A stretch of 64,000 nucleotides of DNA, taken from positions 64,110 through 128,109 of the forward strand of contig JFAX01000001.1 in assembly GCA_000585015.1 (NCBI GenBank), in the 5' to 3' direction. The notes beneath the pieces were generated by a model. It was given only the letters and a program-made list of their open reading frames with translations, was not told where the DNA came from and did not search any database. Origin of the DNA: Candidatus Accumulibacter adjunctus (GTDB taxonomy: Bacteria; Pseudomonadota; Gammaproteobacteria; Burkholderiales; Rhodocyclaceae). Positions 1 through 64,000 of the stretch are shown piece by piece. Position numbers and translations under genes: made by a program. How positions within the stretch are numbered: position 1 is the stretch's first letter; each line of letters opens with the position of its first letter.

Positions 1-680
1 CGTACCAGTGGCACCAGGCGGTCGCCACGTCCGATCTCCTCCTTCGACGTCAAGATCTCGAAGGTGGCCGGATTGCCGGGCTCGATCTGGCGTGCGGTGC
101 CCAGATAGTAAGCCTGGTAGCCGAGGATCTCGTTGCTTTCCGGATCGACCAGGGGCTTGCCCTGACGGTAGATCTGCCAGCCGCGCTGGCCGGGATCAGC
201 ATCGGCGACATAGGCGCGGTCACCGCGGCCAAGGAAGATGCGATCGGGCGGCAGGGCGACGATGCGTGCAGCGTTCGCGAGACCGTCCTTGTCGACGATC
301 AGCGGCTCGGACAGGAAAGGGCGAATCTCGTTCGGCGGAATCGGCGGTACGCCCGGGTCGATCGCCTCAGCGTGAATCTGGGGCAGTAGCTTGGCACTCT
401 GCAGGCGCAGCCATGGTCTGCCGTCGGCGTGGCGTTCGAGGACGATGATGTCTCCCGGGTAGATGAGGTGCGGATTGCGGATCTCGGATCGGTTCATGCG
501 CCAGATCAGCGGCCATTCCCACGGGTTCTTGAGGAACTTGCCGGCGATTCCCCAGAGCGTGTCTCCAGGGACGACGATGTGTCTTTCGGGAGCACCGCTG
601 GCCAGCTCGAGGCCTTGACCGGCAGCGCCGGACATTCCGGCAAGCGTGGCCAGGATGAAGGCGAACAGGAAGCGGATCAT
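1..680 (-). CDS. LysM peptidoglycan-binding domain protein, partial (C-terminus beyond window start)
   Basis: Not in the ORF track because there is no stop in the window. Hand translation of the minus strand from ATG at 680-678 gives MIRFLFAFILATLAGMSGAAGQGLELASGAPERHIVVPGDTLWGIAGKF... This is a signal peptide followed by a LysM-type PGDTLWGIA motif. The gene is divergent from def. Confidence 0.7.
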   Translation of the reverse strand, partial: MIRFLFAFILATLAGMSGAAGQGLELASGAPERHIVVPGDTLWGIAGKFLKNPWEWPLIWRMNRSEIRNPHLIYPGDIIVLERHADGRPWLRLQSAKLLPQIHAEAIDPGVPPIPPNEIRPFLSEPLIVDKDGLANAARIVALPPDRIFLGRGDRAYVADADPGQRGWQIYRQGKPLVDPESNEILGYQAYYLGTARQIEPGNPATFEILTSKEEIGRGDRLVPLV

Positions 681-861
681 CGTGTTATCCTCGTACGTGT
701 AGCCGCACTCTCGGGGGAACTCAGGGTCACTGCTCCTGTCGGAGCGTAGCGATTCGGCAGCCCGGCCGCCAAACTTCCGGTGCGTGCGATACACGGACGC
801 CGGCATTGTCGAGACACTGCCTTAAATTCTGCACGTAGTTACTTATTCGATCAAGTTTTTT

Positions 862-1365
862 ATGTCTTTGCTGCCGATACTTCGTTTCCCCGACCCACGT
901 CTGAAAAAGGTTGCCGCGCCGGTGGTGGCCATCGATGACGGCATACGCCGGCTGGCGCGAGACATGGCCGAGACGATGTACGAGGCGCCCGGGATCGGTC
1001 TCGCGGCGACGCAGGTGGACGTGCACCTGCGGTTGATCGTCGTCGATGCATCCGAAACCCGCGACCAGTTGCTCGTGCTCATCAATCCGGAAATCCTGGC
1101 GCAGGATGGATCGCAGAAGTGCGAGGAGGGCTGTCTGTCGGTACCGGGCATCTACGATCGGGTCGAGAGGGCCGAGCGTGTGGTGGTGCGCTATCGTGAC
1201 CTCGACGAGCGGGAACAGATCGTCGAGGCCAGCGGCTTGCTTGCCGTCTGCCTGCAGCATGAAATCGACCACCTGCAGGGCCGGGTATTCGTCGAGCACC
1301 TGTCACAACTGAAGCAGTTGCGCATCCGTAACAAGCTGGCCAAGCAGGCACGGATCACTGCATGA
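862..1365 (+). CDS. def: peptide deformylase
   Basis: 167 aa. Has the deformylase motifs [17 protein letters not shown] and HEIDHL. The stop overlaps the fmt start (ATGA at 1362-1365). Confidence 0.97.
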
Positions 1366-2288
1366 GGCTGGGCTTCGCCGGAACGCCCGAGTTCGCAGCC
1401 GTTGCGCTGCGCGCCTTGCTGGCAGCCGGCCACGACGTCGCGCTGGTGCTGACACAGCCCGATCGCGCGGCGGGCCGTGGTCTGGCCATGCGTCCGTCGC
1501 CGGTCAAGCAGCTGGCACAGGTCGCGGGACTCAATCTGCTGCAACCATCGACACTGCGTGACCCGGTCGTGCAGCAAGAGATTCGTTGCCGCGAATTGGA
1601 GGTCCTGGTCGTCGCCGCCTACGGGCTGATCCTGCCGCAGGCCATTCTCGACCTGCCGCTGCGGGGCTGCATCAACATCCACGCCTCGCTTCTGCCACGC
1701 TGGCGGGGCGCGGCACCGATCCAGCGCGCCATTCTGGCCGGAGATCGGGAAACCGGCATCAGCATCATGCAGATGGACGCCGGGCTGGACAGCGGCCCGC
1801 TGTTGGCGTTGGCGGTGGAGGACATTCGTGACGATGATAACGCCTCTTCGCTGCACGATCGGCTGGCCCAGCTGGGTGCCGGCCTCCTGCTCGAGGTGCT
1901 CGATCGACTGCCGTGTGCCGGCCGCGAGCAGCCGGCGGAAGGGATTACCTACGCGGCCAAGATCGACAAGGCCGAGGCTGTGCTCGACTGGCGCCTGCCT
2001 GCAGCGCAGCTCGCACGGCAGGTGCGAGCCTTCAATCCGCTGCCGGTGGCGCGTTGCGTGCTGGGCGGCAACGTGCTCAAGGTCTGGGCGGCAAGTCCGC
2101 AAGCCGCAGCTGGCTCTCCCGGCCTGATCCTGGCGGCTGGCCGGGACGGCCTGCTGATTGCCTGTGGGGAAGGAGCGCTGCGGATCGAAGAGCTGCAGCA
2201 GGCAGGTGGTCGGCGCATGTCGGCAGCAGAGTTCCTCAACGGCACGGTGGTGCAGGTTGGTTCCCGCTGCACCCAGGTGGCGTCGTGA
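1362..2288 (+). CDS. fmt: methionyl-tRNA formyltransferase
   Basis: 308 aa. Starts FAGTPEFA and carries the formyltransferase motif [18 protein letters not shown]. Classic def-fmt pair. Confidence 0.96.
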
Positions 2289-2330
2289 TGTGGCCTGCTC
2301 GCGTCGGGAGCGGACGCCGCGGGTTGGTCT

Positions 2331-3326
2331 TCAGTCTCCGCTGGCGCATGTTTCACGTGAAACACGACGCATGTCCGGTTGCCTGGATGCCTTTCCCGCC
2401 GGTTCCTCGCGGCTTGCCAGCACGGCACGCAACAGATCGGCGAGTCGGTAGCCCGCCTCACTGACGCGACGATTGGCGATCTCCAACGCCTGCCGGTGAA
2501 AGTCGGCAGCGATCGTCGGTACCTCATCGGCACCTGGCGGGTATGCATGGTCACGCGCCAGCCGCCAGCTCTCGTCGATCCACCGCGCCGCCACCGGTTC
2601 ACCTTGCGGTGGCGCATGGCGGGTCGTCAGCCTGCTGACCGCGGCTGCCAGACGGCTGTCGCGCAGCCACGGCGGGCCTGGCAGATCGTCCCAGTAGCGG
2701 TGCAGTGTCGTCTCGGGGTGGCGCGTGTTGAACGGATTGACGATGCGGACCGTGTTGCCGCCCTGATCGCTCCTGCCGTCAGGCAAGTAGCGACTGCCAG
2801 CGTGCAACGGCTGATGCGCGTCTCCGACCAGGTGAATGAGCCAAGGCAAAGCGTAGCTACGTTCTGCCGGCCGCGCGTGTGGGTTGCCGACCACGCGCGC
2901 CAGCCTCTCGATCTGCCGCTCGATGTCACCCGCTGGCGCCTTGCGGATTGTTGCGCCGTCGAGAGGCCGGTCGACGTAATGCCAGTCGAGCCGTCGCTCC
3001 ATGTCCGGGAAGCCGGCCAAGGTTGGCGTCGGCTCCTCGTCGCCGGCGGTATAGAAGCGCTGGTCGCGGCGGATGTCGTCGGGCCAGGTAGAAGCTTCGA
3101 CAAACGCGCTTCGGCCTGGGTCGCCGTCCTTGCTGCGCGCCAGCCAGCGGCCGAAATCGGGATGCCCGCGAAGGATCGTCGTCACCGCGGCCTGACAGGC
3201 GTGGTCGAGGTTCTCCCAGGCAATCATGGCGCTGATGCGATGGCCGGCGGCGTTCCACGCCGCTGCTGTCGGCGCGAGGCCGAGCAGCAGGAGCAGCAGG
3301 ATGGCTTTGCCTGACGTCCGCAACAT
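2331..3326 (-). CDS. S1/P1-type nuclease family protein, secreted
   Basis: The ORF 2331..3503 was trimmed to the ATG at 3326 (MLRTSGKAILLLLLLGLAPTAAAW), which gives a signal peptide ending just before the Trp that is N-terminal in mature S1/P1 nucleases. Motifs WNAAGH, WPDDIR, WHYVD and HLVGDAHQPLH are present. The trimmed start removes the overlap with rsmB. Confidence 0.8.
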   Translation of the reverse strand: MLRTSGKAILLLLLLGLAPTAAAWNAAGHRISAMIAWENLDHACQAAVTTILRGHPDFGRWLARSKDGDPGRSAFVEASTWPDDIRRDQRFYTAGDEEPTPTLAGFPDMERRLDWHYVDRPLDGATIRKAPAGDIERQIERLARVVGNPHARPAERSYALPWLIHLVGDAHQPLHAGSRYLPDGRSDQGGNTVRIVNPFNTRHPETTLHRYWDDLPGPPWLRDSRLAAAVSRLTTRHAPPQGEPVAARWIDESWRLARDHAYPPGADEVPTIAADFHRQALEIANRRVSEAGYRLADLLRAVLASREEPAGKASRQPDMRRVSRETCASGD

Positions 3327-3397
3327 GCGGGCATTATCGGCTCTCCGTGGCCGGCTCGCCAGTTGCCGGCATCGTGCTAAACTCGCCGCACTCTTGA

Positions 3398-4753
3398 ATG
3401 CCGATGAAAACCCAGCGCTTGCCATCACCATCAGCCGCCCCGTCGTCGCGCGCCCAGCGAGTTCGCGGTGGGGCATCGGCCAGCCAGCCCAGTGGGCTGC
3501 CACGCGATTCGCTGGCCTTCAGCCTGCTGCTGGCGGCACGTGTCCTGGCTGCGGTGCGCGCTGGACGGAGTTTGACGCAAGCTCTGGCGCCGCTTGCCAG
3601 CGAGCCTCCTTCTGCTCGCGCCGAGGCGCAGGATGCCGCTTACGCGACGCTGCGGCGCTACGGCTGCGGCGAGTTCCTCCTGCGCCGCTTGCTCGCCAGG
3701 CCGTTGCCACATCCGGAGGCCGAGGCACTTCTGCTGGCCGCTCTGTATCGTCTCCAGTCGCGACCGGAGACCGCCTACGTGGTGGTGGACCAGGCGGTGA
3801 CGGCGGCTGCCGAGCTGGCGGAAGGCGCCTTCAAGGGACTGGTCAACGCCGTCTTGCGCAACTATCTGCGGCAGCGTGAGGACCTCGAACGGGCGATGCT
3901 CGACGACGAGGAGGCGAGACATCAGCATCCGGCGTGGTGGTTGAAGCGGCTTCGCCGCGAATACCCCGCCTGCTGGCAGCGGATCGTCGCCTTCGCCAAC
4001 CGGCCGCCGCCGATGACACTGCGCGTCAATCGGCGGCGCTCTTGCGTCGCGGAGTACGCGGCGAGGCTGCATGCCGCCGGCCTCACCGCGCGGCCCATCG
4101 GCCCGGCCGGCTTGTTGCTTGCCGACGCGGTTGCGGTGGAGGCGCTCCCCGGCTTTGCCGACGGCCTGGTGTCGATCCAGGATGCGGGGGCGCAGCGTGC
4201 CGCCGAGTTGCTGGCACCACAGGCCGGTCAGCGCGTTCTCGACGCATGCGCGGCGCCGGGAGGCAAGACCTGCCATCTTCTCGAACTGGCCGACATCGAA
4301 TTGCTGGCGCTGGACGTCCAGGAAAGCAGGGTGCGCAGGATCAGAGACAACCTGCATCGCCTGCGCCTACCCGCGACGGTGGTGCTGGCGGATTGCCGGC
4401 GGAGTCCGGATTGGTGGGACGGACGCGCCTTCGACCTCATACTGGCCGATGTGCCCTGCTCGTCTTCCGGTGTCGTGCGACGGCATCCGGACATCAAGTA
4501 CCTGCGCCGCCAGAGCGACATCAGGCATTTCGTTCACCTGCAGCGGGAAATCCTCGATGGCCTGTGGCCATTGCTCAAGGCGGGCGGAAAGATGCTCTAT
4601 GCGACCTGCTCGCTGTTTGAGGAGGAGAATGCGGCGCAGATCGACGCCTTTCTCTTTCGCCAGGCCGCTGCCAGGCGCCTGACCGAGGAACGCTTGCTGC
4701 CCCGGGAAGAACATGACGGATTCTATTATGCGCTACTGGAGAAGGCTGCTTAA
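3398..4753 (+). CDS. rsmB: 16S rRNA (cytosine967-C5)-methyltransferase
   Basis: 451 aa. NusB-like N-terminal half, then FADGLVSIQDAGAQ, the SAM motif DACAAPGGKT, and catalytic Cys motifs DVPCSSSGVVRRHPD and YATCS. Lies downstream of def-fmt. Confidence 0.93.
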   Translation: MPMKTQRLPSPSAAPSSRAQRVRGGASASQPSGLPRDSLAFSLLLAARVLAAVRAGRSLTQALAPLASEPPSARAEAQDAAYATLRRYGCGEFLLRRLLARPLPHPEAEALLLAALYRLQSRPETAYVVVDQAVTAAAELAEGAFKGLVNAVLRNYLRQREDLERAMLDDEEARHQHPAWWLKRLRREYPACWQRIVAFANRPPPMTLRVNRRRSCVAEYAARLHAAGLTARPIGPAGLLLADAVAVEALPGFADGLVSIQDAGAQRAAELLAPQAGQRVLDACAAPGGKTCHLLELADIELLALDVQESRVRRIRDNLHRLRLPATVVLADCRRSPDWWDGRAFDLILADVPCSSSGVVRRHPDIKYLRRQSDIRHFVHLQREILDGLWPLLKAGGKMLYATCSLFEEENAAQIDAFLFRQAAARRLTEERLLPREEHDGFYYALLEKAA

Positions 4754-5354
4754 CGTCTGGCTTTGCGGCCTGCTGCTGCTGTCCGGGTCTTCCACCATCC
4801 TGGCTTCCGACATCAGTGTCCGCAACCCCGTTCTTTCGCCCAGCGACGAGGGCTACCTGCTGTCGGCTGACTTCAACATCAATCTGAATGCCCGCCTCGA
4901 CGACGCCATAGCACGCGGGGTCACACTGTACTTCGTCGTCGACTTCGAACTGACACGGGCGCGTTGGTACTGGCTCGACGAGCAGGTGATCAGTCGCAGC
5001 CAGACGTTCCAGCTTTCCTACCACGCACTCACTCGCCAGTACCGCCTGTCGAGCGGCGCCCTGCATCAGAGCTTCACTTCGCTCGATGACGCACAGCGGA
5101 TCCTGTCACGCCTGCGCAACTGGCTGGTTCTCGAGCGCGGTGCCTTCAGGCCTGGGGAGAGCTACCAGGCCGCCGTCCGCATGCGCCTCGACCTGAGCCA
5201 GATGCCAAAGACCTTTCAGGTCAACGCCCTTGCCAACCGCGACTGGAATCTGTCGTCGGAGTGGGCGCGCTGGATTTTCACCCCGTCGGAAATCGTCGTA
5301 CCGGTGGTGCCCTCGGCGGTGCCCGTACCCGCCGCCGCTTCCGACAGCAGATGA
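4713..5354 (+). CDS. DUF4390 domain-containing protein (signal peptide)
   Basis: 213 aa with a hydrophobic N-terminus (WLCGLLLLSGSS). Sits between rsmB and the sensor kinase, as DUF4390 genes typically do. An alternative ATG at 4731 is possible. The stop overlaps the kinase start (ATGA at 5351-5354). Confidence 0.65.
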   Translation: MTDSIMRYWRRLLNVWLCGLLLLSGSSTILASDISVRNPVLSPSDEGYLLSADFNINLNARLDDAIARGVTLYFVVDFELTRARWYWLDEQVISRSQTFQLSYHALTRQYRLSSGALHQSFTSLDDAQRILSRLRNWLVLERGAFRPGESYQAAVRMRLDLSQMPKTFQVNALANRDWNLSSEWARWIFTPSEIVVPVVPSAVPVPAAASDSR

Positions 5355-7504
5355 AGAGCCTGATCGTCGCCGCCGCCTCCTTTGGCGGCATCCTCCTGTT
5401 TCTCCTCGCTTCGGCGAGCGCCAATACGGCGCTGTTCGCCAGCCACTATCCGTGGTTGCTCGGCCTCAATGCCATCGTCGCGCTTTCCCTCCTGGCACTG
5501 ATCGCCTGGCAGTTGCACGCCCTCTGGCGGGAGCACCGGGCACAGGTCTTCGGTTCGCGTCTCAAGTTGCGCCTGATGCTCATGTTCGGACTGATGGCGG
5601 TGTTGCCCGGCGTCCTGATCTATGCCGTTTCGGTCCAGTTCGTCACCAAGAGCATCGAGACCTGGTTCGATGTCCGCGTCGAGAAGGCGCTCGAGGCCGG
5701 TCTCAACCTCGGACGCAGCGCGCTGGATTCGCTGCTCGAGGATCTGGCGGTAAAGGCACAGATCATGGCGCTCGAGCTGGCCGATCGTTCGGAAGCGCAA
5801 CGGCGGCTCGATCTGAATCGGCTGCGTGAGCAGCACGGGGTGCAGTCGGCGGCGCTGTTCTCGACCAGCGGCGAACTGCTGGCGACGGCGACGGGCGATC
5901 TGGCGACGCTGCTGCCGTCGCAACCGGCCGACGAGCAACTCCGCCTGGCGCGCAAGGAGCGCCGCTTTGCCGTCATCGAGGGCAGCGGCGAGAAGGATCT
6001 GACGCTGCGTGTGCTGGTCGCCGTCATGCCGGCTGGCCTCGGGGTCGAGACCCGCTTGCTGCAGCTCATCGACCCGGTACCAAGTGCCCTGGCGCTCAAC
6101 GCCGACCGGGTGCAGACGGTTTACGCCGACTACCAGGAGCTTTCGCTGGGTCGCGAGGGTCTGACCCGCATCTACGCCATGACCCTGACGCTGACGGTGC
6201 TGCTGGCACTGTTCACGGCCATCGCCCTGGCCTTCGTACTGGCCCGTCGCCTGTCGGCGCCGCTGTCCATTCTCGCCGAGGGAACGCAGGCCGTGGCCGC
6301 CGGCGACTACACGCCACGACAGGCCGTATACAGTCGCGACGAGCTCGGCGTCCTGACCCGCTCTTTCAAACAGATGACCAGCCAGCTCGACGAGGCGCGG
6401 CGCGACAACGAGCGCCACCGCAGCGAACTGGAAGCGGCGCGCGCCTACCTCGAATCGATCCTCGCCAACCTCTCGGCCGGTGTCTTGGTCTTCGACCGGC
6501 GCCTGGTCCTGCGAACCGTCAACCAGGGTGCGTCGACCATCCTGTCTGACGATTTCGACGGCCTGCTGGGCCAACCGACCGATCTCTGGGTGCGCCAGCA
6601 GTTGCTCGGGAAGGCGATCGACCGCGCCTTCGTCCAGCACGAGCGTCGCGAATGGCAGGAAGAGATCGAACTCGATCACGTCGGTGGCCTGCCGCAGATT
6701 CTGCTCCTGCGTGGCACCGAACTGCCCGCCGAGTCACACGGCGGCTACGTGGTCGTGTTCGACGACGTTACGCGACTGATCGCCGCGCAGCGCAGCGCAG
6801 CCTGGGGCGAGGTGGCGCGCCGACTGGCGCACGAGATCAAGAATCCGCTGACGCCGATCCAGCTCTCCGCTGAGCGCTTGCAGATGAAGCTTGCCGATCG
6901 CCTGAGCGGCACTGACGCCGAGATGCTCGACCGGGCGACGCGAACGATCATCACCCAGGTGCAGGCGATGAAGCGCATGGTCAACGATTTCAGCGACTAC
7001 GCGCGTTTGCCGGCACCCGACTTGGCGGCGGTCGACCTGAATGCGCTGATCGCCGAGGTACTCGGCCTTTACGAGACCTCCGGCGTGCACATCAAGCGCA
7101 AGCTCAACCTCAGGTTGCCGCTGGTTCTCGGCGACGCCACCCAGTTGCGACAGATCATCCACAATCTCCTGCGCAACGCCGAAGAGGCGCAGGAGGGGGC
7201 CGCTGCGCCATGTGTCGTCATCGTCACCCGCTGCGCAGAGAACATGGCCGAGCTGGTCGTGAAGGACCATGGGCCCGGGTTTCCGCCCGAGATCATCGCC
7301 CGGGTCTTCGAGCCCTACGTCACGACCAAGGCGCGTGGCACCGGACTCGGCTTGGCGATCGTCAAGAAGATCGTCGATGAGCATCATGGGCGCATCAGCA
7401 TCAACAACCGTCAGCCGGTCGGCGCAGAGGTCAGCATCAGCCTGCCACTTGCGCCGCAAGCGGACTCCGACAGCCATTTCAAGAAGACTCTTTCCGGGAC
7501 CTGA
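5351..7504 (+). CDS. NtrY-like sensor histidine kinase (TM-HAMP-PAS-HisKA-HATPase)
   Basis: ORF trimmed to the ATG at 5351 (MKSLIVAAASFGGILLF, a TM helix). H-box HEIKNPLTPIQLSAE, N box HNLLRNA, G boxes DHGPGF and GTGLGLAIVKKIV. Confidence 0.85.
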   Translation: MKSLIVAAASFGGILLFLLASASANTALFASHYPWLLGLNAIVALSLLALIAWQLHALWREHRAQVFGSRLKLRLMLMFGLMAVLPGVLIYAVSVQFVTKSIETWFDVRVEKALEAGLNLGRSALDSLLEDLAVKAQIMALELADRSEAQRRLDLNRLREQHGVQSAALFSTSGELLATATGDLATLLPSQPADEQLRLARKERRFAVIEGSGEKDLTLRVLVAVMPAGLGVETRLLQLIDPVPSALALNADRVQTVYADYQELSLGREGLTRIYAMTLTLTVLLALFTAIALAFVLARRLSAPLSILAEGTQAVAAGDYTPRQAVYSRDELGVLTRSFKQMTSQLDEARRDNERHRSELEAARAYLESILANLSAGVLVFDRRLVLRTVNQGASTILSDDFDGLLGQPTDLWVRQQLLGKAIDRAFVQHERREWQEEIELDHVGGLPQILLLRGTELPAESHGGYVVVFDDVTRLIAAQRSAAWGEVARRLAHEIKNPLTPIQLSAERLQMKLADRLSGTDAEMLDRATRTIITQVQAMKRMVNDFSDYARLPAPDLAAVDLNALIAEVLGLYETSGVHIKRKLNLRLPLVLGDATQLRQIIHNLLRNAEEAQEGAAAPCVVIVTRCAENMAELVVKDHGPGFPPEIIARVFEPYVTTKARGTGLGLAIVKKIVDEHHGRISINNRQPVGAEVSISLPLAPQADSDSHFKKTLSGT

Positions 7505-7506
7505 GC

Positions 7507-8769
7507 ATGGCGCAAGTACTGATCGTCGATGACGAAATGGGCATTCGAGAACTCCTGTCGGAGATCCTGGCCGACGAAGGCCACTCGGTATGGCTGGCGG
7601 AGAATGCCGCGGCAGCGCGCAGGCTGCGTGCCGAAAGAAGACCGGATCTCGTCCTGCTCGACATCTGGATGCCGGACACCGATGGCATCTCGCTGCTCAA
7701 GGAGTGGTCGGCGGGCGGACTGTTGACGATGCCGGTGGTGATGATGTCGGGGCACGGCACGATCGATTCGGCGGTCGAGGCGACGCGCATCGGCGCAGCC
7801 GATTTCCTCGAGAAGCCGATCGCGCTGCAGAAGCTGCTGCTCACCGTCAAGAAGGCGCTCAAACATGAGACTTTGCAGGTCAAGAAGCCGCTGACTCTCG
7901 ATGCCTTTGCCCACTCCCCGCTGTTGAAGGATCTCAAGCGCCGTCTGGAGCAGGCAGCGGCGAAGACGTCCGTACTGCTGTTGAAGAGCACCTCGGGTGC
8001 GATTGCCGAGATCTGCGCCCGCACACTGCAGACGCCGCTGACCCCCTGGCTCGACCTGTCGACCGCGAGTTCGGCACTGACGCAGGAGATGCTGCAGAAA
8101 GCCAGCGGCGGCGTCGTCTTCATCGCCGATCTGGCGCATCTCGGCAAGCTGCAGCAGATGAGCCTGGCCTTCGCCCTGGAGCGGCTCGAGCGTCTCAACC
8201 TGCAACTGGTGGCGGCTTCCAGCCGGCCGCTGGCAACCCTCGTCGAGTCAGGCTGGGATGCGGCGCTGGTGAGCCGGCTGGGCGAAGTGTGGGTGGCTCT
8301 ACCGCAGATCTCGGGTCACGCCGATGATGTGCCGGAGATCGCCTCGCTGCTGCTGGCGCATCTGGCGGAGCGTGGCGAAGTGCCCTTGCGGCGTTTTTCC
8401 AGCGGCGCGCAGAACGCCCTCCGCATGCACCGCTGGCACGGCGAGTGGGCGGAACTGCTTGGCACGGTGCGCAACCTCGCCCTCTCCGCGCTCGAGGAGG
8501 AGATCAGCAGCGAAGACGTGACCCGTATCCTGCAGACCGAGGTGGTCGAGAACGGCGTGACGCAGGCCTTGCCGGCGGCCTTTTTCGACCAGCCGTTGCG
8601 CGAGGCGCGGGAGGCCTTCGAGAAGATGTACTTCGAGTACCATTTGACTGGCGAACGCGGTAGCATGACGCGTTTGGCGGAGAAGACCGGTCTCGAACGG
8701 ACGCACCTCTATCGCAAGTTGAAGCAGCTTGGCCTGAACATCGGCCGGCGTGGCGACGAACGCGACTGA
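7507..8769 (+). CDS. NtrX-like response regulator (REC, degenerate AAA+ region, Fis-type HTH)
   Basis: 420 aa. REC motifs LIVDDE and DLVLLDIWMPDTDG. C-terminal HTH MTRLAEKTGLERTHLYRKLKQLGL. The central region aligns to a sigma54-activator AAA+ domain but lacks the Walker A lysine and GAFTGA (see findings). Confidence 0.8.
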   Translation: MAQVLIVDDEMGIRELLSEILADEGHSVWLAENAAAARRLRAERRPDLVLLDIWMPDTDGISLLKEWSAGGLLTMPVVMMSGHGTIDSAVEATRIGAADFLEKPIALQKLLLTVKKALKHETLQVKKPLTLDAFAHSPLLKDLKRRLEQAAAKTSVLLLKSTSGAIAEICARTLQTPLTPWLDLSTASSALTQEMLQKASGGVVFIADLAHLGKLQQMSLAFALERLERLNLQLVAASSRPLATLVESGWDAALVSRLGEVWVALPQISGHADDVPEIASLLLAHLAERGEVPLRRFSSGAQNALRMHRWHGEWAELLGTVRNLALSALEEEISSEDVTRILQTEVVENGVTQALPAAFFDQPLREAREAFEKMYFEYHLTGERGSMTRLAEKTGLERTHLYRKLKQLGLNIGRRGDERD

Positions 8770-8813
8770 GGCGGGACCACCGGTTTCCTGCATGTCGGGG
8801 CAGAGGAGGGGCA

Positions 8814-10244
8814 GTGCGCATCGTGATCCTGGGTGCTGGGCAGGTAGGGGCCAGCGTTGCCGAGAGTTTGGCTTCCGAGAACAACGACATCACCATGGTC
8901 GACAGCGACCAGGACCGCCTCGCCTACCTGCAGGACCGCCTCGACATCCAGACGGTACATGGCAACGCGGCGCATCCTTCCGTTCTGGCGAGCGCCGGTG
9001 TGGACGACGCCGACCTGCTGATCGCCGTCACCCAGAGCGACCAGACCAATCTCGTCGCCTGCAAGGTGGCGCACAGTGTCTTCAACGTACCCTCGCGAAT
9101 CGCCCGCCTGCGAGCCGCTGACTTCGTCGACAGCGAAAAGCTGCTGGCGCCCGAGAACTTCGCCGTCGATTACGCACTGGTACCGGAGAAGGTGATCACC
9201 GAATACATCGCGCGCCTGGTGGACTTTCCGGAAGCGCTGCAGGTGCTCAGTTTTGCCGGTGGTTCGGTGGTCCTGGTGGGCGTCCGGGCCTACGCGGGTG
9301 GCCTCCTTGTCGGCAGCCCGATCAAGGAGATGCGTGGCCACCTGCCGCCCGAGATCGATGGTCGCATCGCTGCCATCTACCGCCGCGACGGCGCCATCAC
9401 GCCGACCGGCGAAACGGTGGTCGAGGACGGCGATGAGGTCTTCCTGCTGGCCGCCGAGGAGCACATCCGGGCCGTGATGCGCGAGCTGCGCCGCTCGGTC
9501 GAACCGGTGCAACGGGTGATGATCGCCGGCGGTGGCAACATCGGGCTGCGCGTCGCGGAGGCGCTGCAGGCGCGTTGCCAGGTCAAGGTGATCGAGGTGG
9601 ATCGACGGCGTGCCGAACACGTCGCCGGTGCGCTGAAATCGGCCCTGGTGCTCAGCGGCGATGCCACCGACGAGGAGTTGCTGCAGCAGGAGGCGATCGA
9701 CGCGATGGACCTCTTCCTTGCACTGACCAACGACGACGAAGACAACATCATGGCCGCCTCACTGGCCAAGCGGATGGGCTGCGCCCGCGTCCTGGCGCTG
9801 ATCAATCGCCGGGCCTACGCCGAACTGGTCCAGGGCGGCCCGATCGACATTGCCATCTCGCCGGCGCAGGTGTCGATCGGTTCGTTGCTGACCTATGTCC
9901 GGCATGGCGACGTGGCGCAGGTGCACAGCTTGCGACGGGGCGCCGCCGAGGCGCTCGAGGTGGTCGCACACGGCGATCGCAAGACGTCGAAGGTCGTCGG
10001 CCGGCGAGTTGACGAGTTGCCGCAGATTCATGGGGCCTTCATCGCGGCCATCGTCCGCGATCTCGACCGCCACCGCGACGTCGGCTACCTCGGGCTGGCG
10101 AAGAAGAAGCAGAAGGGCCGCGTGCTGATCGCGCACAAGGACGTGGTCGTCGAGACGGATGACCACGTGATCGTCTTCTGCCTGGACAAGAAGGTGGTCA
10201 AGCAGGTCGAGAAGCTCTTCTCCGTCGGCTTCCACTTCTTCTGA
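8814..10244 (+). CDS. trkA: Trk system potassium uptake protein TrkA
   Basis: 476 aa with a GTG start after GGAGG. Two Rossmann motifs (ILGAGQVG and IAGGGNIG) give the two RCK/NAD-binding halves. Followed by trkH. Confidence 0.92.
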   Translation: MRIVILGAGQVGASVAESLASENNDITMVDSDQDRLAYLQDRLDIQTVHGNAAHPSVLASAGVDDADLLIAVTQSDQTNLVACKVAHSVFNVPSRIARLRAADFVDSEKLLAPENFAVDYALVPEKVITEYIARLVDFPEALQVLSFAGGSVVLVGVRAYAGGLLVGSPIKEMRGHLPPEIDGRIAAIYRRDGAITPTGETVVEDGDEVFLLAAEEHIRAVMRELRRSVEPVQRVMIAGGGNIGLRVAEALQARCQVKVIEVDRRRAEHVAGALKSALVLSGDATDEELLQQEAIDAMDLFLALTNDDEDNIMAASLAKRMGCARVLALINRRAYAELVQGGPIDIAISPAQVSIGSLLTYVRHGDVAQVHSLRRGAAEALEVVAHGDRKTSKVVGRRVDELPQIHGAFIAAIVRDLDRHRDVGYLGLAKKKQKGRVLIAHKDVVVETDDHVIVFCLDKKVVKQVEKLFSVGFHFF

Positions 10245-10253
10245 GAACGCGCC

Positions 10254-11708
10254 ATGCAACGCTATTACCCGGTGGTGCGGGTGCTTTCGCTGGTCATCCT
10301 GATGTTCGGCCTGACGATGCTGGTGCCGTTGCTGCTTTCCTGGTTCCAGCACGATGGCGCCGAGAGCGCTTTCGACGAGGCTTTCGTGCTGACCGTCGGC
10401 ACCGGTTTCGGATTGTGGTGGGTGACGCGCCGTGAAGTGCGCGACCTGACGATCCGCGACGGTTTCCTGATGGTCGCCCTGGTGTGGACCGTCCTGCCCG
10501 TTTATGCGGCGCTACCGCTGGTCTTGCAACTCAACCTCAGCTTCACTGATGCCTATTTCGAGGCGGTTTCGGGTCTGACGACCACCGGTGCGACGGTTGT
10601 CGTCGGTCTGGATGAGCTGCCGGTGTCGATCAACTTCTGGCGTACCCAGCTCGTCTGGCTGGGCGGCATGGGCTTGATCGTTCTAGCCGTCGCCATCCTG
10701 CCGCTGCTGGGAATCGGTGGCCGGCAGATGTTCAAGGCCGAGACCCCCGGCCCGATGAAGGATTCGAAGATGACCCCGCGCATGGCCGAGACGGCGAAGG
10801 GGCTATGGTTCGTCTATGTACTGATCTCGATCGCCTGTACGCTTGGCTACTACTGGGCGGGGATGTCGTGGCTCGACGCGATCATGCACATGTTCGCGAC
10901 CATGGGTCTGGGAGGTTTCTCGAGCCATGACGCCAGCTTCGGTTTTTTCGATTCGCCGGCGATCGAGGCGGTCAGCATCGCCTTCATGCTGATCGCCGGC
11001 TGCAACTTCGCCACCCATTTCCTCGTCCTCTCGCAGCGCTCATTCCGCCCGTACGCGACCGATCCCGAGGCCGGCTGGTTCCTGCTGGTGACGATCGGCA
11101 GCGTCATCGGCATCGCCGTCTTCCTCGATGTGCATGAGGTTTATCCAAGCTTCCTCGAGGCGCTGCGCTTTTCGGCGTTCAATGTCGTCTCGATCGCCAC
11201 CACGACCGGCTTTGCCAATACCGATTACGCGCTTTGGCCGTTCTTCGCGCCGCTGTGGATGTTGTTCCTGTGCAGTTTCGCCACCAGCGCCGGTTCCACT
11301 GGTGGCGGCATCAAGATGATCCGCGCCATCGTCCTCTACAAGCAGGTGTACCGCGAACTGGCGCGGGCGATGCACCCGAGCGCCGTGCACCCGGTGAAGA
11401 TCGGCAACAGCGTCGTGCCGTCGAACATCCTCTTCGCCGTGCTCGCCTTCGGCTTCATCTACATGGTGTGCATCGTCTCGATGACCCTGCTGCTGTCGTT
11501 CTCCGGTCTCGAGATCATCACCGCGCTGTCGGCGGTCATCGCCAGCATCAACAACACCGGTCCCGGCCTCGGCGAAGTCGGGCCAGCGAACAACTTCGCC
11601 GGCCTCACCGACTTCCAGACCTGGGTGTGTACGGTGGCGATGCTTCTCGGCCGTCTCGAGATCTTCACGCTGCTGGTGGTCCTGACGCCTGCTTTCTGGC
11701 GCAAGTAG
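10254..11708 (+). CDS. trkH: Trk system potassium uptake protein TrkH
   Basis: 484 aa polytopic membrane protein. Has repeated selectivity-filter-like motifs (GLTTTGAT, TMGLGGFS, IATTTGFA, AGSTGGGIK). Confidence 0.92.
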   Translation: MQRYYPVVRVLSLVILMFGLTMLVPLLLSWFQHDGAESAFDEAFVLTVGTGFGLWWVTRREVRDLTIRDGFLMVALVWTVLPVYAALPLVLQLNLSFTDAYFEAVSGLTTTGATVVVGLDELPVSINFWRTQLVWLGGMGLIVLAVAILPLLGIGGRQMFKAETPGPMKDSKMTPRMAETAKGLWFVYVLISIACTLGYYWAGMSWLDAIMHMFATMGLGGFSSHDASFGFFDSPAIEAVSIAFMLIAGCNFATHFLVLSQRSFRPYATDPEAGWFLLVTIGSVIGIAVFLDVHEVYPSFLEALRFSAFNVVSIATTTGFANTDYALWPFFAPLWMLFLCSFATSAGSTGGGIKMIRAIVLYKQVYRELARAMHPSAVHPVKIGNSVVPSNILFAVLAFGFIYMVCIVSMTLLLSFSGLEIITALSAVIASINNTGPGLGEVGPANNFAGLTDFQTWVCTVAMLLGRLEIFTLLVVLTPAFWRK

Positions 11709-11768
11709 CAGCGGCAACGGCGGACGATTCCCTGTGTGCAAGCCAATCCCCGAACCGTGGAGCAGACT

Positions 11769-12863
11769 GTGAGCCGACCGAGCAACGACACTTTCCTGCG
11801 CGCCCTGCGCCGGCAGCCAACCGAGCAGACGCCGGTCTGGCTGATGCGCCAGGCCGGCCGCTACCTGCCCGAGTACTGCGAGACGCGGCGACGTGCGGGC
11901 AGTTTCCTGCAGTTGTGCAAGAATCCGGCGCTGGCCTGCGAAGTGACGCTGCAGCCGCTCGCGCGCTACGACCTCGATGCGGCGATCCTCTTCTCCGACA
12001 TCCTGACGGTACCGGATGCGATGGGACTGGGACTCTTCTTCACCGATGGCGAGGGTCCGCGCTTCGAACGCCCGTTGCGCGAGGAATGGGCGATCCGCGA
12101 CCTGACGGCACCGGACCCCTGGGACCACTTGCGCTACGTGACCGATGCCGTCGCCGAGATCAGGCGGGCATTGCACGACTCGGTGCCACTGATCGGCTTC
12201 TCGGGCAGTCCCTACACCCTCGCCTGCTATATGGTCGAAGGTGGCGCGAGCAGCGACTACCGCCACATCAAGAGCATGCTGTACGGGCGGCCCGACCTCC
12301 TGCACCGGATTCTGTCGGTGACTGCCGATGCCGTCACCTCCTACCTCAACGCGCAGATCGAATCCGGCGCGCAGGCGGTCATGATCTTCGACTCGTGGGG
12401 TGGCTCGCTTTCGGCTGCAGCCTATCGGGAGTTCTCTCTGAGCTACCTGCGGCGGATCGTCGACGGGCTGATCCGCGAACGGGCGGGTGAGCCGGTGCCG
12501 TCGATCGTGTTCACCAAGGGCGGTGGGCTGTGGCTGGAGTCGATCGTCGACAGCGGATGTGACGCGATCGGTGTCGACTGGACCATCGACATCGGCGAGG
12601 CGCGCCGTCGGGTCGGTCAGCGTGTTGCGCTGCAAGGAAACCTCGATCCCGCTGTTCTCTTTGCCTCGCCGCAGCAGATCGTCACCGAGGCCACGAAGGT
12701 CCTCGCCAGCTACGGTGCCGATGGTTGCGGCCACGTCTTCAATCTTGGACACGGGATATCGCAGTTCACGCCGCCGGAAAACGTCAAGGCGCTGATTGAT
12801 GCAGTGCACCAACACAGCCGCCAACTGCGCCAGTCAGGCAATAAATTGACTCGGGGGAGTTGA
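11769..12863 (+). CDS. hemE: uroporphyrinogen decarboxylase
   Basis: Signature [15 protein letters not shown]. Start placed at the GTG at 11769, 6 nt after GGAG. The ORF track start 11736 is also possible. Confidence 0.94.
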
Positions 12864-12864
12864 C

Positions 12865-12873
12865 TTATTCACA
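12865..12873 (+). promoter_or_regulatory. DnaA box (TTATTCACA, exact match to TTATNCACA consensus)
   Basis: Read directly in the sequence, 2 nt after the hemE stop, within the hemE-priA spacer. Confidence 0.5.
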
Positions 12874-13031
12874 GAAATGTCCCATGGGCGCGGCGCCGCC
12901 GCCTGGTTTCCGGATGACGCCGACCGATTTCTTTAAGTATCTGGTTTATAAGTGTTTTTGGATTGCTGATTTTTTGGGCAAGTACGCTGCAGCCCTTGCT
13001 GCAAGGGCCTTCACGAGGCTTTCCGGGGTTT

Positions 13032-13052
13032 CGATCCACAGAGTTATCCACA
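13032..13052 (+). promoter_or_regulatory. Tandem DnaA boxes: CGATCCACA (7/9) and TTATCCACA (9/9), same orientation, 12 bp start to start
   Basis: Read directly in the sequence, about 110 bp upstream of the priA start. Confidence 0.5.
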
Positions 13053-13163
13053 GGTTCTGGGGAAGAGCGAAAACGTGTGCTAATTGAGCGTCTTACCCTT
13101 CTTTGCCAGAATTGGCGCGAGCTTGTGGTGCTAAGTGGTCCAGTCCGGCCGCCGGTCTGAGCG

Positions 13164-15194
13164 ATGACCGAACGACCGCTTGAGCCGGGCTTGGTGCGCG
13201 TCGCGCTCGACCTGCCACTGCGGCGCCTGTTTGACTACCGTAGCCCGGACGACCCACCGCTGACGGTTGCCGATGTCGGCTACCGGGTCCGCGTACCGCT
13301 GGGCCAGCGGCAGAGGATCGGCATCATCGTCGCCGTCGGCGTGGACAGCGACGTCGATCCAGAGGACCTGAAGCCGGTCGGCGAAGTCCTCCGCGACCTG
13401 CGCCCGTTGCCGGAAGCGTGGTTTCGGTTGACCCGATTTTGTGCTTCCTATTACCACGTGCCACTCGGCCAGGTCATGCTCGCCACGCTCCCTGCCAGAC
13501 TGCGGACCGTGGCGGCGGCGAGGACGCGGGCGGGGCGGCACCTCGCGCCGGACCGCCCAGCGCTGCAGCCGCCACCGCTGACGGTCGAACAGCAGGCGGT
13601 CCTCGGTACCGTGCTGGCCGCGGGAACGGGGTTTCATGCCTACCTGCTGCATGGCGTGACGGGCAGTGGCAAGACCGAGGTATACCTGCGCCTGATCGAG
13701 TGGGCGCTGACAGCCGGACGGCAGGCGCTGCTCCTGGTGCCGGAAATCAACCTCACCCCCCAGCTCGAAGCACGGGTCGGCGAACGCTTTCCCGCTGCCA
13801 GGCTGGTCAGCCTGCACAGCGATCTTGCCGAAGCGGCGCGCAGCCGCAACTGGCGGGCGGCATGCGGTGGCGAGGCGCGCATCGTTCTCGGTACCCGGCT
13901 GGCCGTGTTCACGCCGCTGCCGGAACTCGGTCTGATCATCGTCGACGAGGAGCACGACGGCTCGTTCAAGCAACAGGATGGGGTCCGCTACTCGGCGCGT
14001 GACCTGGCGGTCTTCCGGGCCCGCGACAGCGACGTTCCGGTCGTTCTCGGATCGGCGACGCCGTCGCTCGAGAGCTGGGCGAACGCCACCGGCAGCGGCG
14101 GGCGCGGACGTTATCGCCTGCTCACGTTGCGCCAGCGGGCTGTCGAAGGTTCTCGGCTGCCGCTGGTGCGCATCATCGACACGCGGCTCGAGAAGCCGCA
14201 GGACGGGCTCACGGGAGCCCTCCTGCAAGCGATCGAGCAGCGCCTCCAGTGCGGTGAACAGAGCCTCGTCTTCCTCAACCGGCGCGGCTACGCACCGGTG
14301 ATGAGCTGCCCTGCCTGCGGCTGGATCTCCGGCTGCCAGCGCTGCGCGGCGCACCTCGTGCTGCATCTGGTCGACCGCCGCCTGCGCTGCCACCACTGCG
14401 GCTTTCAGACCCGCCTGCCACGGCAGTGTCCGACCTGCGGCAACCAGGATCTGCGCGCTCTTGGCCGGGGCACGCAACGTCTCGAGATGGTTCTTGCCGA
14501 ACGCTTTCCGCAAGCCCGTCTGCTGCGCGTAGACCGGGACTCGGCGAGCAGCCGCAAGCAATGGACAGAACTGTTGCGGCGGATCCACGACGGCGAAGCA
14601 GACATCCTGGTCGGCACGCAGATGCTTGCCAAGGGCCATGATTTTCCGAAGCTGACCCTGGTGGGCGCGATCGCTCCCGATGCCGCGCTCTTCGCCGCTG
14701 ACTGGCGAGCACCCGAACGCCTCTTTGCCCAGCTGATGCAGGTGGCCGGGCGCGCCGGCCGGGCCGATCGCCCGGGCGAAGTGCTGCTGCAGACGCAGTT
14801 TCCAGAGCATCCTCTGTATCAGGCCTTGTGCCGCCACGACTACGAGAGCTTTGCCACCGCCCAACTCAACGAGCGCCGGCAGGCCGGGTTTCCGCCTTAC
14901 ACGCATCAGGCCGTCTTGCGCGCAGAGGCGCCACACATGGCCGAGGCCATGGCTTTCCTGGCGGCGGCGTGGGATTGCGCGGCAGTCGCTGCCACGGCGG
15001 CAATCAGCTTCTACGATCCGGTGCCAATGCGCCTGGCGCGCCGCGCGAGCATGGAGCGGGCTCAGCTTCTCGTCGAGTCGCCATCCCGTCGTGCCCTGCA
15101 GGCCTTTCTCGCCGATTGGCTGATGCAGATCGAGACGTTGCGCGCTCCGTCGCGGCTGCGCTGGCACCTCGAGGTGGACCCGCTCGATCTGTGA
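13164..15194 (+). CDS. priA: primosomal protein N' (replication restart helicase PriA)
   Basis: 676 aa. Walker A GVTGSGKTEVY, DEEHD box, and Cys-rich zinc region CPACG..CQRC..CHHCG..CPTCG. Confidence 0.95.
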   Translation: MTERPLEPGLVRVALDLPLRRLFDYRSPDDPPLTVADVGYRVRVPLGQRQRIGIIVAVGVDSDVDPEDLKPVGEVLRDLRPLPEAWFRLTRFCASYYHVPLGQVMLATLPARLRTVAAARTRAGRHLAPDRPALQPPPLTVEQQAVLGTVLAAGTGFHAYLLHGVTGSGKTEVYLRLIEWALTAGRQALLLVPEINLTPQLEARVGERFPAARLVSLHSDLAEAARSRNWRAACGGEARIVLGTRLAVFTPLPELGLIIVDEEHDGSFKQQDGVRYSARDLAVFRARDSDVPVVLGSATPSLESWANATGSGGRGRYRLLTLRQRAVEGSRLPLVRIIDTRLEKPQDGLTGALLQAIEQRLQCGEQSLVFLNRRGYAPVMSCPACGWISGCQRCAAHLVLHLVDRRLRCHHCGFQTRLPRQCPTCGNQDLRALGRGTQRLEMVLAERFPQARLLRVDRDSASSRKQWTELLRRIHDGEADILVGTQMLAKGHDFPKLTLVGAIAPDAALFAADWRAPERLFAQLMQVAGRAGRADRPGEVLLQTQFPEHPLYQALCRHDYESFATAQLNERRQAGFPPYTHQAVLRAEAPHMAEAMAFLAAAWDCAAVAATAAISFYDPVPMRLARRASMERAQLLVESPSRRALQAFLADWLMQIETLRAPSRLRWHLEVDPLDL

Positions 15195-15431
15195 CCGTTC
15201 GCTGGCAGTCGATCGCCACGACGTCGGAACGGCCCGCCAGGCGCTCGCTGCCCCTCGTGCTGCGCCCCTCGCCGCAACTGGCCAACGAACGCAAGACGAC
15301 CGGTCACCAGCGGGCGCCGCTTGACTGCCGGCGGTGAAGGCGCCGATACTCGGGGCGAATGCCGCCCGCTGCGGCTGCCTGCCCAGCCGGCGTCCGTCCT
15401 TTCTCCCTCTGTCAGCCTGAGGAGTCTTCCC

Positions 15432-16964
15432 GTGTCTTCCGATTTCGTCGCTGCCATCGACCTCGGGTCGAACAGCTTCCACATGGTCGTCGCGCGCATC
15501 AGCGACGGCCACGTGCAGATTCTCGACCGCTTGCGCGAGATGGTGCAGCTTGCCGCCGGACTTGACGACCACAACCGTCTGTCGGCGCAAGCCCAGCAGC
15601 GAGCCCTCGACTGTCTGGCGCGCTTCGCCCAGCGTTTGCGCCACATCCCGGCGGCGCGCCTGCGCATCGTCGGCACCAACACCCTGCGCCAGGCGCGCAA
15701 CAGCGCGGAGTTCGTCGCTCGCGCCGAGCAGGCTCTCGGTCATCGCGTCGAGGTCGTCAGCGGCCAGGAAGAGGCGAGACTGATCTATCTCGGTGTCGCG
15801 CACAGTGTCGGCGATCTTGCCGGACAGCGCCTGGTGATCGATATCGGCGGCGGCAGCACCGAACTGATCATCGGCGAGGCTTTCGACCCGCTGCATCTGG
15901 CCAGCCTGCGCATGGGTTGTGTCAGCCTCAGCCGCGCCTGTTTTGGCGATGGCCGGGTGACGGCCAACCGCTTGCGCGAGGCCGAACTGCTGGTGCAACT
16001 GCATCTCGAACCCATCCGAGAGGAATACCTTGCGCGTGGCTGGGAGATGGTGACCGGCGCCTCCGGCTCGATCAAGGCGATCCAGGAGGTGATCGTCCGC
16101 GAGGGCTGGAGTCGCGAGGGGATCACGCTCGATGCGCTGCGCCGGCTGCGCGGCGCCCTGCTCGAAACATCGGACATGGCGGCACTCAGCAGCCGCTGGC
16201 AACTCGAGCCGCCACGTGCGCGCGTCTTCGCCGGTGGCTTCGTGGTCCTGCATGGACTCTGCGAAGCACTCGGCATCGAGCGGCTCGAGGTCTCGGAAGG
16301 CGCCCTGCGCGAGGGGTTGATCTATGATCTGCTCGGTCGCATCCGGCATGAGGACGTGCGCGACCGCACCATCGCCGACGTCATCCGCCGTTTCGCGCTC
16401 GACCAGGCGCAGGCCGAGCGGGTCTGCGCGACGGCGCTCGATCTGCTGCGCCAGGTGCGCGCCAAATGGGGTCTCGCCGGCAAGGAAGCGAAGTGCGTGC
16501 TCGAGCGGGCCGCCCGTCTGCACGAAATCGGCCTGCTGCTGTCGCATGACCAGTACCACAAGCACGGTGCCTATGTCCTCGAGCATGCGGACCTGCCGGG
16601 CTACTCGCGCGATGACCAGCTGCTGCTGGCAGTTCTCGTCCGGCGCCACCGGCGTTCCTTTCCCGCTGATGCGTTCGCGGCCTTGCCGAAGGCCACGGTT
16701 GGCGCCGCCCGGCGTCTCTGCGCGCTTCTGCGTCTGGCGGTCGTCCTGCATCGCGGTCGCAGCAGCGAGCCACTGCCGCCGATCGCCCTGCAGGTCGACC
16801 GACAGCGCCTGCATCTGCTGTTCCCGAGTGGCTGGCTGGCAGCCCATCCGCTGACGCGGGCCGATCTGCAGATCGAGGCGGCGTTGCTGGCCAAGGCCGG
16901 CTTCGCGTTGCGCTTTGGCGATGCCAGGCAACGCGACCGGCGGCTGCCGCCCAGCACCTCCTGA
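15432..16964 (+). CDS. Ppx/GppA family exopolyphosphatase / guanosine pentaphosphate phosphohydrolase
   Basis: ORF trimmed to the GTG at 15432, preceded by GAGGAG. N-terminus VSSDFVAAIDLGSNSFHMVV and motif IDIGGGSTE mark the ASKHA-fold phosphatase family. C-terminal HD-like region. Confidence 0.85.
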   Translation: MSSDFVAAIDLGSNSFHMVVARISDGHVQILDRLREMVQLAAGLDDHNRLSAQAQQRALDCLARFAQRLRHIPAARLRIVGTNTLRQARNSAEFVARAEQALGHRVEVVSGQEEARLIYLGVAHSVGDLAGQRLVIDIGGGSTELIIGEAFDPLHLASLRMGCVSLSRACFGDGRVTANRLREAELLVQLHLEPIREEYLARGWEMVTGASGSIKAIQEVIVREGWSREGITLDALRRLRGALLETSDMAALSSRWQLEPPRARVFAGGFVVLHGLCEALGIERLEVSEGALREGLIYDLLGRIRHEDVRDRTIADVIRRFALDQAQAERVCATALDLLRQVRAKWGLAGKEAKCVLERAARLHEIGLLLSHDQYHKHGAYVLEHADLPGYSRDDQLLLAVLVRRHRRSFPADAFAALPKATVGAARRLCALLRLAVVLHRGRSSEPLPPIALQVDRQRLHLLFPSGWLAAHPLTRADLQIEAALLAKAGFALRFGDARQRDRRLPPSTS

Positions 16965-16975
16965 GCGGGCGGCGA

Positions 16976-18223
16976 GTGCGCGCTTGGCTGCTTCTCCTGT
17001 TGCCTCTGGTGCTGGCGGCGTCGTTGTTGCCGGTGATCACCGACCGGCAGCCGCTGGTCAGCCGCAGCGAAGGCGTTGCCGCCAGCTCGATCGTCGAGGC
17101 CCGGCACTTGCTGGCCCAGCGCGATTCCGCCCACCAGCAGCGTGCTGACGAGCGGACGGCGATCATTCCCGCCGGATTGCTCGACACCGCCATCGATCAT
17201 TTCGCGAGTCGCACTCTCGGAGCGCGTGCGGCCTTCGTCATCGTTGGGCGTAGCGGCGAGATTCGTCTGAGCATCCCCCTGCCGGGCCTATCCGCCACGC
17301 GCTACCTCAACCTGTCGGCCGTCATCGCCGCAGCCGATGGGCGCCCACGGATCGCCTCGGCTTCATTGGCCGCGCTGCCGCTGCCCGGGTGGCTGGCTGA
17401 AGCCGCCGCCGGCACGGCGATCCGCGCTGCCGGTCTGGCCGAGCAGTGGCAGGTCGCGGCACGGGCGGTCAGACGGGTGGACTTCGATGCTGCTGCCAGC
17501 CATGTCGTCGTCGACTATGTCTGGCAGCCGGAGCTGCTCGAGCAGCTACGCTCATTCGCCGTTGCGCCCGCAGACACGGTCGATCTGCGCAACGCGCAGG
17601 CGGCCCTGGCTGGGCTCCTCGACCACCGTGCCGGGGTGGTGCCGCTGGGACAGGTTCTGGCGCCGCTCCTCGGTTGCTGCAGTGAAGGGTCAGCCGGTTA
17701 TGGCCGCGCCGCGCTGCTCGTCCTGGCCGCACACGTCTCCGGCAACTCGCTCTCGCAGCTATTGCCGGAGGCCCGATCCTGGGCCCGCCCGCGCCGCGTC
17801 AAGCTGAGCCTGCGCGGTCGCCATGACAGCGCCCAGCACTTCGTCGTCTCAGCGGCGCTCGCCGCCTGGGCGGGTGAGTCGGCAGCCGACGCGATCGGCC
17901 TCGACAAGGAAATGCGCGACGCGCGCAGCGGTAGCGGATTTTCCTTTGCCGATCTCGCCGCCGACCGCGCCGGAAGCCGCTTCGGCGAGCTGGTTGCGGC
18001 GAACTCGCCGCGTCTGCAGGCGGCTCTGCAGCGACCCCTGAGCGACAGCGACTTGGCGCCGTCGCTTGCAGGGCTGCCCGAAGGACTGTCGGCAGCGGAA
18101 TTCGAACGCCGTTTCGCCGCCGCCGAGAGCGCCGACTACCGGCAGGTGACGAGCGAGATCGAGCGTCGCCTCAGCGAGATGCCGCTCTACCGCGGACGGC
18201 CGGCGGCGCGCAAAGGCGACTGA
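16976..18223 (+). CDS. hypothetical secreted protein
   Basis: 415 aa with a signal-peptide-like start, MRAWLLLLLPLVLAASLL. Coding-like composition and no recognisable motif. Confidence 0.5.
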   Translation: MRAWLLLLLPLVLAASLLPVITDRQPLVSRSEGVAASSIVEARHLLAQRDSAHQQRADERTAIIPAGLLDTAIDHFASRTLGARAAFVIVGRSGEIRLSIPLPGLSATRYLNLSAVIAAADGRPRIASASLAALPLPGWLAEAAAGTAIRAAGLAEQWQVAARAVRRVDFDAAASHVVVDYVWQPELLEQLRSFAVAPADTVDLRNAQAALAGLLDHRAGVVPLGQVLAPLLGCCSEGSAGYGRAALLVLAAHVSGNSLSQLLPEARSWARPRRVKLSLRGRHDSAQHFVVSAALAAWAGESAADAIGLDKEMRDARSGSGFSFADLAADRAGSRFGELVAANSPRLQAALQRPLSDSDLAPSLAGLPEGLSAAEFERRFAAAESADYRQVTSEIERRLSEMPLYRGRPAARKGD

Positions 18224-18345
18224 ACGCGATCCTCCGTGCCGCCGACCTCCGGCGACCGAGAACCAGATCAGCGGCGCGGCTGGCGCCGCGAGCAGGCCAT
18301 GCCCCCGGTGGACGCTGACGGCACCGATCAAGACGCGCGCGGTGC

Positions 18346-19245
18346 TCAGTCGGCACGCCACAGCCAGGCTGCACCGCGGACGCCCGACGAGTCTCCATGC
18401 CTGTTGCGCAGAAGGCGCGTCTGAACGACATCGGAGAAGACGTGCCGGTGCCACAGTCGCGGCACCGAGCGGTAGAACCGGTCGATGTTCGAGAGCCCGC
18501 CACCGAGTACGATCGAGTCCGGGTCAACGATGTTCACCACCATCGCCAGCGCCTTCGCCAGGCGCCGCTCGTAGCGCTGCAGGGTCGCCTCGCAGGCCGC
18601 ATCGCCGCTGCTCGCCCGGCTGCTGATCTCCACGGCGGTCAGCGCAACGCCAGTGTGCCGCAGATGATCGGCAGCCAGCGCCGGGCCCGAGAGCCAGGTC
18701 TCGATGCAGCCAAGGCGTCCGCAGTAGCATCGCGGCGGCGGCTGCTCCTCCTCGTGTGGCAGGGGCAATGCATTGTGCCCCCACTCACCGGCAATCCGGT
18801 TGGCGCCCGTGAGCACCCGCCCGCGCACGACGAGGCCGCCGCCAACGCCCGTACCGAGGATGACGCCAAAGACCGTTTCCGCGCCTTCGGCGGCACCATC
18901 GGTCGCTTCGGAGAGCGCGAAACAGTTCGCGTCGTTGGCCAGACGCACTTCGCGCTGCAAGAGATCTTGCAGGTCCTTGCGCAGCGCGTGGCCGATGAGC
19001 CACGTCGAATTGGCGTTCTTGATCTTGCCATCGACCGCAGACTCGGCGCCCGGCATGCCGACGCCGACGCTGCCCCGCTGCCCGAGATCCCGCTCGGCTG
19101 CCGCCACCAGCTCGCCGATGGCGACCAGCGTCCCGTGGTAGCTCCCGCCCGGGGTCGGCCGCCTTCGCCGAAGGAGGACCTGCCCGCCGTCGTCGAGCGC
19201 CACCAGCTCGATCTTGCTGCCACCCAGGTCCACACCGAGTCGCAA
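18346..19245 (-). CDS. ROK family sugar kinase (N-acetylglucosamine kinase-like)
   Basis: 299 aa. TTG start 7 nt after GGGGAGG. Motifs LGVDLGGSK, ANDANCFALSEA and GTGVGGG, plus the ROK zinc motif GEWGHN...CYCGRLGCIE. Confidence 0.85.
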   Translation of the reverse strand: MRLGVDLGGSKIELVALDDGGQVLLRRRRPTPGGSYHGTLVAIGELVAAAERDLGQRGSVGVGMPGAESAVDGKIKNANSTWLIGHALRKDLQDLLQREVRLANDANCFALSEATDGAAEGAETVFGVILGTGVGGGLVVRGRVLTGANRIAGEWGHNALPLPHEEEQPPPRCYCGRLGCIETWLSGPALAADHLRHTGVALTAVEISSRASSGDAACEATLQRYERRLAKALAMVVNIVDPDSIVLGGGLSNIDRFYRSVPRLWHRHVFSDVVQTRLLRNRHGDSSGVRGAAWLWRAD

Positions 19246-19387
19246 GGTCGCACCTCCCCCTGATCACCCTGTCGCGCAGTCGCTTGCAGCTGCGCCGTCA
19301 ACCGGCATCGCCAGACGCCAGCAGGATGGGGGAGAACGCAGCGGAATGCAATAGCCCGCAGGCATCCGCGAAGGGGTCGCCTGCCTC

Positions 19388-19416
19388 TTGCATCGGCTCG
19401 TGGCAATCGGTATACT
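19388..19416 (+). promoter_or_regulatory. candidate sigma70 promoter of rpsT (TTGCAT - 17 nt - TATACT)
   Basis: The hexamers and the 17-nt spacer were counted directly. The -10 element ends 44 nt upstream of the rpsT ATG. Confidence 0.55.
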
Positions 19417-19460
19417 CCGCGCCTTTCGACTGACCGCAGCATTTCAAAGGGACCCGACTC

Positions 19461-19730
19461 ATGGCCAACAGCGCTCAAGCCCGCAAGCGTGCCCGACAAG
19501 CCGTCAAGCAGCGCGCTCACAACACCAGCCTGCGCTCGACCCTGCGCACGGCGGTGAAACGCGTCCAGAAGGCCGTTCTGGCGGGTGACAAGGCTGCCGC
19601 ACAGAGCGTCTATCAGGAATCGGTGTCGGTCATCGACCGCATCGCCGACAAGAAGATCATCCACAAGAACAAGGCGGCACGCCATAAGAGCCGCCTGTCG
19701 GCTCAGATCAAGGCCCTGGCCGCCGCCTGA
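19461..19730 (+). CDS. rpsT: 30S ribosomal protein S20
   Basis: 89 aa, [26 protein letters not shown]... This is the typical basic S20 sequence. Confidence 0.97.
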
Positions 19731-19750
19731 GGCGACGGCTTGTGACAGCG

Positions 19751-19781
19751 AGGCGGCGCCAGCAGGCGCCGTCTTGCGTTT
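19751..19781 (+). terminator. possible intrinsic terminator after rpsT
   Basis: A 10-bp stem (AGGCGGCGCC / GGCGCCGTCT, with one G-U pair), an AGCA loop, and a weak tail TGCGTTT. Confidence 0.4.
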
Positions 19782-19944
19782 ACCCGTCCGCGGTCGCCCG
19801 CGGCCAGCCGAAGCTTGACGGTTGCCAGCCGGGTCGGCGCCGACGGCGGGCCGATAAGGGTTATAATCGCCGCCGCAGGGGCAGGCGCGAAAGGCGCAAC
19901 CTGCTTCCGGGACGACTGACGATACGCTTGCGACGGGGAATGCT

Positions 19945-20610
19945 ATGGCTGGGGTGAATATGGACATGGAGCGGGCTCGCTTCAACATGATCGAGCAACA
20001 GATTCGCCCCTGGCAGGTTCTCGACCCAGCAGTACTCGACATGCTCGGCGAAGTGAAGCGCGAGGACTTCGTGCCGGAGGCATTGCAGGCACTGGCCTTC
20101 GCCGACGTCGAGTTGCCCATCGGCAACGGCCAGACCATGCTGCAGCCAAAGATCGAGGCTCGCGTGCTGCAGGAGCTGGCGATCAGGAACACCGACATCG
20201 CTCTCGAAGTCGGTACCGGCAGTGGCTACATGGCGGCCCTGCTGGCCTCGCAGGCGGAGTACGTGTTCAGTGTCGAGATCGACCCGGTCCTGGCCGAGAA
20301 CGCCAGGCGGCGGCTGCAGCAGGCGGGGGTGGTGAACGTCACGGTGGAGACCGGGGACGCATCGAGAGGATGGTCCGGTCCATCGCCCTACGATGTGATC
20401 CTCATCTCCGGTTCGCTTCCCGAGTTGCCGCAGGCCTTTCTGCAACAACTGAAGGTGGGTGGCAGGCTGGTCGCGTTCATCGGCCGGGCTCCGGTGATGG
20501 AGGCCCGCCTGATCGTCCGCACCAGCGAACAGGCCTACAAGACTCGCAACCTCTTCGAAACCGTGGTCCCGCCGTTGACCGCGCCTCAACATTCGGGCTT
20601 CGTCTTCTGA
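19945..20610 (+). CDS. protein-L-isoaspartate O-methyltransferase family protein
   Basis: 221 aa. Starts ARFNMIEQQIRPW and carries the SAM motif LEVGTGSGYMAALLA. An alternative ATG lies at 19960. It sits immediately upstream of tolC. Confidence 0.8.
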   Translation: MAGVNMDMERARFNMIEQQIRPWQVLDPAVLDMLGEVKREDFVPEALQALAFADVELPIGNGQTMLQPKIEARVLQELAIRNTDIALEVGTGSGYMAALLASQAEYVFSVEIDPVLAENARRRLQQAGVVNVTVETGDASRGWSGPSPYDVILISGSLPELPQAFLQQLKVGGRLVAFIGRAPVMEARLIVRTSEQAYKTRNLFETVVPPLTAPQHSGFVF

Positions 20611-20695
20611 GACGAAGCCCACCGCGAGTGGCAGAGTGAGGCCGCTGCGCGCTGCCTGGCGCTTGCGTGATCCGGGCCGAAAGTGAGATAGCCCA

Positions 20696-22045
20696 ATGCT
20701 TCGTCCTCTTGGCGCCGGAAAGCTGGCCTTCCTGCTGTCCGGCTTTGTCCTTGCCGGCCCGGTGGTGGCGGCCGATCTGCTGCAGGTCTATCGTGATGCC
20801 CTCGCCTACGATGCGCAATACGCTGCGGCGCGCGCTGCGGCAGAGGCTGGGCGAGAGAAGCAACCGCAGGCGCTGGCCGGCCTGCTGCCGACGATCGCAG
20901 CGACCGGGAATACTTTTGCCAACGATGCCAGGTTCGACAGCCGGATCAGCGGCAGCCCGATCAACGTCAGTACCCGAAGCAGCTTCAACAGCAACGCCTA
21001 CAATGTCAACCTGACACAGCCGCTGTTCCGCTGGCAGAATTTCGTCCAGTACGACCAGTCGAAGCTGCTGGTCATGCAGACCGAGGCCAGCTTTGCGCAG
21101 GCCGGGCAGGATCTGATCCTGCGCGTCTCGCAGGCATATTTCGACGTCCTCGTCGCGATCGAGAAACTGCGCGCGGTGCAAGCGACCCAAACAGCCATCG
21201 CGCAGCAGCTCGAGCAGGCCAAGAAGAACTTCGAGGTCGGCACGGCAACCATCACCGACACCTACGAGTCGCAGTCACGCTTCGATCTGGCGACGGCGCA
21301 GCAAATTGCCGCCGAGAACGAGCTGGAAGTGAAGCGTTACGCCTTGCGTGTGCTGGTCGGCAAGGATCCCGGCGAACTCAACCGGCTGAAGCAGAACGCG
21401 GTCATGGAAGCACCGCAGCCCGCGAGCATGGAGCCGTGGGTCGAGGCCGCCGAGCGCGACAGCTTCGTCGTCCAGGCGCAGGAGGCGGCGGCCGAGGCCG
21501 CGGCCAAGGCGGTCGAGATCAACCGTGCCGGTCACCTCCCGACCGTCGATGTGGTCGCCAACTACGGCCAGAACAACGGTCCGGGCCAGTCCGGGCTGGG
21601 CTCGATCGATACGACGACGCGGCAGATCGGCGTGCAGGTCAATATCCCTCTCTTTCAGGGTGGTGCGGTCAATTCACGTACCCGCGAAGCAGCCGCCCGT
21701 CGCGACGCGGAACGGGCCTCGCTCGACAACATCCGCCGCACCGCCGCGCTGAGCGCGCGGCAGGCCTACCTTGGCGTGGTCAACGGCTTGGCCGAGGTGC
21801 GTGCGCTGGAAGCCGCGCTGCTGTCGAGTCTCAGCTCGCTCGAGTCGAACCGGCTTGGCTACGAAGTCGGCGTGCGGATCAACATCGACGTCCTCAATGC
21901 CGAGAACCAGGTTCTGCTGACGCGCAGGGATCTGGCACGAGCCCGCTACGATACCCTGCAGAACCAGCTCAAGCTGAAGGCAGCCGTCGGCACCCTGACC
22001 GAGGCCGACGTCGAACGGATCAACCTGCTGCTCGAGGCGCCATGA
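20696..22045 (+). CDS. tolC: TolC family outer membrane channel protein
   Basis: 449 aa. Signal peptide, then DLLQVYRDALAYDAQYAAARA, and the two-repeat helical architecture typical of TolC. Confidence 0.85.
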   Translation: MLRPLGAGKLAFLLSGFVLAGPVVAADLLQVYRDALAYDAQYAAARAAAEAGREKQPQALAGLLPTIAATGNTFANDARFDSRISGSPINVSTRSSFNSNAYNVNLTQPLFRWQNFVQYDQSKLLVMQTEASFAQAGQDLILRVSQAYFDVLVAIEKLRAVQATQTAIAQQLEQAKKNFEVGTATITDTYESQSRFDLATAQQIAAENELEVKRYALRVLVGKDPGELNRLKQNAVMEAPQPASMEPWVEAAERDSFVVQAQEAAAEAAAKAVEINRAGHLPTVDVVANYGQNNGPGQSGLGSIDTTTRQIGVQVNIPLFQGGAVNSRTREAAARRDAERASLDNIRRTAALSARQAYLGVVNGLAEVRALEAALLSSLSSLESNRLGYEVGVRINIDVLNAENQVLLTRRDLARARYDTLQNQLKLKAAVGTLTEADVERINLLLEAP

Positions 22046-23291
22046 GGCTGTCGATCAGCGCTGCCGTCCGTTCGGTGGCGCCGCGGTGTGCCTGGCTGAA
22101 GCGGCTCGCGGCGGCGCGCATGCTGGCCAGCTGCAGCGGCTGTTGCAGGAGCTCTGCGGCGGTGGCAACGGCTTCGTCGGCATTGGCGACGCGGCGGGCG
22201 GCACCACAGGCGATGGCGTCCACGCTGGCCTGGGCGAAGTTGAAGGTATGCGGTCCGAGCAGCACCGGGCAGCCGCAGGCTGCCGCCTCGATCAGGTTCT
22301 GTCCGCCGAAGGGCAGGAGCGTGCCACCGATCAGTGCGATCTCGGCCAGCGCGTAGTAAGCCGGCATTTCTCCCATGCTGTCTCCCAGCCAGACGCGCGT
22401 TTCCTCGTCCGGCAGACTGCCACTGCTGCGTCGGCAGGAGGCCAGCTGTCGGTCGGCGATCAGCTCGGCGACCGCGGCGAAGCGCTGCGGGTGTCGGGGC
22501 ACGAGCAACAGCAGGTGGCGATGCGGCAGGCGGGCGAAGGCGTCGAGCAGCAGTGCCTCCTCGCCCTCGCGCGTGCTGGCAGCCAGCCACACCTGGCGGT
22601 GGCCGAGCGCTTGCCGCCAGTGTGCTCCGAGGCGCAGCCTTTCGGGCGGCGGTGTGACGTCGAACTTCAGGTTGCCGCAGACGACCGTCTGCCTGGCGCC
22701 GACGGCCCGCAGGCGCTCGGCGTCGGCCTCCGTCTGTGCGGCGATCGCGTCGAGAGCGGCGAGCGCCGGCTGGCTGAGGCCCGCAAGGCGGGCATAGCCG
22801 TGCTGCGAGCGCGTTGACAGGCGGGCATTGACCAGCGCCATCGGCAATCCTCGCCGCTTTGCTGCGGCGATCAGGTTGGGCCAGATCTCCGTTTCCATCA
22901 ACAACCCGACCCGCGGCCGGTAATGATCGAGGAAGCGGCCGCAGGCGGCCGGCAGGTCGTAGGGAAGGTACGCCTGATGCAGACGGTCGGGGTGACGCTG
23001 TACCAGCTCACGGCCGGCCGCCCGGCCGGTCGGTGTCATGTGGGTCAGCAGCATGCGGTGTTCGGGGTAGCGCTGCAGCAGCAACTCGACCAGCGGTTCG
23101 GCGGCGCGGGTCTCGCCGACGGACACTGCGTGCAGCCAGATCAGCGGCCCGCCCGCCGACGGTGGGTAATGGCCATGCCGCTCACCAATGTGCTGCAGGT
23201 ATTCGGGCTGGCGGCGGGAACGCCAGAGCAGGCGCAGCCAGACCAGCGGCATGGCCAGATGAAAGAGGAACGAATAGAGCAGCCGGATCAC
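22020..23291 (-). CDS. waaA: 3-deoxy-D-manno-octulosonic acid (Kdo) transferase
   Basis: ORF 22020..23672 trimmed to the GTG at 23291, which overlaps the waaC stop (GTGA). Sequence VIRLLYSFLFHLAMPLVWLRLLWR...LIWLHAVSVGE is typical of WaaA. 423 aa. Confidence 0.88.
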   Translation of the reverse strand: MIRLLYSFLFHLAMPLVWLRLLWRSRRQPEYLQHIGERHGHYPPSAGGPLIWLHAVSVGETRAAEPLVELLLQRYPEHRMLLTHMTPTGRAAGRELVQRHPDRLHQAYLPYDLPAACGRFLDHYRPRVGLLMETEIWPNLIAAAKRRGLPMALVNARLSTRSQHGYARLAGLSQPALAALDAIAAQTEADAERLRAVGARQTVVCGNLKFDVTPPPERLRLGAHWRQALGHRQVWLAASTREGEEALLLDAFARLPHRHLLLLVPRHPQRFAAVAELIADRQLASCRRSSGSLPDEETRVWLGDSMGEMPAYYALAEIALIGGTLLPFGGQNLIEAAACGCPVLLGPHTFNFAQASVDAIACGAARRVANADEAVATAAELLQQPLQLASMRAAASRFSQAHRGATERTAALIDSLMAPRAAG

Positions 23292-24244
23292 CGACGCAGC
23301 GCCCGTTCGGCGGTCGCGATGACCTCGGCCGGTGTGGGCGGCCTGCCGGTGTTGCCCAGGTTGCGGACGAAACCGTCGCCGAAGACCCCGGTGAGTGACG
23401 GATCGGTCGCCACGTAGAGGGCGATCACCGGCACGCGCAAGGCTGCGGCAAGGTGGGCCAGGCCGGTGTCGACGCCAATCACGACGCCCGCTCCTGCCAG
23501 CAGCGCCGCCAGTTCCCGCAGGCCGAGTGGTGGTGCGACCACGGCGCCGGCAACGGCAGTGGCGATGCGTTCGGCCCGCTCGCGCTCGCGCGCGTTGCCG
23601 GCCGGCAGCACCGCGGACACACCGGCGCCTGACAGTGCGCGACCGACCGCGTGCCAGTGCGCCTCCTGCCACAACTTGTCGTCACGGCTGGTGGCCGTCA
23701 GCAGGACGGCAAATGGTCCGGCCGGCAGCCAGCCGATGTCGATGGCCGGTGGCGATATGCCGTAATCGAGTGGCAGGTCGACGGGGTAGTCGAATGCCGC
23801 GGCTGCAAGCCAGCGGTTGCGCTGGACGGCGTGCAGGTTGCACGGAATGACGAAGGTGTCGTCGTAGAAGCGGGCGGCGAAGGATTCGCGCGCCGCTTCG
23901 GCGGCGTAACCGAGTCGCCGTCCCTGCGCCAAGCGGCCAACGAGGGCGCTCTTGACGAGGCCCTGGGTGTCGAGAACGAAGTCGTAGGTGCGCGATCGCA
24001 GCCGCTGCCGGAAGTCCCGCATCTCGCGCCAGGTGGCGACCCGGCCGAGCTGGTGGCGCCAGCGCCGGATGGCCACCGGAATCACCTCGCCAACCGCCGG
24101 GTGCAGGCGTGGAATGTCGGCGAAGCTCTCCTCGACGCACCAGTCGATGCAGGCTTCGGGGAAACTGCGCCGCAGGTCGCTGACTACCGGCAGGTTGTGA
24201 ATTACGTCACCTAGAGACGAGGTCTTGAGCAGTAGGATGTGCAT
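23288..24244 (-). CDS. waaC: lipopolysaccharide heptosyltransferase I
   Basis: 318 aa. MHILLLKTSSLGDVIHNLPVVSDL is the GT9 N-terminus, and GVDTGLAHLAAAL is also present. Confidence 0.85.
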   Translation of the reverse strand: MHILLLKTSSLGDVIHNLPVVSDLRRSFPEACIDWCVEESFADIPRLHPAVGEVIPVAIRRWRHQLGRVATWREMRDFRQRLRSRTYDFVLDTQGLVKSALVGRLAQGRRLGYAAEAARESFAARFYDDTFVIPCNLHAVQRNRWLAAAAFDYPVDLPLDYGISPPAIDIGWLPAGPFAVLLTATSRDDKLWQEAHWHAVGRALSGAGVSAVLPAGNARERERAERIATAVAGAVVAPPLGLRELAALLAGAGVVIGVDTGLAHLAAALRVPVIALYVATDPSLTGVFGDGFVRNLGNTGRPPTPAEVIATAERALRR

Positions 24245-24391
24245 CGCCGGGTCAGGGTGACGGGATCGGTGGCAGCCGGGAAGTGCGCATTATAGGCCCT
24301 CGGCGACCGTCGCCGGGCGACCTCGGCCGGCTATAATCCCGCCTCGCGCGAGCCCAGCGTGGCAAGCCGGTTCCGTCTGGAGACGATGCAA

Positions 24392-25813
24392 ATGAAACCC
24401 CCCGTGATTCGTCCGGTCATCCTCTGCGGAGGCTCAGGAACCCGTTTGTGGCCACTCTCGCGGACCCACTACCCGAAGCAGTTCCTTTGCCTGGTCGATG
24501 ACTACTCTCTGTTGCAGAACACCTTGCGCCGACTCGACGGCCTCGCCGGCCTCGGCAGGCCGATTGCCGTCGCCAACGAGCACCATCGTTTCCTGGTAGC
24601 CGAGCAGTTGTTCGAGATCGGCCTCAAGGCCGACATCCTGCTCGAACCGGCAGCCCGCAATACGGCACCGGCCGTCGCCGCAGCGGCCATCGGGGCACTT
24701 GCCGACGCCGCCGGCGACGCGCCGCCGCTGCTGCTGGTGCTTCCTTCCGACCACGTCATCGCCGGTGTCGCCGCATTCCAGGAGGCCGTCCGGGCCGCAA
24801 TTCCACATGCCGAGGCGGGGGCCCTGGTGACCTTTGGTGTCCTGCCGGACCGGCCGGAAACGGGCTATGGCTATATCCGACGAGGCGCGCCGCTGGCCGG
24901 CGGCTATGTCCTCGACCGCTTCGTCGAGAAGCCGGACGCGCAAACCGCGAAGACCTACCTCGACGCTGGCGACTACTTCTGGAACAGTGGCATGTTCCTG
25001 TTTCGCGCCGACAGCTTTCTCGATGCGCTGCAGCGCTTTGCGCCCGTCATGCGCGAGCAGGTGGCCGCAGCCTGCCAGGCGGCACGACGGGATCTCGATT
25101 TTCTGCGGCTCGATGAAGCCGCTTTCGCCGCCAGCCCAGCGAACTCGATCGACTATGCGGTCATGGAAAAGACCGATCACGGCGTCGTGATTCCCCTCGA
25201 CGCCGGCTGGAACGACATCGGCGCTTCGGATGCGCTGGCGAGCGTCGGCCAGGTGGACGGCGATGGCAACGCGCGACGCGGTGACGTCCGCAGCATCGAT
25301 ACCAGCAACTGCGTGCTGTTCTCCGAAGGCAGACTGCTGGCGACGGTCGGTGTCAGCGATCTGGTGGTGATCGCGACCCCCGACGCGGTACTGGTAGCCG
25401 ACAAGGCGAAGGCGCAGGACGTCAAGACGCTCGTCGATGACCTGAAGCGCGCAGGGCGCTGCGAGACTGAATTTCGCCATGTCGTCCATCGGCCGTGGGG
25501 CAGCTACGAAGGTCTCGCACATGGCCCACGCTACCAGGTCAAGAGGATCCTGGTGAAGCCCGGTGCCAGTCTGAGCCTGCAGAAACATCACCATCGTGCC
25601 GAGCACTGGGTTGTCGTCAAGGGCACGGCGGTGATAGCCCGTGGCGACGAATCGCTGCTGCTTTCCGAGAACCAGTCGACCTACATCCCGCTCGGGGTCG
25701 TCCATCGGCTGGAGAATCCGGGAAAGATCGATCTCGAGATCGTCGAGGTGCAGTCAGGCAGTTACCTCGGCGAGGACGACATCGTCCGTCTCGAAGACAC
25801 CTATGGCAGATGA
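24392..25813 (+). CDS. manC: mannose-1-phosphate guanylyltransferase / mannose-6-phosphate isomerase (type II PMI-GMP)
   Basis: Nucleotidyltransferase motif ILCGGSGTRLWPLSR and a C-terminal cupin (HHRAEHWVVVKGTA). Start placed at the ATG at 24392, 8 nt after GGAGA. The ORF track start is 24359. Confidence 0.9.
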   Translation: MKPPVIRPVILCGGSGTRLWPLSRTHYPKQFLCLVDDYSLLQNTLRRLDGLAGLGRPIAVANEHHRFLVAEQLFEIGLKADILLEPAARNTAPAVAAAAIGALADAAGDAPPLLLVLPSDHVIAGVAAFQEAVRAAIPHAEAGALVTFGVLPDRPETGYGYIRRGAPLAGGYVLDRFVEKPDAQTAKTYLDAGDYFWNSGMFLFRADSFLDALQRFAPVMREQVAAACQAARRDLDFLRLDEAAFAASPANSIDYAVMEKTDHGVVIPLDAGWNDIGASDALASVGQVDGDGNARRGDVRSIDTSNCVLFSEGRLLATVGVSDLVVIATPDAVLVADKAKAQDVKTLVDDLKRAGRCETEFRHVVHRPWGSYEGLAHGPRYQVKRILVKPGASLSLQKHHHRAEHWVVVKGTAVIARGDESLLLSENQSTYIPLGVVHRLENPGKIDLEIVEVQSGSYLGEDDIVRLEDTYGR

Positions 25814-25867
25814 CCCTGGACTCGCAGCCGGTTCGCCGGCGGCAGCCGCACGCGAAGGTTGGTGCTC

Positions 25868-26944
25868 ATGATTCTGGTTACTGGCGGCGCCGGATTCATT
25901 GGCGCGAACTTCGTACTCGATTGGCTGGCGACGAGCGATGAGTCGATCGTCAATCTCGATCGGCTGACCTATGCCGGCAATCGGCAGAGCCTCGCCTCCC
26001 TGAGCGGCGACGACCGCCACATCTTCGTGCATGGCGACATCGGCGACGGCGAACTTGGTGCCCGCCTGCTCGCGCAGTATGCGCCGCGGGCGATCATCAA
26101 CTTCGCTGCCGAGTCACACGTGGACCGCTCGATCCACGGCCCTGCCGACTTCATCCAGACCAACATCGTCGGTACCTTCCAGTTGCTCGAGAGCGTGCGT
26201 GCGTACTGGAAGCAACTGCCGGAGGAGGGCCGACAGAGCTTCCGCTTTCTGCACGTGTCGACGGACGAGGTATATGGCTCGCTTGCGCCGGATGCACCGG
26301 CGTTCACCGAGGATCACCCGTATCAGCCGAACAGCCCCTATTCCGCAAGCAAGGCAGCCAGCGACCATCTGCTGCGCGCCTACCACCACACCTATGGTCT
26401 GCCGGTGCTGACCACCAACTGCTCCAACAACTATGGTCCCTTCCAGTTTCCCGAGAAGCTGATCCCGTTGATGATCGTCAACGCTCTGGCGGGCAAGCGG
26501 CTGCCGGTTTACGGTGACGGCCAGCAGATTCGCGACTGGCTGTATGTCGGTGACCACTGTGCGGCAATCCGGCGCGTACTTGCTGCCGGCGTTCCGGGCG
26601 CCACCTACAACGTCGGTGGTGGCAACGAGAAGGCGAACCTGGATATCGTGCACACCATTTGTGGACTGCTGGACGAACTGCGCCCACGTCCTGACGGCCG
26701 GGCCTATCGCGAGCAGATCACCTACGTCACCGACCGTCCCGGCCATGATCGCCGCTACGCGATCGATGCCCGCCGGATCGAACGGGAACTGGGTTGGCGA
26801 CCCGCGGAGAGCTTTGCCTCCGGCATCGACAGGACCGTTCGCTGGTACCTGGCGAACCAGGATTGGGTGCACAACGTGCAGTCGGGAGCCTACCGCGAGT
26901 GGGTCGAGAAGAACTACGCCGACCGGCAAAAAATGGGATCATAG
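25868..26944 (+). CDS. rfbB: dTDP-glucose 4,6-dehydratase
   Basis: [16 protein letters not shown] and the catalytic motif [11 protein letters not shown]. 358 aa from the ATG at 25868. Confidence 0.93.
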
Positions 26945-26977
26945 CCGCCTGCAAGTTCTTTCTGCCGGGAGGCGCTC

Positions 26978-27778
26978 TTGGGCTGGTGGCTGGCGTACGT
27001 CGCACTGGGCTTGTTCAGCGGTTTTTCGGCAGGCGCGCTGGGGATTGGCGGTGGGCTGGTGCTGGTGCCGTCGCTGACGATCATCTTCGCCGCGCAGGCG
27101 GCTTTTCCCGCGACCGAGGTGCTGCACCTGGCGCTCGGCACCTCGATGGCGGTGATCCTGTTCACCTCACTTTCCAGCCTGCTGGCGCACCATCGCCACG
27201 GCGCGGTGTCGTGGCCGATCGTCTGCCAGATCACGCCGGGCATCCTGCTCGGCACGATGCTCGGCACGCTGCTGGCTGCCAGCGTCCCGGCACAGCCGCT
27301 CGCCATCTTCTTCAGTGCCTTCGTCAGTCTCGTCGCGGTGCAGATGGTCTTCAACCTGAAGCCGAAGGCGTCGCGCGAACTGCCGGGACGCGCCGGCGTC
27401 GTCATCGTCGGCATCGGCATCGGAGCGGTCTCGGCGCTGGTGTCGATCGGCGGCGGCTCGCTCACGGTTCCCTTCCTCACCTGGTGCAACGTACGCGTTC
27501 ATGACGCCATCGGCACCTCGGCGGCGATAGGTTTTCCGATCGCCATCGGTGGTTCACTGGGTTACCTGTTCAACGGCTGGGAACATCCCGGGCTGCCGGC
27601 GGGGAGTGTCGGCTTCATCTACCTGCCCGCTTTTCTCTGGCTCGTGCCGAGCAGCATGCTGATGGCACCGTTCGGTGCGAAGCTGGCGCACAGCCTGCCG
27701 GTGGCCACCCTGAAACGCCTCTTTGCCGGCCTGCTGGTCGTTCTTGCAGCGCGCATGCTGTGGCGGCTGTTCGCCTGA
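26978..27778 (+). CDS. TauE/SafE family sulfite/anion exporter
   Basis: 266 aa polytopic membrane protein. Has the repeated GIGGG/SIGGG motifs typical of the family. Confidence 0.8.
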   Translation: MGWWLAYVALGLFSGFSAGALGIGGGLVLVPSLTIIFAAQAAFPATEVLHLALGTSMAVILFTSLSSLLAHHRHGAVSWPIVCQITPGILLGTMLGTLLAASVPAQPLAIFFSAFVSLVAVQMVFNLKPKASRELPGRAGVVIVGIGIGAVSALVSIGGGSLTVPFLTWCNVRVHDAIGTSAAIGFPIAIGGSLGYLFNGWEHPGLPAGSVGFIYLPAFLWLVPSSMLMAPFGAKLAHSLPVATLKRLFAGLLVVLAARMLWRLFA

Positions 27779-27785
27779 TTCCCGC

Positions 27786-28565
27786 TCAGCAGCCGCGGAA
27801 CCGCGGTGCCCGCTTGGCGAGGAAGGCGGCCAGCCCCTCGCGGTAATCCTCCGTCTCGAGGAAGGCGAAGGAGTCACGCAACTCCCCTGCGCTCAACGGC
27901 TGGTTCTCCTGCAGGCGCTGCAGCAGCTGCTTGTGCCAGCGGGCGACCAAGGGCGCCCCCTGGCAGATGCGCCGGGCCGTCGCGTAGGCTTCAGCGGCGA
28001 CTTCGCCGTCGCCGACGACACGCGTCACGAGTCCCTTGGACAGAGCCTCGGCTGCTCCCATGATGCGCCCCTCGAGCAGCAGTTCGCGCATCGTTGCGGC
28101 GCCAGCCAGGCGCAGCAACGCCTGCATTTCGACCGGATACATCGAGAAGCCAAGCCGGTTGATCGGCGCGCCAAAGCGTGCAGACTCACCACAGATGCGC
28201 AGGTCGCACTGGGCGGCGATCTCCAGCCCACCGCCGATGCAGGCGCCATGGATCAGTGCGACGGTCGGCAGCGGACAGTCGCCGATCGCCTGCAGCGCGG
28301 CTCCGGCCTGCGCGTGATAGGCCATTGCCCGGTCGACGGTGTCACGCTGGGTGCTGAACTCCTCGATGTCGCCGCCGGCGGCAAAAGCCTGCTCGCCTTC
28401 ACCCCGAAGTACGAGGCAACGCAGCTGGGGGTCGGCAGCCAAGCCGCTGACCACCTGCGCCAGTTGTTGCCACATGGCGGAGTCGACGGCGTTGAGTTTG
28501 GCCGGATTCGAAAGGGTGACGGTCGCCACCTCGCGATCGCGGGTGCAGCCGATGCGGCCGCTCAT
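27786..28565 (-). CDS. enoyl-CoA hydratase/isomerase (crotonase) family protein
   Basis: 259 aa. VATVTLSNPAKLNAV, FAAGGDIEEF and HGACIGGGLEIAAQCD are crotonase oxyanion-hole motifs. Start is ATGA-coupled to the upstream GntR gene. Confidence 0.85.
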   Translation of the reverse strand: MSGRIGCTRDREVATVTLSNPAKLNAVDSAMWQQLAQVVSGLAADPQLRCLVLRGEGEQAFAAGGDIEEFSTQRDTVDRAMAYHAQAGAALQAIGDCPLPTVALIHGACIGGGLEIAAQCDLRICGESARFGAPINRLGFSMYPVEMQALLRLAGAATMRELLLEGRIMGAAEALSKGLVTRVVGDGEVAAEAYATARRICQGAPLVARWHKQLLQRLQENQPLSAGELRDSFAFLETEDYREGLAAFLAKRAPRFRGC

Positions 28566-29239
28566 GGCAGCACTTTCGCCTCCTCGGTTGCGCCACGCAC
28601 GAGCGCCTGCCGCCCGGCAAGGATGTGGTCGTGCATCAGCTTCTGCGCGCGCAGCGCGTCGCCAGTCCTGACCGCCTCGAGGATGCCCACGTGCTCGTCC
28701 AGCGACTGCTGCAGCCGCCCATCGATGCTCAGTGAGAAGAGCCGGGTCAGCTTGAGCACCTTGCGCAGATCCTGGATCATCTGCCGCAGCCAGCGGTTGC
28801 CGGACATCTCCTGGATGCGCAGGTGGAACTCCTGGTTGACCTCGAAGAAGCGCCCGATCTGGTTGCTGGCGGCAAATCGCTGCAACTGCCGATGCAGCCC
28901 TTCGAGCCTGGCGATCTGCTCCGGGCTGGCCTTCCTGGTGGCTTCGAGGGCGCAGCGTCCTTCGAGCATTGCCATCAGGGGAAAGATGTCGTCCAGATCC
29001 TGATCGGAGATCTCGGTGACGAAAGCGCCGCGGCGCGGTCGCAGGGTGACCAGTCCTTCGGCGGCGAGTACCTTCAGTGCTTCCCGCAGTGGCGTCCGGC
29101 TGATGCCGTACTCGACCGCCAGCTGTTGCTCGTCGATGCGGATTCCGGGCAACAGCTCGTGCGCGAAAATCCGTTGTCGCAGCCGCTCGGCCACCTCTTG
29201 GTAGAGAGCGGTCTGCGCTATCCGACCTGGTGCCATCAC
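28562..29239 (-). CDS. GntR family transcriptional regulator (FCD/FadR-type C-terminal domain)
   Basis: 225 aa. Winged-helix sequence [28 protein letters not shown]. Divergent from the mutase operon. Confidence 0.85.
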
Positions 29240-29437
29240 TGGCCCTTCCCGCCCGGCGAATCGGGATCCTGGAAACTTGCTTTCATAATTATGGATACAG
29301 TATTATTCGCTGGGCGGGGTGTCAAGAGCTGGAAAAGGCTGCGCCAAGGTGCGCGTCTCCCGCCACGAATACCATGGCTGCGGCCTCGCCATATGGCTTG
29401 CCCGCCCCAATCCACAGATTTCCTGAAAGGTTCCGTC

Positions 29438-31612
29438 ATGTCCAACGAGAACAAGCCTGAACTGCCGAATTCCGCCAATCTCGACGCCTGGAAGAAGGCC
29501 GCCAGCAAGTCCGCCCCGGGTGGCAACGTCGACGCCCTGAACTGGGTGACGCCCGAGGGCATCGTCGTCAAGCCGCTGTATACGAGGAAAGATGTCGAGG
29601 ACCTGCAGTACACCGACACCCTGCCCGGCTTGGCGCCGTTCGTCCGTGGCCCGCAGGCGACGATGTACGCCGTGCGGCCGTGGACCATCCGTCAGTACGC
29701 CGGCTTTTCCACCGCCGAGGCGTCGAACGCCTTCTACCGCAAGGCGCTGGCTGCCGGCGGCCAGGGTGTCTCGGTTGCCTTCGACCTGGCGACGCACCGC
29801 GGCTACGATTCCGACCATCCGCGGGTCACCGGTGACGTCGGCAAGGCGGGTGTGGCGATCGATTCGGTGGAGGACATGAAGATCCTGTTCAATGGCATCC
29901 CGCTGGAGAAGATCTCGGTGTCGATGACGATGAACGGCGCCGTGCTGCCGATCCTCGCCGGCTACATCGTCGCTGCCGAAGAGCAGGGCGTGCCGCAGGA
30001 CAAGTTGTCGGGAACGATCCAGAACGACATCCTCAAGGAGTTCATGGTCCGCAACACCTATATCTATCCGCCAAAGCCCTCGATGCGGATCATCTCCGAC
30101 ATCATCGGCTACACGGCTCACCACATGCCGAAGTTCAACTCGATCTCGATCTCCGGTTACCACATGCAGGAAGCCGGCGCGACACAGGCACTGGAACTCG
30201 CGTTCACCATCGCTGACGGGCGCGAATACGTGAAGACGGCGCTCGCCTCGGGTCTCGACGTTGACGAGTTTGCGGGGCGGCTGTCGTTCTTCTTCGCCAT
30301 CGGCATGAACTTCTACCTCGAGGTTGCCAAACTGCGCGCTGCGCGCCTGCTGTGGTGGCGGGTCATGCGCGAGTTCTCGCCGAAGAGCCCGAAGTCGATG
30401 ATGCTGCGCACCCACTGCCAGACCTCCGGCTGGTCGCTGACCGAGCAGGATCCCTACAACAATGTCGTGCGCACGACGATCGAGGCGATGGCCGCCGTCT
30501 TTGGCGGCACGCAGTCGCTGCACACGAATGCCCTCGACGAGGCGATCGCCCTGCCGACCGAGTTCTCTGCGCGCATCGCCCGCAACACGCAGCTGATCAT
30601 CCAGGAAGAGACGCACATCACCAACGTCATCGATCCGTGGGCCGGTTCGTACATGATGGAGAAGCTGACGCAGGACCTGGTCGACGAGGCATGGAAGCTC
30701 ATCGAGGAGGTGGAGAGCATGGGCGGCATGACGCACGCCGTCGAATCCGGCTGGGCGAAGATGAAGATCGAAGGCTGTGCCGCCGACAAGCAGGCGCGAA
30801 TCGACTCGGGCAAGGACGTCATCGTTGGCGTGAACAAGTACAAGCTGGCGAAAGAGGACGCGATCGACATTCTGGACATCGACAACAACGCCGTGCGCGA
30901 GGCGCAGGTGGCGCGCCTGAAGTCGGTCCGTGGAAGCCGCGACAGCGCCAAGGTCGACGCGGCGCTTGCCGACCTGACCCGTTGCGCGGAGACCGGTGAG
31001 GGCAACCTGCTCGACATGGCGGTGCGCGCGATGCGGCTGCGGGCCACCGTCGGCGAAGTGTCGGACGCCATGGAGAAGGTTTTCGGGCGCTTCCGCGCGA
31101 CACAGCAGACCGTTTCCGGGGTTTACGGCGCGGTTGTCGACGGCTTGGCGAGCTGGGAGACGCTGAAGGCCGAGATCCTCAAGTTCAACGAGGAAGAGGG
31201 ACGTCGGCCGCGGATCATGATCGCCAAGCTCGGGCAGGATGGCCACGACCGTGGCGCCAAGGTGGTTGCCACCGCTTTCGCCGATCTCGGCTTCGACATC
31301 GACGTCGGACCGCTGTTCCAGACGCCCGAAGAGGCCGCGCGGCTGGCGATCGAGAACGACGTCCACGCCGTCGGCGTGTCCTCGCTCGCCGCCGGCCACA
31401 AGACCTTGCTGCCGGCTCTCGTGCGCGCACTCAAGGAGCAGGGAGCCGATGACATCATCGTCTTCGCCGGCGGCGTCATCCCGGCGCAGGACTATGACTT
31501 CCTCTTCCAGGCCGGCGCGAAGGCCATTTTTGGCCCCGGCACACGCATCGAGGATTCGGCCATGACGGTTCTGGCAGAGATTCGCAAGGCGCGCGCAACC
31601 GCCGCCGCCTGA
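29438..31612 (+). CDS. methylmalonyl-CoA mutase (single-chain, with B12-binding domain)
   Basis: ORF 28823..31612 trimmed to the ATG at 29438 ([12 protein letters not shown]), because the upstream part runs antisense through the GntR gene. Has [15 protein letters not shown] and the C-terminal cobalamin motif [12 protein letters not shown]. 724 aa. Confidence 0.93.
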
Positions 31613-31644
31613 GCGGTTTCGTTGCCGGCGAGCAGGAATTGGAT

Positions 31645-32643
31645 ATGAGCACTGCAACAGCCGGCAGCCTTTCGGCTGCCGACCAGCACCTCGTGGACGG
31701 CGTTCTCGCCGGTCGCCGGCGGGCGCTGGCAAAGACCATCACGCTAGTCGAGTCGACCCATGGTGAGCACCAGCGGCGCGCACGCCAAGTGCTCGCCGCA
31801 CTGCTGCCGCACACCGGGCGAACGATCCGTGTCGGTATCTCGGGCGCTCCCGGCGCCGGCAAGTCGACCTTCATCGAGTCGCTCGGGCTCTACCTCATCG
31901 AGGCCGGGCGACGGGTTGCCGTGCTTGCCGTCGACCCGTCGTCGTCGGTCTCCGGGGGCTCGATCCTTGGCGACAAGACGCGCATGGAGCTGCTCTGTCA
32001 GCGCGACGAGGCTTTCATCCGGCCAAGTCCATCGGCCGGTTCGCTCGGTGGGGTCGCTGACAAGACGCGCGAGGCGATGCTTGTCTGCGAAGCGGCCGGT
32101 TTCGATGTCATCATCGTCGAGACGGTCGGTGTCGGGCAGTCGGAAACCACGGTCGCCGGCATGGTCGATGCCTTCGTCCTGCTGCAGTTGCCGAACGCCG
32201 GCGACGACCTGCAGGCGATCAAGAAGGGCATCGTCGAGATTGCCGACCTGATCGTCTTCAACAAGGCCGACATCGATGAGCGGGCGGCGGCCTTCGCCCG
32301 CAACCAGATGCGCGCCGCACTGACCATGCTGCGCAGCACGAGCCCGAACTGGCGACCGCCCGTGCTGACGATGAGCGCGCTTGCCAAGCGCGGCATCGCG
32401 GAGTTCTGGGCCGAGGTGGAGCGCTATCGGACGACGATGCTGGCCAGCGGCGAGTTCGATGACAAGCGACGCCGCCAGGCCGTCGACTGGATGTGGAATC
32501 TGATCGACTCCGGTCTGCGGCAGTACTTTCGTTCGCACACCACCGTGCGCTCCGCGCTGCCCGTCCTGACGGGCGATGTCGCCGAGGGGCGTACGACACC
32601 CGGTGCCGCGGCGTCCCGTCTGCTGGCCTATCTGAAACACTGA
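31645..32643 (+). CDS. meaB: methylmalonyl-CoA mutase-associated GTPase MeaB/ArgK
   Basis: P-loop GISGAPGAGKSTFIE, then VETVGVGQSE and NKAD. The ATG at 31645 lies 7 nt after AGGA. Confidence 0.92.
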   Translation: MSTATAGSLSAADQHLVDGVLAGRRRALAKTITLVESTHGEHQRRARQVLAALLPHTGRTIRVGISGAPGAGKSTFIESLGLYLIEAGRRVAVLAVDPSSSVSGGSILGDKTRMELLCQRDEAFIRPSPSAGSLGGVADKTREAMLVCEAAGFDVIIVETVGVGQSETTVAGMVDAFVLLQLPNAGDDLQAIKKGIVEIADLIVFNKADIDERAAAFARNQMRAALTMLRSTSPNWRPPVLTMSALAKRGIAEFWAEVERYRTTMLASGEFDDKRRRQAVDWMWNLIDSGLRQYFRSHTTVRSALPVLTGDVAEGRTTPGAAASRLLAYLKH

Positions 32644-32745
32644 GAGCACAACACAAGACGCACCCGCCTGCCGGGGGCGGTTCAAGCGATATCTCCGACC
32701 TGTTTGAGTAGTTCTGATTGACGCGACCGTTAGGGAGTAGAACTT

Positions 32746-34278
<1,533 letters not shown>

Positions 34279-34297
34279 TACCCGGGGAGAAATAGTG

Positions 34298-36286
34298 ATG
34301 TTCAAGAAGATTCTGATCGCCAACCGGGGCGAAATCGCCTGCCGGGTGATGAAGACCGCCAAGAAGATGGGCATCAAGACGGTCGCCGTCTACTCCGAAG
34401 CGGACAAGGATTCGATGCACGTGATGATGGCCGACGAAGCCGTCTGCATCGGTCCGCCTCCGTCGAAGGAGTCGTATCTGGTCATCGACAAGATCATCGA
34501 CGCGTGCAAGCGGACCGGCGCCGAGGCCGTGCATCCGGGTTACGGCTTCCTGTCGGAGAACGAGGAGTTCTCACGACGCCTCGAGGAGAGCGGTATCGTC
34601 TTCATCGGTCCGAAGCATTATTCGGTGGCGGCGATGGGCGACAAGATCGCCTCGAAGAAACTGGCGATGGAGGCGGGGGTCAACACCATCCCCGGTTACA
34701 ACGCCGAGATCGCCGATGCCGCACAGGCGGTGTCGATTGCCAGTGGCATCGGTTACCCGGTGATGATCAAGGCTTCCGCCGGCGGCGGCGGCAAGGGCCT
34801 GCGAGTCGCCTTCAACGACAAGGAAGCGGCCGAGGGATTCGATGCCTGTCGCAACGAGGCACGCAACAGCTTCGGTGACGACCGCGTCTTCATCGAGAAG
34901 TTCGTCGAGGGTCCGCACCACATCGAGATCCAGGTCATCGCTGACTCCTTTGGCAACACCGCGTACCTGTTCGAACGTGAATGCTCGATCCAGCGCCGCC
35001 ACCAGAAGGTCCTCGAAGAGGCACCGTCGCCGTTCATCGACGAGAAGATCCGCAAGGCGATGGGCGAGCAGGCGGTCGCGCTGGCGAAAGCAGTGAAGTA
35101 CCAGAGCGCGGGAACGGTCGAGTTCGTCGTCGGCTCGGACAAGTCGTTCTATTTCCTGGAGATGAACACCCGCCTGCAGGTCGAGCACCCGGTGACCGAG
35201 ATGATCACGGGGTTGGACCTCGTCGAGCTGATGATCCGCGTCGCTGCCGGGGAGAAACTGCCCTTTGCCCAGGAGGATCTGAAGATCAATGGTTGGGCCA
35301 TCGAGTGCCGGATCAACGCCGAGGATCCGTTCCGCGGCTTCCTGCCGTCGGTCGGGCGTCTCGTCAAGTACCGGCCGCCCGAGGTCACCGAAGGCCAGGT
35401 GCGGGTGGACACCGGCGTCTTCGAGGGTGGTGAGATCTCGATGTACTACGATTCGATGATCGCCAAGCTGATCTGCCATGGTGGCACCCGTGACCAGGCG
35501 GTCAGCCGCGTGCGTGACGCGCTCAACGCTTTCGTCATCCGCGGCATCGATTCGAACATCCCGTTCCAGGCGGCGTTGATGCAGAATCAGCGCTTCCTCT
35601 CGGGCGTGTTTACCACGTCGTTCATCGCCGAGGAGTTCCCGAACGGTTTTGATGAGTCCTGCGTGGTGCACCAGGATCCGGGCCTGCTCGCCGCGCTTGC
35701 CGCCTTTGGTCGTCGTCGTTACATCGATCGGGCCGTCCAGATCAGCGACCAGATGCCGGGGCACCAGCGCAAGGTCGGCAAGGACTGGGTCGTCCAGATG
35801 GAAGGCAAGGACTACCCCGTTTCGCTCGAGCCGATCCCGGGCGGCTACTCGGCCACCCACGGTGGCGACACCTACGATCTCGTGTCCAACTGGATGTTCG
35901 GTGAACTCGTCTTCCGCGGCACCTGCAACGGCTCGCCGATCTGCCTGCAGCTCGAGCGCATCGGCCTGCTCTATCGCGTGGTTCATTTCGGCAAGCAGGT
36001 CAAGGCGACGGTGATGACCGCCAATGCGGCGCGCATGCTTGCGCTGATGCCGAAGAAGGTACCGCCGGATCTGTCGAAGTTCCTCCTCTCGCCGATGCCG
36101 GGGCTGCTGCGAGAGGTGGCCGTGGCGAACGGGCAGGATGTGGCTGCTGGCGAGAAGCTGGCCGTGATCGAAGCGATGAAGATGGAGAATGTTCTCAAGG
36201 CGGAGCGCGACTGCAAGGTCAAGAAGGTCGTTGCCTCTCCGGGCGAGAGTCTTTCCGTCGATCAGGTCATCATCGAGTTCGAGTGA
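34298..36286 (+). CDS. pccA: propionyl/acetyl-CoA carboxylase alpha subunit (biotin carboxylase + BCCP)
   Basis: KILIANRGEIACRV, a biotin carboxylase ATP-grasp domain, and the C-terminal biotinylation motif EAMKMEN. Confidence 0.92.
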   Translation: MFKKILIANRGEIACRVMKTAKKMGIKTVAVYSEADKDSMHVMMADEAVCIGPPPSKESYLVIDKIIDACKRTGAEAVHPGYGFLSENEEFSRRLEESGIVFIGPKHYSVAAMGDKIASKKLAMEAGVNTIPGYNAEIADAAQAVSIASGIGYPVMIKASAGGGGKGLRVAFNDKEAAEGFDACRNEARNSFGDDRVFIEKFVEGPHHIEIQVIADSFGNTAYLFERECSIQRRHQKVLEEAPSPFIDEKIRKAMGEQAVALAKAVKYQSAGTVEFVVGSDKSFYFLEMNTRLQVEHPVTEMITGLDLVELMIRVAAGEKLPFAQEDLKINGWAIECRINAEDPFRGFLPSVGRLVKYRPPEVTEGQVRVDTGVFEGGEISMYYDSMIAKLICHGGTRDQAVSRVRDALNAFVIRGIDSNIPFQAALMQNQRFLSGVFTTSFIAEEFPNGFDESCVVHQDPGLLAALAAFGRRRYIDRAVQISDQMPGHQRKVGKDWVVQMEGKDYPVSLEPIPGGYSATHGGDTYDLVSNWMFGELVFRGTCNGSPICLQLERIGLLYRVVHFGKQVKATVMTANAARMLALMPKKVPPDLSKFLLSPMPGLLREVAVANGQDVAAGEKLAVIEAMKMENVLKAERDCKVKKVVASPGESLSVDQVIIEFE

Positions 36287-36318
36287 GCTGCCGCTGTCGT
36301 CAGTCCGACAGCAACAAG

Positions 36319-36343
36319 AGCCCGCCGCCCGGCGGGCTTTTTT
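36319..36343 (+). terminator. rho-independent terminator of the mutase-carboxylase operon
   Basis: Perfect 8-bp GC-rich stem AGCCCGCC / GGCGGGCT, loop GCCC, followed by TTTTTT. Lies 33 nt after the pccA stop. Confidence 0.8.
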
Positions 36344-36419
36344 CGTCCTTCGTCTGCGCTGCAGCCCTTGCCTGGCGCGCATGAGACCGTCAGCGCCGAT
36401 GGCGACGGACGTGATCGGG

Positions 36420-36911
36420 TCATGATGTAGTCACTGCAGGCGTTTGGTTGCCGGCCACGTGTCCCTTCAGCAGGAAGACGCGCATCGAGCCCTTGCCCTT
36501 GACCGGAATCTCGCCCCGCTCTTCGCAGACGAAGTCCGCCGTGAGCAGGGCTCGCGTCGTTTCGCTGAGCTGAGTCTCGCCGGCGATACCCTGAGACTCC
36601 ATGCGCGAGGCGATATTGACCGTGTCACCCCAGAGGTCGTAAATGAAGCGCTTCTTGCCGATGACGCCAGCGACGACGGCGCCCGAGTTGATGCCGATGC
36701 GGATCTCGAGCCCTGGGAACTCCCTGATCGCCGCCTGCAATCGCAAAGCCAGTTCCGCGATCGCCACCGCGTGATCGGCGCGTGCCTCGGGGATTCCGGC
36801 GGCCACCATGTAGGCATCGCCGATCGTCTTGATTTTTTCGAGACCGCTCTGCTCGGTGAGATCGTCAAACCTGGAGAAGATCGCGTCGAGCAGGCCAACG
36901 ACGTTCGGCAC
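36420..36911 (-). pseudogene. class III adenylate/guanylate cyclase catalytic domain, N-terminally truncated remnant
   Basis: 163-aa ORF with cyclase core motifs KTIGDAYMVAAG and WGDTVNIASRMES. It starts inside the domain. There is an in-frame TGA at 36954-36956, and the first metal-binding Asp strand is absent (hand translation ...GSRV*LPAVENGYTSLSESVPNVV). Confidence 0.6.
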
Positions 36912-37252
36912 CGATTCCGAGAGCGAAGTGTAGCCGTTCTCGACCGCCGGCAGTCAAACGCGGCTGCCGCGCGGCACAGGCGCCGCCTTCGGGCACGGAG
37001 GATGGCGGTGTGCGAGGTCTTTGGCGGCCTCGCAGATCGAGCATGCCTCCGTCCGCGATGGGGTCGGATCAGGCGAATGCCCCGCCGGAAATCGGGCCCT
37101 GAGGAGCGACCGGATGTGCCGGTCGCTTGCGCTACAATGACTGCAGGCAGGTTCGACTTGAGCACCTGATTCATGCCTTCGCCTCGCCGCTCTACAGATA
37201 ACCTCCTCCCGGTCTCCGGGAGTCGAGAATCGCACGCTTGGAGGAACGTTCG

Positions 37253-37621
37253 ATGCCATCGTTCAATGAAATTGCCGAGTTCGTCGGCCTGCTCTTCGAC
37301 TGCCTCGGAGTTGTCGTCATCGTCCTCGGCACGCTGCTCGCCGCGGGTCGCTTGGTCATCCTGAACAGGCGCGCAGGCGATGGGTACAGGCAGTTCCGGC
37401 AGGACATCGGACGCGGAATTCTGCTCGGCCTGGAGTTTCTGGTGGCTGCGGACATCATCCGCACCGTGGCGGTGACGCCGACGCTCGAGGGCGTCCTGGT
37501 CCTTGGCCTGATCGTCCTCATCCGGACCGTCCTCAGCACGGCTCTGCAGGTCGAACTCGAGGGCCGCTGGCCCTGGCAACGGGCCAGTGAGGGCGCGGAT
37601 CGCCCACGGGAAACTCACTGA
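37253..37621 (+). CDS. DUF1622 domain-containing membrane protein
   Basis: ATG at 37253, 6 nt after GGAGGAA. Two to three TM helices. ILLGLEFLVAADIIRTV is characteristic of DUF1622. Confidence 0.7.
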   Translation: MPSFNEIAEFVGLLFDCLGVVVIVLGTLLAAGRLVILNRRAGDGYRQFRQDIGRGILLGLEFLVAADIIRTVAVTPTLEGVLVLGLIVLIRTVLSTALQVELEGRWPWQRASEGADRPRETH

Positions 37622-37645
37622 ACGAGAGTTGGGCCGTGTTCCCCG

Positions 37646-38623
37646 TCAGCTCTCCGGCGTGCGCCAGGGAAGCTCGAAGCCGCGTCGGATGGCCTGTATG
37701 CTGTCGTCGTCCAGAGTCCGATCCACCGCATCGACGATTTCGCGCAGGTTGGCGACCCGGGTCGTCCCGAATACACAACTTGCTATCCCGGGGTTGCCGA
37801 GGACGTAGGCGATGGCCGCTTGTGCCGGCGACATTTCGCTGATCGCCGCCAGGGTCTCGCGCATGTAACGCGAGCGCCTCCGCAATTGCCGGCCACTCGG
37901 TCGTAGCCATGCTCGCGCCAAGTACCAGAGGTCGGCTGGACTCCGCAGGCTGCCGATCTTTCCCTTGACGAGATGCCCCTGTCCAAGCACGGTTCCGGCG
38001 ACGACTCCCGTTCCGGCTTCCGCCAAGCGGCGGATGACCGGTTCGCGGTCGAGCTGGACGACACTGTAGTCGATCAGTGCCATGTCGAAGATCTCTGGGT
38101 GGCTTGCGACATAGGCCATGTCGGGCTCGCAGTGCGTGTTGATGCCGAGGTATCGGTACATCCCACGCCGTTTCATGGCGTAGAGGCGCTCGAGCAGCGG
38201 TTCGCTGATTTCGGCGGGAGTGATCCCGTGCAGCTGGAGGATGTCCAGGTAGCCGCAGTCGAGGTTGGCGATCGATTGCGCACAGGAACCTTCAATATGG
38301 TCGGGGGAAAAGTCCTTGACCCTGCTACCCGGGCGCCGGAAGAGCGCACCGGCTGGCACGACGGTGCCGGCTTTCGACGACACGACGACGCGCCCGCGGT
38401 CCTGCCTGAGGATTTTGCCGAGCAGTCGTCCGAGACGTGGCTCGGCATTGAATGCTGAATAGTTGTGGCCGGTATCGAAAAAGTTGATTCCGTGCTCGAT
38501 TGCTTCGCTGACCACCGCCGCCGCCTGTTTCTCCGGGAACTTGCGGTCACCCCAGTAACCGGAGCAGCCGAGGGCAACCTCGGAAACCTCGAGCCCAGTC
38601 TGGCCAAGTCGTCGGTACTTCAT
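37646..38623 (-). CDS. aldo/keto reductase
   Basis: Trimmed to MKYRRLGQTGLEVSEVALG, the typical AKR N-terminus. Also has FDTGHNY and LDILQLHG. Confidence 0.88.
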   Translation of the reverse strand: MKYRRLGQTGLEVSEVALGCSGYWGDRKFPEKQAAAVVSEAIEHGINFFDTGHNYSAFNAEPRLGRLLGKILRQDRGRVVVSSKAGTVVPAGALFRRPGSRVKDFSPDHIEGSCAQSIANLDCGYLDILQLHGITPAEISEPLLERLYAMKRRGMYRYLGINTHCEPDMAYVASHPEIFDMALIDYSVVQLDREPVIRRLAEAGTGVVAGTVLGQGHLVKGKIGSLRSPADLWYLARAWLRPSGRQLRRRSRYMRETLAAISEMSPAQAAIAYVLGNPGIASCVFGTTRVANLREIVDAVDRTLDDDSIQAIRRGFELPWRTPES

Positions 38624-38725
38624 GCCCATGCCTTCAACAGCCATCGACGGAGGGGCGCTGATCGCTGTCGCGTCTGGATCATTCGCGCCTGCCGATGTCC
38701 GCCACCGAAGCCGACCGGCCGGGGT

Positions 38726-39991
38726 TTACCGGGCCCCATCGCCAGCCCGGTCGCCGGCCCTGCTCGGCCCGGAGACCTCGTGGAGGATTCGTTCCATCCT
38801 CCGGCGCGTCTGTTCGGCCGAGAAGTGGGAGCGGACGAAGGCGAGGCCGTTGGCCCCCATGCGCTCGCGGCGCCCGGCGTCATCGAGCAACTCGCCGATC
38901 AATCTTGCCAGCTGCCGGTCGTCGTCCGGTTCAAAACCCAGTCCCGCCTGCGCCGTGTCGAGAATCCGCCGTGCCTCGCCGCGGATGCCGCACAAAACCG
39001 GCCGTGCACAGGCCATGTAGTCGATCAGCTTGGTGGGGATGGCGCCGTCAAACAAGGGAATGTCCTGCAGCGTGGCCAGGCAGAGATCTGCGGCGCTGAG
39101 ATAGACCCGCGCCTGGTCCTTGGCAACGGGTGGAAGAACGACGACATTGGCCATTTTGCCGCCCGCGACCTCGTCTTCGATCGCACCGCGGCGGAGGCCG
39201 TCGCCAACGAGCACGAAGAGGATGTCGCCGCGCTCGCGCAGCGAACGCGCCGCCCGCAGGATCACCGGGATGTTGTTCGCTTCGCCGAGGGCGCCGAAGT
39301 ACAGGATGACCTTCCTGTCCTCCCAACCGAGAGCATGGCGCGTGCGCGCCGCTCCTTGCGGATCGGGGTACAGCCGGTCGAAATCGACGCCACAGGTGAC
39401 CACCTCGAGCTTCTCCTGTGGCCAGCCGCGCGTGCGGATGTCGTCGCGAATCCCTTCGGTCAGGGCAACGATACGCGCCGACTGGTCGTAGAGCCGCCGC
39501 TCCATCCACGCCATGATGCGGATGAGCGTCCGGTTCCTGAGGATTCCCATCTGCACGGCAGATGCGGGCCACAGGTCGCGGACCTCGATCACGAGCGGAA
39601 TCCGCCGCATGCGGCAGACGAGGGCAGCAGCGAACATCGGAAAGATGGGCGGTGTCGAGGCGAGCACCAGGTCCGGTCTGTCGATGCTGAACAGGCCGGC
39701 GGCGCCGGAGAGCGAGAAGGATGCGAAGCTCAGCAGGCGACCGAGGTAGCTGCGATGCAGCTCGGAGTAGGTGAACGTGCGCAGCACCCTCACCGCGCCA
39801 TCGTGTTCTTCACGCCGCAGGCGACGGTACCACGGCAGGGTTGGCGTGTCGCGCTGCATGTACCCGGTCTCGCCGCTGACGACGGTCACCTCGTGACCAC
39901 GCCCGGCAAGGTAGTGCGCCAGCTCGTAGATGAGTGAATGGCCCGGAGCGCCCGTCCCCTGGTAGTACTGATAGACGATCGCGACCTTCAT
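38726..39991 (-). CDS. glycosyltransferase family 4 (WbuB-like)
   Basis: Trimmed to MKVAIVYQYYQGTGAPGHS. GT-B fold with a C-terminal E..(7)E-type region (PTKLIDYMACARPVL). Start is ATGA-coupled to the upstream GT gene (39988-39991). Confidence 0.82.
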   Translation of the reverse strand: MKVAIVYQYYQGTGAPGHSLIYELAHYLAGRGHEVTVVSGETGYMQRDTPTLPWYRRLRREEHDGAVRVLRTFTYSELHRSYLGRLLSFASFSLSGAAGLFSIDRPDLVLASTPPIFPMFAAALVCRMRRIPLVIEVRDLWPASAVQMGILRNRTLIRIMAWMERRLYDQSARIVALTEGIRDDIRTRGWPQEKLEVVTCGVDFDRLYPDPQGAARTRHALGWEDRKVILYFGALGEANNIPVILRAARSLRERGDILFVLVGDGLRRGAIEDEVAGGKMANVVVLPPVAKDQARVYLSAADLCLATLQDIPLFDGAIPTKLIDYMACARPVLCGIRGEARRILDTAQAGLGFEPDDDRQLARLIGELLDDAGRRERMGANGLAFVRSHFSAEQTRRRMERILHEVSGPSRAGDRAGDGAR

Positions 39992-41235
39992 CGCAGCGCC
40001 TCGTAGATCGCCAGGAGTTTTCCTTCCTCCGCCTCCCAACAGACAGCCTTGCGCGTCTGTCGGAGATTCTCCCGCCAGAAGTCGAGGCGCGCCTCGTCGC
40101 CGAAAAGCTCGTCGATCAGCGAGGCCACGGCCGGGGCACTGCTCATGTCGCCGACGAGGCCAATTCCTCGTCCGGCGACCATGCTCCTGATTTCCGGCAA
40201 GTCGCTGCCGAGTATGGGGACGCCGGCGGCGATGAACTCGAACAGCTTGTTTGGTGTGCAGAAGTAGTTGTTGAGACAGGTCGCCCGGTACGGGATCACG
40301 CCAGCATCAGCCGCGGCGGTATGGCTCAGCAGTTCATGCTGAGGAACCGCGGCCTGGAAGAAGACTCTTTGGGTGCCCGGCTGCCGCCGGGCCTCGCGCG
40401 TCAGTCGCTGCTTCAATGCCCCGTCTCCAAGGATCACCAGGACGATCTCCGGATTCTTCACGTGGCGCATGGCTGCAACCAGCGCCTGCAGGTTCCTGTT
40501 GGCCGACAGGCCGCCCTGGAAGAGGAGAATCTTCCGCGTCGCCGGCAGCCCGAAAAGCTCATGAAAGAGTCGCGAGCTGTGCGTAGCGTCGGTCGCCCTT
40601 TCGGCATTGCTGATGACATGCACCTGGGAGAGCGCATGACGACGGGCGAGTTCGCCGGCGATCGACTGGTTGATGGTCATCACCGCGTCGCAATTGCCAA
40701 TGTAGCGCGCCTCGATCTCTGCCCACCGCCTCCTCTCGCGAGCGGAGAACTCCTGCTCGCTGTAGAGCTCGTGGCTGTCGTAGACCAGGCGCGCAGCGCA
40801 GCCGCGCGCGACCTGGCTGGCGACTGGCAACATCGGCAGATCGTGCGCAACGACGACTCGCGGCGCGAAGCGTGATGCGACGTCGCCGTACAGCCTGGCG
40901 TGAAAGGTCTCCTGATCGACGAGGAACCGCCAGGCGAGCCGCTTCAAGCTGCGCATCATGGCGCCATTCATTGGCAGGCGTCTGGCGAGCTGGCGATACC
41001 CGTAAGCCACTTGCTGTTCGCGCCCTCCCCCCTGGCCGCCAGCGCCTGCGCGGACCACTCTCGGCTCGTCGCGTCGCTCGGTGTCGTCATCCGTCATCGC
41101 CAGGATCGTCACTCGCCAGCCGGCCTTTTCGAGGCTGTCGGCCTGCAGGAGGATTCGCCGGTCGATCTGCCGGTCTGCCGTCAGCATCAGGATCGAGTTC
41201 GATTCGTGGTCCTGACGCGCTGCTGCAGCGTCCAT
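39988..41235 (-). CDS. glycosyltransferase family 4/group 1
   Basis: 415 aa. GT-B features (VAHDLPMLP, YDSHELY, LLFQGGLSANRNL, PNKLFEFIAAGVPIL). Confidence 0.8.
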   Translation of the reverse strand: MDAAAARQDHESNSILMLTADRQIDRRILLQADSLEKAGWRVTILAMTDDDTERRDEPRVVRAGAGGQGGGREQQVAYGYRQLARRLPMNGAMMRSLKRLAWRFLVDQETFHARLYGDVASRFAPRVVVAHDLPMLPVASQVARGCAARLVYDSHELYSEQEFSARERRRWAEIEARYIGNCDAVMTINQSIAGELARRHALSQVHVISNAERATDATHSSRLFHELFGLPATRKILLFQGGLSANRNLQALVAAMRHVKNPEIVLVILGDGALKQRLTREARRQPGTQRVFFQAAVPQHELLSHTAAADAGVIPYRATCLNNYFCTPNKLFEFIAAGVPILGSDLPEIRSMVAGRGIGLVGDMSSAPAVASLIDELFGDEARLDFWRENLRQTRKAVCWEAEEGKLLAIYEALR

Positions 41236-41239
41236 GACT

Positions 41240-42535
41240 TCACCCCCTCAGTCTTGACCAGACGGTCCGAGCCAGGCGCGAGACGGTTGGCGAACGATCG
41301 ACGAAACGGCTCATGTTGCGCCTGAACGATTGCCGGCGCCAATGCTTCGCGTACGTCTGCCGCATGTCCTCTTCGTAGCGACGGATGGTCCGTTGCACGG
41401 TTTCGGCGTCTGCGGCCGGACCGCTCCCGACGCGATGCGATTCGATGAGCCCGATCACGGTCGCTGCCTTGTGCCGGTAGTGCAACTCCTTGGTGTCAAG
41501 GATCGTTTCCCGGCAGTTGCTGATCAGTCTATCCACCAGCTGGCGGTCGCGCATCGCCTCCAGAACCTGCTGAAAATCGCTGGCATCGGCGCTGATGGGA
41601 ATGTAGTGCTCCCATGGCCTGACGATACCGCTGTAGTCGCCCTCTACCAGCACTTGGCAACTGCCGAGCAACCCCGCCTCGAGGACGCGAGGCGAAATCG
41701 CGGTGAATGAGTGGCGCCCGTCGAGGCCTGGGAAGCAGTTTGCCTCGACTTCCTCGAAGGACGCTGCCGGATGGGCGTTGAGGTAGGCCCGGACCCTTCG
41801 CTGAATGTCCCCGCGCGGATCGAGAAGGCTGCTGCCGCTGTTGGCACCAAGGGTGAAGCGGCAATCGCCCAGGAAGTCCAGCCACTGCGGGCCAAGCAGT
41901 GTGCCCTGATCGCCGAGAACGATGTCGGTCGTCAGGCCGGCACGCTTGGCAGGGATCTCCACCCGTTCACCAATCGCCCACTTCGTCTCCCCGATCCTGC
42001 CGAAGTAGGGGGGAAGTCGGCGTGCCCGGTAGCCGATGTCGATCCGCCTGTGGTCGAATGGCCTTCCCTCCTTGGCGAGGAGCGTCGGGTCGACGTACCC
42101 TGTATAGGCAAGGCGTATCGAGCCCTGGCGATGGTAGCGGGGATAGAGGACATTCCAGTGCGAGGAGATCACCGAGAACAAGTGGTCTACCCGCCAGTCG
42201 CACATCCAGTCGTCGAGCAGTTCGTTGCAGTCGTACTCGTCCTGCGGGAACGCAAGCTTCAGTCCTCCGCTGTCGCGGACGAAGCTGTACGTCTCCCTGA
42301 TGTTCAGGAACGTCGCTTCGGCTAGCCAGCGAATCCACAGGAAGGTGACATCGAGAACGATGGCATCGAAGTCGACATCCCGCACGTAATCGGGCAGCGG
42401 CAGCTCCGTGTCGTGGTAGAGGTAGTTGTGCTCGGGAAAGGCGTCGCGCAACGCGAATACATGGTGACACAGGAAGCTCGGGGCCAGGCGAGGGTTCCCG
42501 AGTCGATGCAACACCATGATGTTGAGGCGGCTCAT
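41240..42535 (-). CDS. uncharacterised CgeB-like (Glyco_trans_1_2-type C-terminal half) protein, paralog 1
   Basis: 431 aa. Shares motifs QDEYD, IGYRARRLPPYFGRIGETK, LGANSGSS and SPRVLEAGLLGSCQVLVEGDYSGIV with 44435..45748 and with the C-terminal half of 48158..50833. Confidence 0.7.
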   Translation of the reverse strand: MSRLNIMVLHRLGNPRLAPSFLCHHVFALRDAFPEHNYLYHDTELPLPDYVRDVDFDAIVLDVTFLWIRWLAEATFLNIRETYSFVRDSGGLKLAFPQDEYDCNELLDDWMCDWRVDHLFSVISSHWNVLYPRYHRQGSIRLAYTGYVDPTLLAKEGRPFDHRRIDIGYRARRLPPYFGRIGETKWAIGERVEIPAKRAGLTTDIVLGDQGTLLGPQWLDFLGDCRFTLGANSGSSLLDPRGDIQRRVRAYLNAHPAASFEEVEANCFPGLDGRHSFTAISPRVLEAGLLGSCQVLVEGDYSGIVRPWEHYIPISADASDFQQVLEAMRDRQLVDRLISNCRETILDTKELHYRHKAATVIGLIESHRVGSGPAADAETVQRTIRRYEEDMRQTYAKHWRRQSFRRNMSRFVDRSPTVSRLARTVWSRLRG

Positions 42536-42542
42536 CCCCTTC

Positions 42543-44435
42543 TCAATCGATGAACTGCTGGTGCCACAGCTCCAGGCTCAACAGCGCCCACAGGTTTCGG
42601 CCATAGGTACTCTGGGTATCCAAAACGGCATCGATCGAAAGCGGTCCGTTCAGATAGGGGCGTGAGCGCGCAGCCTGCGATGCGAAGAGGTCGCCGATCA
42701 GCTCACGTGTCGGGCCGGGCCGCTTGAGCCACAGGTTGAGCGGAACCGGGAAGCCCATCTTGTCTCTGCGTTCACGAATCGCGACGGGCAGACGATCCGA
42801 AAAGACCGCTTTGAGCAATCGCTTCAGCTCGCCATTGCGGAACTTGATGTCAGCCGGGATGGTGGCGGCAAACTCGACCAGTGGGTGGTCGAGAAACGGC
42901 ACACGAGCCTCGACGCCATGCGCCATGCTCATGCGATCCTCAACCTGCAGCAGTGCGGGCAGCAAGGTCTTGAAATCGAAGTGAGTCATGGAATCGAAGT
43001 ACGATTCCTTGCCGACATTGCTGCCCCAGAAGATGCTCCTGAACTCTTCGAAGGTCGATCGCTGGTCGAGAAGCTCGGGAGCGATGATCGTCCCGAAAGT
43101 ATTGGCGCGGTTTACCAGGCGCCAGTAGCGCTCATCCCGTTCGCCAAACAGGCCGCCTGCCCAGAACTCCCGCAGCATCGGCTTGTACTGGCGGAGGCTT
43201 TCCAGGTTCGGAATGATCGATTCGTAGGTCACCACGTAATTGCCATTGTGCAGCGAACCTTCGATGGCGCCCTTGATGCACTGCTCGAAATAGGCAACCA
43301 GATAGCGCGCATAACCACCGAAAATCTCGTCGCCTCCCTGGCCTCCCAGAACCACCTTGATGTGCCTGCCGACTTCCTTCGACACCATGTATTGCGGGAA
43401 CGAGCCTGGGCCAGCGACTGGCTGATCGAGATGCCAGATGACCTTGGCTATGTGGTCGACGAAGTCCTGCTCACCGATGTCCGCAACAAAGAGTTCCATG
43501 CTGCGTTCGTCGGCCAAGGCTCTGGCATAAGCGGACTCGTCGAACTCAATGCCGTCGAGGAAGCGCCCGTTGAACGCCTTGAACGGGCCGCTTGGCCGGA
43601 CTTCGCGAGCGAGCGCTGCCAGTAGACTCGAGTCGACACCGCCGCTGACGTAACTGCCGACCTCGACGTCGGCACGTAGATGAATTTTCACCGAGTCATG
43701 CAGCAGCTCGATCAAACGGTTGGTGAACCAGCGCTCCGTATGATCGTAATCGATGTCGTAGTGGACTTCCCAGTAGCGACGAACGAGCTCTTCCTGCCCG
43801 GATGAGAGAATGGCGTAGTGCGCGGCAGGTAGTTGCCAAACTCCCTCCATGAGCGTCTTTTCGCCAAGGCAGAACTGGAAGGTCAAATAGTCAGCCAATG
43901 CGGCCTGGCTCACACGGCGTCGTCCCAGAAAGGGCAGCAGTGCCTTGGCTTCGGAAGCAAAATAGAACCCATGGTCGGTTCTGGTCCAGTACAGCGGCTT
44001 GATGCCAAAGCGGTCCCGCGCCAGGAAAAGCTTCTGCTCACGGGCATCCCAAATTGCCAGAGCGAACATGCCGCGCAGGTGACTGACGCAGTCGACTCCC
44101 CAGCGTTGAAAAGCACGCAGCACGACTTCCGTATCGGAGCGCGTGCGGAAAGAGTGTTCACCGAGTTCCGCACGCAACTCCAGGTAATTGTAAATCTCTC
44201 CGTTGTAGATGATGGTGAAACGTCCATCATCACTGTGCATCGGCTGCGCTCCCGACTCCAGGTCGATGATCGCCAAGCGCACGTGACCCAGTCCCACCTG
44301 GCCACTCTCGGAAGCCCATTTGCCTGCCCCGTCGGGGCCGCGATGGCGAATTTCGTGCATGCCGACATCGAGATCCCGGGACGAGGCAGACTGCTCCCGG
44401 ATGCCCGTTGCGAGGAAACCAAAGATTCCACACAT
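42543..44435 (-). CDS. asparagine synthase family glutamine-hydrolysing amidotransferase (AsnB-like 1)
   Basis: Trimmed to the ATG at 44435 (MCGIFGF, the Ntn Cys2 glutaminase start). The ATG overlaps the upstream stop (ATGA). Has YNGEIYNY and the PP-loop SGGVDSS. Confidence 0.9.
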   Translation of the reverse strand: MCGIFGFLATGIREQSASSRDLDVGMHEIRHRGPDGAGKWASESGQVGLGHVRLAIIDLESGAQPMHSDDGRFTIIYNGEIYNYLELRAELGEHSFRTRSDTEVVLRAFQRWGVDCVSHLRGMFALAIWDAREQKLFLARDRFGIKPLYWTRTDHGFYFASEAKALLPFLGRRRVSQAALADYLTFQFCLGEKTLMEGVWQLPAAHYAILSSGQEELVRRYWEVHYDIDYDHTERWFTNRLIELLHDSVKIHLRADVEVGSYVSGGVDSSLLAALAREVRPSGPFKAFNGRFLDGIEFDESAYARALADERSMELFVADIGEQDFVDHIAKVIWHLDQPVAGPGSFPQYMVSKEVGRHIKVVLGGQGGDEIFGGYARYLVAYFEQCIKGAIEGSLHNGNYVVTYESIIPNLESLRQYKPMLREFWAGGLFGERDERYWRLVNRANTFGTIIAPELLDQRSTFEEFRSIFWGSNVGKESYFDSMTHFDFKTLLPALLQVEDRMSMAHGVEARVPFLDHPLVEFAATIPADIKFRNGELKRLLKAVFSDRLPVAIRERRDKMGFPVPLNLWLKRPGPTRELIGDLFASQAARSRPYLNGPLSIDAVLDTQSTYGRNLWALLSLELWHQQFID

Positions 44436-45748
44436 CAGCTTCTTCTCCCTTTGATGAATCGCTTGAGGACTGGCTTCAACTCGCTCCGGACGTTGCCCGG
44501 AAGGCGCGCCCACAGGGTATAGCCCAGCTGCCTTGCCAGCGACGGCACCTCGGCTGGGTCAGTAATGACGGCTCGTATTGGGGAGGTGGTGATCGATGAT
44601 GGTTGGTCAGGAAGCGAATTCCGGTCGCTCGCTGCCGCCAACCTTCCGGGATCGCTCGGCATACCGGCGACGGCACGCTGAATCTCCTCATCCACCATGA
44701 GCACGAAAGCCTGATAAGAGTATTTGCCGGAGGCGATCACGTCACGATACGCGCGCTCAGCCATGGCGTCCACGTAGGCGCCATCCTGCAACCTGGAAAC
44801 CACTTCGTCGAGGTTACTCCCGTCCTTTCTAAGCGCGATGAAGTGCTCTCCAGCTTGAACGACCCCGGAGTAGCTCCCTTCGAAGAGCACGAGAACTGTT
44901 CTGAAGGCGATTGCCTCGAAGACTCGCGGAGAAACTTGGTTCATCGCGCCGTCGATCTCATGCGGACGAACCAGCTTCTCATAGACCGACTCGTCGGCTG
45001 TCGCGGGATGCTCCTTCCTGAAATCCGCGATACGGTCGCCAAGGGAACCATCCCAGTCGAAGACATTGCTTCCGCTCTCGGATCCCAGCATGGCGCGACA
45101 AGACATCATGAACTCATACCACTTGGGCCCGTATATCCTGCTCTCTTCGCTCCATGAGATATCCGACGATATCTGGTGCACGTCACAGTAAGTCTTGACC
45201 ATTCTGCCAACAGCGACTTTTTCGATCCCCAGCTGTCCGTAGCGGATTGGCAAGGGACGTCCGCGATAGCCTATCAGCAGCTGCCGCTGAGAGGGCGGAG
45301 ACAAGTGGGGAATCGCGTCTCCGAGATGCTGCGGCACATAGCCAGTGAGATTGCTGACAAAACGGACGCCGGGAAACTCCGCAGTCGGGTATATTTTTTC
45401 GATCTGCCTCGTCGGCACCACAGTAAATACAAGGTGGAAGCCCAGCTGTTTGATCCAGTGCCAGGCGCGATGCGTATGATCGTACTCGTCTTGGATAAAG
45501 AGGAACTTTGCCCCACCATATTCGGACAGTGCTTTTCCGAGTGAGGGGGATACCTGGTCAAACGGTAGTCGCACGCTGTAGTGGAGACCCACCGCCGCGA
45601 AGCGGGACAATTCAGCAGAAAATTCAGAATACTGATCCGCATGACAGAAGAAGAACCTGTGCCGAGATTGCCTGGCAAAACAGGCCAAATGCTCGAAGAC
45701 GGTGTTTGTGTAAGTCTGGGTCGCGTTATAGACAAGAAGAATATTCAT
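44435..45748 (-). CDS. uncharacterised CgeB-like protein, paralog 2
   Basis: Start chosen at the ATG at 45748 (MNILLVYNATQ), by alignment to LNVALLFDPAS in the 891-aa fusion; 45757 is also possible. Motifs QDEYD, IGYRGRPLPIRYGQLGIEK, LGSESGSN and SPRVFEAIAFRTVLVLFEGSYSGVV. Confidence 0.7.
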   Translation of the reverse strand: MNILLVYNATQTYTNTVFEHLACFARQSRHRFFFCHADQYSEFSAELSRFAAVGLHYSVRLPFDQVSPSLGKALSEYGGAKFLFIQDEYDHTHRAWHWIKQLGFHLVFTVVPTRQIEKIYPTAEFPGVRFVSNLTGYVPQHLGDAIPHLSPPSQRQLLIGYRGRPLPIRYGQLGIEKVAVGRMVKTYCDVHQISSDISWSEESRIYGPKWYEFMMSCRAMLGSESGSNVFDWDGSLGDRIADFRKEHPATADESVYEKLVRPHEIDGAMNQVSPRVFEAIAFRTVLVLFEGSYSGVVQAGEHFIALRKDGSNLDEVVSRLQDGAYVDAMAERAYRDVIASGKYSYQAFVLMVDEEIQRAVAGMPSDPGRLAAASDRNSLPDQPSSITTSPIRAVITDPAEVPSLARQLGYTLWARLPGNVRSELKPVLKRFIKGRRS

Positions 45749-45950
45749 CTGCACCATTTGCTTACAGGAAACGATGACCGAAACGCACGCCGACCGGGAT
45801 CGAAGCTTCAGATGGGGCTCGCGAACGCGACATCGCTTCATCAAGGACCCCACTCGCAATCAAGCGTCTCTCGGGCCTGTCGGCGATCGCGCGCGTTCGT
45901 CTTGTCATCAGATAGGGTAGCGTACAGGAGCAACGAAAGACGGCCGCCTC

Positions 45951-47855
45951 CTAAGAGTCAATATCGGCTCTCGAAAGCGATCCGGCACGCCACCACCCGG
46001 AGCGGTAGATGCATAGCCATTCCGATAGACTGATCCAGCGCCAAAGCTCCCAAGAGTGATTGCAATGCCCTGATTGATGTTCTTGCCAAAGCGTAGCCAT
46101 CTTTTGACCGTCGTAGCCTGGCAGGGAATGCAGAGCGGTATCCATGATTCGTTCGTGCGCCCAGCCATGCAGGCTGTCGCGTAACCAGTGATCAAGGGGG
46201 GCGGCATAGCCGACCTTGTCGGCTCGCCAACGGATCGATCGGGGAATGGTTCTCCCCGCAGCCATCCGCAATATCCACTTTTGCCAACCGTTCCTGACGT
46301 AGAGGTCGTCCGGAAGGGAAACGCAGAAGTCTACCAGCTCATGGTCGAGAAACGGCAATCTTCCTTCGCGAGAGAAAGCCATCGCGTTTCTGTCGGCATA
46401 GCGGAGGAGCATTGGCAGGCTGTTGTACAACAAGGCTTCTGAGATCGTCCGACGCAACCGGAAGCCAGGCTTCGCCGGCGCGGTGCCAACGCAGTCAGGA
46501 TAGTGGGAAACCGAAGAAGATGGTCGGCCAAGCTTGTGAAGTTCGTCGGTGGAGTAGGCGACCGATGCGTTGAACCGCCTCTGCGCTCCCTGGTACTGCT
46601 CGCTGGCGATACGCAGCCGACGATTGAACTTTGCCGACTCCCTGATCGCCAGAGCGAGGCGACCCTGATCAAGCAGGTCAAGTTGCCGCTGCCGAAAGTA
46701 GAACTGATAACCCGCGAGCAGCTCGTCCGCTCCCTGTCCGTCGAGCAAGACTGTCGTATCATGCTGACGTGCGAGGCGCGCGACGCACCACTGCAGGTAG
46801 ATTGAGGCAGAAAGGAACGGCTCTTCCTGATGCCAGTGAAGCAGTGCCGACTCCTGTGCCAGTCGCAAGGAGTCCGGCGTCACTTGAAATGAATTGACGC
46901 CGGTGTGTGTGGCGACCGCTTCGACTTCCTTGCCTTCCGACATCGTCGGATCCTCTGGAAACACGGCGGAGAACGTGTTTTGGGTAAAACTTGCGGAACT
47001 GCGTTCACGGGCGAGGTACCCGACAATGACCGAGGAATCCAGTCCGCCTGAAAGGCTTGATCCGACAGGCACGTCAGCACGCAGTCTGAGAGTGACGCTT
47101 CGCTGCAGCAGTTCGGAAAATCGGTCTACGGCCTCGCGCGGCGTCAGGTCGCTGTTGATCGATGTGTAATCCGGGGTCCAGTAGCGCCAGCGCTCCTCTT
47201 CGCTTCCATCCTCACGGAACCAAGCCGCACTGGCGGGAGGAAACCGCTCGATATTCTCGAAGAAGCTCAGTTCATCGTCCTCGTACCAAGCCCCACTGGC
47301 AAAGCGTTCGAGAGCGCGCTCGCTGACGCTGCAGCGGACCAGCGGATGAACCAGGATCGCCTTCATCTCGGAAGCCATGACGAGGGTATTGAAGCGTCCT
47401 CTGCCTAGGAAAAGGGGCTTTTCGCCAAAGCGGTCGCGAGCCACCAACATTCTGCGGCAGCGTTCATCCCACAAGGCAAAAGCGAACATCCCGTTGAAGC
47501 GCTGCAGAGCCGCTTCCCCCCACTGCTCAAAGGCTGTCAGCAAGACTTCGGTGTCGCTACGGGTACGGAACACATGGCCGAGCGCCGCGAGCTCGCTGCG
47601 CAATTCCAGGTAGTTGTAGATTTCCCCGTTGAAGACGAGACGCAAGTTGCCGTCTGCCGTTGCCATCGGTTGATCTGCCAAGTGCGAAATGTCGATGATC
47701 GACAAACGACGATGCGCCAAGCCAACTCGGCCTCCTTGTCGAATCCAGTTCGATCCGTTGTCGGGGCCCCGGTGAACCAGTCGATCGCGCATCGCCGAAA
47801 GCAGGTCCTCGCGTATGGGTAGCGCCGGGGAAATGACACCAACAATGCCGCACAT
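45951..47855 (-). CDS. asparagine synthase family glutamine-hydrolysing amidotransferase (AsnB-like 2)
   Basis: Trimmed to the ATG at 47855 (MCGIVGV), with GAGGA 10 nt upstream. Has FNGEIYNY and the PP-loop SGGLDSS. Confidence 0.9.
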   Translation of the reverse strand: MCGIVGVISPALPIREDLLSAMRDRLVHRGPDNGSNWIRQGGRVGLAHRRLSIIDISHLADQPMATADGNLRLVFNGEIYNYLELRSELAALGHVFRTRSDTEVLLTAFEQWGEAALQRFNGMFAFALWDERCRRMLVARDRFGEKPLFLGRGRFNTLVMASEMKAILVHPLVRCSVSERALERFASGAWYEDDELSFFENIERFPPASAAWFREDGSEEERWRYWTPDYTSINSDLTPREAVDRFSELLQRSVTLRLRADVPVGSSLSGGLDSSVIVGYLARERSSASFTQNTFSAVFPEDPTMSEGKEVEAVATHTGVNSFQVTPDSLRLAQESALLHWHQEEPFLSASIYLQWCVARLARQHDTTVLLDGQGADELLAGYQFYFRQRQLDLLDQGRLALAIRESAKFNRRLRIASEQYQGAQRRFNASVAYSTDELHKLGRPSSSVSHYPDCVGTAPAKPGFRLRRTISEALLYNSLPMLLRYADRNAMAFSREGRLPFLDHELVDFCVSLPDDLYVRNGWQKWILRMAAGRTIPRSIRWRADKVGYAAPLDHWLRDSLHGWAHERIMDTALHSLPGYDGQKMATLWQEHQSGHCNHSWELWRWISLSEWLCIYRSGWWRAGSLSRADIDS

Positions 47856-48157
47856 GTCAGCCGTCCTCGCAGCCAGCGCCCCGACACATCGCGGGCACGA
47901 CGCGAAGGCGCAGGAAGCCAGCATCCGGATGATGCGCTGATACTTGGGGGGACCACGATCGCTGGTCGCCTTGCGCTGATGGCGCTGCGGCATCAGCGGT
48001 TGTCCCTTGAGCAAGATCCAGCCTGAGCCGACGAGACGCGGAACGCTGCCGGGAGCGACTCCCCGCCGAGAGACGGCGACCCAGAAGGTCTTTGAAGTCT
48101 CGAACGGATGAATCGCTGAGGCTCAAGATCGCGAGGTGGAATCCAGTGCTCCGCACG

Positions 48158-50833
48158 CTAGCCCCCCTTGACGATCTTCCAGATCCTGGAACGAACACTC
48201 AGTGGCACCTTTGAATAGACTATTCGTGCGAGCCGGTTTGCCATGGGTTGCTGTGCGACTGCGGCATGCACCCTACGCAGAGAAGGAGCGCCGTACCGCA
48301 ACAGCAGTTGCTTCCCCATCCGGAGCACAGCAGCCCTGCTCTCCGCACGCTGCGCCGCCGACTCCGTTGGGCTCCCCGCACCCGGGTCGCTCTTGTCTGC
48401 CAGCGATTGCAGCAGCTTCTGCTGAATTCCCTGAAAGGACTCCTTCCCGTCCAGCACATCCGCAGCACCAGCCAGACCCAAAGGAATGGCGGGAAGGCAC
48501 GGACTGACCACACCTGCGTCGCTCACCACATAGACCGCGCCGTACATCGGTCTTCTCGGCACTCGGCGAAGACAGCGTGCCCGCAGATCCTCATCGACGC
48601 ACTCGACGAATGCCCGATAGGAGTATCTTCCAGAAACAATGACCTCAGAATACGCCCTTTCAGTCATCGAATGGATGAGATCATCGTTCTGCAGTTTGCG
48701 CACGACCTCTTCGAAGTTCGAAAAGTCCTTCTTCAGTGCAATGTAGTGCCGATTCGGCTCCACGACTCCGGAGTAGTCGCCTTCGAAAAGGATCAGTGCC
48801 GTGTGCAGCCGGATTGCCTCAAAGATCTTCGGCGAAACCTGATTCATGCGGATCTTGCCGTCATGCTCGCGCAGGACGGTGTTCCAGACTTCCGTGAAGG
48901 AGACTTTGGGGTTTCGCTCCTTGATGCGAGCGATCTGTTGGCTCAGGGAGCCGTCAAAATCGAACACATTGGAGCCGCTTTCAGTTCCCAGAGTGGCCCG
49001 TGCGGAGCCAAGAAACTCGTACCAAGCATCGCCATAGATGCGCGCTTCCGCCTCGCAGGAGATGTCGACCGGCAGGCCCATGGCTTCAGAGAGCCGCTTG
49101 ACCTCGGTGCCAATCACATACTTTTCATGGCCGAGCTGGCCGTATATTTCTGGCAGTCGGCGCCCCCGGTAGGCGATCGCCTTGCTTCGCTCGGCGAGAG
49201 AGGTCACGAAGCGATCGATCCCTGCCGCTTCCGGAACATACCCGGTAAGCGTCGGGAGAAAATCCGTTGCGGGAAATCTGTAGGCCGGATAGACAGCCTC
49301 TCGCTGTTCCAGCGGAACACAGGTATAGACCAGATCAAATCCCAATCGATCCATCCACGTCCGGGCGCACTCGACTGCTTCGTACTCGTCCTGGATGAAA
49401 AGCACCTTCAGTCCGTGGAATGATTCCAAGGCGATGGCAAAATTCTCGACAAGGTGGTGCGGCAGCGAGACGCGGATCGAATAATGAACGATGACGACGT
49501 CAAAGAGCGAGAAGTCGATGCTACCAAATGTCTCGATTGTCGAAGTAGCGCCGGAAACGTTGGTCGCCGGTACGAAGGTGAAATCATGCGCAGAATAGCG
49601 CCGAAATGCCCGGATGTGCTCGGAAACCGTGCCCACGTGACAAGACGCCGGGTCGAACAGAAGCGCCACGTTCAACGGCACTGTCGATCCGCGCGCGCGC
49701 CGCGAGAGTGCGTTCAGTTCCGCAGCAACGGTTGTGAAGCGGCTGTCGTAGGAATTTTCGCGCGCCAACTCGCGTCGCTGGCAAAGCAAGGCGGGATCGT
49801 CCCGGAGGCTGCTCATGCGAGTGATGGCTTCGGCGAACTCTGCTGCGCTACGGGCAAACCGGAGAACGCCGGAGTGGACAGCATGCCTGGCCAAAGGATC
49901 GATCGGCACGGAAACGACCGGCAACCCGCAAGCGATATACTCGAATGTCTTGAGCGGAAGCGAATTGCGGATCCATTCGTCCTGAACGAACGGTATGATT
50001 CCAACGGACGCCCGCAGCATTTCGCCGGCGAAATCCTTCGGGTTCATCGGCCCAAGCAGTCGTACGTTCTCGCGCTTCCGTAGTCTGCTCAACCCGACAG
50101 ATTCCAGGCAGGGTCCGGCAAAACGAAATTCGTATTCTGGCAGGAGCACCGCAAGCGCGTGCAGGAGTTCATAGTCCAGGCGGGCATTGAGCGCACCCTG
50201 ATAAATTACGACGGGCGCGCGCTCGCCCTCGGCTTGCGTGCAGTTGGCGGAGTCATCCAGTTCGGCAAAGAACTCAAAGTCGCATCCGTTCTCTGCAACC
50301 ACGGCGGGTCCGCGATAGCCACAGTTAGACCGGAGTTCCGCCAGGACAGGTTCGGTGACGGCAACGACCAGATCAATTTCGGCGGTCAGTCGCCGAACTG
50401 ATTCGGTAATAACTGCCGAGGTGGACATCGCGGAAGACGGGGTGAAATAATCTTCAGTTGCATGGTAAACGCGCAGGGATCGTGGCAGGGCAGAAATCAA
50501 GCGCTCGTAGTGCAAGGAATCGTAAATCCAGAGCAAGGGGCACTTGATTCCCCGATGTCTCAACAGTTCAAGGATGGATTCGGTCTGCCTTGGCGAAATC
50601 GGTGCGCTGACATTGATCAGGTCAATGCCAGCAAGGCCGGCGTTGGCCGCCTGAAAGTCCTTCCCGACCAGCCGCTGATTCTGGAGAAATATTACGGGGA
50701 TATGCCGGGCGAACCGGGTTGCATAATGGTATCGATTGCTGCGCCGCTCCGTTGTCCAATCCGACCACGTCAGGAACAGGACGGCATCGAATTGATCGAG
50801 GGCGGGTGCTGATGCGAGCTGTTCCGTTTTCAT
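48158..50833 (-). CDS. two-module protein: N-terminal group 1 glycosyltransferase (TuaH-like) fused to CgeB-like unit (paralog 3)
   Basis: 891 aa. Residues 1 to about 400 are GT-B (VVIYQGALNARLD, LKTFEYIACGLPVV). From about 420 on they are colinear with the two stand-alone CgeB-like proteins (QDEYE, IAYRGRRLPEIYGQLGHEK, LGTESGSN, SPKIFEAIRLHTALILFEGDYSGVV). Confidence 0.78.
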   Translation of the reverse strand: MKTEQLASAPALDQFDAVLFLTWSDWTTERRSNRYHYATRFARHIPVIFLQNQRLVGKDFQAANAGLAGIDLINVSAPISPRQTESILELLRHRGIKCPLLWIYDSLHYERLISALPRSLRVYHATEDYFTPSSAMSTSAVITESVRRLTAEIDLVVAVTEPVLAELRSNCGYRGPAVVAENGCDFEFFAELDDSANCTQAEGERAPVVIYQGALNARLDYELLHALAVLLPEYEFRFAGPCLESVGLSRLRKRENVRLLGPMNPKDFAGEMLRASVGIIPFVQDEWIRNSLPLKTFEYIACGLPVVSVPIDPLARHAVHSGVLRFARSAAEFAEAITRMSSLRDDPALLCQRRELARENSYDSRFTTVAAELNALSRRARGSTVPLNVALLFDPASCHVGTVSEHIRAFRRYSAHDFTFVPATNVSGATSTIETFGSIDFSLFDVVIVHYSIRVSLPHHLVENFAIALESFHGLKVLFIQDEYEAVECARTWMDRLGFDLVYTCVPLEQREAVYPAYRFPATDFLPTLTGYVPEAAGIDRFVTSLAERSKAIAYRGRRLPEIYGQLGHEKYVIGTEVKRLSEAMGLPVDISCEAEARIYGDAWYEFLGSARATLGTESGSNVFDFDGSLSQQIARIKERNPKVSFTEVWNTVLREHDGKIRMNQVSPKIFEAIRLHTALILFEGDYSGVVEPNRHYIALKKDFSNFEEVVRKLQNDDLIHSMTERAYSEVIVSGRYSYRAFVECVDEDLRARCLRRVPRRPMYGAVYVVSDAGVVSPCLPAIPLGLAGAADVLDGKESFQGIQQKLLQSLADKSDPGAGSPTESAAQRAESRAAVLRMGKQLLLRYGAPSLRRVHAAVAQQPMANRLARIVYSKVPLSVRSRIWKIVKGG

Positions 50834-50835
50834 GC

Positions 50836-51621
50836 TTAGATGGCAGAATCAAAAGAGCCCTTCGCGCGGCGGAATGCCGCGAGCCCGAAATGAAAGATGA
50901 CCCAAGAAAGCACGCCAACGAAGCCAAGGCCGACGGCGCTGGGGAATTCATGGGCAATGAGGATGGAGCGGTACGCGTCGGCAATCTGGTAAAAGGGATT
51001 GGCCAGCGAAACCCTTTGAATGATCGCAGGCATGCTGTCAAAAGGGTAAAAAATCGGGGTCATGAACATGATCGCCGTCAGCAGGGTAGGCAGAATCTGC
51101 AGGACGTCGCGGACGAATACGGCGATTGCCGACAGCCACATCCCGAGCGCGATGATCCAGAAAAACTGCAGCAACATCACCAGCGGCAGCAACACCACGT
51201 GCGCGGTGACGGGCGTTCCCGCCCACACGAACAACACGAAGAGGAAGAAGAGGCTGACCGCGAGATTCACGGCACCGACGAGAGCGCCGGCAATTGGCAG
51301 GAGCTCGGTCTTGAACGCCAGGTTCTTGACCAGCCCTGCTGCACCGACCACGGAACTCGCGGCACCCATGAGCGCTTCTGTTGTTGCAATCCAGGGCCCG
51401 TAGCCGGTGATGAGCCAGATGACGTAAGCGAGAGTCGTCTCGGAACCGGGCAGCCTGACCTTGAAGACGAAGCCAAAGATGTAGGTATAGAGGGCGAGCA
51501 TGAACAGCGGGTTGGATACGGCCCAGAAGCTCCCCAGGGAGGACCCGAGATAACGGTCGCGCAGATTCATCTTGAAGAGATTGATCAGCAGGCGGAAGTC
51601 GTAGCGAGTAAACCCGAACAC
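50836..51621 (-). CDS. wzm: ABC-2 type polysaccharide export permease (Wzm-like)
   Basis: ORF trimmed to the GTG at 51621, 8 nt after GGAG and 17 nt after the upstream stop. This gives 261 aa starting VFGFTRYDFRLLINLFKMNLRDRYLGSSLGSFWAV, the typical Wzm N-terminus, with six predicted TM segments. Confidence 0.82.
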   Translation of the reverse strand: MFGFTRYDFRLLINLFKMNLRDRYLGSSLGSFWAVSNPLFMLALYTYIFGFVFKVRLPGSETTLAYVIWLITGYGPWIATTEALMGAASSVVGAAGLVKNLAFKTELLPIAGALVGAVNLAVSLFFLFVLFVWAGTPVTAHVVLLPLVMLLQFFWIIALGMWLSAIAVFVRDVLQILPTLLTAIMFMTPIFYPFDSMPAIIQRVSLANPFYQIADAYRSILIAHEFPSAVGLGFVGVLSWVIFHFGLAAFRRAKGSFDSAI

Positions 51622-51638
51622 GGGGGCGTCTCCATTGA

Positions 51639-52853
51639 TCAGGCCTGCACCGAAGCCGTGATGGGGTAGTAAAGCATCGGCCTTCCACCCGCAGGCGGAA
51701 CCGGCGTGAAGACTTCGAACACCGTCGAGTGCTCGCAAAACGTGGCGGACGGGCTCTGCGCGGAGCCGAGAAAGAAAGCATCGAGTCGGTAAACGGCTGC
51801 TCCCAGGGTCAGAGGGGCAAACTCCAGTTCGATGCCCACCGCGCCACGCGCAGTGGAAAAGTCGGCCAAGGGGAAATCGCTCTGAAAAACCACCAAATCG
51901 TCGAGACGTACGATTCGTATGCGGCAAAGGGCGGGCTCCGCGAGATGATCGTGCCTGCCAGCAAGCCGAATCCGAAGCCTCGCATGCGCCTCTACGCGCG
52001 GCGAGCCCAAGTCGTCACCACCGGAGAGGAGCGAAACGCGGCCGATCTCACTTCCCGCCCGGTACGAGCGGCTCCCGACGTGCGCCCGGAATCTCGACAT
52101 CAGTGCGGCTTCATCCTCTGCACGGACCTCCTCGAGATAGGCATTCGTCACATGCAGCGGCGGGCCGTCCATGAGAATCTGCCCAGCCTTCATGTAAATG
52201 CAGCGATTGCAGATCTGTCTCACTGACTGCATGCTGTGGGAGACGAGAATGACGATCTTGCCCCGCGCACAGATTTCCAGGATGCGTTCCGTAGCCTTCT
52301 TGGAGAACGAAGCGTCACCAACGGCAAGTGCTTCGTCAATGATCAGTATTTCCGGAGCGACGTGTGAAATCATCGCAAACGCCAGGCGTGCCTTCATTCC
52401 AGTCGAATAAGTGCGGACCGGGTAGTCGATGAACTTGCCCAATTCCGCAAAGTCGATGATCTGCGCGGCGACCCGCTCGACCTCAGCACGCGACTTTCCC
52501 TGGATCTCACCATCAACGTAGATGTTCTCCCTACCGCTCAAGTCATCACGCAAACCCACACCCAGGGTCATGATCGAGGTCACCTTTCCGTTGACCCGAA
52601 TGGCCCCGGTTGTAGGCTCGCAGATGGCGGCAATCATGTGCAGGAGGGTGGACTTGCCGGCACCATTGCGTCCGATGATGCCGAGGCGATCGCCTTCCAC
52701 AATCCTCATGCTGATTCCGTCGACCGCAAGCTTGCCTCTGGGAACGGTCTCGTGCCCGGCGTCGCTGGTCATTGCAGCGACCAGTTCGCTGGTGGCCGAG
52801 CTGCCGACAGGGTACATCTTGGATACTTGCTGCAGCTCGACGAAGAGGCTCAT
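51639..52853 (-). CDS. polysaccharide ABC exporter ATP-binding protein (Wzt-like) with C-terminal extension, copy B
   Basis: 404 aa. Walker A GRNGAGKSTLL, signature YSTGMKARLAF, Walker B LIIDEALAVGD, then about 150 extra C-terminal residues. ATGA-coupled to copy A. Confidence 0.88.
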   Translation of the reverse strand: MSLFVELQQVSKMYPVGSSATSELVAAMTSDAGHETVPRGKLAVDGISMRIVEGDRLGIIGRNGAGKSTLLHMIAAICEPTTGAIRVNGKVTSIMTLGVGLRDDLSGRENIYVDGEIQGKSRAEVERVAAQIIDFAELGKFIDYPVRTYSTGMKARLAFAMISHVAPEILIIDEALAVGDASFSKKATERILEICARGKIVILVSHSMQSVRQICNRCIYMKAGQILMDGPPLHVTNAYLEEVRAEDEAALMSRFRAHVGSRSYRAGSEIGRVSLLSGGDDLGSPRVEAHARLRIRLAGRHDHLAEPALCRIRIVRLDDLVVFQSDFPLADFSTARGAVGIELEFAPLTLGAAVYRLDAFFLGSAQSPSATFCEHSTVFEVFTPVPPAGGRPMLYYPITASVQA

Positions 52854-54031
52854 ACTGCCTCCGCCGGAATTGGCCGCACCGTAAAAGGTAAGGTGACGGC
52901 AGCGGGAAAGGGTTTGCCTTCAACACGCAAGGTCAAACCATTCCCGTAGGTCCAGGATCGGCAATCGAGGCCGGCCTTCGGTCGCATTCCCGGCAATGGC
53001 CGCTGAGCCAGGAAAAGGTTCAGGGAATACTTGCCGGGTGCCAGCGGCAATGCCGGGATTCTGAACTCCACCGTGTAGTTGCCCGCTGTATCGGCTACCG
53101 GGTAGTACTCGGAAAGAATGACGATTTCCCAACCAACGCCAATACGCAACATTTCTACCGATATGGCCAGATCGACTGCCACATCGTCAAGAACCTCGAC
53201 CGGCAATCTGATGACCGAATCCTCACCGGAGCGCAGGACGAATTCTGTCGGGATGGTGTCCGGAAATCGTGCTGCTTCGGCCGGAGGAACACGCAGGTCA
53301 AGATAGCGGACGACCGCAGAATCACTCGAACCGACGAACGAAAAGCGGCCCTCGTCGATGACGCAGGCCTGTTCGCAGAGCTTGACGATGGCTGTCCAGT
53401 CGTGCGTGACGAGAACTCCGGAGGCGCCGCCGAGCAGGCGCTCGCGCATCCTGCGCCAGCACTTGGCCTGGAAGTGCTCGTCACCAACCGAAAGCAACTC
53501 GTCAATGAGGTAGATCTCGTGCTGGTAGGCTGTGGCCACGGCGAAGTACAACCGCGACGCCATTCCCGACGAATAGGTGCGAATGCGTTGATCGAAGGCA
53601 TCGCCCAGTTCCGAGAAGTCAGCGATATCTTCCAGAATATCCGCTACGCTGTCACCGGCGACGCCCATGAACTGCAGGTAGCGCGTGGCATATTCGCGGC
53701 CCGTGAGGTTGGGATTTCCCATGCCGCCCAATTCGAAAAGCCCGGCAACTTGCCCGTTGATCTCGATGCGGCCGGTCGTCGGCGTGTAGACCTGTCCGAG
53801 GAGGCGCAGCAAGGTACTCTTGCCCGCTCCATTCCGGCCGAGGACTCCGACGATCTTGCCGCGTGGGACAGTAAGGGATATGTCCCGCAAAGCCTCGACC
53901 ACTGGGCCACCCCCGTCCCGATCCATCCCGAGAAGTATGCGCCAGACACGCTGCTCGCGCTGTACGGCAAACGTCTTGCTGACGTTCGCGCAGCGCAAAG
54001 CAAAACCGGGAGATGGCTGCTCCATATCCAA
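52850..54031 (-). CDS. polysaccharide ABC exporter ATP-binding protein (Wzt-like) with C-terminal extension, copy A
   Basis: 393 aa from the TTG at 54031, or from the ATG at 54025. Walker A GRNGAGKSTLL, signature YSSGMASRLYF, Walker B YLIDELLSVGD, then about 150 extra C-terminal residues (APGKYSLNLFL). Confidence 0.88.
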   Translation of the reverse strand: MDMEQPSPGFALRCANVSKTFAVQREQRVWRILLGMDRDGGGPVVEALRDISLTVPRGKIVGVLGRNGAGKSTLLRLLGQVYTPTTGRIEINGQVAGLFELGGMGNPNLTGREYATRYLQFMGVAGDSVADILEDIADFSELGDAFDQRIRTYSSGMASRLYFAVATAYQHEIYLIDELLSVGDEHFQAKCWRRMRERLLGGASGVLVTHDWTAIVKLCEQACVIDEGRFSFVGSSDSAVVRYLDLRVPPAEAARFPDTIPTEFVLRSGEDSVIRLPVEVLDDVAVDLAISVEMLRIGVGWEIVILSEYYPVADTAGNYTVEFRIPALPLAPGKYSLNLFLAQRPLPGMRPKAGLDCRSWTYGNGLTLRVEGKPFPAAVTLPFTVRPIPAEAV

Positions 54032-54032
54032 C

Positions 54033-55706
54033 TCAGGCGCTTCGTCGCAAGAGGGGATCGCCAGCGAGCAGCGCGCCGTAGATCCGATCGAACCGTGCTG
54101 CCCCCGCCGAAGCGGAATGCCATTTCAGAGCGAAATCCCTGCTGCGCCGGCCGATCTCACGCCGCTTCTCGGGATCGGCAATCAGGTCGCGCAGGACAGA
54201 CTCGACGGTGTCCGGCGTCGCGCTGACAATGGGTAGTTCTTCGGCATAATCGGGGAGCTCCTCGCGCACGCTCTCCAGCCACTCGGGACGGATGAAGCAG
54301 ATTACCGGCTTCGCGAGCATCATCGCTTCACGGATGTTTGCGCCGAACCAGCCATACGTCAGCATGTCCAGGAAGATGTCTGCCTGCGCCTGCAGGAAGC
54401 GAACCTCCCTGTTGGGAATGCCGGTTGGCTCGATCAGGTCCAGTACCAGACCCTCGGTGCGGAAGCGCTCGATCAAGGGGAGATACACATGGGAGGACTT
54501 GATGTTGACTCCATCGCTACGGGTTCTCTCTTCGCGGCGTCCGACGGCGTGATAAAGACGCACCCCACCGTCAGGTAGCGACGGCAGACGATACTGCTCG
54601 GGAATCGCCATTTCCGGATGCCACAGTCCGGGATCCAGGCAGTAGAACTCCGGGACTTCGTGGACCCTTCGGTCGGCGTTGCAATCTACCCGGTTTCCGC
54701 CGAGCGTGCATTGAAAGTCAGCGACGGAGTTCCTGAACCGTCCCCAGGCGAGGTTGCGTTCGTCACTGCAGACTGAGGGCTCGTGTTGCCAGCGACAGAT
54801 CGAACAGACCGACTCCGGACCCCATTTGGAGAAGGCCGTCTGAGAAACGCCGTCGAGGCAACCGTTGTGCGAGTAGACCACCTTCTTCCCGAGTGCCTTG
54901 AGGAGGTGGATTTCCGCGTGCATCCCGAGGCGCTGTGCCACAGCCGACTGGACACCCCAGCCGAAAGCGATGCCATGGGCGTTTGAGAAATGGAAAACGT
55001 CGTAACCGTAGATGGCCAGAAGGTAGAAATCGAGCTCTCCTTCGAGACCCTCCGGGATATCACCGCCGAGGCGGTAATCCTCACCATGGTAGTAAATCCA
55101 GTTTGCAGGATTGCTGTCCCAGTTATAGACATCGGCTTTCCAACCGAGGTGGCGCAGGGCGCGCGAGAGATACCAGACGTTGTAATAGGACTGGCCGCAG
55201 AACAGCACCCGCCGGGACGCCAGCGCATCGAAAGCCGGCTTGAGGGTGTGCGCGGCGCAGTGGAGAAAGGAGATCTCGGCCAGCAGGTCGTCCGCTGCTG
55301 GGGAGTCGCAACGATCCACCGTCAGGCCGGCGGCCGACCGGACCAATCGGCGCAGTTCGCGGACAGGTGCATCCATGCTCGTGGGGTTTGCCGATCCTTC
55401 GGCGCCGACCGCGGCGCGAAGGGCTGCAACGCGGCCGGGGAGATCATGAAGACGACCAACGGATCGCAGCAGCTCGGCCTTGAGCTCGGTTTCCAGTTCC
55501 GCCCTGAGCTCGGCCCTGAGCTCGGCCTTGAGTTCCGCCATGGGCCCGGCCTTGAGTTCCGCCATGATCTCGGGTTTGAGCTCTGCCTTGAGGTCCGGCT
55601 TCAAGGATGAATTCAGCCTGCTCTTCAGCTCTTGCTTCAACTCGGCGGGTACGGTGTTGACGCCTGCACGCGCCACACGCTTGACAAGACGATCGTACGA
55701 CCCCAC
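54033..55706 (-). CDS. hypothetical protein: N-terminal (A/P)ELK tetrapeptide repeat region + glycosyltransferase-like GT-B C-terminal part
   Basis: 557 aa. Residues about 21-78 read ELKQELKSRLNSSLKPDLKAELKPEIMAELKAGPMAELKAELRAELRAELETELKAELL. The C-terminus (FLDMLTYGWFGANIREAMMLAKPVICF) resembles the sugar-donor half of GT-B enzymes. Confidence 0.6.
   Translation of the reverse strand: MGSYDRLVKRVARAGVNTVPAELKQELKSRLNSSLKPDLKAELKPEIMAELKAGPMAELKAELRAELRAELETELKAELLRSVGRLHDLPGRVAALRAAVGAEGSANPTSMDAPVRELRRLVRSAAGLTVDRCDSPAADDLLAEISFLHCAAHTLKPAFDALASRRVLFCGQSYYNVWYLSRALRHLGWKADVYNWDSNPANWIYYHGEDYRLGGDIPEGLEGELDFYLLAIYGYDVFHFSNAHGIAFGWGVQSAVAQRLGMHAEIHLLKALGKKVVYSHNGCLDGVSQTAFSKWGPESVCSICRWQHEPSVCSDERNLAWGRFRNSVADFQCTLGGNRVDCNADRRVHEVPEFYCLDPGLWHPEMAIPEQYRLPSLPDGGVRLYHAVGRREERTRSDGVNIKSSHVYLPLIERFRTEGLVLDLIEPTGIPNREVRFLQAQADIFLDMLTYGWFGANIREAMMLAKPVICFIRPEWLESVREELPDYAEELPIVSATPDTVESVLRDLIADPEKRREIGRRSRDFALKWHSASAGAARFDRIYGALLAGDPLLRRSA
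55470..55649. repeat. 12-nt in-frame tandem repeat (about 11 clear plus 4 degenerate units, consensus GAGCTCGGCCTT on + strand)
   Basis: Units were counted directly: cagctcggcctt, gagctcggtttc, cagttccgccct, gagctcggccct, gagctcggcctt, gagttccgccat, gggcccggcctt, gagttccgccat, gatctcgggttt, gagctctgcctt, gaggtccggctt, and so on. They encode the AELK repeats of the 54033..55706 CDS. Confidence 0.9.
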
Positions 55707-55730
55707 GGACTCTTCCTTGCGACCAATCGG

Positions 55731-56435
55731 TCATTCTACCGCCAGCAGCGCCCGTACTCCAGCTCTGCCGACATTTGCCAATGAATCGAGGATCGAGAGC
55801 CCCGGCAAGAAGTCGCCTCCACCTGCCTGTGGATACACGGGATGGCGAAAGCCCTGGTATGCCAGAGACACTCCGGCCCGGGCGAATGCTTCATCGTCCT
55901 GATAGCCGGAGGCTCCGCCGCCGCACAGGTAGCGTGTGCCGCCGACTCTGCGTGTCAGGTTGATCAACAGATCGCTCCCCTGCCCATCGCAGCCGAGAGA
56001 AGAGGACGTTACACAGTGGTCATACCGCAAGCCAATCTGCGCGGCGATCGCCTTGATCATCGCGCTGTTGTAGCGCGCCAGGTTGCTCTCCGGTGCAAGA
56101 ACCAGTGGCTCAAGCCAAGCCATGGTTTCCTTGTAGAACGGTGCTCGCGAGTACGTTGCTGTCAGTGTCTTCAGCAGCTTGCTGCGCCACGGCTGCTCGT
56201 CAGCCCATTCGATTTCGTTGATCGCCCGGACTCCATGGAAAGCTCGCTTGATCGGCCCGGTGACCCAACGTGCCTGGTCGCCACTGCGCAATCGTACGCG
56301 ATTGCACCAGACGCCGCCGGTCTTGGGGAACTGTACGTCATCAAGAAAGATGAACACGTCGCTGCGTGCGATCTTGTCGAAGTAACCGAGCCAGGGCAGA
56401 AAGTTGGGCTGGTGGATGGAAACCGTCCTGTTCAT
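55731..56435 (-). CDS. WbqC family protein
   Basis: Trimmed to the ATG at 56435 (MNRTVSIHQPNFLPWLGYFDKI, the hallmark WbqC N-terminus). The ATG overlaps the upstream stop (ATGA). Confidence 0.85.
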   Translation of the reverse strand: MNRTVSIHQPNFLPWLGYFDKIARSDVFIFLDDVQFPKTGGVWCNRVRLRSGDQARWVTGPIKRAFHGVRAINEIEWADEQPWRSKLLKTLTATYSRAPFYKETMAWLEPLVLAPESNLARYNSAMIKAIAAQIGLRYDHCVTSSSLGCDGQGSDLLINLTRRVGGTRYLCGGGASGYQDDEAFARAGVSLAYQGFRHPVYPQAGGGDFLPGLSILDSLANVGRAGVRALLAVE

Positions 56436-57739
56436 TCGTCGCGCTCGATCAATCCCATCACGGCCAAGTCGAGCCATCTGCCGTCAACCAGGACGGCCTC
56501 GGTCAATGAACCCTCGCGGACAAAGCCTGCTTTCTCGCAAGCACGGATGATCGACAGCTCTGTCTCGGCAGGGTGCAGGCAGATGCGATGAAGGCTCAGG
56601 TCCACGAAGGCAAACCGGCACAGGAGCCTGATCGCTTCGGCTGCGTACGCTTCGTGCGCAGAAGAGCCATCACTGATCCGGACCCGCAGTTCCGCGTTGC
56701 GGTGCCGCCAACCGATGTTCTGCAACCGGCAAGTGCCGATCGCCTTGCTGCTCGCCCTTTCCTCGATCACGAACAGCAGCCGATCCGTGCGTTCTGCAAT
56801 CGTTGCTTCCACCGTTGCCAAGTGGTCCTGCTCTGCACAATGGCGAGAAGCTGCATTCAGGATCCGCGCCTCGTCGTGCGACGACCATTCCTCAACGAGC
56901 GGCGCATCGGTTCGCCACAGGGGACGTAGGCGGACCGAGTCGGCCTCCAGGACGCATCCTCCCAACGGCCCGTACTTTAACGCCGTTACCTCGCACGGAG
57001 TAAAGTAGCGATCCATGCCGACGCGTCGGCCCTCTCCATCGACATAGAAAGCGGGCGGGAGCGGCGGCAGCAGAGCGCGGATATGATTGTAGATCGCAAC
57101 CACCGGTTGGCTCCATCTGAATAGTCCATCATCGGGAGTCCGCCGGCAGCAGTAGTTGGCGGCCCGCTCGTCCTGGTCGTGGGCAGTCCAGCTGCCAGAG
57201 AGGATCTGTGGCAGATTCGCTGCGATCAGCTCGTCTGTCGCTCGCGCAAGGCGATCACGCAGCGTCTGCCAAGTGTCCTCGAAGAGCAGCGCCACGCGCC
57301 GCTGCGCGATGATGGGCCCTTCGTCGATGCCGGATGTCAATTCGTGCAGGGTCACACCCGTCTCGGTGTCGCGGTTGATGATCGCCCACTGAATCGGATT
57401 GCAGCCCCGATTGCGGGGCAATAGCGCATGGTGGATATTGATGCCGCCGAGGCGCGACAGACTCAGAACGTCCGCCCGAATGATCATGCTGTAGGAGTTG
57501 ACCCAGATCAGGTCTGCGCCGAGTGCTTCAATTGCGCCCACGAAATGCGCATATTCCGGGCTACCCCATCGCGGCTGGACAAGGAAGGGCACCGTCATTC
57601 GCGCGGCAAGCTCCAGCAGATCATCGTGATACTGTGGTCTGACCGCAGCACCCACGATGCCAACCACGTGGCCCACGGGAAGATGACGGAGCAGTTGGGA
57701 AACCCCAGCAGCATCGCCAAAAAGCAGGATTCGCAACAC
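56432..57739 (-). CDS. fusion protein: sugar N-formyltransferase domain + GNAT N-acetyltransferase domain
   Basis: Start placed at the GTG at 57739 (VLRILLFGD), after GGAG. The ORF track start would overlap the upstream gene. Formyltransferase motif INIHHALLPRNRGCNPIQWAI with IDEGPII. The C-terminal 170 aa are RimJ/RimL-like GNAT (NAELRVRI, AEAIRLLCRFAFVDLSLHRI, IRACEKAGFVREG). Confidence 0.8.
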   Translation of the reverse strand: MLRILLFGDAAGVSQLLRHLPVGHVVGIVGAAVRPQYHDDLLELAARMTVPFLVQPRWGSPEYAHFVGAIEALGADLIWVNSYSMIIRADVLSLSRLGGINIHHALLPRNRGCNPIQWAIINRDTETGVTLHELTSGIDEGPIIAQRRVALLFEDTWQTLRDRLARATDELIAANLPQILSGSWTAHDQDERAANYCCRRTPDDGLFRWSQPVVAIYNHIRALLPPLPPAFYVDGEGRRVGMDRYFTPCEVTALKYGPLGGCVLEADSVRLRPLWRTDAPLVEEWSSHDEARILNAASRHCAEQDHLATVEATIAERTDRLLFVIEERASSKAIGTCRLQNIGWRHRNAELRVRISDGSSAHEAYAAEAIRLLCRFAFVDLSLHRICLHPAETELSIIRACEKAGFVREGSLTEAVLVDGRWLDLAVMGLIERDE

Positions 57740-57770
57740 TTTCGTCAGTCGCTCCAAAGGGTCAATGGGA

Positions 57771-59207
57771 TCAGCAAGGCAGGGCGAGCCGCTTCGCTCC
57801 TCCGTCGTCCCGCCCCGCCCCGGCCGTCTCTGGCCGCACTGCCGCGCCGGCGGCGAGACCCCCCGCGTGCTTCTGCAAGGCTTCCCACCTGTTTCGATAC
57901 GCCTCACAGATTTCGCAGCTGCCCTGCTTTTCAGGATCCCCGGCATCGTGCGGTCCTTGCCTCGTGTCCGCTGCATCGCTGGCAGACTCTTCCTGGCTCA
58001 GTCCGTCAAGGCCGATCGGCTCTCCCCTGCCCCACACCGCGAGCGACTCGATTCGCCCGCACAGCTCCACGCAATCTGCCTCAAGCGTTTCGTCTGCCGC
58101 CTCCGGCGCGCCTTGCGCCAAGCGGTCGCGGACCATCAGTGACCTCCTGTGGGCCGCATCGTGTGCCTCTCCCGCTGGCAGCCAGCTTCTTCCGCAAATG
58201 CATTTGAACAGGCTCAATCCATCGAAGCCAGCAATGGCCTGGTCGAGAAAACCACATACCTGCGCCACCGGAATCCGCCATTCCCCAATCAGGATTGCCT
58301 TGCAGATCCGCCTGAGCTGTGTTTCATGGAGTCGCGAAAGTTCGAGGAACAGCGTCGCGAAGCGCCTCATGTTCCACAGATAATCAAGGGCCTCGAAGAT
58401 TTCACGGTCAACCGATCGCAGAAAGCTGATCGACGCCGCCGTACCGGCGAAGTTCTCGCGACTGCAGTCCTCGATCGCTTGATCGTAGAACAGCATCGTC
58501 GCCCGGGCGCGACCGAAAGCGCAGCGGAAAACCCGCTGCCGCGGCGGCATGGCGCGTGATTGCCACCAGCCCGGGTGTGTCAGCACCTGCAGGCACGAAT
58601 CACTGGCCTCGCTCAGCACCTCTGACAAGCGACGAAAGCGCCAATATCCGTTCGAGTCGGAACAGTACGGCACCTCGGTCTTGAAGCGCCGTGAGTAGCA
58701 ATTGACGAGGCCGCCATAGGTTTCTGCCTCACAGCCGAGATGGAACGCGGTCGGGTTGTGAAAGCTGAAAACCGCGGGGCGTTTACCAAGCAACTCCTCG
58801 AGCAGCCGAGCCTCGCGGGCGATCTGGTCATGCAGTTCGTCCTCCGAGCGCGTGGCATGAAAGGCCGCATCGAAGTGCAGGCCGACCTCGTGACCCAACC
58901 CGAGCAGACTCTTCACGATTTCGAGTTGGCTACGCTCAAGCAGATTGTAGAACTCGCTGTGCGGATTCACGAAGAAGGTAGAATTCAGACCCTCATCGTG
59001 CTCCGCTCGTCCCACGGCGAGTGCCCGATTGAGGGAATAGTCGCAGTCGTGTCGCCAAAGGACGAAGCGTTGCCCCCATGGAATGCGGTCGTAGCTGGCA
59101 GGCGTGTACGAGGACAGGCAGAGGCGAACAAGACCATGATAGGCCTCGATCGTGAAGTCCTCGTCTTGCGGGGCTGCGTTCGGCGGCTGGTTATCTACCG
59201 ATATCAT
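57771..59207 (-). CDS. polysaccharide deacetylase-like protein (NodB-fold, WbmS/ArnD-like N-terminal half) with long C-terminal extension of unknown function
   Basis: ATG at 59207 after GGAAGGAAG. The N-terminal half has WRHDCDYS, LNSTFFV, GHEVGLHFD and SFHNP, as in divergent polysaccharide deacetylases. The family assignment is from memory of motifs only. Confidence 0.55.
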   Translation of the reverse strand: MISVDNQPPNAAPQDEDFTIEAYHGLVRLCLSSYTPASYDRIPWGQRFVLWRHDCDYSLNRALAVGRAEHDEGLNSTFFVNPHSEFYNLLERSQLEIVKSLLGLGHEVGLHFDAAFHATRSEDELHDQIAREARLLEELLGKRPAVFSFHNPTAFHLGCEAETYGGLVNCYSRRFKTEVPYCSDSNGYWRFRRLSEVLSEASDSCLQVLTHPGWWQSRAMPPRQRVFRCAFGRARATMLFYDQAIEDCSRENFAGTAASISFLRSVDREIFEALDYLWNMRRFATLFLELSRLHETQLRRICKAILIGEWRIPVAQVCGFLDQAIAGFDGLSLFKCICGRSWLPAGEAHDAAHRRSLMVRDRLAQGAPEAADETLEADCVELCGRIESLAVWGRGEPIGLDGLSQEESASDAADTRQGPHDAGDPEKQGSCEICEAYRNRWEALQKHAGGLAAGAAVRPETAGAGRDDGGAKRLALPC

Positions 59208-59261
59208 GTGCTTTTCTTCCTTCCTGCCACGAGAGCGCCAGAAAGACATCGCGTGTAATCT

Positions 59262-60434
59262 TCAGTCATCTCCAGGGACCGCTCCGAAACCGCCGCCAGA
59301 AATGGCGAAGATCCTGGCCGTCACGCCTCGTGCCCGCAGCCTGTCGATCACTGCTGGGTGGTACTGCTCACTCAAGGTGAGTATTATCGGTCGCGTGTTT
59401 CCGAAGATCCTGTCGTTCGGCCGATCTATTGTCAGCGGGGTATTCGGCATCAGTCGACCCTGGACCACGGGGTTGTCATCCACTATGGAGATGCGGTCAT
59501 ACCATCCTGCCCGGAAGTCGGACGCATACAGCAAGGCTGTAGCCGACAAGCCGGCGCCATAGAGAATCACGCCCTCGTCGCTGCCATCAATGAAAGCGCA
59601 GACCTGAGCGATCACCTGTCTCAGGGATGCGATTCTTGCGCCAGGATCGTAGCTGCTGCCGGATCTGCGGCAAAATGCGCAGATCAGACTGGGCTCGCTG
59701 GCACCGTTCAAGAAACGGATCTCGAAGCCGTGACCGGTGATCATTGCCGCGAGGGAGTTGCGACAGAAATAGTGCGGGTGTTCGTGCGCGAACATGTTCA
59801 GAACCCCGAGCCGCAGGAAGTGCTCGGCGTTCGGCACCTGCATGATCGCGATGCCATCGATCTTGAGATTCACGTGCAGCTGCTCGAAGAACGCGTCGAC
59901 ATCCACGATATGCTCGAGATTGAAGCGCGAAACAATGCAATCAAAATCTCCAGCTATCGGGGTAAGACCATAATAACCATCGATGAAATGCACATCGCCG
60001 CCTTGCCTGGCCCCCGGGTTGACCGCTGTGCAGCGGTATCCCTGGTCGAGAAAGTATTTCATCTGCTGCACGTCATCGCAACCTATTTCCAGAAGGCTGC
60101 GTCTGCCCGGGGGGCAGAATACTGGCAGCAACCTGTCGAACGGCTCGCGATAAAAGACATTCAAGGTTTCGAGTGCCTTGAATGGATAGAGGTTGTAGTA
60201 GTCAGCGTACAGTCTCTCGACAAAACCAGGGTCGATGCGTGTCAGGAATACGTGCTGACAGGCAGAGCAGGCCGCTGCGTGGACTTCTCGTGCCGGCACA
60301 TCGGTTGCACGAGTACGTTCCACCGGGAATAGAATCGCGGGCAACTCGCCGCCGCACGGGATCTGGATGATCGCCGAGGAGCCGCAGGCAGGACACGCGT
60401 TCCTGCCGATCAGGTTGGACGTGGCTCTAGCCAT
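59262..60434 (-). CDS. class I SAM-dependent methyltransferase with N-terminal Zn-ribbon (architecture of NDP-sugar C-methyltransferases)
   Basis: 390 aa. Cys pairs CPACG...CSACQH, SAM motif LLEIGCDD, FDCIVSRFNLEHI, plus a C-terminal domain of about 120 aa. Confidence 0.7.
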   Translation of the reverse strand: MARATSNLIGRNACPACGSSAIIQIPCGGELPAILFPVERTRATDVPAREVHAAACSACQHVFLTRIDPGFVERLYADYYNLYPFKALETLNVFYREPFDRLLPVFCPPGRRSLLEIGCDDVQQMKYFLDQGYRCTAVNPGARQGGDVHFIDGYYGLTPIAGDFDCIVSRFNLEHIVDVDAFFEQLHVNLKIDGIAIMQVPNAEHFLRLGVLNMFAHEHPHYFCRNSLAAMITGHGFEIRFLNGASEPSLICAFCRRSGSSYDPGARIASLRQVIAQVCAFIDGSDEGVILYGAGLSATALLYASDFRAGWYDRISIVDDNPVVQGRLMPNTPLTIDRPNDRIFGNTRPIILTLSEQYHPAVIDRLRARGVTARIFAISGGGFGAVPGDD

Positions 60435-61479
60435 AGTAGTGCTCCGTCAGGTTTCTGAGGATCAGCCCTTTGCCGTACGCGAAACCGACATCCAACTTTT
60501 CCTGCAGCAAGTGCCTGCGTATCAGAAGGTCCGGTTCGTTATACCCAACCATGGCGCGCAGTGAGGTGGTTCCGGAGAACCTGGGGTTGATCTCGAAGAC
60601 CTGGACCACGCCCCGGACCAGGCGGCACTGTATGTTCAAGGGGCCTCTGGCACCGATCGCCACGGCGATCGCCCTGCACTGATCGGAAACAATCGGGAAT
60701 CTGTCGATCTCGCCCTGGCTGATTCCCGAGCTGATGACCAGGCGCGGTCCAAGCTCTGCTTTTCCGGTCGTGTTAGCGACGCTCGTTCGAATGCTGAGCT
60801 GCCCGGTCAACGAGCGCTTGACTGCGATCGCATTGATGTATTCTCCATCCATGTCGTGGAGTACCCCGACCGTGTACTCGGCATCAGGAGTCCCGACGTA
60901 CTCCTGGATGAAGAACTTGATGTCATTGGCGCCGAGGTTGAGGAACTGCGCCAGCCCGTCCAGCTCGCGCGCGTTCCGCGCGATATAGACGTTGCTCGAA
61001 CCGCCTCCTCCGAGTGACGGCTTCACGACCACCGGGAACCAGTCAATCGCCGCCAAATCGGTAGTCACGTCAACGACGGCGAAGCGAGGAGCGGCAAACC
61101 CAAGTTCCAGCAGGCGCCTGTTGGTCTTCTCCTTGTCCATGCACAGGTCGATCACAGCGGTCGGGTTGACCGGCAGGAAAACACCCTGCTCTTCAATTTC
61201 TCGTCGATGTCTGGCGAAGAGCCTCAATTCGGGTTCACAACCGTGAAAGAGGACCTGTATCCGGTGGCGTGCGATCAGGGCGAAAAGCTCATCCATGTAG
61301 GTTGGCGAACTGGCAAGCGGCAGCACAGCGCGCTCGTGCACCATATCGAACTGCGGACAGGCGGGATTGGCGTCGGCTCCGACGATCCAGTAGAGTTCAT
61401 TCTTGGCGAGCCGCAGGGCTTTTAGGATCTGTTCTCCGTGGCCGCCACCGCCCATCGCCGTAACCAGAATCCTGATCAT
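60427..61479 (-). CDS. ATP-grasp domain protein (carboxylate-amine ligase-like)
   Basis: Trimmed to the ATG at 61479 (MIRILVTAMGGGG), which overlaps the upstream stop (ATGA). Has VVKPSLGGGGSSNVYI, FIQEYV and EINPRFSGT. Confidence 0.8.
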   Translation of the reverse strand: MIRILVTAMGGGGHGEQILKALRLAKNELYWIVGADANPACPQFDMVHERAVLPLASSPTYMDELFALIARHRIQVLFHGCEPELRLFARHRREIEEQGVFLPVNPTAVIDLCMDKEKTNRRLLELGFAAPRFAVVDVTTDLAAIDWFPVVVKPSLGGGGSSNVYIARNARELDGLAQFLNLGANDIKFFIQEYVGTPDAEYTVGVLHDMDGEYINAIAVKRSLTGQLSIRTSVANTTGKAELGPRLVISSGISQGEIDRFPIVSDQCRAIAVAIGARGPLNIQCRLVRGVVQVFEINPRFSGTTSLRAMVGYNEPDLLIRRHLLQEKLDVGFAYGKGLILRNLTEHYYG

Positions 61480-62216
61480 GAATTGCTCGCTTTCTTGGCT
61501 TCTATGACCGTCCCGGCCAGCGAAGCCGCTCGCCGAGCGAAAAGACGAAGGACTGATGGGTGTACCAGACTCAGCGAATCCGCCGGCAGGCAAGCCAGCG
61601 ACTTGCTGATGTCGAAACGATACAGGCGCGCTTCCTCGTTCGCCGGCTCGAAGGTCGCGAACGAACCATAGCGCCCATCATCCCGCGGCAAACCACAGCT
61701 TCCCACGTTGACGAATGTGGTGCCGCCTACCATGCGGATGAATGGGTAGTGGCTGTGCCCCATGAAGACGAATCTCTCCCTGAGGACGAATCGGCTGAGA
61801 TCGCTGTCGGGGTACAGATACTCGTTCGTGAAATCCGCCGGACTGCCGTGTACAAACAGCAGTTCCGTCTGGCCATCGGAGTGCCGACAGTGCGTCGGCC
61901 AGGATCGAATGAACGCCGCCTGCCGCCAGGTCAAGCGATTCCGGATGAGCTGATGCCGGTATAATGGTTCGCGTTCCGGATCCATGGCGCCCTTCAGCAG
62001 GAGATCCTCATGGTTGCCGAGAACGCAGCTAACCGTCGTTCCCATCCGTTCCAGTTCGCTGATCACTTCGACGGTCGGAAAGTATCCCACGGCATCGCCA
62101 AGAAAGTAGAATCGTCGTGCGCCGAGCTGCCGCAAATGATCGATGGCCGCACGAAAGGCGGCGGTGTTGCCGTGGGCGTCCGACAGGATCCCGATCACAG
62201 GTATGCCTTCATCCAC
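61476..62216 (-). CDS. metallophosphoesterase (YfcE/MJ0936-like)
   Basis: Motifs SDAHGN, GDAVGY, GNHE, VHGSP and GHSH. GTG start at 62216. An alternative GTG at 62198 forms a GTGA overlap with the AsnB-like 3 stop. Confidence 0.85.
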   Translation of the reverse strand: MDEGIPVIGILSDAHGNTAAFRAAIDHLRQLGARRFYFLGDAVGYFPTVEVISELERMGTTVSCVLGNHEDLLLKGAMDPEREPLYRHQLIRNRLTWRQAAFIRSWPTHCRHSDGQTELLFVHGSPADFTNEYLYPDSDLSRFVLRERFVFMGHSHYPFIRMVGGTTFVNVGSCGLPRDDGRYGSFATFEPANEEARLYRFDISKSLACLPADSLSLVHPSVLRLFARRAASLAGTVIEAKKASNS

Positions 62217-64000
62217 GCTTCGACGTTCAGCAGCGACCAGATCAACAGGCGCTGATTCTCTTCACCTCGCATGTGCTGCTCTATCATCGGTACCAATGCC
62301 TTGCCGTCGAGGACGTCGTAGATGCGTGCGCTCCTGTCCAACAGGCTGCGTTTGACGAAATCAATGCTTTCGCCTTTGAACCAGCTGGCGTCCGGTCCGG
62401 AGAAACCCTGCTTCAGGCCACCGGTGATCGAGTCCGGAATGTGTCTGGCCATCACGTCCCTGAGGATCTGTTTGCCATCGCGTGTGCGCTCGAAATACCT
62501 CGACGATTTGGCTCCCGGCTCGTTCTCGTTCATCCGGACCACCTCGGAGAGGTTGTTGAGTTTCAACGAGACCGGGCAGCGCATGGCAAACTCCACCAAT
62601 TCGTTGTCGAGAAACGGTACCCGACTCTCGAGACCGTGCGCCATGCTGAGCTTGTCCTCAACGATCAGCAACCCATGCAGGAACGTCTTGGCCTCGAAAT
62701 ACAGAGAGTGGTTGATGTAGTCGACCGGAGAATAGAGACTGTCTGAATGATGTTTGAAAACATCACGAAAGATATCGCGTGTCCAGACGTGCCGCACGTC
62801 GCCCCAGATCGGTGCGAAGACCTCGCGCAGGCGCTGGTTCGGCATCAGCCTCTGCCAGAACTGGTAGTACTTGTCGATGTATCGCTCGAAATCATCATTG
62901 ACCACGGCCCGATAGTAACGCCATGGGTAACCGCCAAACAGTTCGTCACCACCTGCTCCGGAGAGGACCACCTTGACGAACTTTGACGCAAGTTGTGCTG
63001 CGTAGTAGTTCGGATAGCTCTGGCCGACACGCGGCTCCTCAAGATGCCAGGCGAGCCGGGGCAGGACACGCTCCATGTCGCCCGCTTTCAGTACCATCTC
63101 GTAGTGCTCGGTCTTGAAGCAATACGACATGTACTCGGCCTTGCTCCGCTCGTCGAACGCCAGTTCGAGGCCGGAAGCCGAGTTGAGATCGAAGCCGCAG
63201 GTGAAGGTCTTCATGTATGGGTAAGACTGCGCCGCGACGGCGGTGATCGAGCCCGAGTCCATGCCCCCGCTGAGGTAGCTGCCGAGTTCCACATCCGTGA
63301 CCAGTTGACGATTGACCGCCTGTCGGAAGAGGCGATCCAGCTCGCCCTCGTAGGCCATTTTGTCCACCTTGCCCGATGGTTCACGGAAATCGAAGTCCCA
63401 GTACTGAGAGAATTTCAGGTGAGGAGTCGCGCTCGCGAAGTCGAGCAGGGCGTAGTGGCCAGCCGGACACAACCTGAGGTTCTGCAGCAGGGTCCTGTCG
63501 GTGAAGATGTTCTGGAACGTGAAGTACTCGAGCAAGGCCTCCCGGTCAAGTTGCCGCGGGAATCCCGGCTGGGCGATGATCGCCTTCTGCTCGGATGCAA
63601 ACGCCAGGGTGTTTCCGACCACCGCATAGTACAGAGGCTTCACCCCATAGCGGTCTCGTGCCAGCATGAGCCTTCGTTCATGCCGGTCCCACAAGGCGAA
63701 AGCGAACATGCCGTTGAGGCTGGCGAAGGCCAGTGGTCCCCAGGCGGCGAGCGCGTTCAGGACGACCTCGGTATCCGACTGCGAGCGAAAACGGAAACCC
63801 TCGGCTTCAAGATCGGCGCGCAGCTCCCGGTAGTTGTATATCTCCCCGTTGTAGGCAATGACGTAACGATGGTCCGCGGAGAGCATCGGCTGATGCGCCG
63901 CGGTCGAGAGATCGATGACTGCCAGCCGGCGGTGTCCCAGCCCGACGCAACCGTCGGTCCATTGTCCCTCGCCGTCAGGTCCGCGATGTGCGATGGCGTC
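62195..64000 (-). CDS. asparagine synthase family glutamine-hydrolysing amidotransferase (AsnB-like 3), partial (N-terminus beyond window end)
   Basis: The frame stays open to position 64000. Hand translation upstream of the track ORF reads ...AHRGPDGEGQWTDGCVGLGHRRLAVIDLSTAAHQPM, which is glutaminase domain. Also has YNGEIYNY and the PP-loop SGGMDSG. Confidence 0.88.
   Translation of the reverse strand, partial: DAIAHRGPDGEGQWTDGCVGLGHRRLAVIDLSTAAHQPMLSADHRYVIAYNGEIYNYRELRADLEAEGFRFRSQSDTEVVLNALAAWGPLAFASLNGMFAFALWDRHERRLMLARDRYGVKPLYYAVVGNTLAFASEQKAIIAQPGFPRQLDREALLEYFTFQNIFTDRTLLQNLRLCPAGHYALLDFASATPHLKFSQYWDFDFREPSGKVDKMAYEGELDRLFRQAVNRQLVTDVELGSYLSGGMDSGSITAVAAQSYPYMKTFTCGFDLNSASGLELAFDERSKAEYMSYCFKTEHYEMVLKAGDMERVLPRLAWHLEEPRVGQSYPNYYAAQLASKFVKVVLSGAGGDELFGGYPWRYYRAVVNDDFERYIDKYYQFWQRLMPNQRLREVFAPIWGDVRHVWTRDIFRDVFKHHSDSLYSPVDYINHSLYFEAKTFLHGLLIVEDKLSMAHGLESRVPFLDNELVEFAMRCPVSLKLNNLSEVVRMNENEPGAKSSRYFERTRDGKQILRDVMARHIPDSITGGLKQGFSGPDASWFKGESIDFVKRSLLDRSARIYDVLDGKALVPMIEQHMRGEENQRLLIWSLLNVEAWMKAYL

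Follow-up and report, generated by a model that had tools for sequence, protein, structure and literature searches.

What is made by a locus in which genes for AsnB-like amidotransferases alternate with copies of a CgeB-like unit? The locus lies in a 64,000-nucleotide stretch of the Candidatus Accumulibacter adjunctus genome (contig JFAX01000001.1; hereafter, the window). A sequence-only reading had proposed a repeated module of glycosyl transfer and amidation for a polyuronamide-like glycan, in a gene arrangement that it took to be undescribed. The answer developed here draws on gene order, domain content, a GT-B fold prediction, Bordetella orthology and a conserved neighborhood. This part of the locus probably directs synthesis of an ABC-transporter-dependent surface polysaccharide of the Bordetella type, likely an LPS O-antigen, with a 2,3-diacetamido-2,3-dideoxy-hexuronamide polymer.

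Organization of the locus

All open reading frames of the sequence-only reading were present in the window sequence at the coordinates and on the strand that it gave (Table 1). The genes run along the minus strand as F (glycosyltransferase plus U3), AsnB-A2, U2, AsnB-A1, U1, GT415 and GT437. F is preceded by Wzm and two Wzt genes, and the third AsnB gene, A3, extends past the window end, as had been noted. The full A3 gene on the same contig (locus L080, 7408-9285; start at about 64072) encodes 625 aa with the N terminus MCGIAG and the PP-loop SGGMDS. The Wzm gene call in L080 is 261 aa. The reported gap of 7 nt between A1 and U1 is correct, and U1 and GT415 are separated by 4 nt. The ATGA coupling claimed for U2 and A1 is in fact a 1-nt TGATG overlap, with the A1 start over the U2 stop; an ATGA overlap was found at the GT415/GT437 junction, where the probable GT437 start is the ATG at 39991. 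With the alternative ATG at 45757 as its start, U2 has the 440 aa of its database form.

Table 1. Features of the locus in the window
Feature	Coordinates	Strand	Assignment and basis
GT437	38726..39991	-	GT4-type glycosyltransferase; Pfam Glyco_trans_4_4 9e-22, Glycos_transf_1 4e-17
GT415	39988..41235	-	GT4-type glycosyltransferase; Pfam Glycos_transf_1 8e-15, Glyco_trans_4_4
U1	41240..42535	-	U-domain GT-B glycosyltransferase (predicted), 431 aa; AF2 and Foldseek
A1	42543..44435	-	AsnB-family glutamine-dependent amidotransferase, 630 aa; Pfam, TIGR01536, Cys1 and PP-loop
U2	44435..45748	-	Stand-alone U-domain GT-B glycosyltransferase (predicted), 437 aa; AF2 and Foldseek
A2	45951..47855	-	AsnB-family glutamine-dependent amidotransferase, 634 aa; Pfam, TIGR01536, Cys1 and PP-loop
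F	48158..50833	-	TuaH-like GT1/GT4-type N-half plus U3; Pfam, NCBIfam, U3-U2 match, Bordetella orthologues
Wzm	50836..51621	-	ABC-2 permease, polysaccharide exporter; PF01061 1.2e-16
Two Wzt ATPase paralogues	51639-52853, 52850-54025	-	PF00005 in both
X557	54033..55706	-	Conserved partner of two-Wzt exporter; weak PF13524/PF00534 at aa 430-537
Modification sub-cluster between A3 and X557	55731..62198	-	Pfam matches and gene calls
A3	62195..64000 (window end cuts gene)	-	AsnB-family amidotransferase; Asn_synthase 6e-89

The U units are predicted GT-B glycosyltransferases

BLAST comparison showed homology among the three U units, with similarity far above that expected by chance (U2-U3, E=7e-99, 44% identity over 378 aa; U1-U3, E=4e-40, 31% over 267 aa; U1-U2, E=7e-37, 29% over 292 aa). 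The four motifs quoted for the CgeB-like units were each found in U1, U2 and U3. Colinearity over the whole length had been described for all three, but the first ~90 residues of U1 have no BLAST-detectable similarity to U2 or U3; in the AF2 model they fold into the same domain as in the other units. U1 is the most divergent unit, and members of its own subfamily carry no annotation other than "hypothetical." As to whether the copies arose by duplication in situ or by assembly, in-place duplication was rejected, and the copies are ancient paralogues that were brought together.

Profile searches gave no Pfam or NCBIfam model above threshold for U1 or U2. None of the curated glycosyltransferase families matched the U units above threshold, and donor, acceptor and stereochemistry are not readable from sequence. 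The resemblance of the C-terminal part to Glyco_trans_1_2 was borne out as a weak match in 30 of 45 family members (15 bits for U2, against a cutoff of 25). Structure prediction, which the sequence-only reading had suggested, placed the GT-B fold across both domains. The AF2 models of U2 (pLDDT, 90.3) and U1 (90.1) matched BshA, PimA, MshA, TarM and T4 alpha-glucosyltransferase in Foldseek (E, 6e-9 to 1e-6; TM up to 0.51/0.59). The best U2 matches were GT4-type GT-B enzymes (E, ~1e-7), and U1 matched BshA at E=6e-9 (TM, 0.51/0.57). These models suggest that the U unit is most likely a complete GT-B fold and a very divergent glycosyltransferase. The N-half had been called unassigned; since the models are complete GT-B folds, it is predicted to be the second, N-terminal Rossmann domain.

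The proposed GT1-CgeB-like fusion is present in F, where a GT1-type N-half (aa ~1-385; Glyco_trans_1_4/TuaH-like at aa ~118-370) is joined to U3 (aa ~386-760), followed by a basic helical tail. Pfam Glyco_trans_1_4 and Glyco_trans_1_2 matched at aa 204-368, and NCBIfam TuaH matched at 4.7e-23. Some giant proteins combine U domains with GT2 and GT4 domains, and the U family comprises ~3,800 clusters spread over many bacterial phyla. It has not been characterized before, and both its breadth and its tight AsnB linkage appear to be new. U2 orthologues in other genera are 55-67% identical, but two further Accumulibacter loci, L052 and L067, have no U2. GT415 and GT437 were found together in loci L002, L006 and L052.

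Conserved linkage to AsnB and ABC exporters

A neighborhood survey covered 79 loci, 60 of them large (at least 15 kb). Of the 60 large loci, 53 carry AsnB, 45 carry Wzm/Wzt and 50 have two or more U copies. Adjacency of U to AsnB and to Wzm/Wzt is conserved across phyla. A WbmF/G/H-like trio occurs in 24 to 36 of the 79 loci.

A1 and A2 scored above cutoff for Asn_synthase, GATase_7 and TIGR01536 in Pfam/NCBIfam searches (A1, Asn_synthase 1e-91 and TIGR01536 516 bits; A2, Asn_synthase 5e-76, GATase_7 2e-44 and TIGR01536 431 bits against a cutoff of 267), and A3 likewise passed the TIGR01536 cutoff. The Met-Cys start described for the complete copies was verified (MCGIFG in A1, MCGIVG in A2), and the catalytic Cys1 and the PP-loop (SGGVDS and SGGLDS, respectively) are kept. 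Against TIGR03108, the family said to hold WbpS/WbqG, A1 to A3 scored 345 to 426 bits, well under the cutoff of 816.9. TIGR01536, the sole TIGR model passed above cutoff, is that of asparagine synthase; the family also holds lactam and lasso-peptide cyclases, and nearby ATP-grasp and GNAT genes show other acylations in the locus. The AsnBs might thus serve housekeeping asparagine synthesis, attach amino acids or amines to the carboxylate, or form acetamidino groups. Such chemistry is very improbable. Three paralogues sit inside a glycan operon, with adjacency to glycosyltransferases in those 53 large loci, and because Cys1 is kept, glutamine-derived ammonia is the expected nucleophile. Acetamidino formation in related pathways is carried out by WbpG/PseA-type enzymes and is not known to involve AsnB. 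Moreover, orthologues occur in the Bordetella hinzii locus, and the B. hinzii O-antigen is fully C6-amidated. The AsnB-family proteins WbqG and PGN_1234 are needed for uronamides to form (PMC7468200).

The locus is homologous to Bordetella O-antigen loci

O-antigen loci homologous to that of the window are present in B. hinzii (L084) and Bordetella bronchiseptica 99-R-0433 (L082), where the genes run AsnB, WbmH/G/F-like, Wzm, Wzt, methyltransferase, F, AsnB, AsnB and U+GT4. A1 is 75-76% identical to Bordetella AsnB658/636 and A2 70-72% identical to the AsnB635 proteins; F matches B. hinzii F868 and B. bronchiseptica F876 at 46-47% in the N-half and 50-51% in the U part. In Bordetella a single U+GT4 fusion protein takes the place of U1 and GT415: the N-half of B. 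hinzii GT873 corresponds to U1 (31-34% identical to the U units of the window), and GT415 is 27% identical to aa 525-810, in its C-half. Proteins of MO149, the published O3-type strain, share 90%-identity clusters with F, A1 and A2. The arrangement therefore cannot be called undescribed. The same GT/AsnB alternation has been published as a GT-AsnB-GT-AsnB-GT cluster of Acidovorax oryzae RS-2 (PMC11597636), and the B. bronchiseptica locus for poly-L-GalNAc3NAcA/AN O-antigen has three amidotransferase genes (PMC2615507).

The polyuronamide reading is well supported by this orthology, since the B. hinzii O-antigen, [4-beta-GlcNAc3NAcAN-4-beta-GlcNAc3NAcAN-4-alpha-GalNAc3NAcAN], consists of 2,3-diacetamido-hexuronamides only (PMC12041961). 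The window has several features that the Bordetella loci lack, namely an additional U2, a pair of Wzt genes, X557 and a distinct modification sub-cluster, so the polymers are not necessarily identical.

Immediately beyond the upstream end of the window, the same contig carries genes for a WbpE-like aminotransferase (2.7e-130), at which the flank covered ends, a 2-epimerase and WbmH/G/F-like dehydrogenases, the latter 77-86% identical to those of Bordetella. Within this flank no homologues of WbpA/B/D were seen. The dehydrogenases match 2q1w (WbmH-like, 9.5e-157), 2pzk (WbmG-like, 4e-148) and 2pzj (WbmF-like, 3e-138), the PDB codes of WbmH, WbmG and WbmF themselves (PMC2279256).

Proposed pathway and the stage of amidation

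Substrates, the chemistry and stage of amidation, and the assignment of units to linkages are what we infer for the following pathway. The upstream enzymes would supply UDP-2,3-diacetamido-uronic acids, and the three AsnB paralogues would amidate the C6 carboxylate, with Cys1 releasing ammonia from glutamine and the PP-loop domain activating the carboxylate with ATP. Amidation would most likely take place on UDP-sugars, with a different sugar species for each paralogue. The U units and the GT4-type domains (F N-half, GT415 and GT437) would then assemble the lipid-carrier-bound chain on the cytoplasmic side, and Wzm and the two Wzt proteins would export it.

Alternatively, each U and its neighboring AsnB could form a physical unit, one per residue type, that amidates the growing lipid-linked chain or works by channelling at the transfer step. 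In 40 of the 79 loci a U gene has an AsnB gene within 400 bp on its own strand, the U2-A1-U1 triplet is kept in several genera, and in the window U2 overlaps A1, with U1 close behind. Yet the AsnB genes, interleaved in the window, stand side by side (F-A2-A1-U) in Bordetella and two other Accumulibacter loci, and none of five large multi-domain U proteins examined has an AsnB domain. Across genera the AsnBs are 79-82% identical (the value for A1), much higher than the 55-60% of the U units; this difference is in keeping with small, conserved substrates such as UDP-sugars. The authors of PMC2615507 left the completed chain possible as amidotransferase substrate but judged a sugar nucleotide likelier. 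Such physical coupling is thus unlikely, and amidation of free UDP-sugars is preferred.

Export genes and the final product

The same enzymology could serve a product other than an LPS O-antigen, such as a capsule, exopolysaccharide or glycoprotein glycan, or the polymer could consist of uronic acids outside the 2,3-diacetamido class. The window yielded neither a WaaL ligase nor an initiating transferase, the N-half of F is similar to TuaH, a protein of teichuronic acid synthesis, and U domains are also found in loci of Chloroflexota, Acidimicrobiales and Saccharimonadales, which may have no LPS. Abundant EPS is a known trait of Accumulibacter; published EPS analyses make no mention of uronic acids, diacetamido sugars or amides (PMC11320575). 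Against this, Wzm/Wzt is present, each Wzt extends ~150 aa past the C-terminal end of its matched ATPase domain, the orthologous loci belong to Bordetella species whose O-antigens are characterized, and no KpsC/S/E/D-type capsule genes were found among the ORFs scanned. The high-identity WbmF/G/H and WbpE orthologues point to a 2,3-diacetamido pathway. A different product class is therefore improbable, and we infer LPS as the final destination.

The Wzt pair and X557 are conserved together in 22 of 79 loci. X557 orthologues that adjoin the pair are 59-78% identical. X557 has N-terminal ELKAELK-type repeats and a weakly GT-B-like C terminus, and is unrelated to the U family by hhalign; it is a candidate chain terminator or regulator. 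The modification sub-cluster encodes a WbqC-like protein, a formyltransferase-GNAT fusion, a methyltransferase, an ATP-grasp protein, a metallophosphoesterase and a 478-aa protein that belongs to no family, and its product may be a modified or capping residue.

Organization of the glycan locus.

The minus strand carries one tightly packed glycan operon that extends from 38.7 kb to the window end and is transcribed in the order Wzt2, Wzt1, Wzm, F, A2, U2, A1, U1, GT415, GT437. Its genes encode an ABC exporter (Wzm, Wzt1, Wzt2), two GT4-type glycosyltransferases (GT415 and GT437), three AsnB-family amidotransferases (A1 to A3), and three copies of a ~430-aa unit, U. U1 and U2 stand alone, while U3 is the C-terminal half of F, a fusion with a TuaH-like glycosyltransferase. 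The U2 stop and the A1 start overlap by a single base (TGATG), correcting the ATGA overlap assigned to this junction in the sequence-only reading; the 7-nt gap that it gave between A1 and U1 was confirmed. U1 and GT415 are separated by 4 nt, and GT415 and GT437 overlap by ATGA. In database searches, U2 matched a "Candidatus Accumulibacter adjunctus" protein at 100% identity.

Coordinates of the exporter, glycosyltransferase, U, and AsnB genes in the window
Feature	Coordinates	Strand
Wzt2	54025-52850	minus
Wzt1	52853-51639	minus
Wzm	51621-50836	minus
F, 891 aa	50833-48158	minus
A2	47855-45951	minus
U2	45748-44435	minus
A1	44435-42543	minus
U1	42535-41240	minus
GT415	41235-39988	minus
GT437	39991-38726	minus
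A3, third AsnB	start past window end, stop 62195	minus

From ~42 kb onward, G+C falls from ~0.64-0.65 to 0.57-0.62 (~0.59) across the glycan locus. Such a drop is usual for acquired polysaccharide loci, and the base composition here is consistent with horizontal acquisition. Spacers of ~300 nt (F/A2) and ~200 nt (A2/U2) break the otherwise tightly coupled operon and may be seams of a mosaic. At a distance of ~12 kb, the opposite strand (24359-26944, plus) encodes a GDP-mannose pyrophosphorylase/PMI and a GDP-mannose 4,6-dehydratase; since methylmalonyl-CoA mutase and propionyl-CoA carboxylase genes intervene, these GDP-mannose genes probably lie outside the locus.

U units have a predicted GT-B fold.

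The three U copies are homologous (U2-U3, E = 7e-99; U1-U3, 4e-40; U1-U2, 7e-37), with the first ~90 residues of U1 too diverged for BLAST, and the four motifs listed in the sequence-only reading were found in every copy. AlphaFold models of U2 (pLDDT 90.3) and U1 (pLDDT 90.1) show an alternating beta/alpha fold that ends in C-terminal helices. When these models were compared with the PDB by Foldseek, almost all of the top 50 matches were established or annotated GT-B glycosyltransferases whose alignments covered both halves (345 to 560 columns), with best E values of 1.8e-7 (U2) and 6e-9 (U1), TM scores up to 0.51/0.59, and sequence identities of 9 to 13%. They included BshA, PimA, PimB', MshA, TarM, SdgB, the MMP mannosyltransferase, and T4 alpha-glucosyltransferase. 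Because the matches span both halves of the models, the whole U unit is predicted to be a GT-B enzyme. The N-terminal half with the QDEY motif, which the sequence-only reading had left unassigned, corresponds in AlphaFold and Foldseek to the N-terminal Rossmann domain of this fold.

The best structural matches, over both Rossmann domains, are to retaining GT-B enzymes of GT4 type (BshA, PimA, MshA, TarM). Unlike these enzymes, U carries the signature motifs QDEY, YRGRxLPxxYGxxGxxK, ESGSN, and SPRxFEA. QDEY is located where a beta-strand of the N-terminal domain ends, YRGRxLPxxYGxxGxxK covers the first strand and next loop of the C-terminal domain, and ~45 residues, including two helices, separate ESGSN from SPRxFEA. 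The invariant R/K and E residues of YRGRxLP...K, ESGS, and SPRxFEA occur where the C-terminal domain begins and farther inside it. By analogy with GT4 enzymes, the QDEY and YRGRxLP elements are plausible acceptor-side and diphosphate-binding elements; U units that are non-catalytic are unlikely.

At the sequence level, U1 and U2 belong to no Pfam or NCBIfam family at normal thresholds (U1 has no match at E ≤ 0.01), and neither U1, U2, nor the U3 part matches Glycos_transf_1 or Glyco_trans_1_4 (GT4/GT1) in Pfam. Alignments by hhalign of the U profile with GT437 and with the N-terminal half of F were insignificant. The earlier label "CgeB-like" stands in one respect, namely, that the C-terminal part weakly resembles Glyco_trans_1_2 (PF13524), and fails in another, as U2 scores 15 bits (E = 0.025) against a gathering score of 25 and U1 has no match. 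At E ≤ 1, 30 of 45 relatives matched PF13524 weakly (best, 5.6e-6) over the last ~80 to 140 residues of the catalytic part; the PF13524 match within F falls in its N-terminal glycosyltransferase domain and not in U3.

A GT90/CAP10 assignment was also considered. UniRef calls U1 a "CAP10 domain" protein, and the sole match of a three-copy profile in a PDB sequence search was a 36-residue stretch of POGLUT1 (E = 0.09) resembling HYIxxKxDxSN. This assignment was rejected: no GT90-family match was reported, the UniRef label was not reproduced, and Foldseek placed GT4-type enzymes first, with POGLUT2 at rank 35. Sequence comparison does not support either CgeB-like (PF13524) or GT90/CAP10 as a family membership for U.

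Among 1.84 billion representatives, a profile search retrieved 3,795 clusters at E ≤ 1e-3 and 2,274 at E ≤ 1e-30. Members of these ~3,800 clusters occur in Proteobacteria, Planctomycetota, Chloroflexota, Cyanobacteria, Acidobacteriota, Verrucomicrobiota, and further groups. Annotation of the U1 subfamily consists of "hypothetical protein" only, and literature searches found no biochemical characterization of the family. Several members hold two or three U domains. In four giant proteins of 1,550 to 2,344 aa (P0269, P0273, P0287, and P0290), between one and three U domains are accompanied by GT2, GT4, TPR, or radical-SAM/SPASM domains; multidomain glycan synthases have comparable fusions.

A1, A2, and A3 are AsnB-family amidotransferases.

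All three AsnB proteins match GATase_7/GATase_6 (PF13537, PF13522) and Asn_synthase (PF00733) far above the Pfam gathering scores, and TIGR01536 at 516 (A1), 431 (A2), and 367 (A3) bits against a cutoff of 267. A1 (MCGIFG) and A2 (MCGIVG) start with Met-Cys, as originally read, and so does full-length A3 (MCGIAG), which was recovered from L080, the upstream continuation of the window's own contig. The catalytic Cys therefore directly follows Met in A1, A2, and A3, as in class II (Ntn) amidotransferases. PP-loops are present in each (SGGVDS in A1, SGGLDS in A2, and SGGMDS in A3, read from L080), and mutual identity is only 33 to 39%.

AsnB-family proteins also take part in surface glycan biosynthesis in Pseudomonas aeruginosa O6 (WbpS), Escherichia coli O121 (WbqG), and Porphyromonas gingivalis (PGN_1234), to which A1 to A3 are likened by family; genetic evidence shows that uronamide formation depends on WbqG and PGN_1234 (PMC7468200). 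A closer identity as PEP-CTERM/XrtA amidotransferases was rejected: in TIGR03108 (eps_aminotran_1), said to be the family of WbpS, WbqG, and PGN_1234, A1 (425.7 bits), A2 (393.8), and A3 (344.7) all fall well under the cutoff of 816.9. We infer that A1 and A2 act on the C6 carboxylate of a uronic acid and not on aspartate, since their 70 to 76% identical orthologues belong to the O-antigen locus of Bordetella hinzii, whose polymer is fully amidated. Some other AsnB chemistry is unlikely.

The locus resembles published polyuronamide O-antigen loci.

In the part of L080 upstream of the window are genes for an aminotransferase, a UDP-GlcNAc 2-epimerase-family protein (Epimerase_2), four short-chain dehydrogenases, and a second aminotransferase, followed by A3. 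Compared with solved structures, these genes match WbmH (2q1w, 9.5e-157), WbmG (2pzk, 4e-148), and WbmF (2pzj, 3e-138), the assignments of the PDB codes being those of PMC2279256, and the first aminotransferase matches WbpE (2.7e-130). The WbmH/G/F, WbpE-like, and Epimerase_2 genes, candidate precursor genes, thus lie on the same contig, 1 to 9 kb past the window end. WbmF/G/H are proposed to convert UDP-ManNAc3NAcA to UDP-L-GalNAc3NAcA (PMC2279256).

A search with an Achromobacter homologue of F surfaced proteins of Bordetella bronchiseptica and B. hinzii. The loci of B. hinzii and B. bronchiseptica 99-R-0433 encode AsnB, WbmH/G/F-like proteins, a fourth dehydrogenase, Wzm, Wzt, and a methyltransferase, then an F-like protein (868 to 876 aa), AsnB, AsnB, and a protein of 873 to 876 aa. 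Each locus has three AsnB genes, of which the side-by-side pair is orthologous to A2 (70 to 72%) and A1 (75 to 76%). The F-like protein shares the TuaH-like plus U architecture of F (46 to 47% and 50 to 51% to its halves), the last protein joins a U domain (31 to 34%) to a GT415-like GT4 domain (26 to 27%), and the WbmH/G/F-like dehydrogenases are 77 to 86% identical. The window and the Bordetella loci therefore have in common an orthologous set of glycosyltransferases and AsnB proteins as well as Wzm/Wzt export. They differ in that an additional, stand-alone U2 separates A2 from A1 in the window, in that U1 and GT415 are separate genes in the window but a single fusion in Bordetella, and in that the window has two Wzt genes and X557 (the adjoining protein gene) where Bordetella has one 480-aa Wzt and a methyltransferase. 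The window's modification sub-cluster, with formyltransferase/GNAT, ATP-grasp, and WbqC-like genes, is also unlike that of Bordetella. Proteins of B. bronchiseptica MO149, a strain with a horizontally acquired, divergent O3-type wbm locus (PMC3849452), fall in the same 90%-identity clusters, and the F homologue there is annotated "bi-functional glycosyltransferase."

The B. hinzii O-antigen is [->4)-beta-GlcNAc3NAcAN-(1->4)-beta-GlcNAc3NAcAN-(1->4)-alpha-GalNAc3NAcAN-(1->] with a 4-O-methyl cap, all of its sugars being uronamides (PMC12041961). That of B. bronchiseptica is a partly amidated L-GalNAc3NAcA homopolymer, with amidotransferase genes wbmC, wbmI, and wbmZ; for the substrate of these enzymes, the authors favored the sugar nucleotide without excluding the finished chain (PMC2615507). 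The classical wbm locus of B. bronchiseptica and B. parapertussis specifies an ABC transporter-dependent polyuronamide O-antigen, as the window is predicted to do, and likewise has three glutamine-dependent amidotransferases and WbmF/G/H (PMC2615507, PMC2279256); it also encodes a periplasmic deamidase, WbmE. A second published relative is orf1714-1723 of Acidovorax oryzae RS-2, the phage AP1 receptor locus, which comprises UDP-ManNAc3NAcA genes, wzm, wzt, a terminator, and then GT, GT, AsnB, GT, AsnB, GT, GT, the same GT/AsnB alternation as in the window (PMC11597636). We infer that the RS-2 glycosyltransferases are U-family members; the authors recognized neither a distinct glycosyltransferase family nor a uronamide role for AsnB (PMC11597636). 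Other Acidovorax/Paracidovorax loci (L019, L020, L024, and L038) are ordered U-A1-U-A2. With multi-AsnB Bordetella polyuronamide loci and the RS-2 cluster already in print, the belief that this arrangement was undescribed falls, and the locus is not a new kind of system.

By analogy with Bordetella, the Accumulibacter polymer is predicted to be a 2,3-diacetamido-uronic acid/uronamide polymer attached to LPS. Neither a ligase nor an initiating enzyme was seen in the window, and the product may instead be a capsule, an EPS, or another glycoconjugate. Uronic acids, diacetamido sugars, and amides go unmentioned in published analyses of Accumulibacter EPS (PMC11320575). In a 2026 survey of Accumulibacter nucleotide-sugar genes, UDP-ManNAc3NAcA is an accessory pathway, and a term search of that survey finds no mention of amidotransferases (PMC12925313).

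U and AsnB genes are linked across phyla.

With one genome scanned per species, at least 79 U-family loci were obtained, and the window's proteins were compared by BLAST with all open reading frames of the 79. The loci were found by U2/U3-type peptide patterns, and the neighborhood statistics best represent members of this type. The sampled taxa are Beta-, Alpha-, Gamma-, and Deltaproteobacteria, Myxococcota, Bdellovibrionota, Planctomycetota, Chloroflexota, Cyanobacteria, Vampirovibrionales/Obscuribacterales, Acidobacteriota, Verrucomicrobiota, Ignavibacteria, Acidimicrobiales, Legionella, and one Saccharimonadales MAG. An AsnB homologue was present in 65 of 79 loci. Of the 60 loci that span 15 kb or more, 53 had AsnB, 45 had Wzm/Wzt, 50 had two or more U copies, and 32 had two or more AsnB copies, so that the adjacency to AsnB and Wzm/Wzt for which a survey had been proposed is conserved across phyla. 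A WbmF/G/H-like trio lay within 10 kb of a U gene in 24 to 36 of 79 loci, again across phyla.

It is possible that glycosyltransferase and AsnB form a physically coupled module that works on the growing chain. The tight gene junctions would fit such a module, as would the fact that U and AsnB genes lie on the same strand within 400 bp of each other in 40 of 79 loci. Against it, A2 and A1 are side by side in Bordetella and in other Accumulibacter loci, and a Rosetta-stone search of five giant U-containing proteins found no AsnB domain. Across genera, the AsnB proteins are 79 to 82% identical versus 55 to 60% for the transferases, a difference that we read as favoring small, conserved UDP-sugar substrates.

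Two layouts related to the window recur. X557-Wzt2-Wzt1-Wzm-U2-A1-U1 is found in Polaromonas, Dechloromonas, and a Comamonadaceae genome, with related X557/two-Wzt exporter forms in Sedimenticola and Cuspidothrix; in loci of this Polaromonas/Dechloromonas type, Wzm-U2-A1-U1 is accompanied by neither F nor an upstream A2. F-A2-A1-U1-GT415-GT437, without U2, is found in other Accumulibacter loci (L052 and L067). The window joins the two, F-A2 being followed by U2-A1-U1, and its gene order looks like a recombinant of both. Outside Accumulibacter, orthologues are 54 to 60% (U1), 55 to 58% (U2), and 43 to 55% (U3; 50 to 51% to Bordetella) identical. The distances of the copies to orthologues in other genera (0.31 to 0.39) are smaller than those to the window paralogues (0.60 to 0.83), which rules out duplication in place and indicates that the locus was assembled from old paralogues.

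U genes, often with AsnB and WbmF/G/H-like genes, were also observed in a Saccharimonadales MAG (L029), Chloroflexota (L033 and L050), and Acidimicrobiales (L059). These lineages may lack classical LPS, in which case the polymer there would need another attachment.

A proposed pathway for a uronamide surface polymer.

Judged by homology, and in part visible in the fetched sequence, a Wbp/Wbm pathway would supply UDP-2,3-diacetamido-uronic acids. A1, A2, and A3 would then convert the C6 carboxylate to a carboxamide with glutamine-derived ammonia and ATP, as family chemistry and orthology suggest. Amidation would take place at the UDP-sugar stage, possibly with one AsnB paralogue per sugar species. 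The three U domains and three GT4-type domains would build the chain on a lipid carrier, and Wzm with the two Wzt proteins would export it. That U is both a distinct GT-B family without a Pfam or NCBIfam model and a dedicated chain-building module for 2,3-diacetamido-hexuronamide glycans is put forward tentatively, with rather more doubt than confidence.

If this proposal is true, surface polymers of the polyuronamide kind, known until now chiefly from Bordetella, form a glycan class of wide distribution, and the linkage of U to AsnB reflects functional dependence, in that the transferases need amidated donors or act in a complex with the amidotransferase. We found no published report that treats the non-GT4 transferases as one large GT-B-fold family without a curated model, that links a U family consistently to AsnB, WbmF/G/H, and Wzm/Wzt across phyla, or that describes a mosaic locus with an extra U unit in Accumulibacter. 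"Candidatus Accumulibacter" is a key wastewater phosphorus remover whose extracellular glycans are poorly known; the locus provides a concrete, testable prediction for its surface polymer and a link to chemically defined Bordetella O-antigens. The analysis also flags a large glycosyltransferase family that lacks a curated model, in which one characterized member would give annotation to thousands of "hypothetical" genes. Characterization of U would further identify the polymerizing enzymes of the Bordetella 2,3-diacetamido-uronamide O-antigens, which are pursued as synthetic vaccine antigens.

Exporter, X557, and modification sub-cluster.

The two Wzt paralogues (51639-54025, minus strand) overlap by 4 nt. 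Beyond the matched ATPase domain, each extends C-terminally for ~150 aa that match nothing else in Pfam, and a heterodimeric ATPase is possible. Of 79 related loci, 22 retain the pair along with X557, whereas the Bordetella loci have a single Wzt. X557 (54033-55706, minus strand) has N-terminal ELKAELK-type repeats and a weakly GT-B-like C terminus, and orthologues that are 59 to 78% identical adjoin the Wzt pair in other genera. X557 was tried as a fourth U copy and rejected, the hhalign comparison with the U profile being insignificant; it may regulate chain length or act as a terminator. The C-terminal extensions of Wzt and the coiled-coil-like nature of X557 may point to capping and regulation of chain length.

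On the minus strand at 55731-62198 is a modification sub-cluster that encodes a WbqC-like protein, a formyltransferase+GNAT fusion, a 478-aa protein of no family, a methyltransferase, an ATP-grasp protein, and a metallophosphoesterase. Just upstream, L080 5279-7404 encodes the fourth SDR and an ArnB/perosamine synthetase-like (4-aminotransferase-like) aminotransferase. Together, these genes may make a 4-amino, N-acylated sugar. More speculatively, A3, which lies in this separate sub-cluster, may serve a modified or capping residue.
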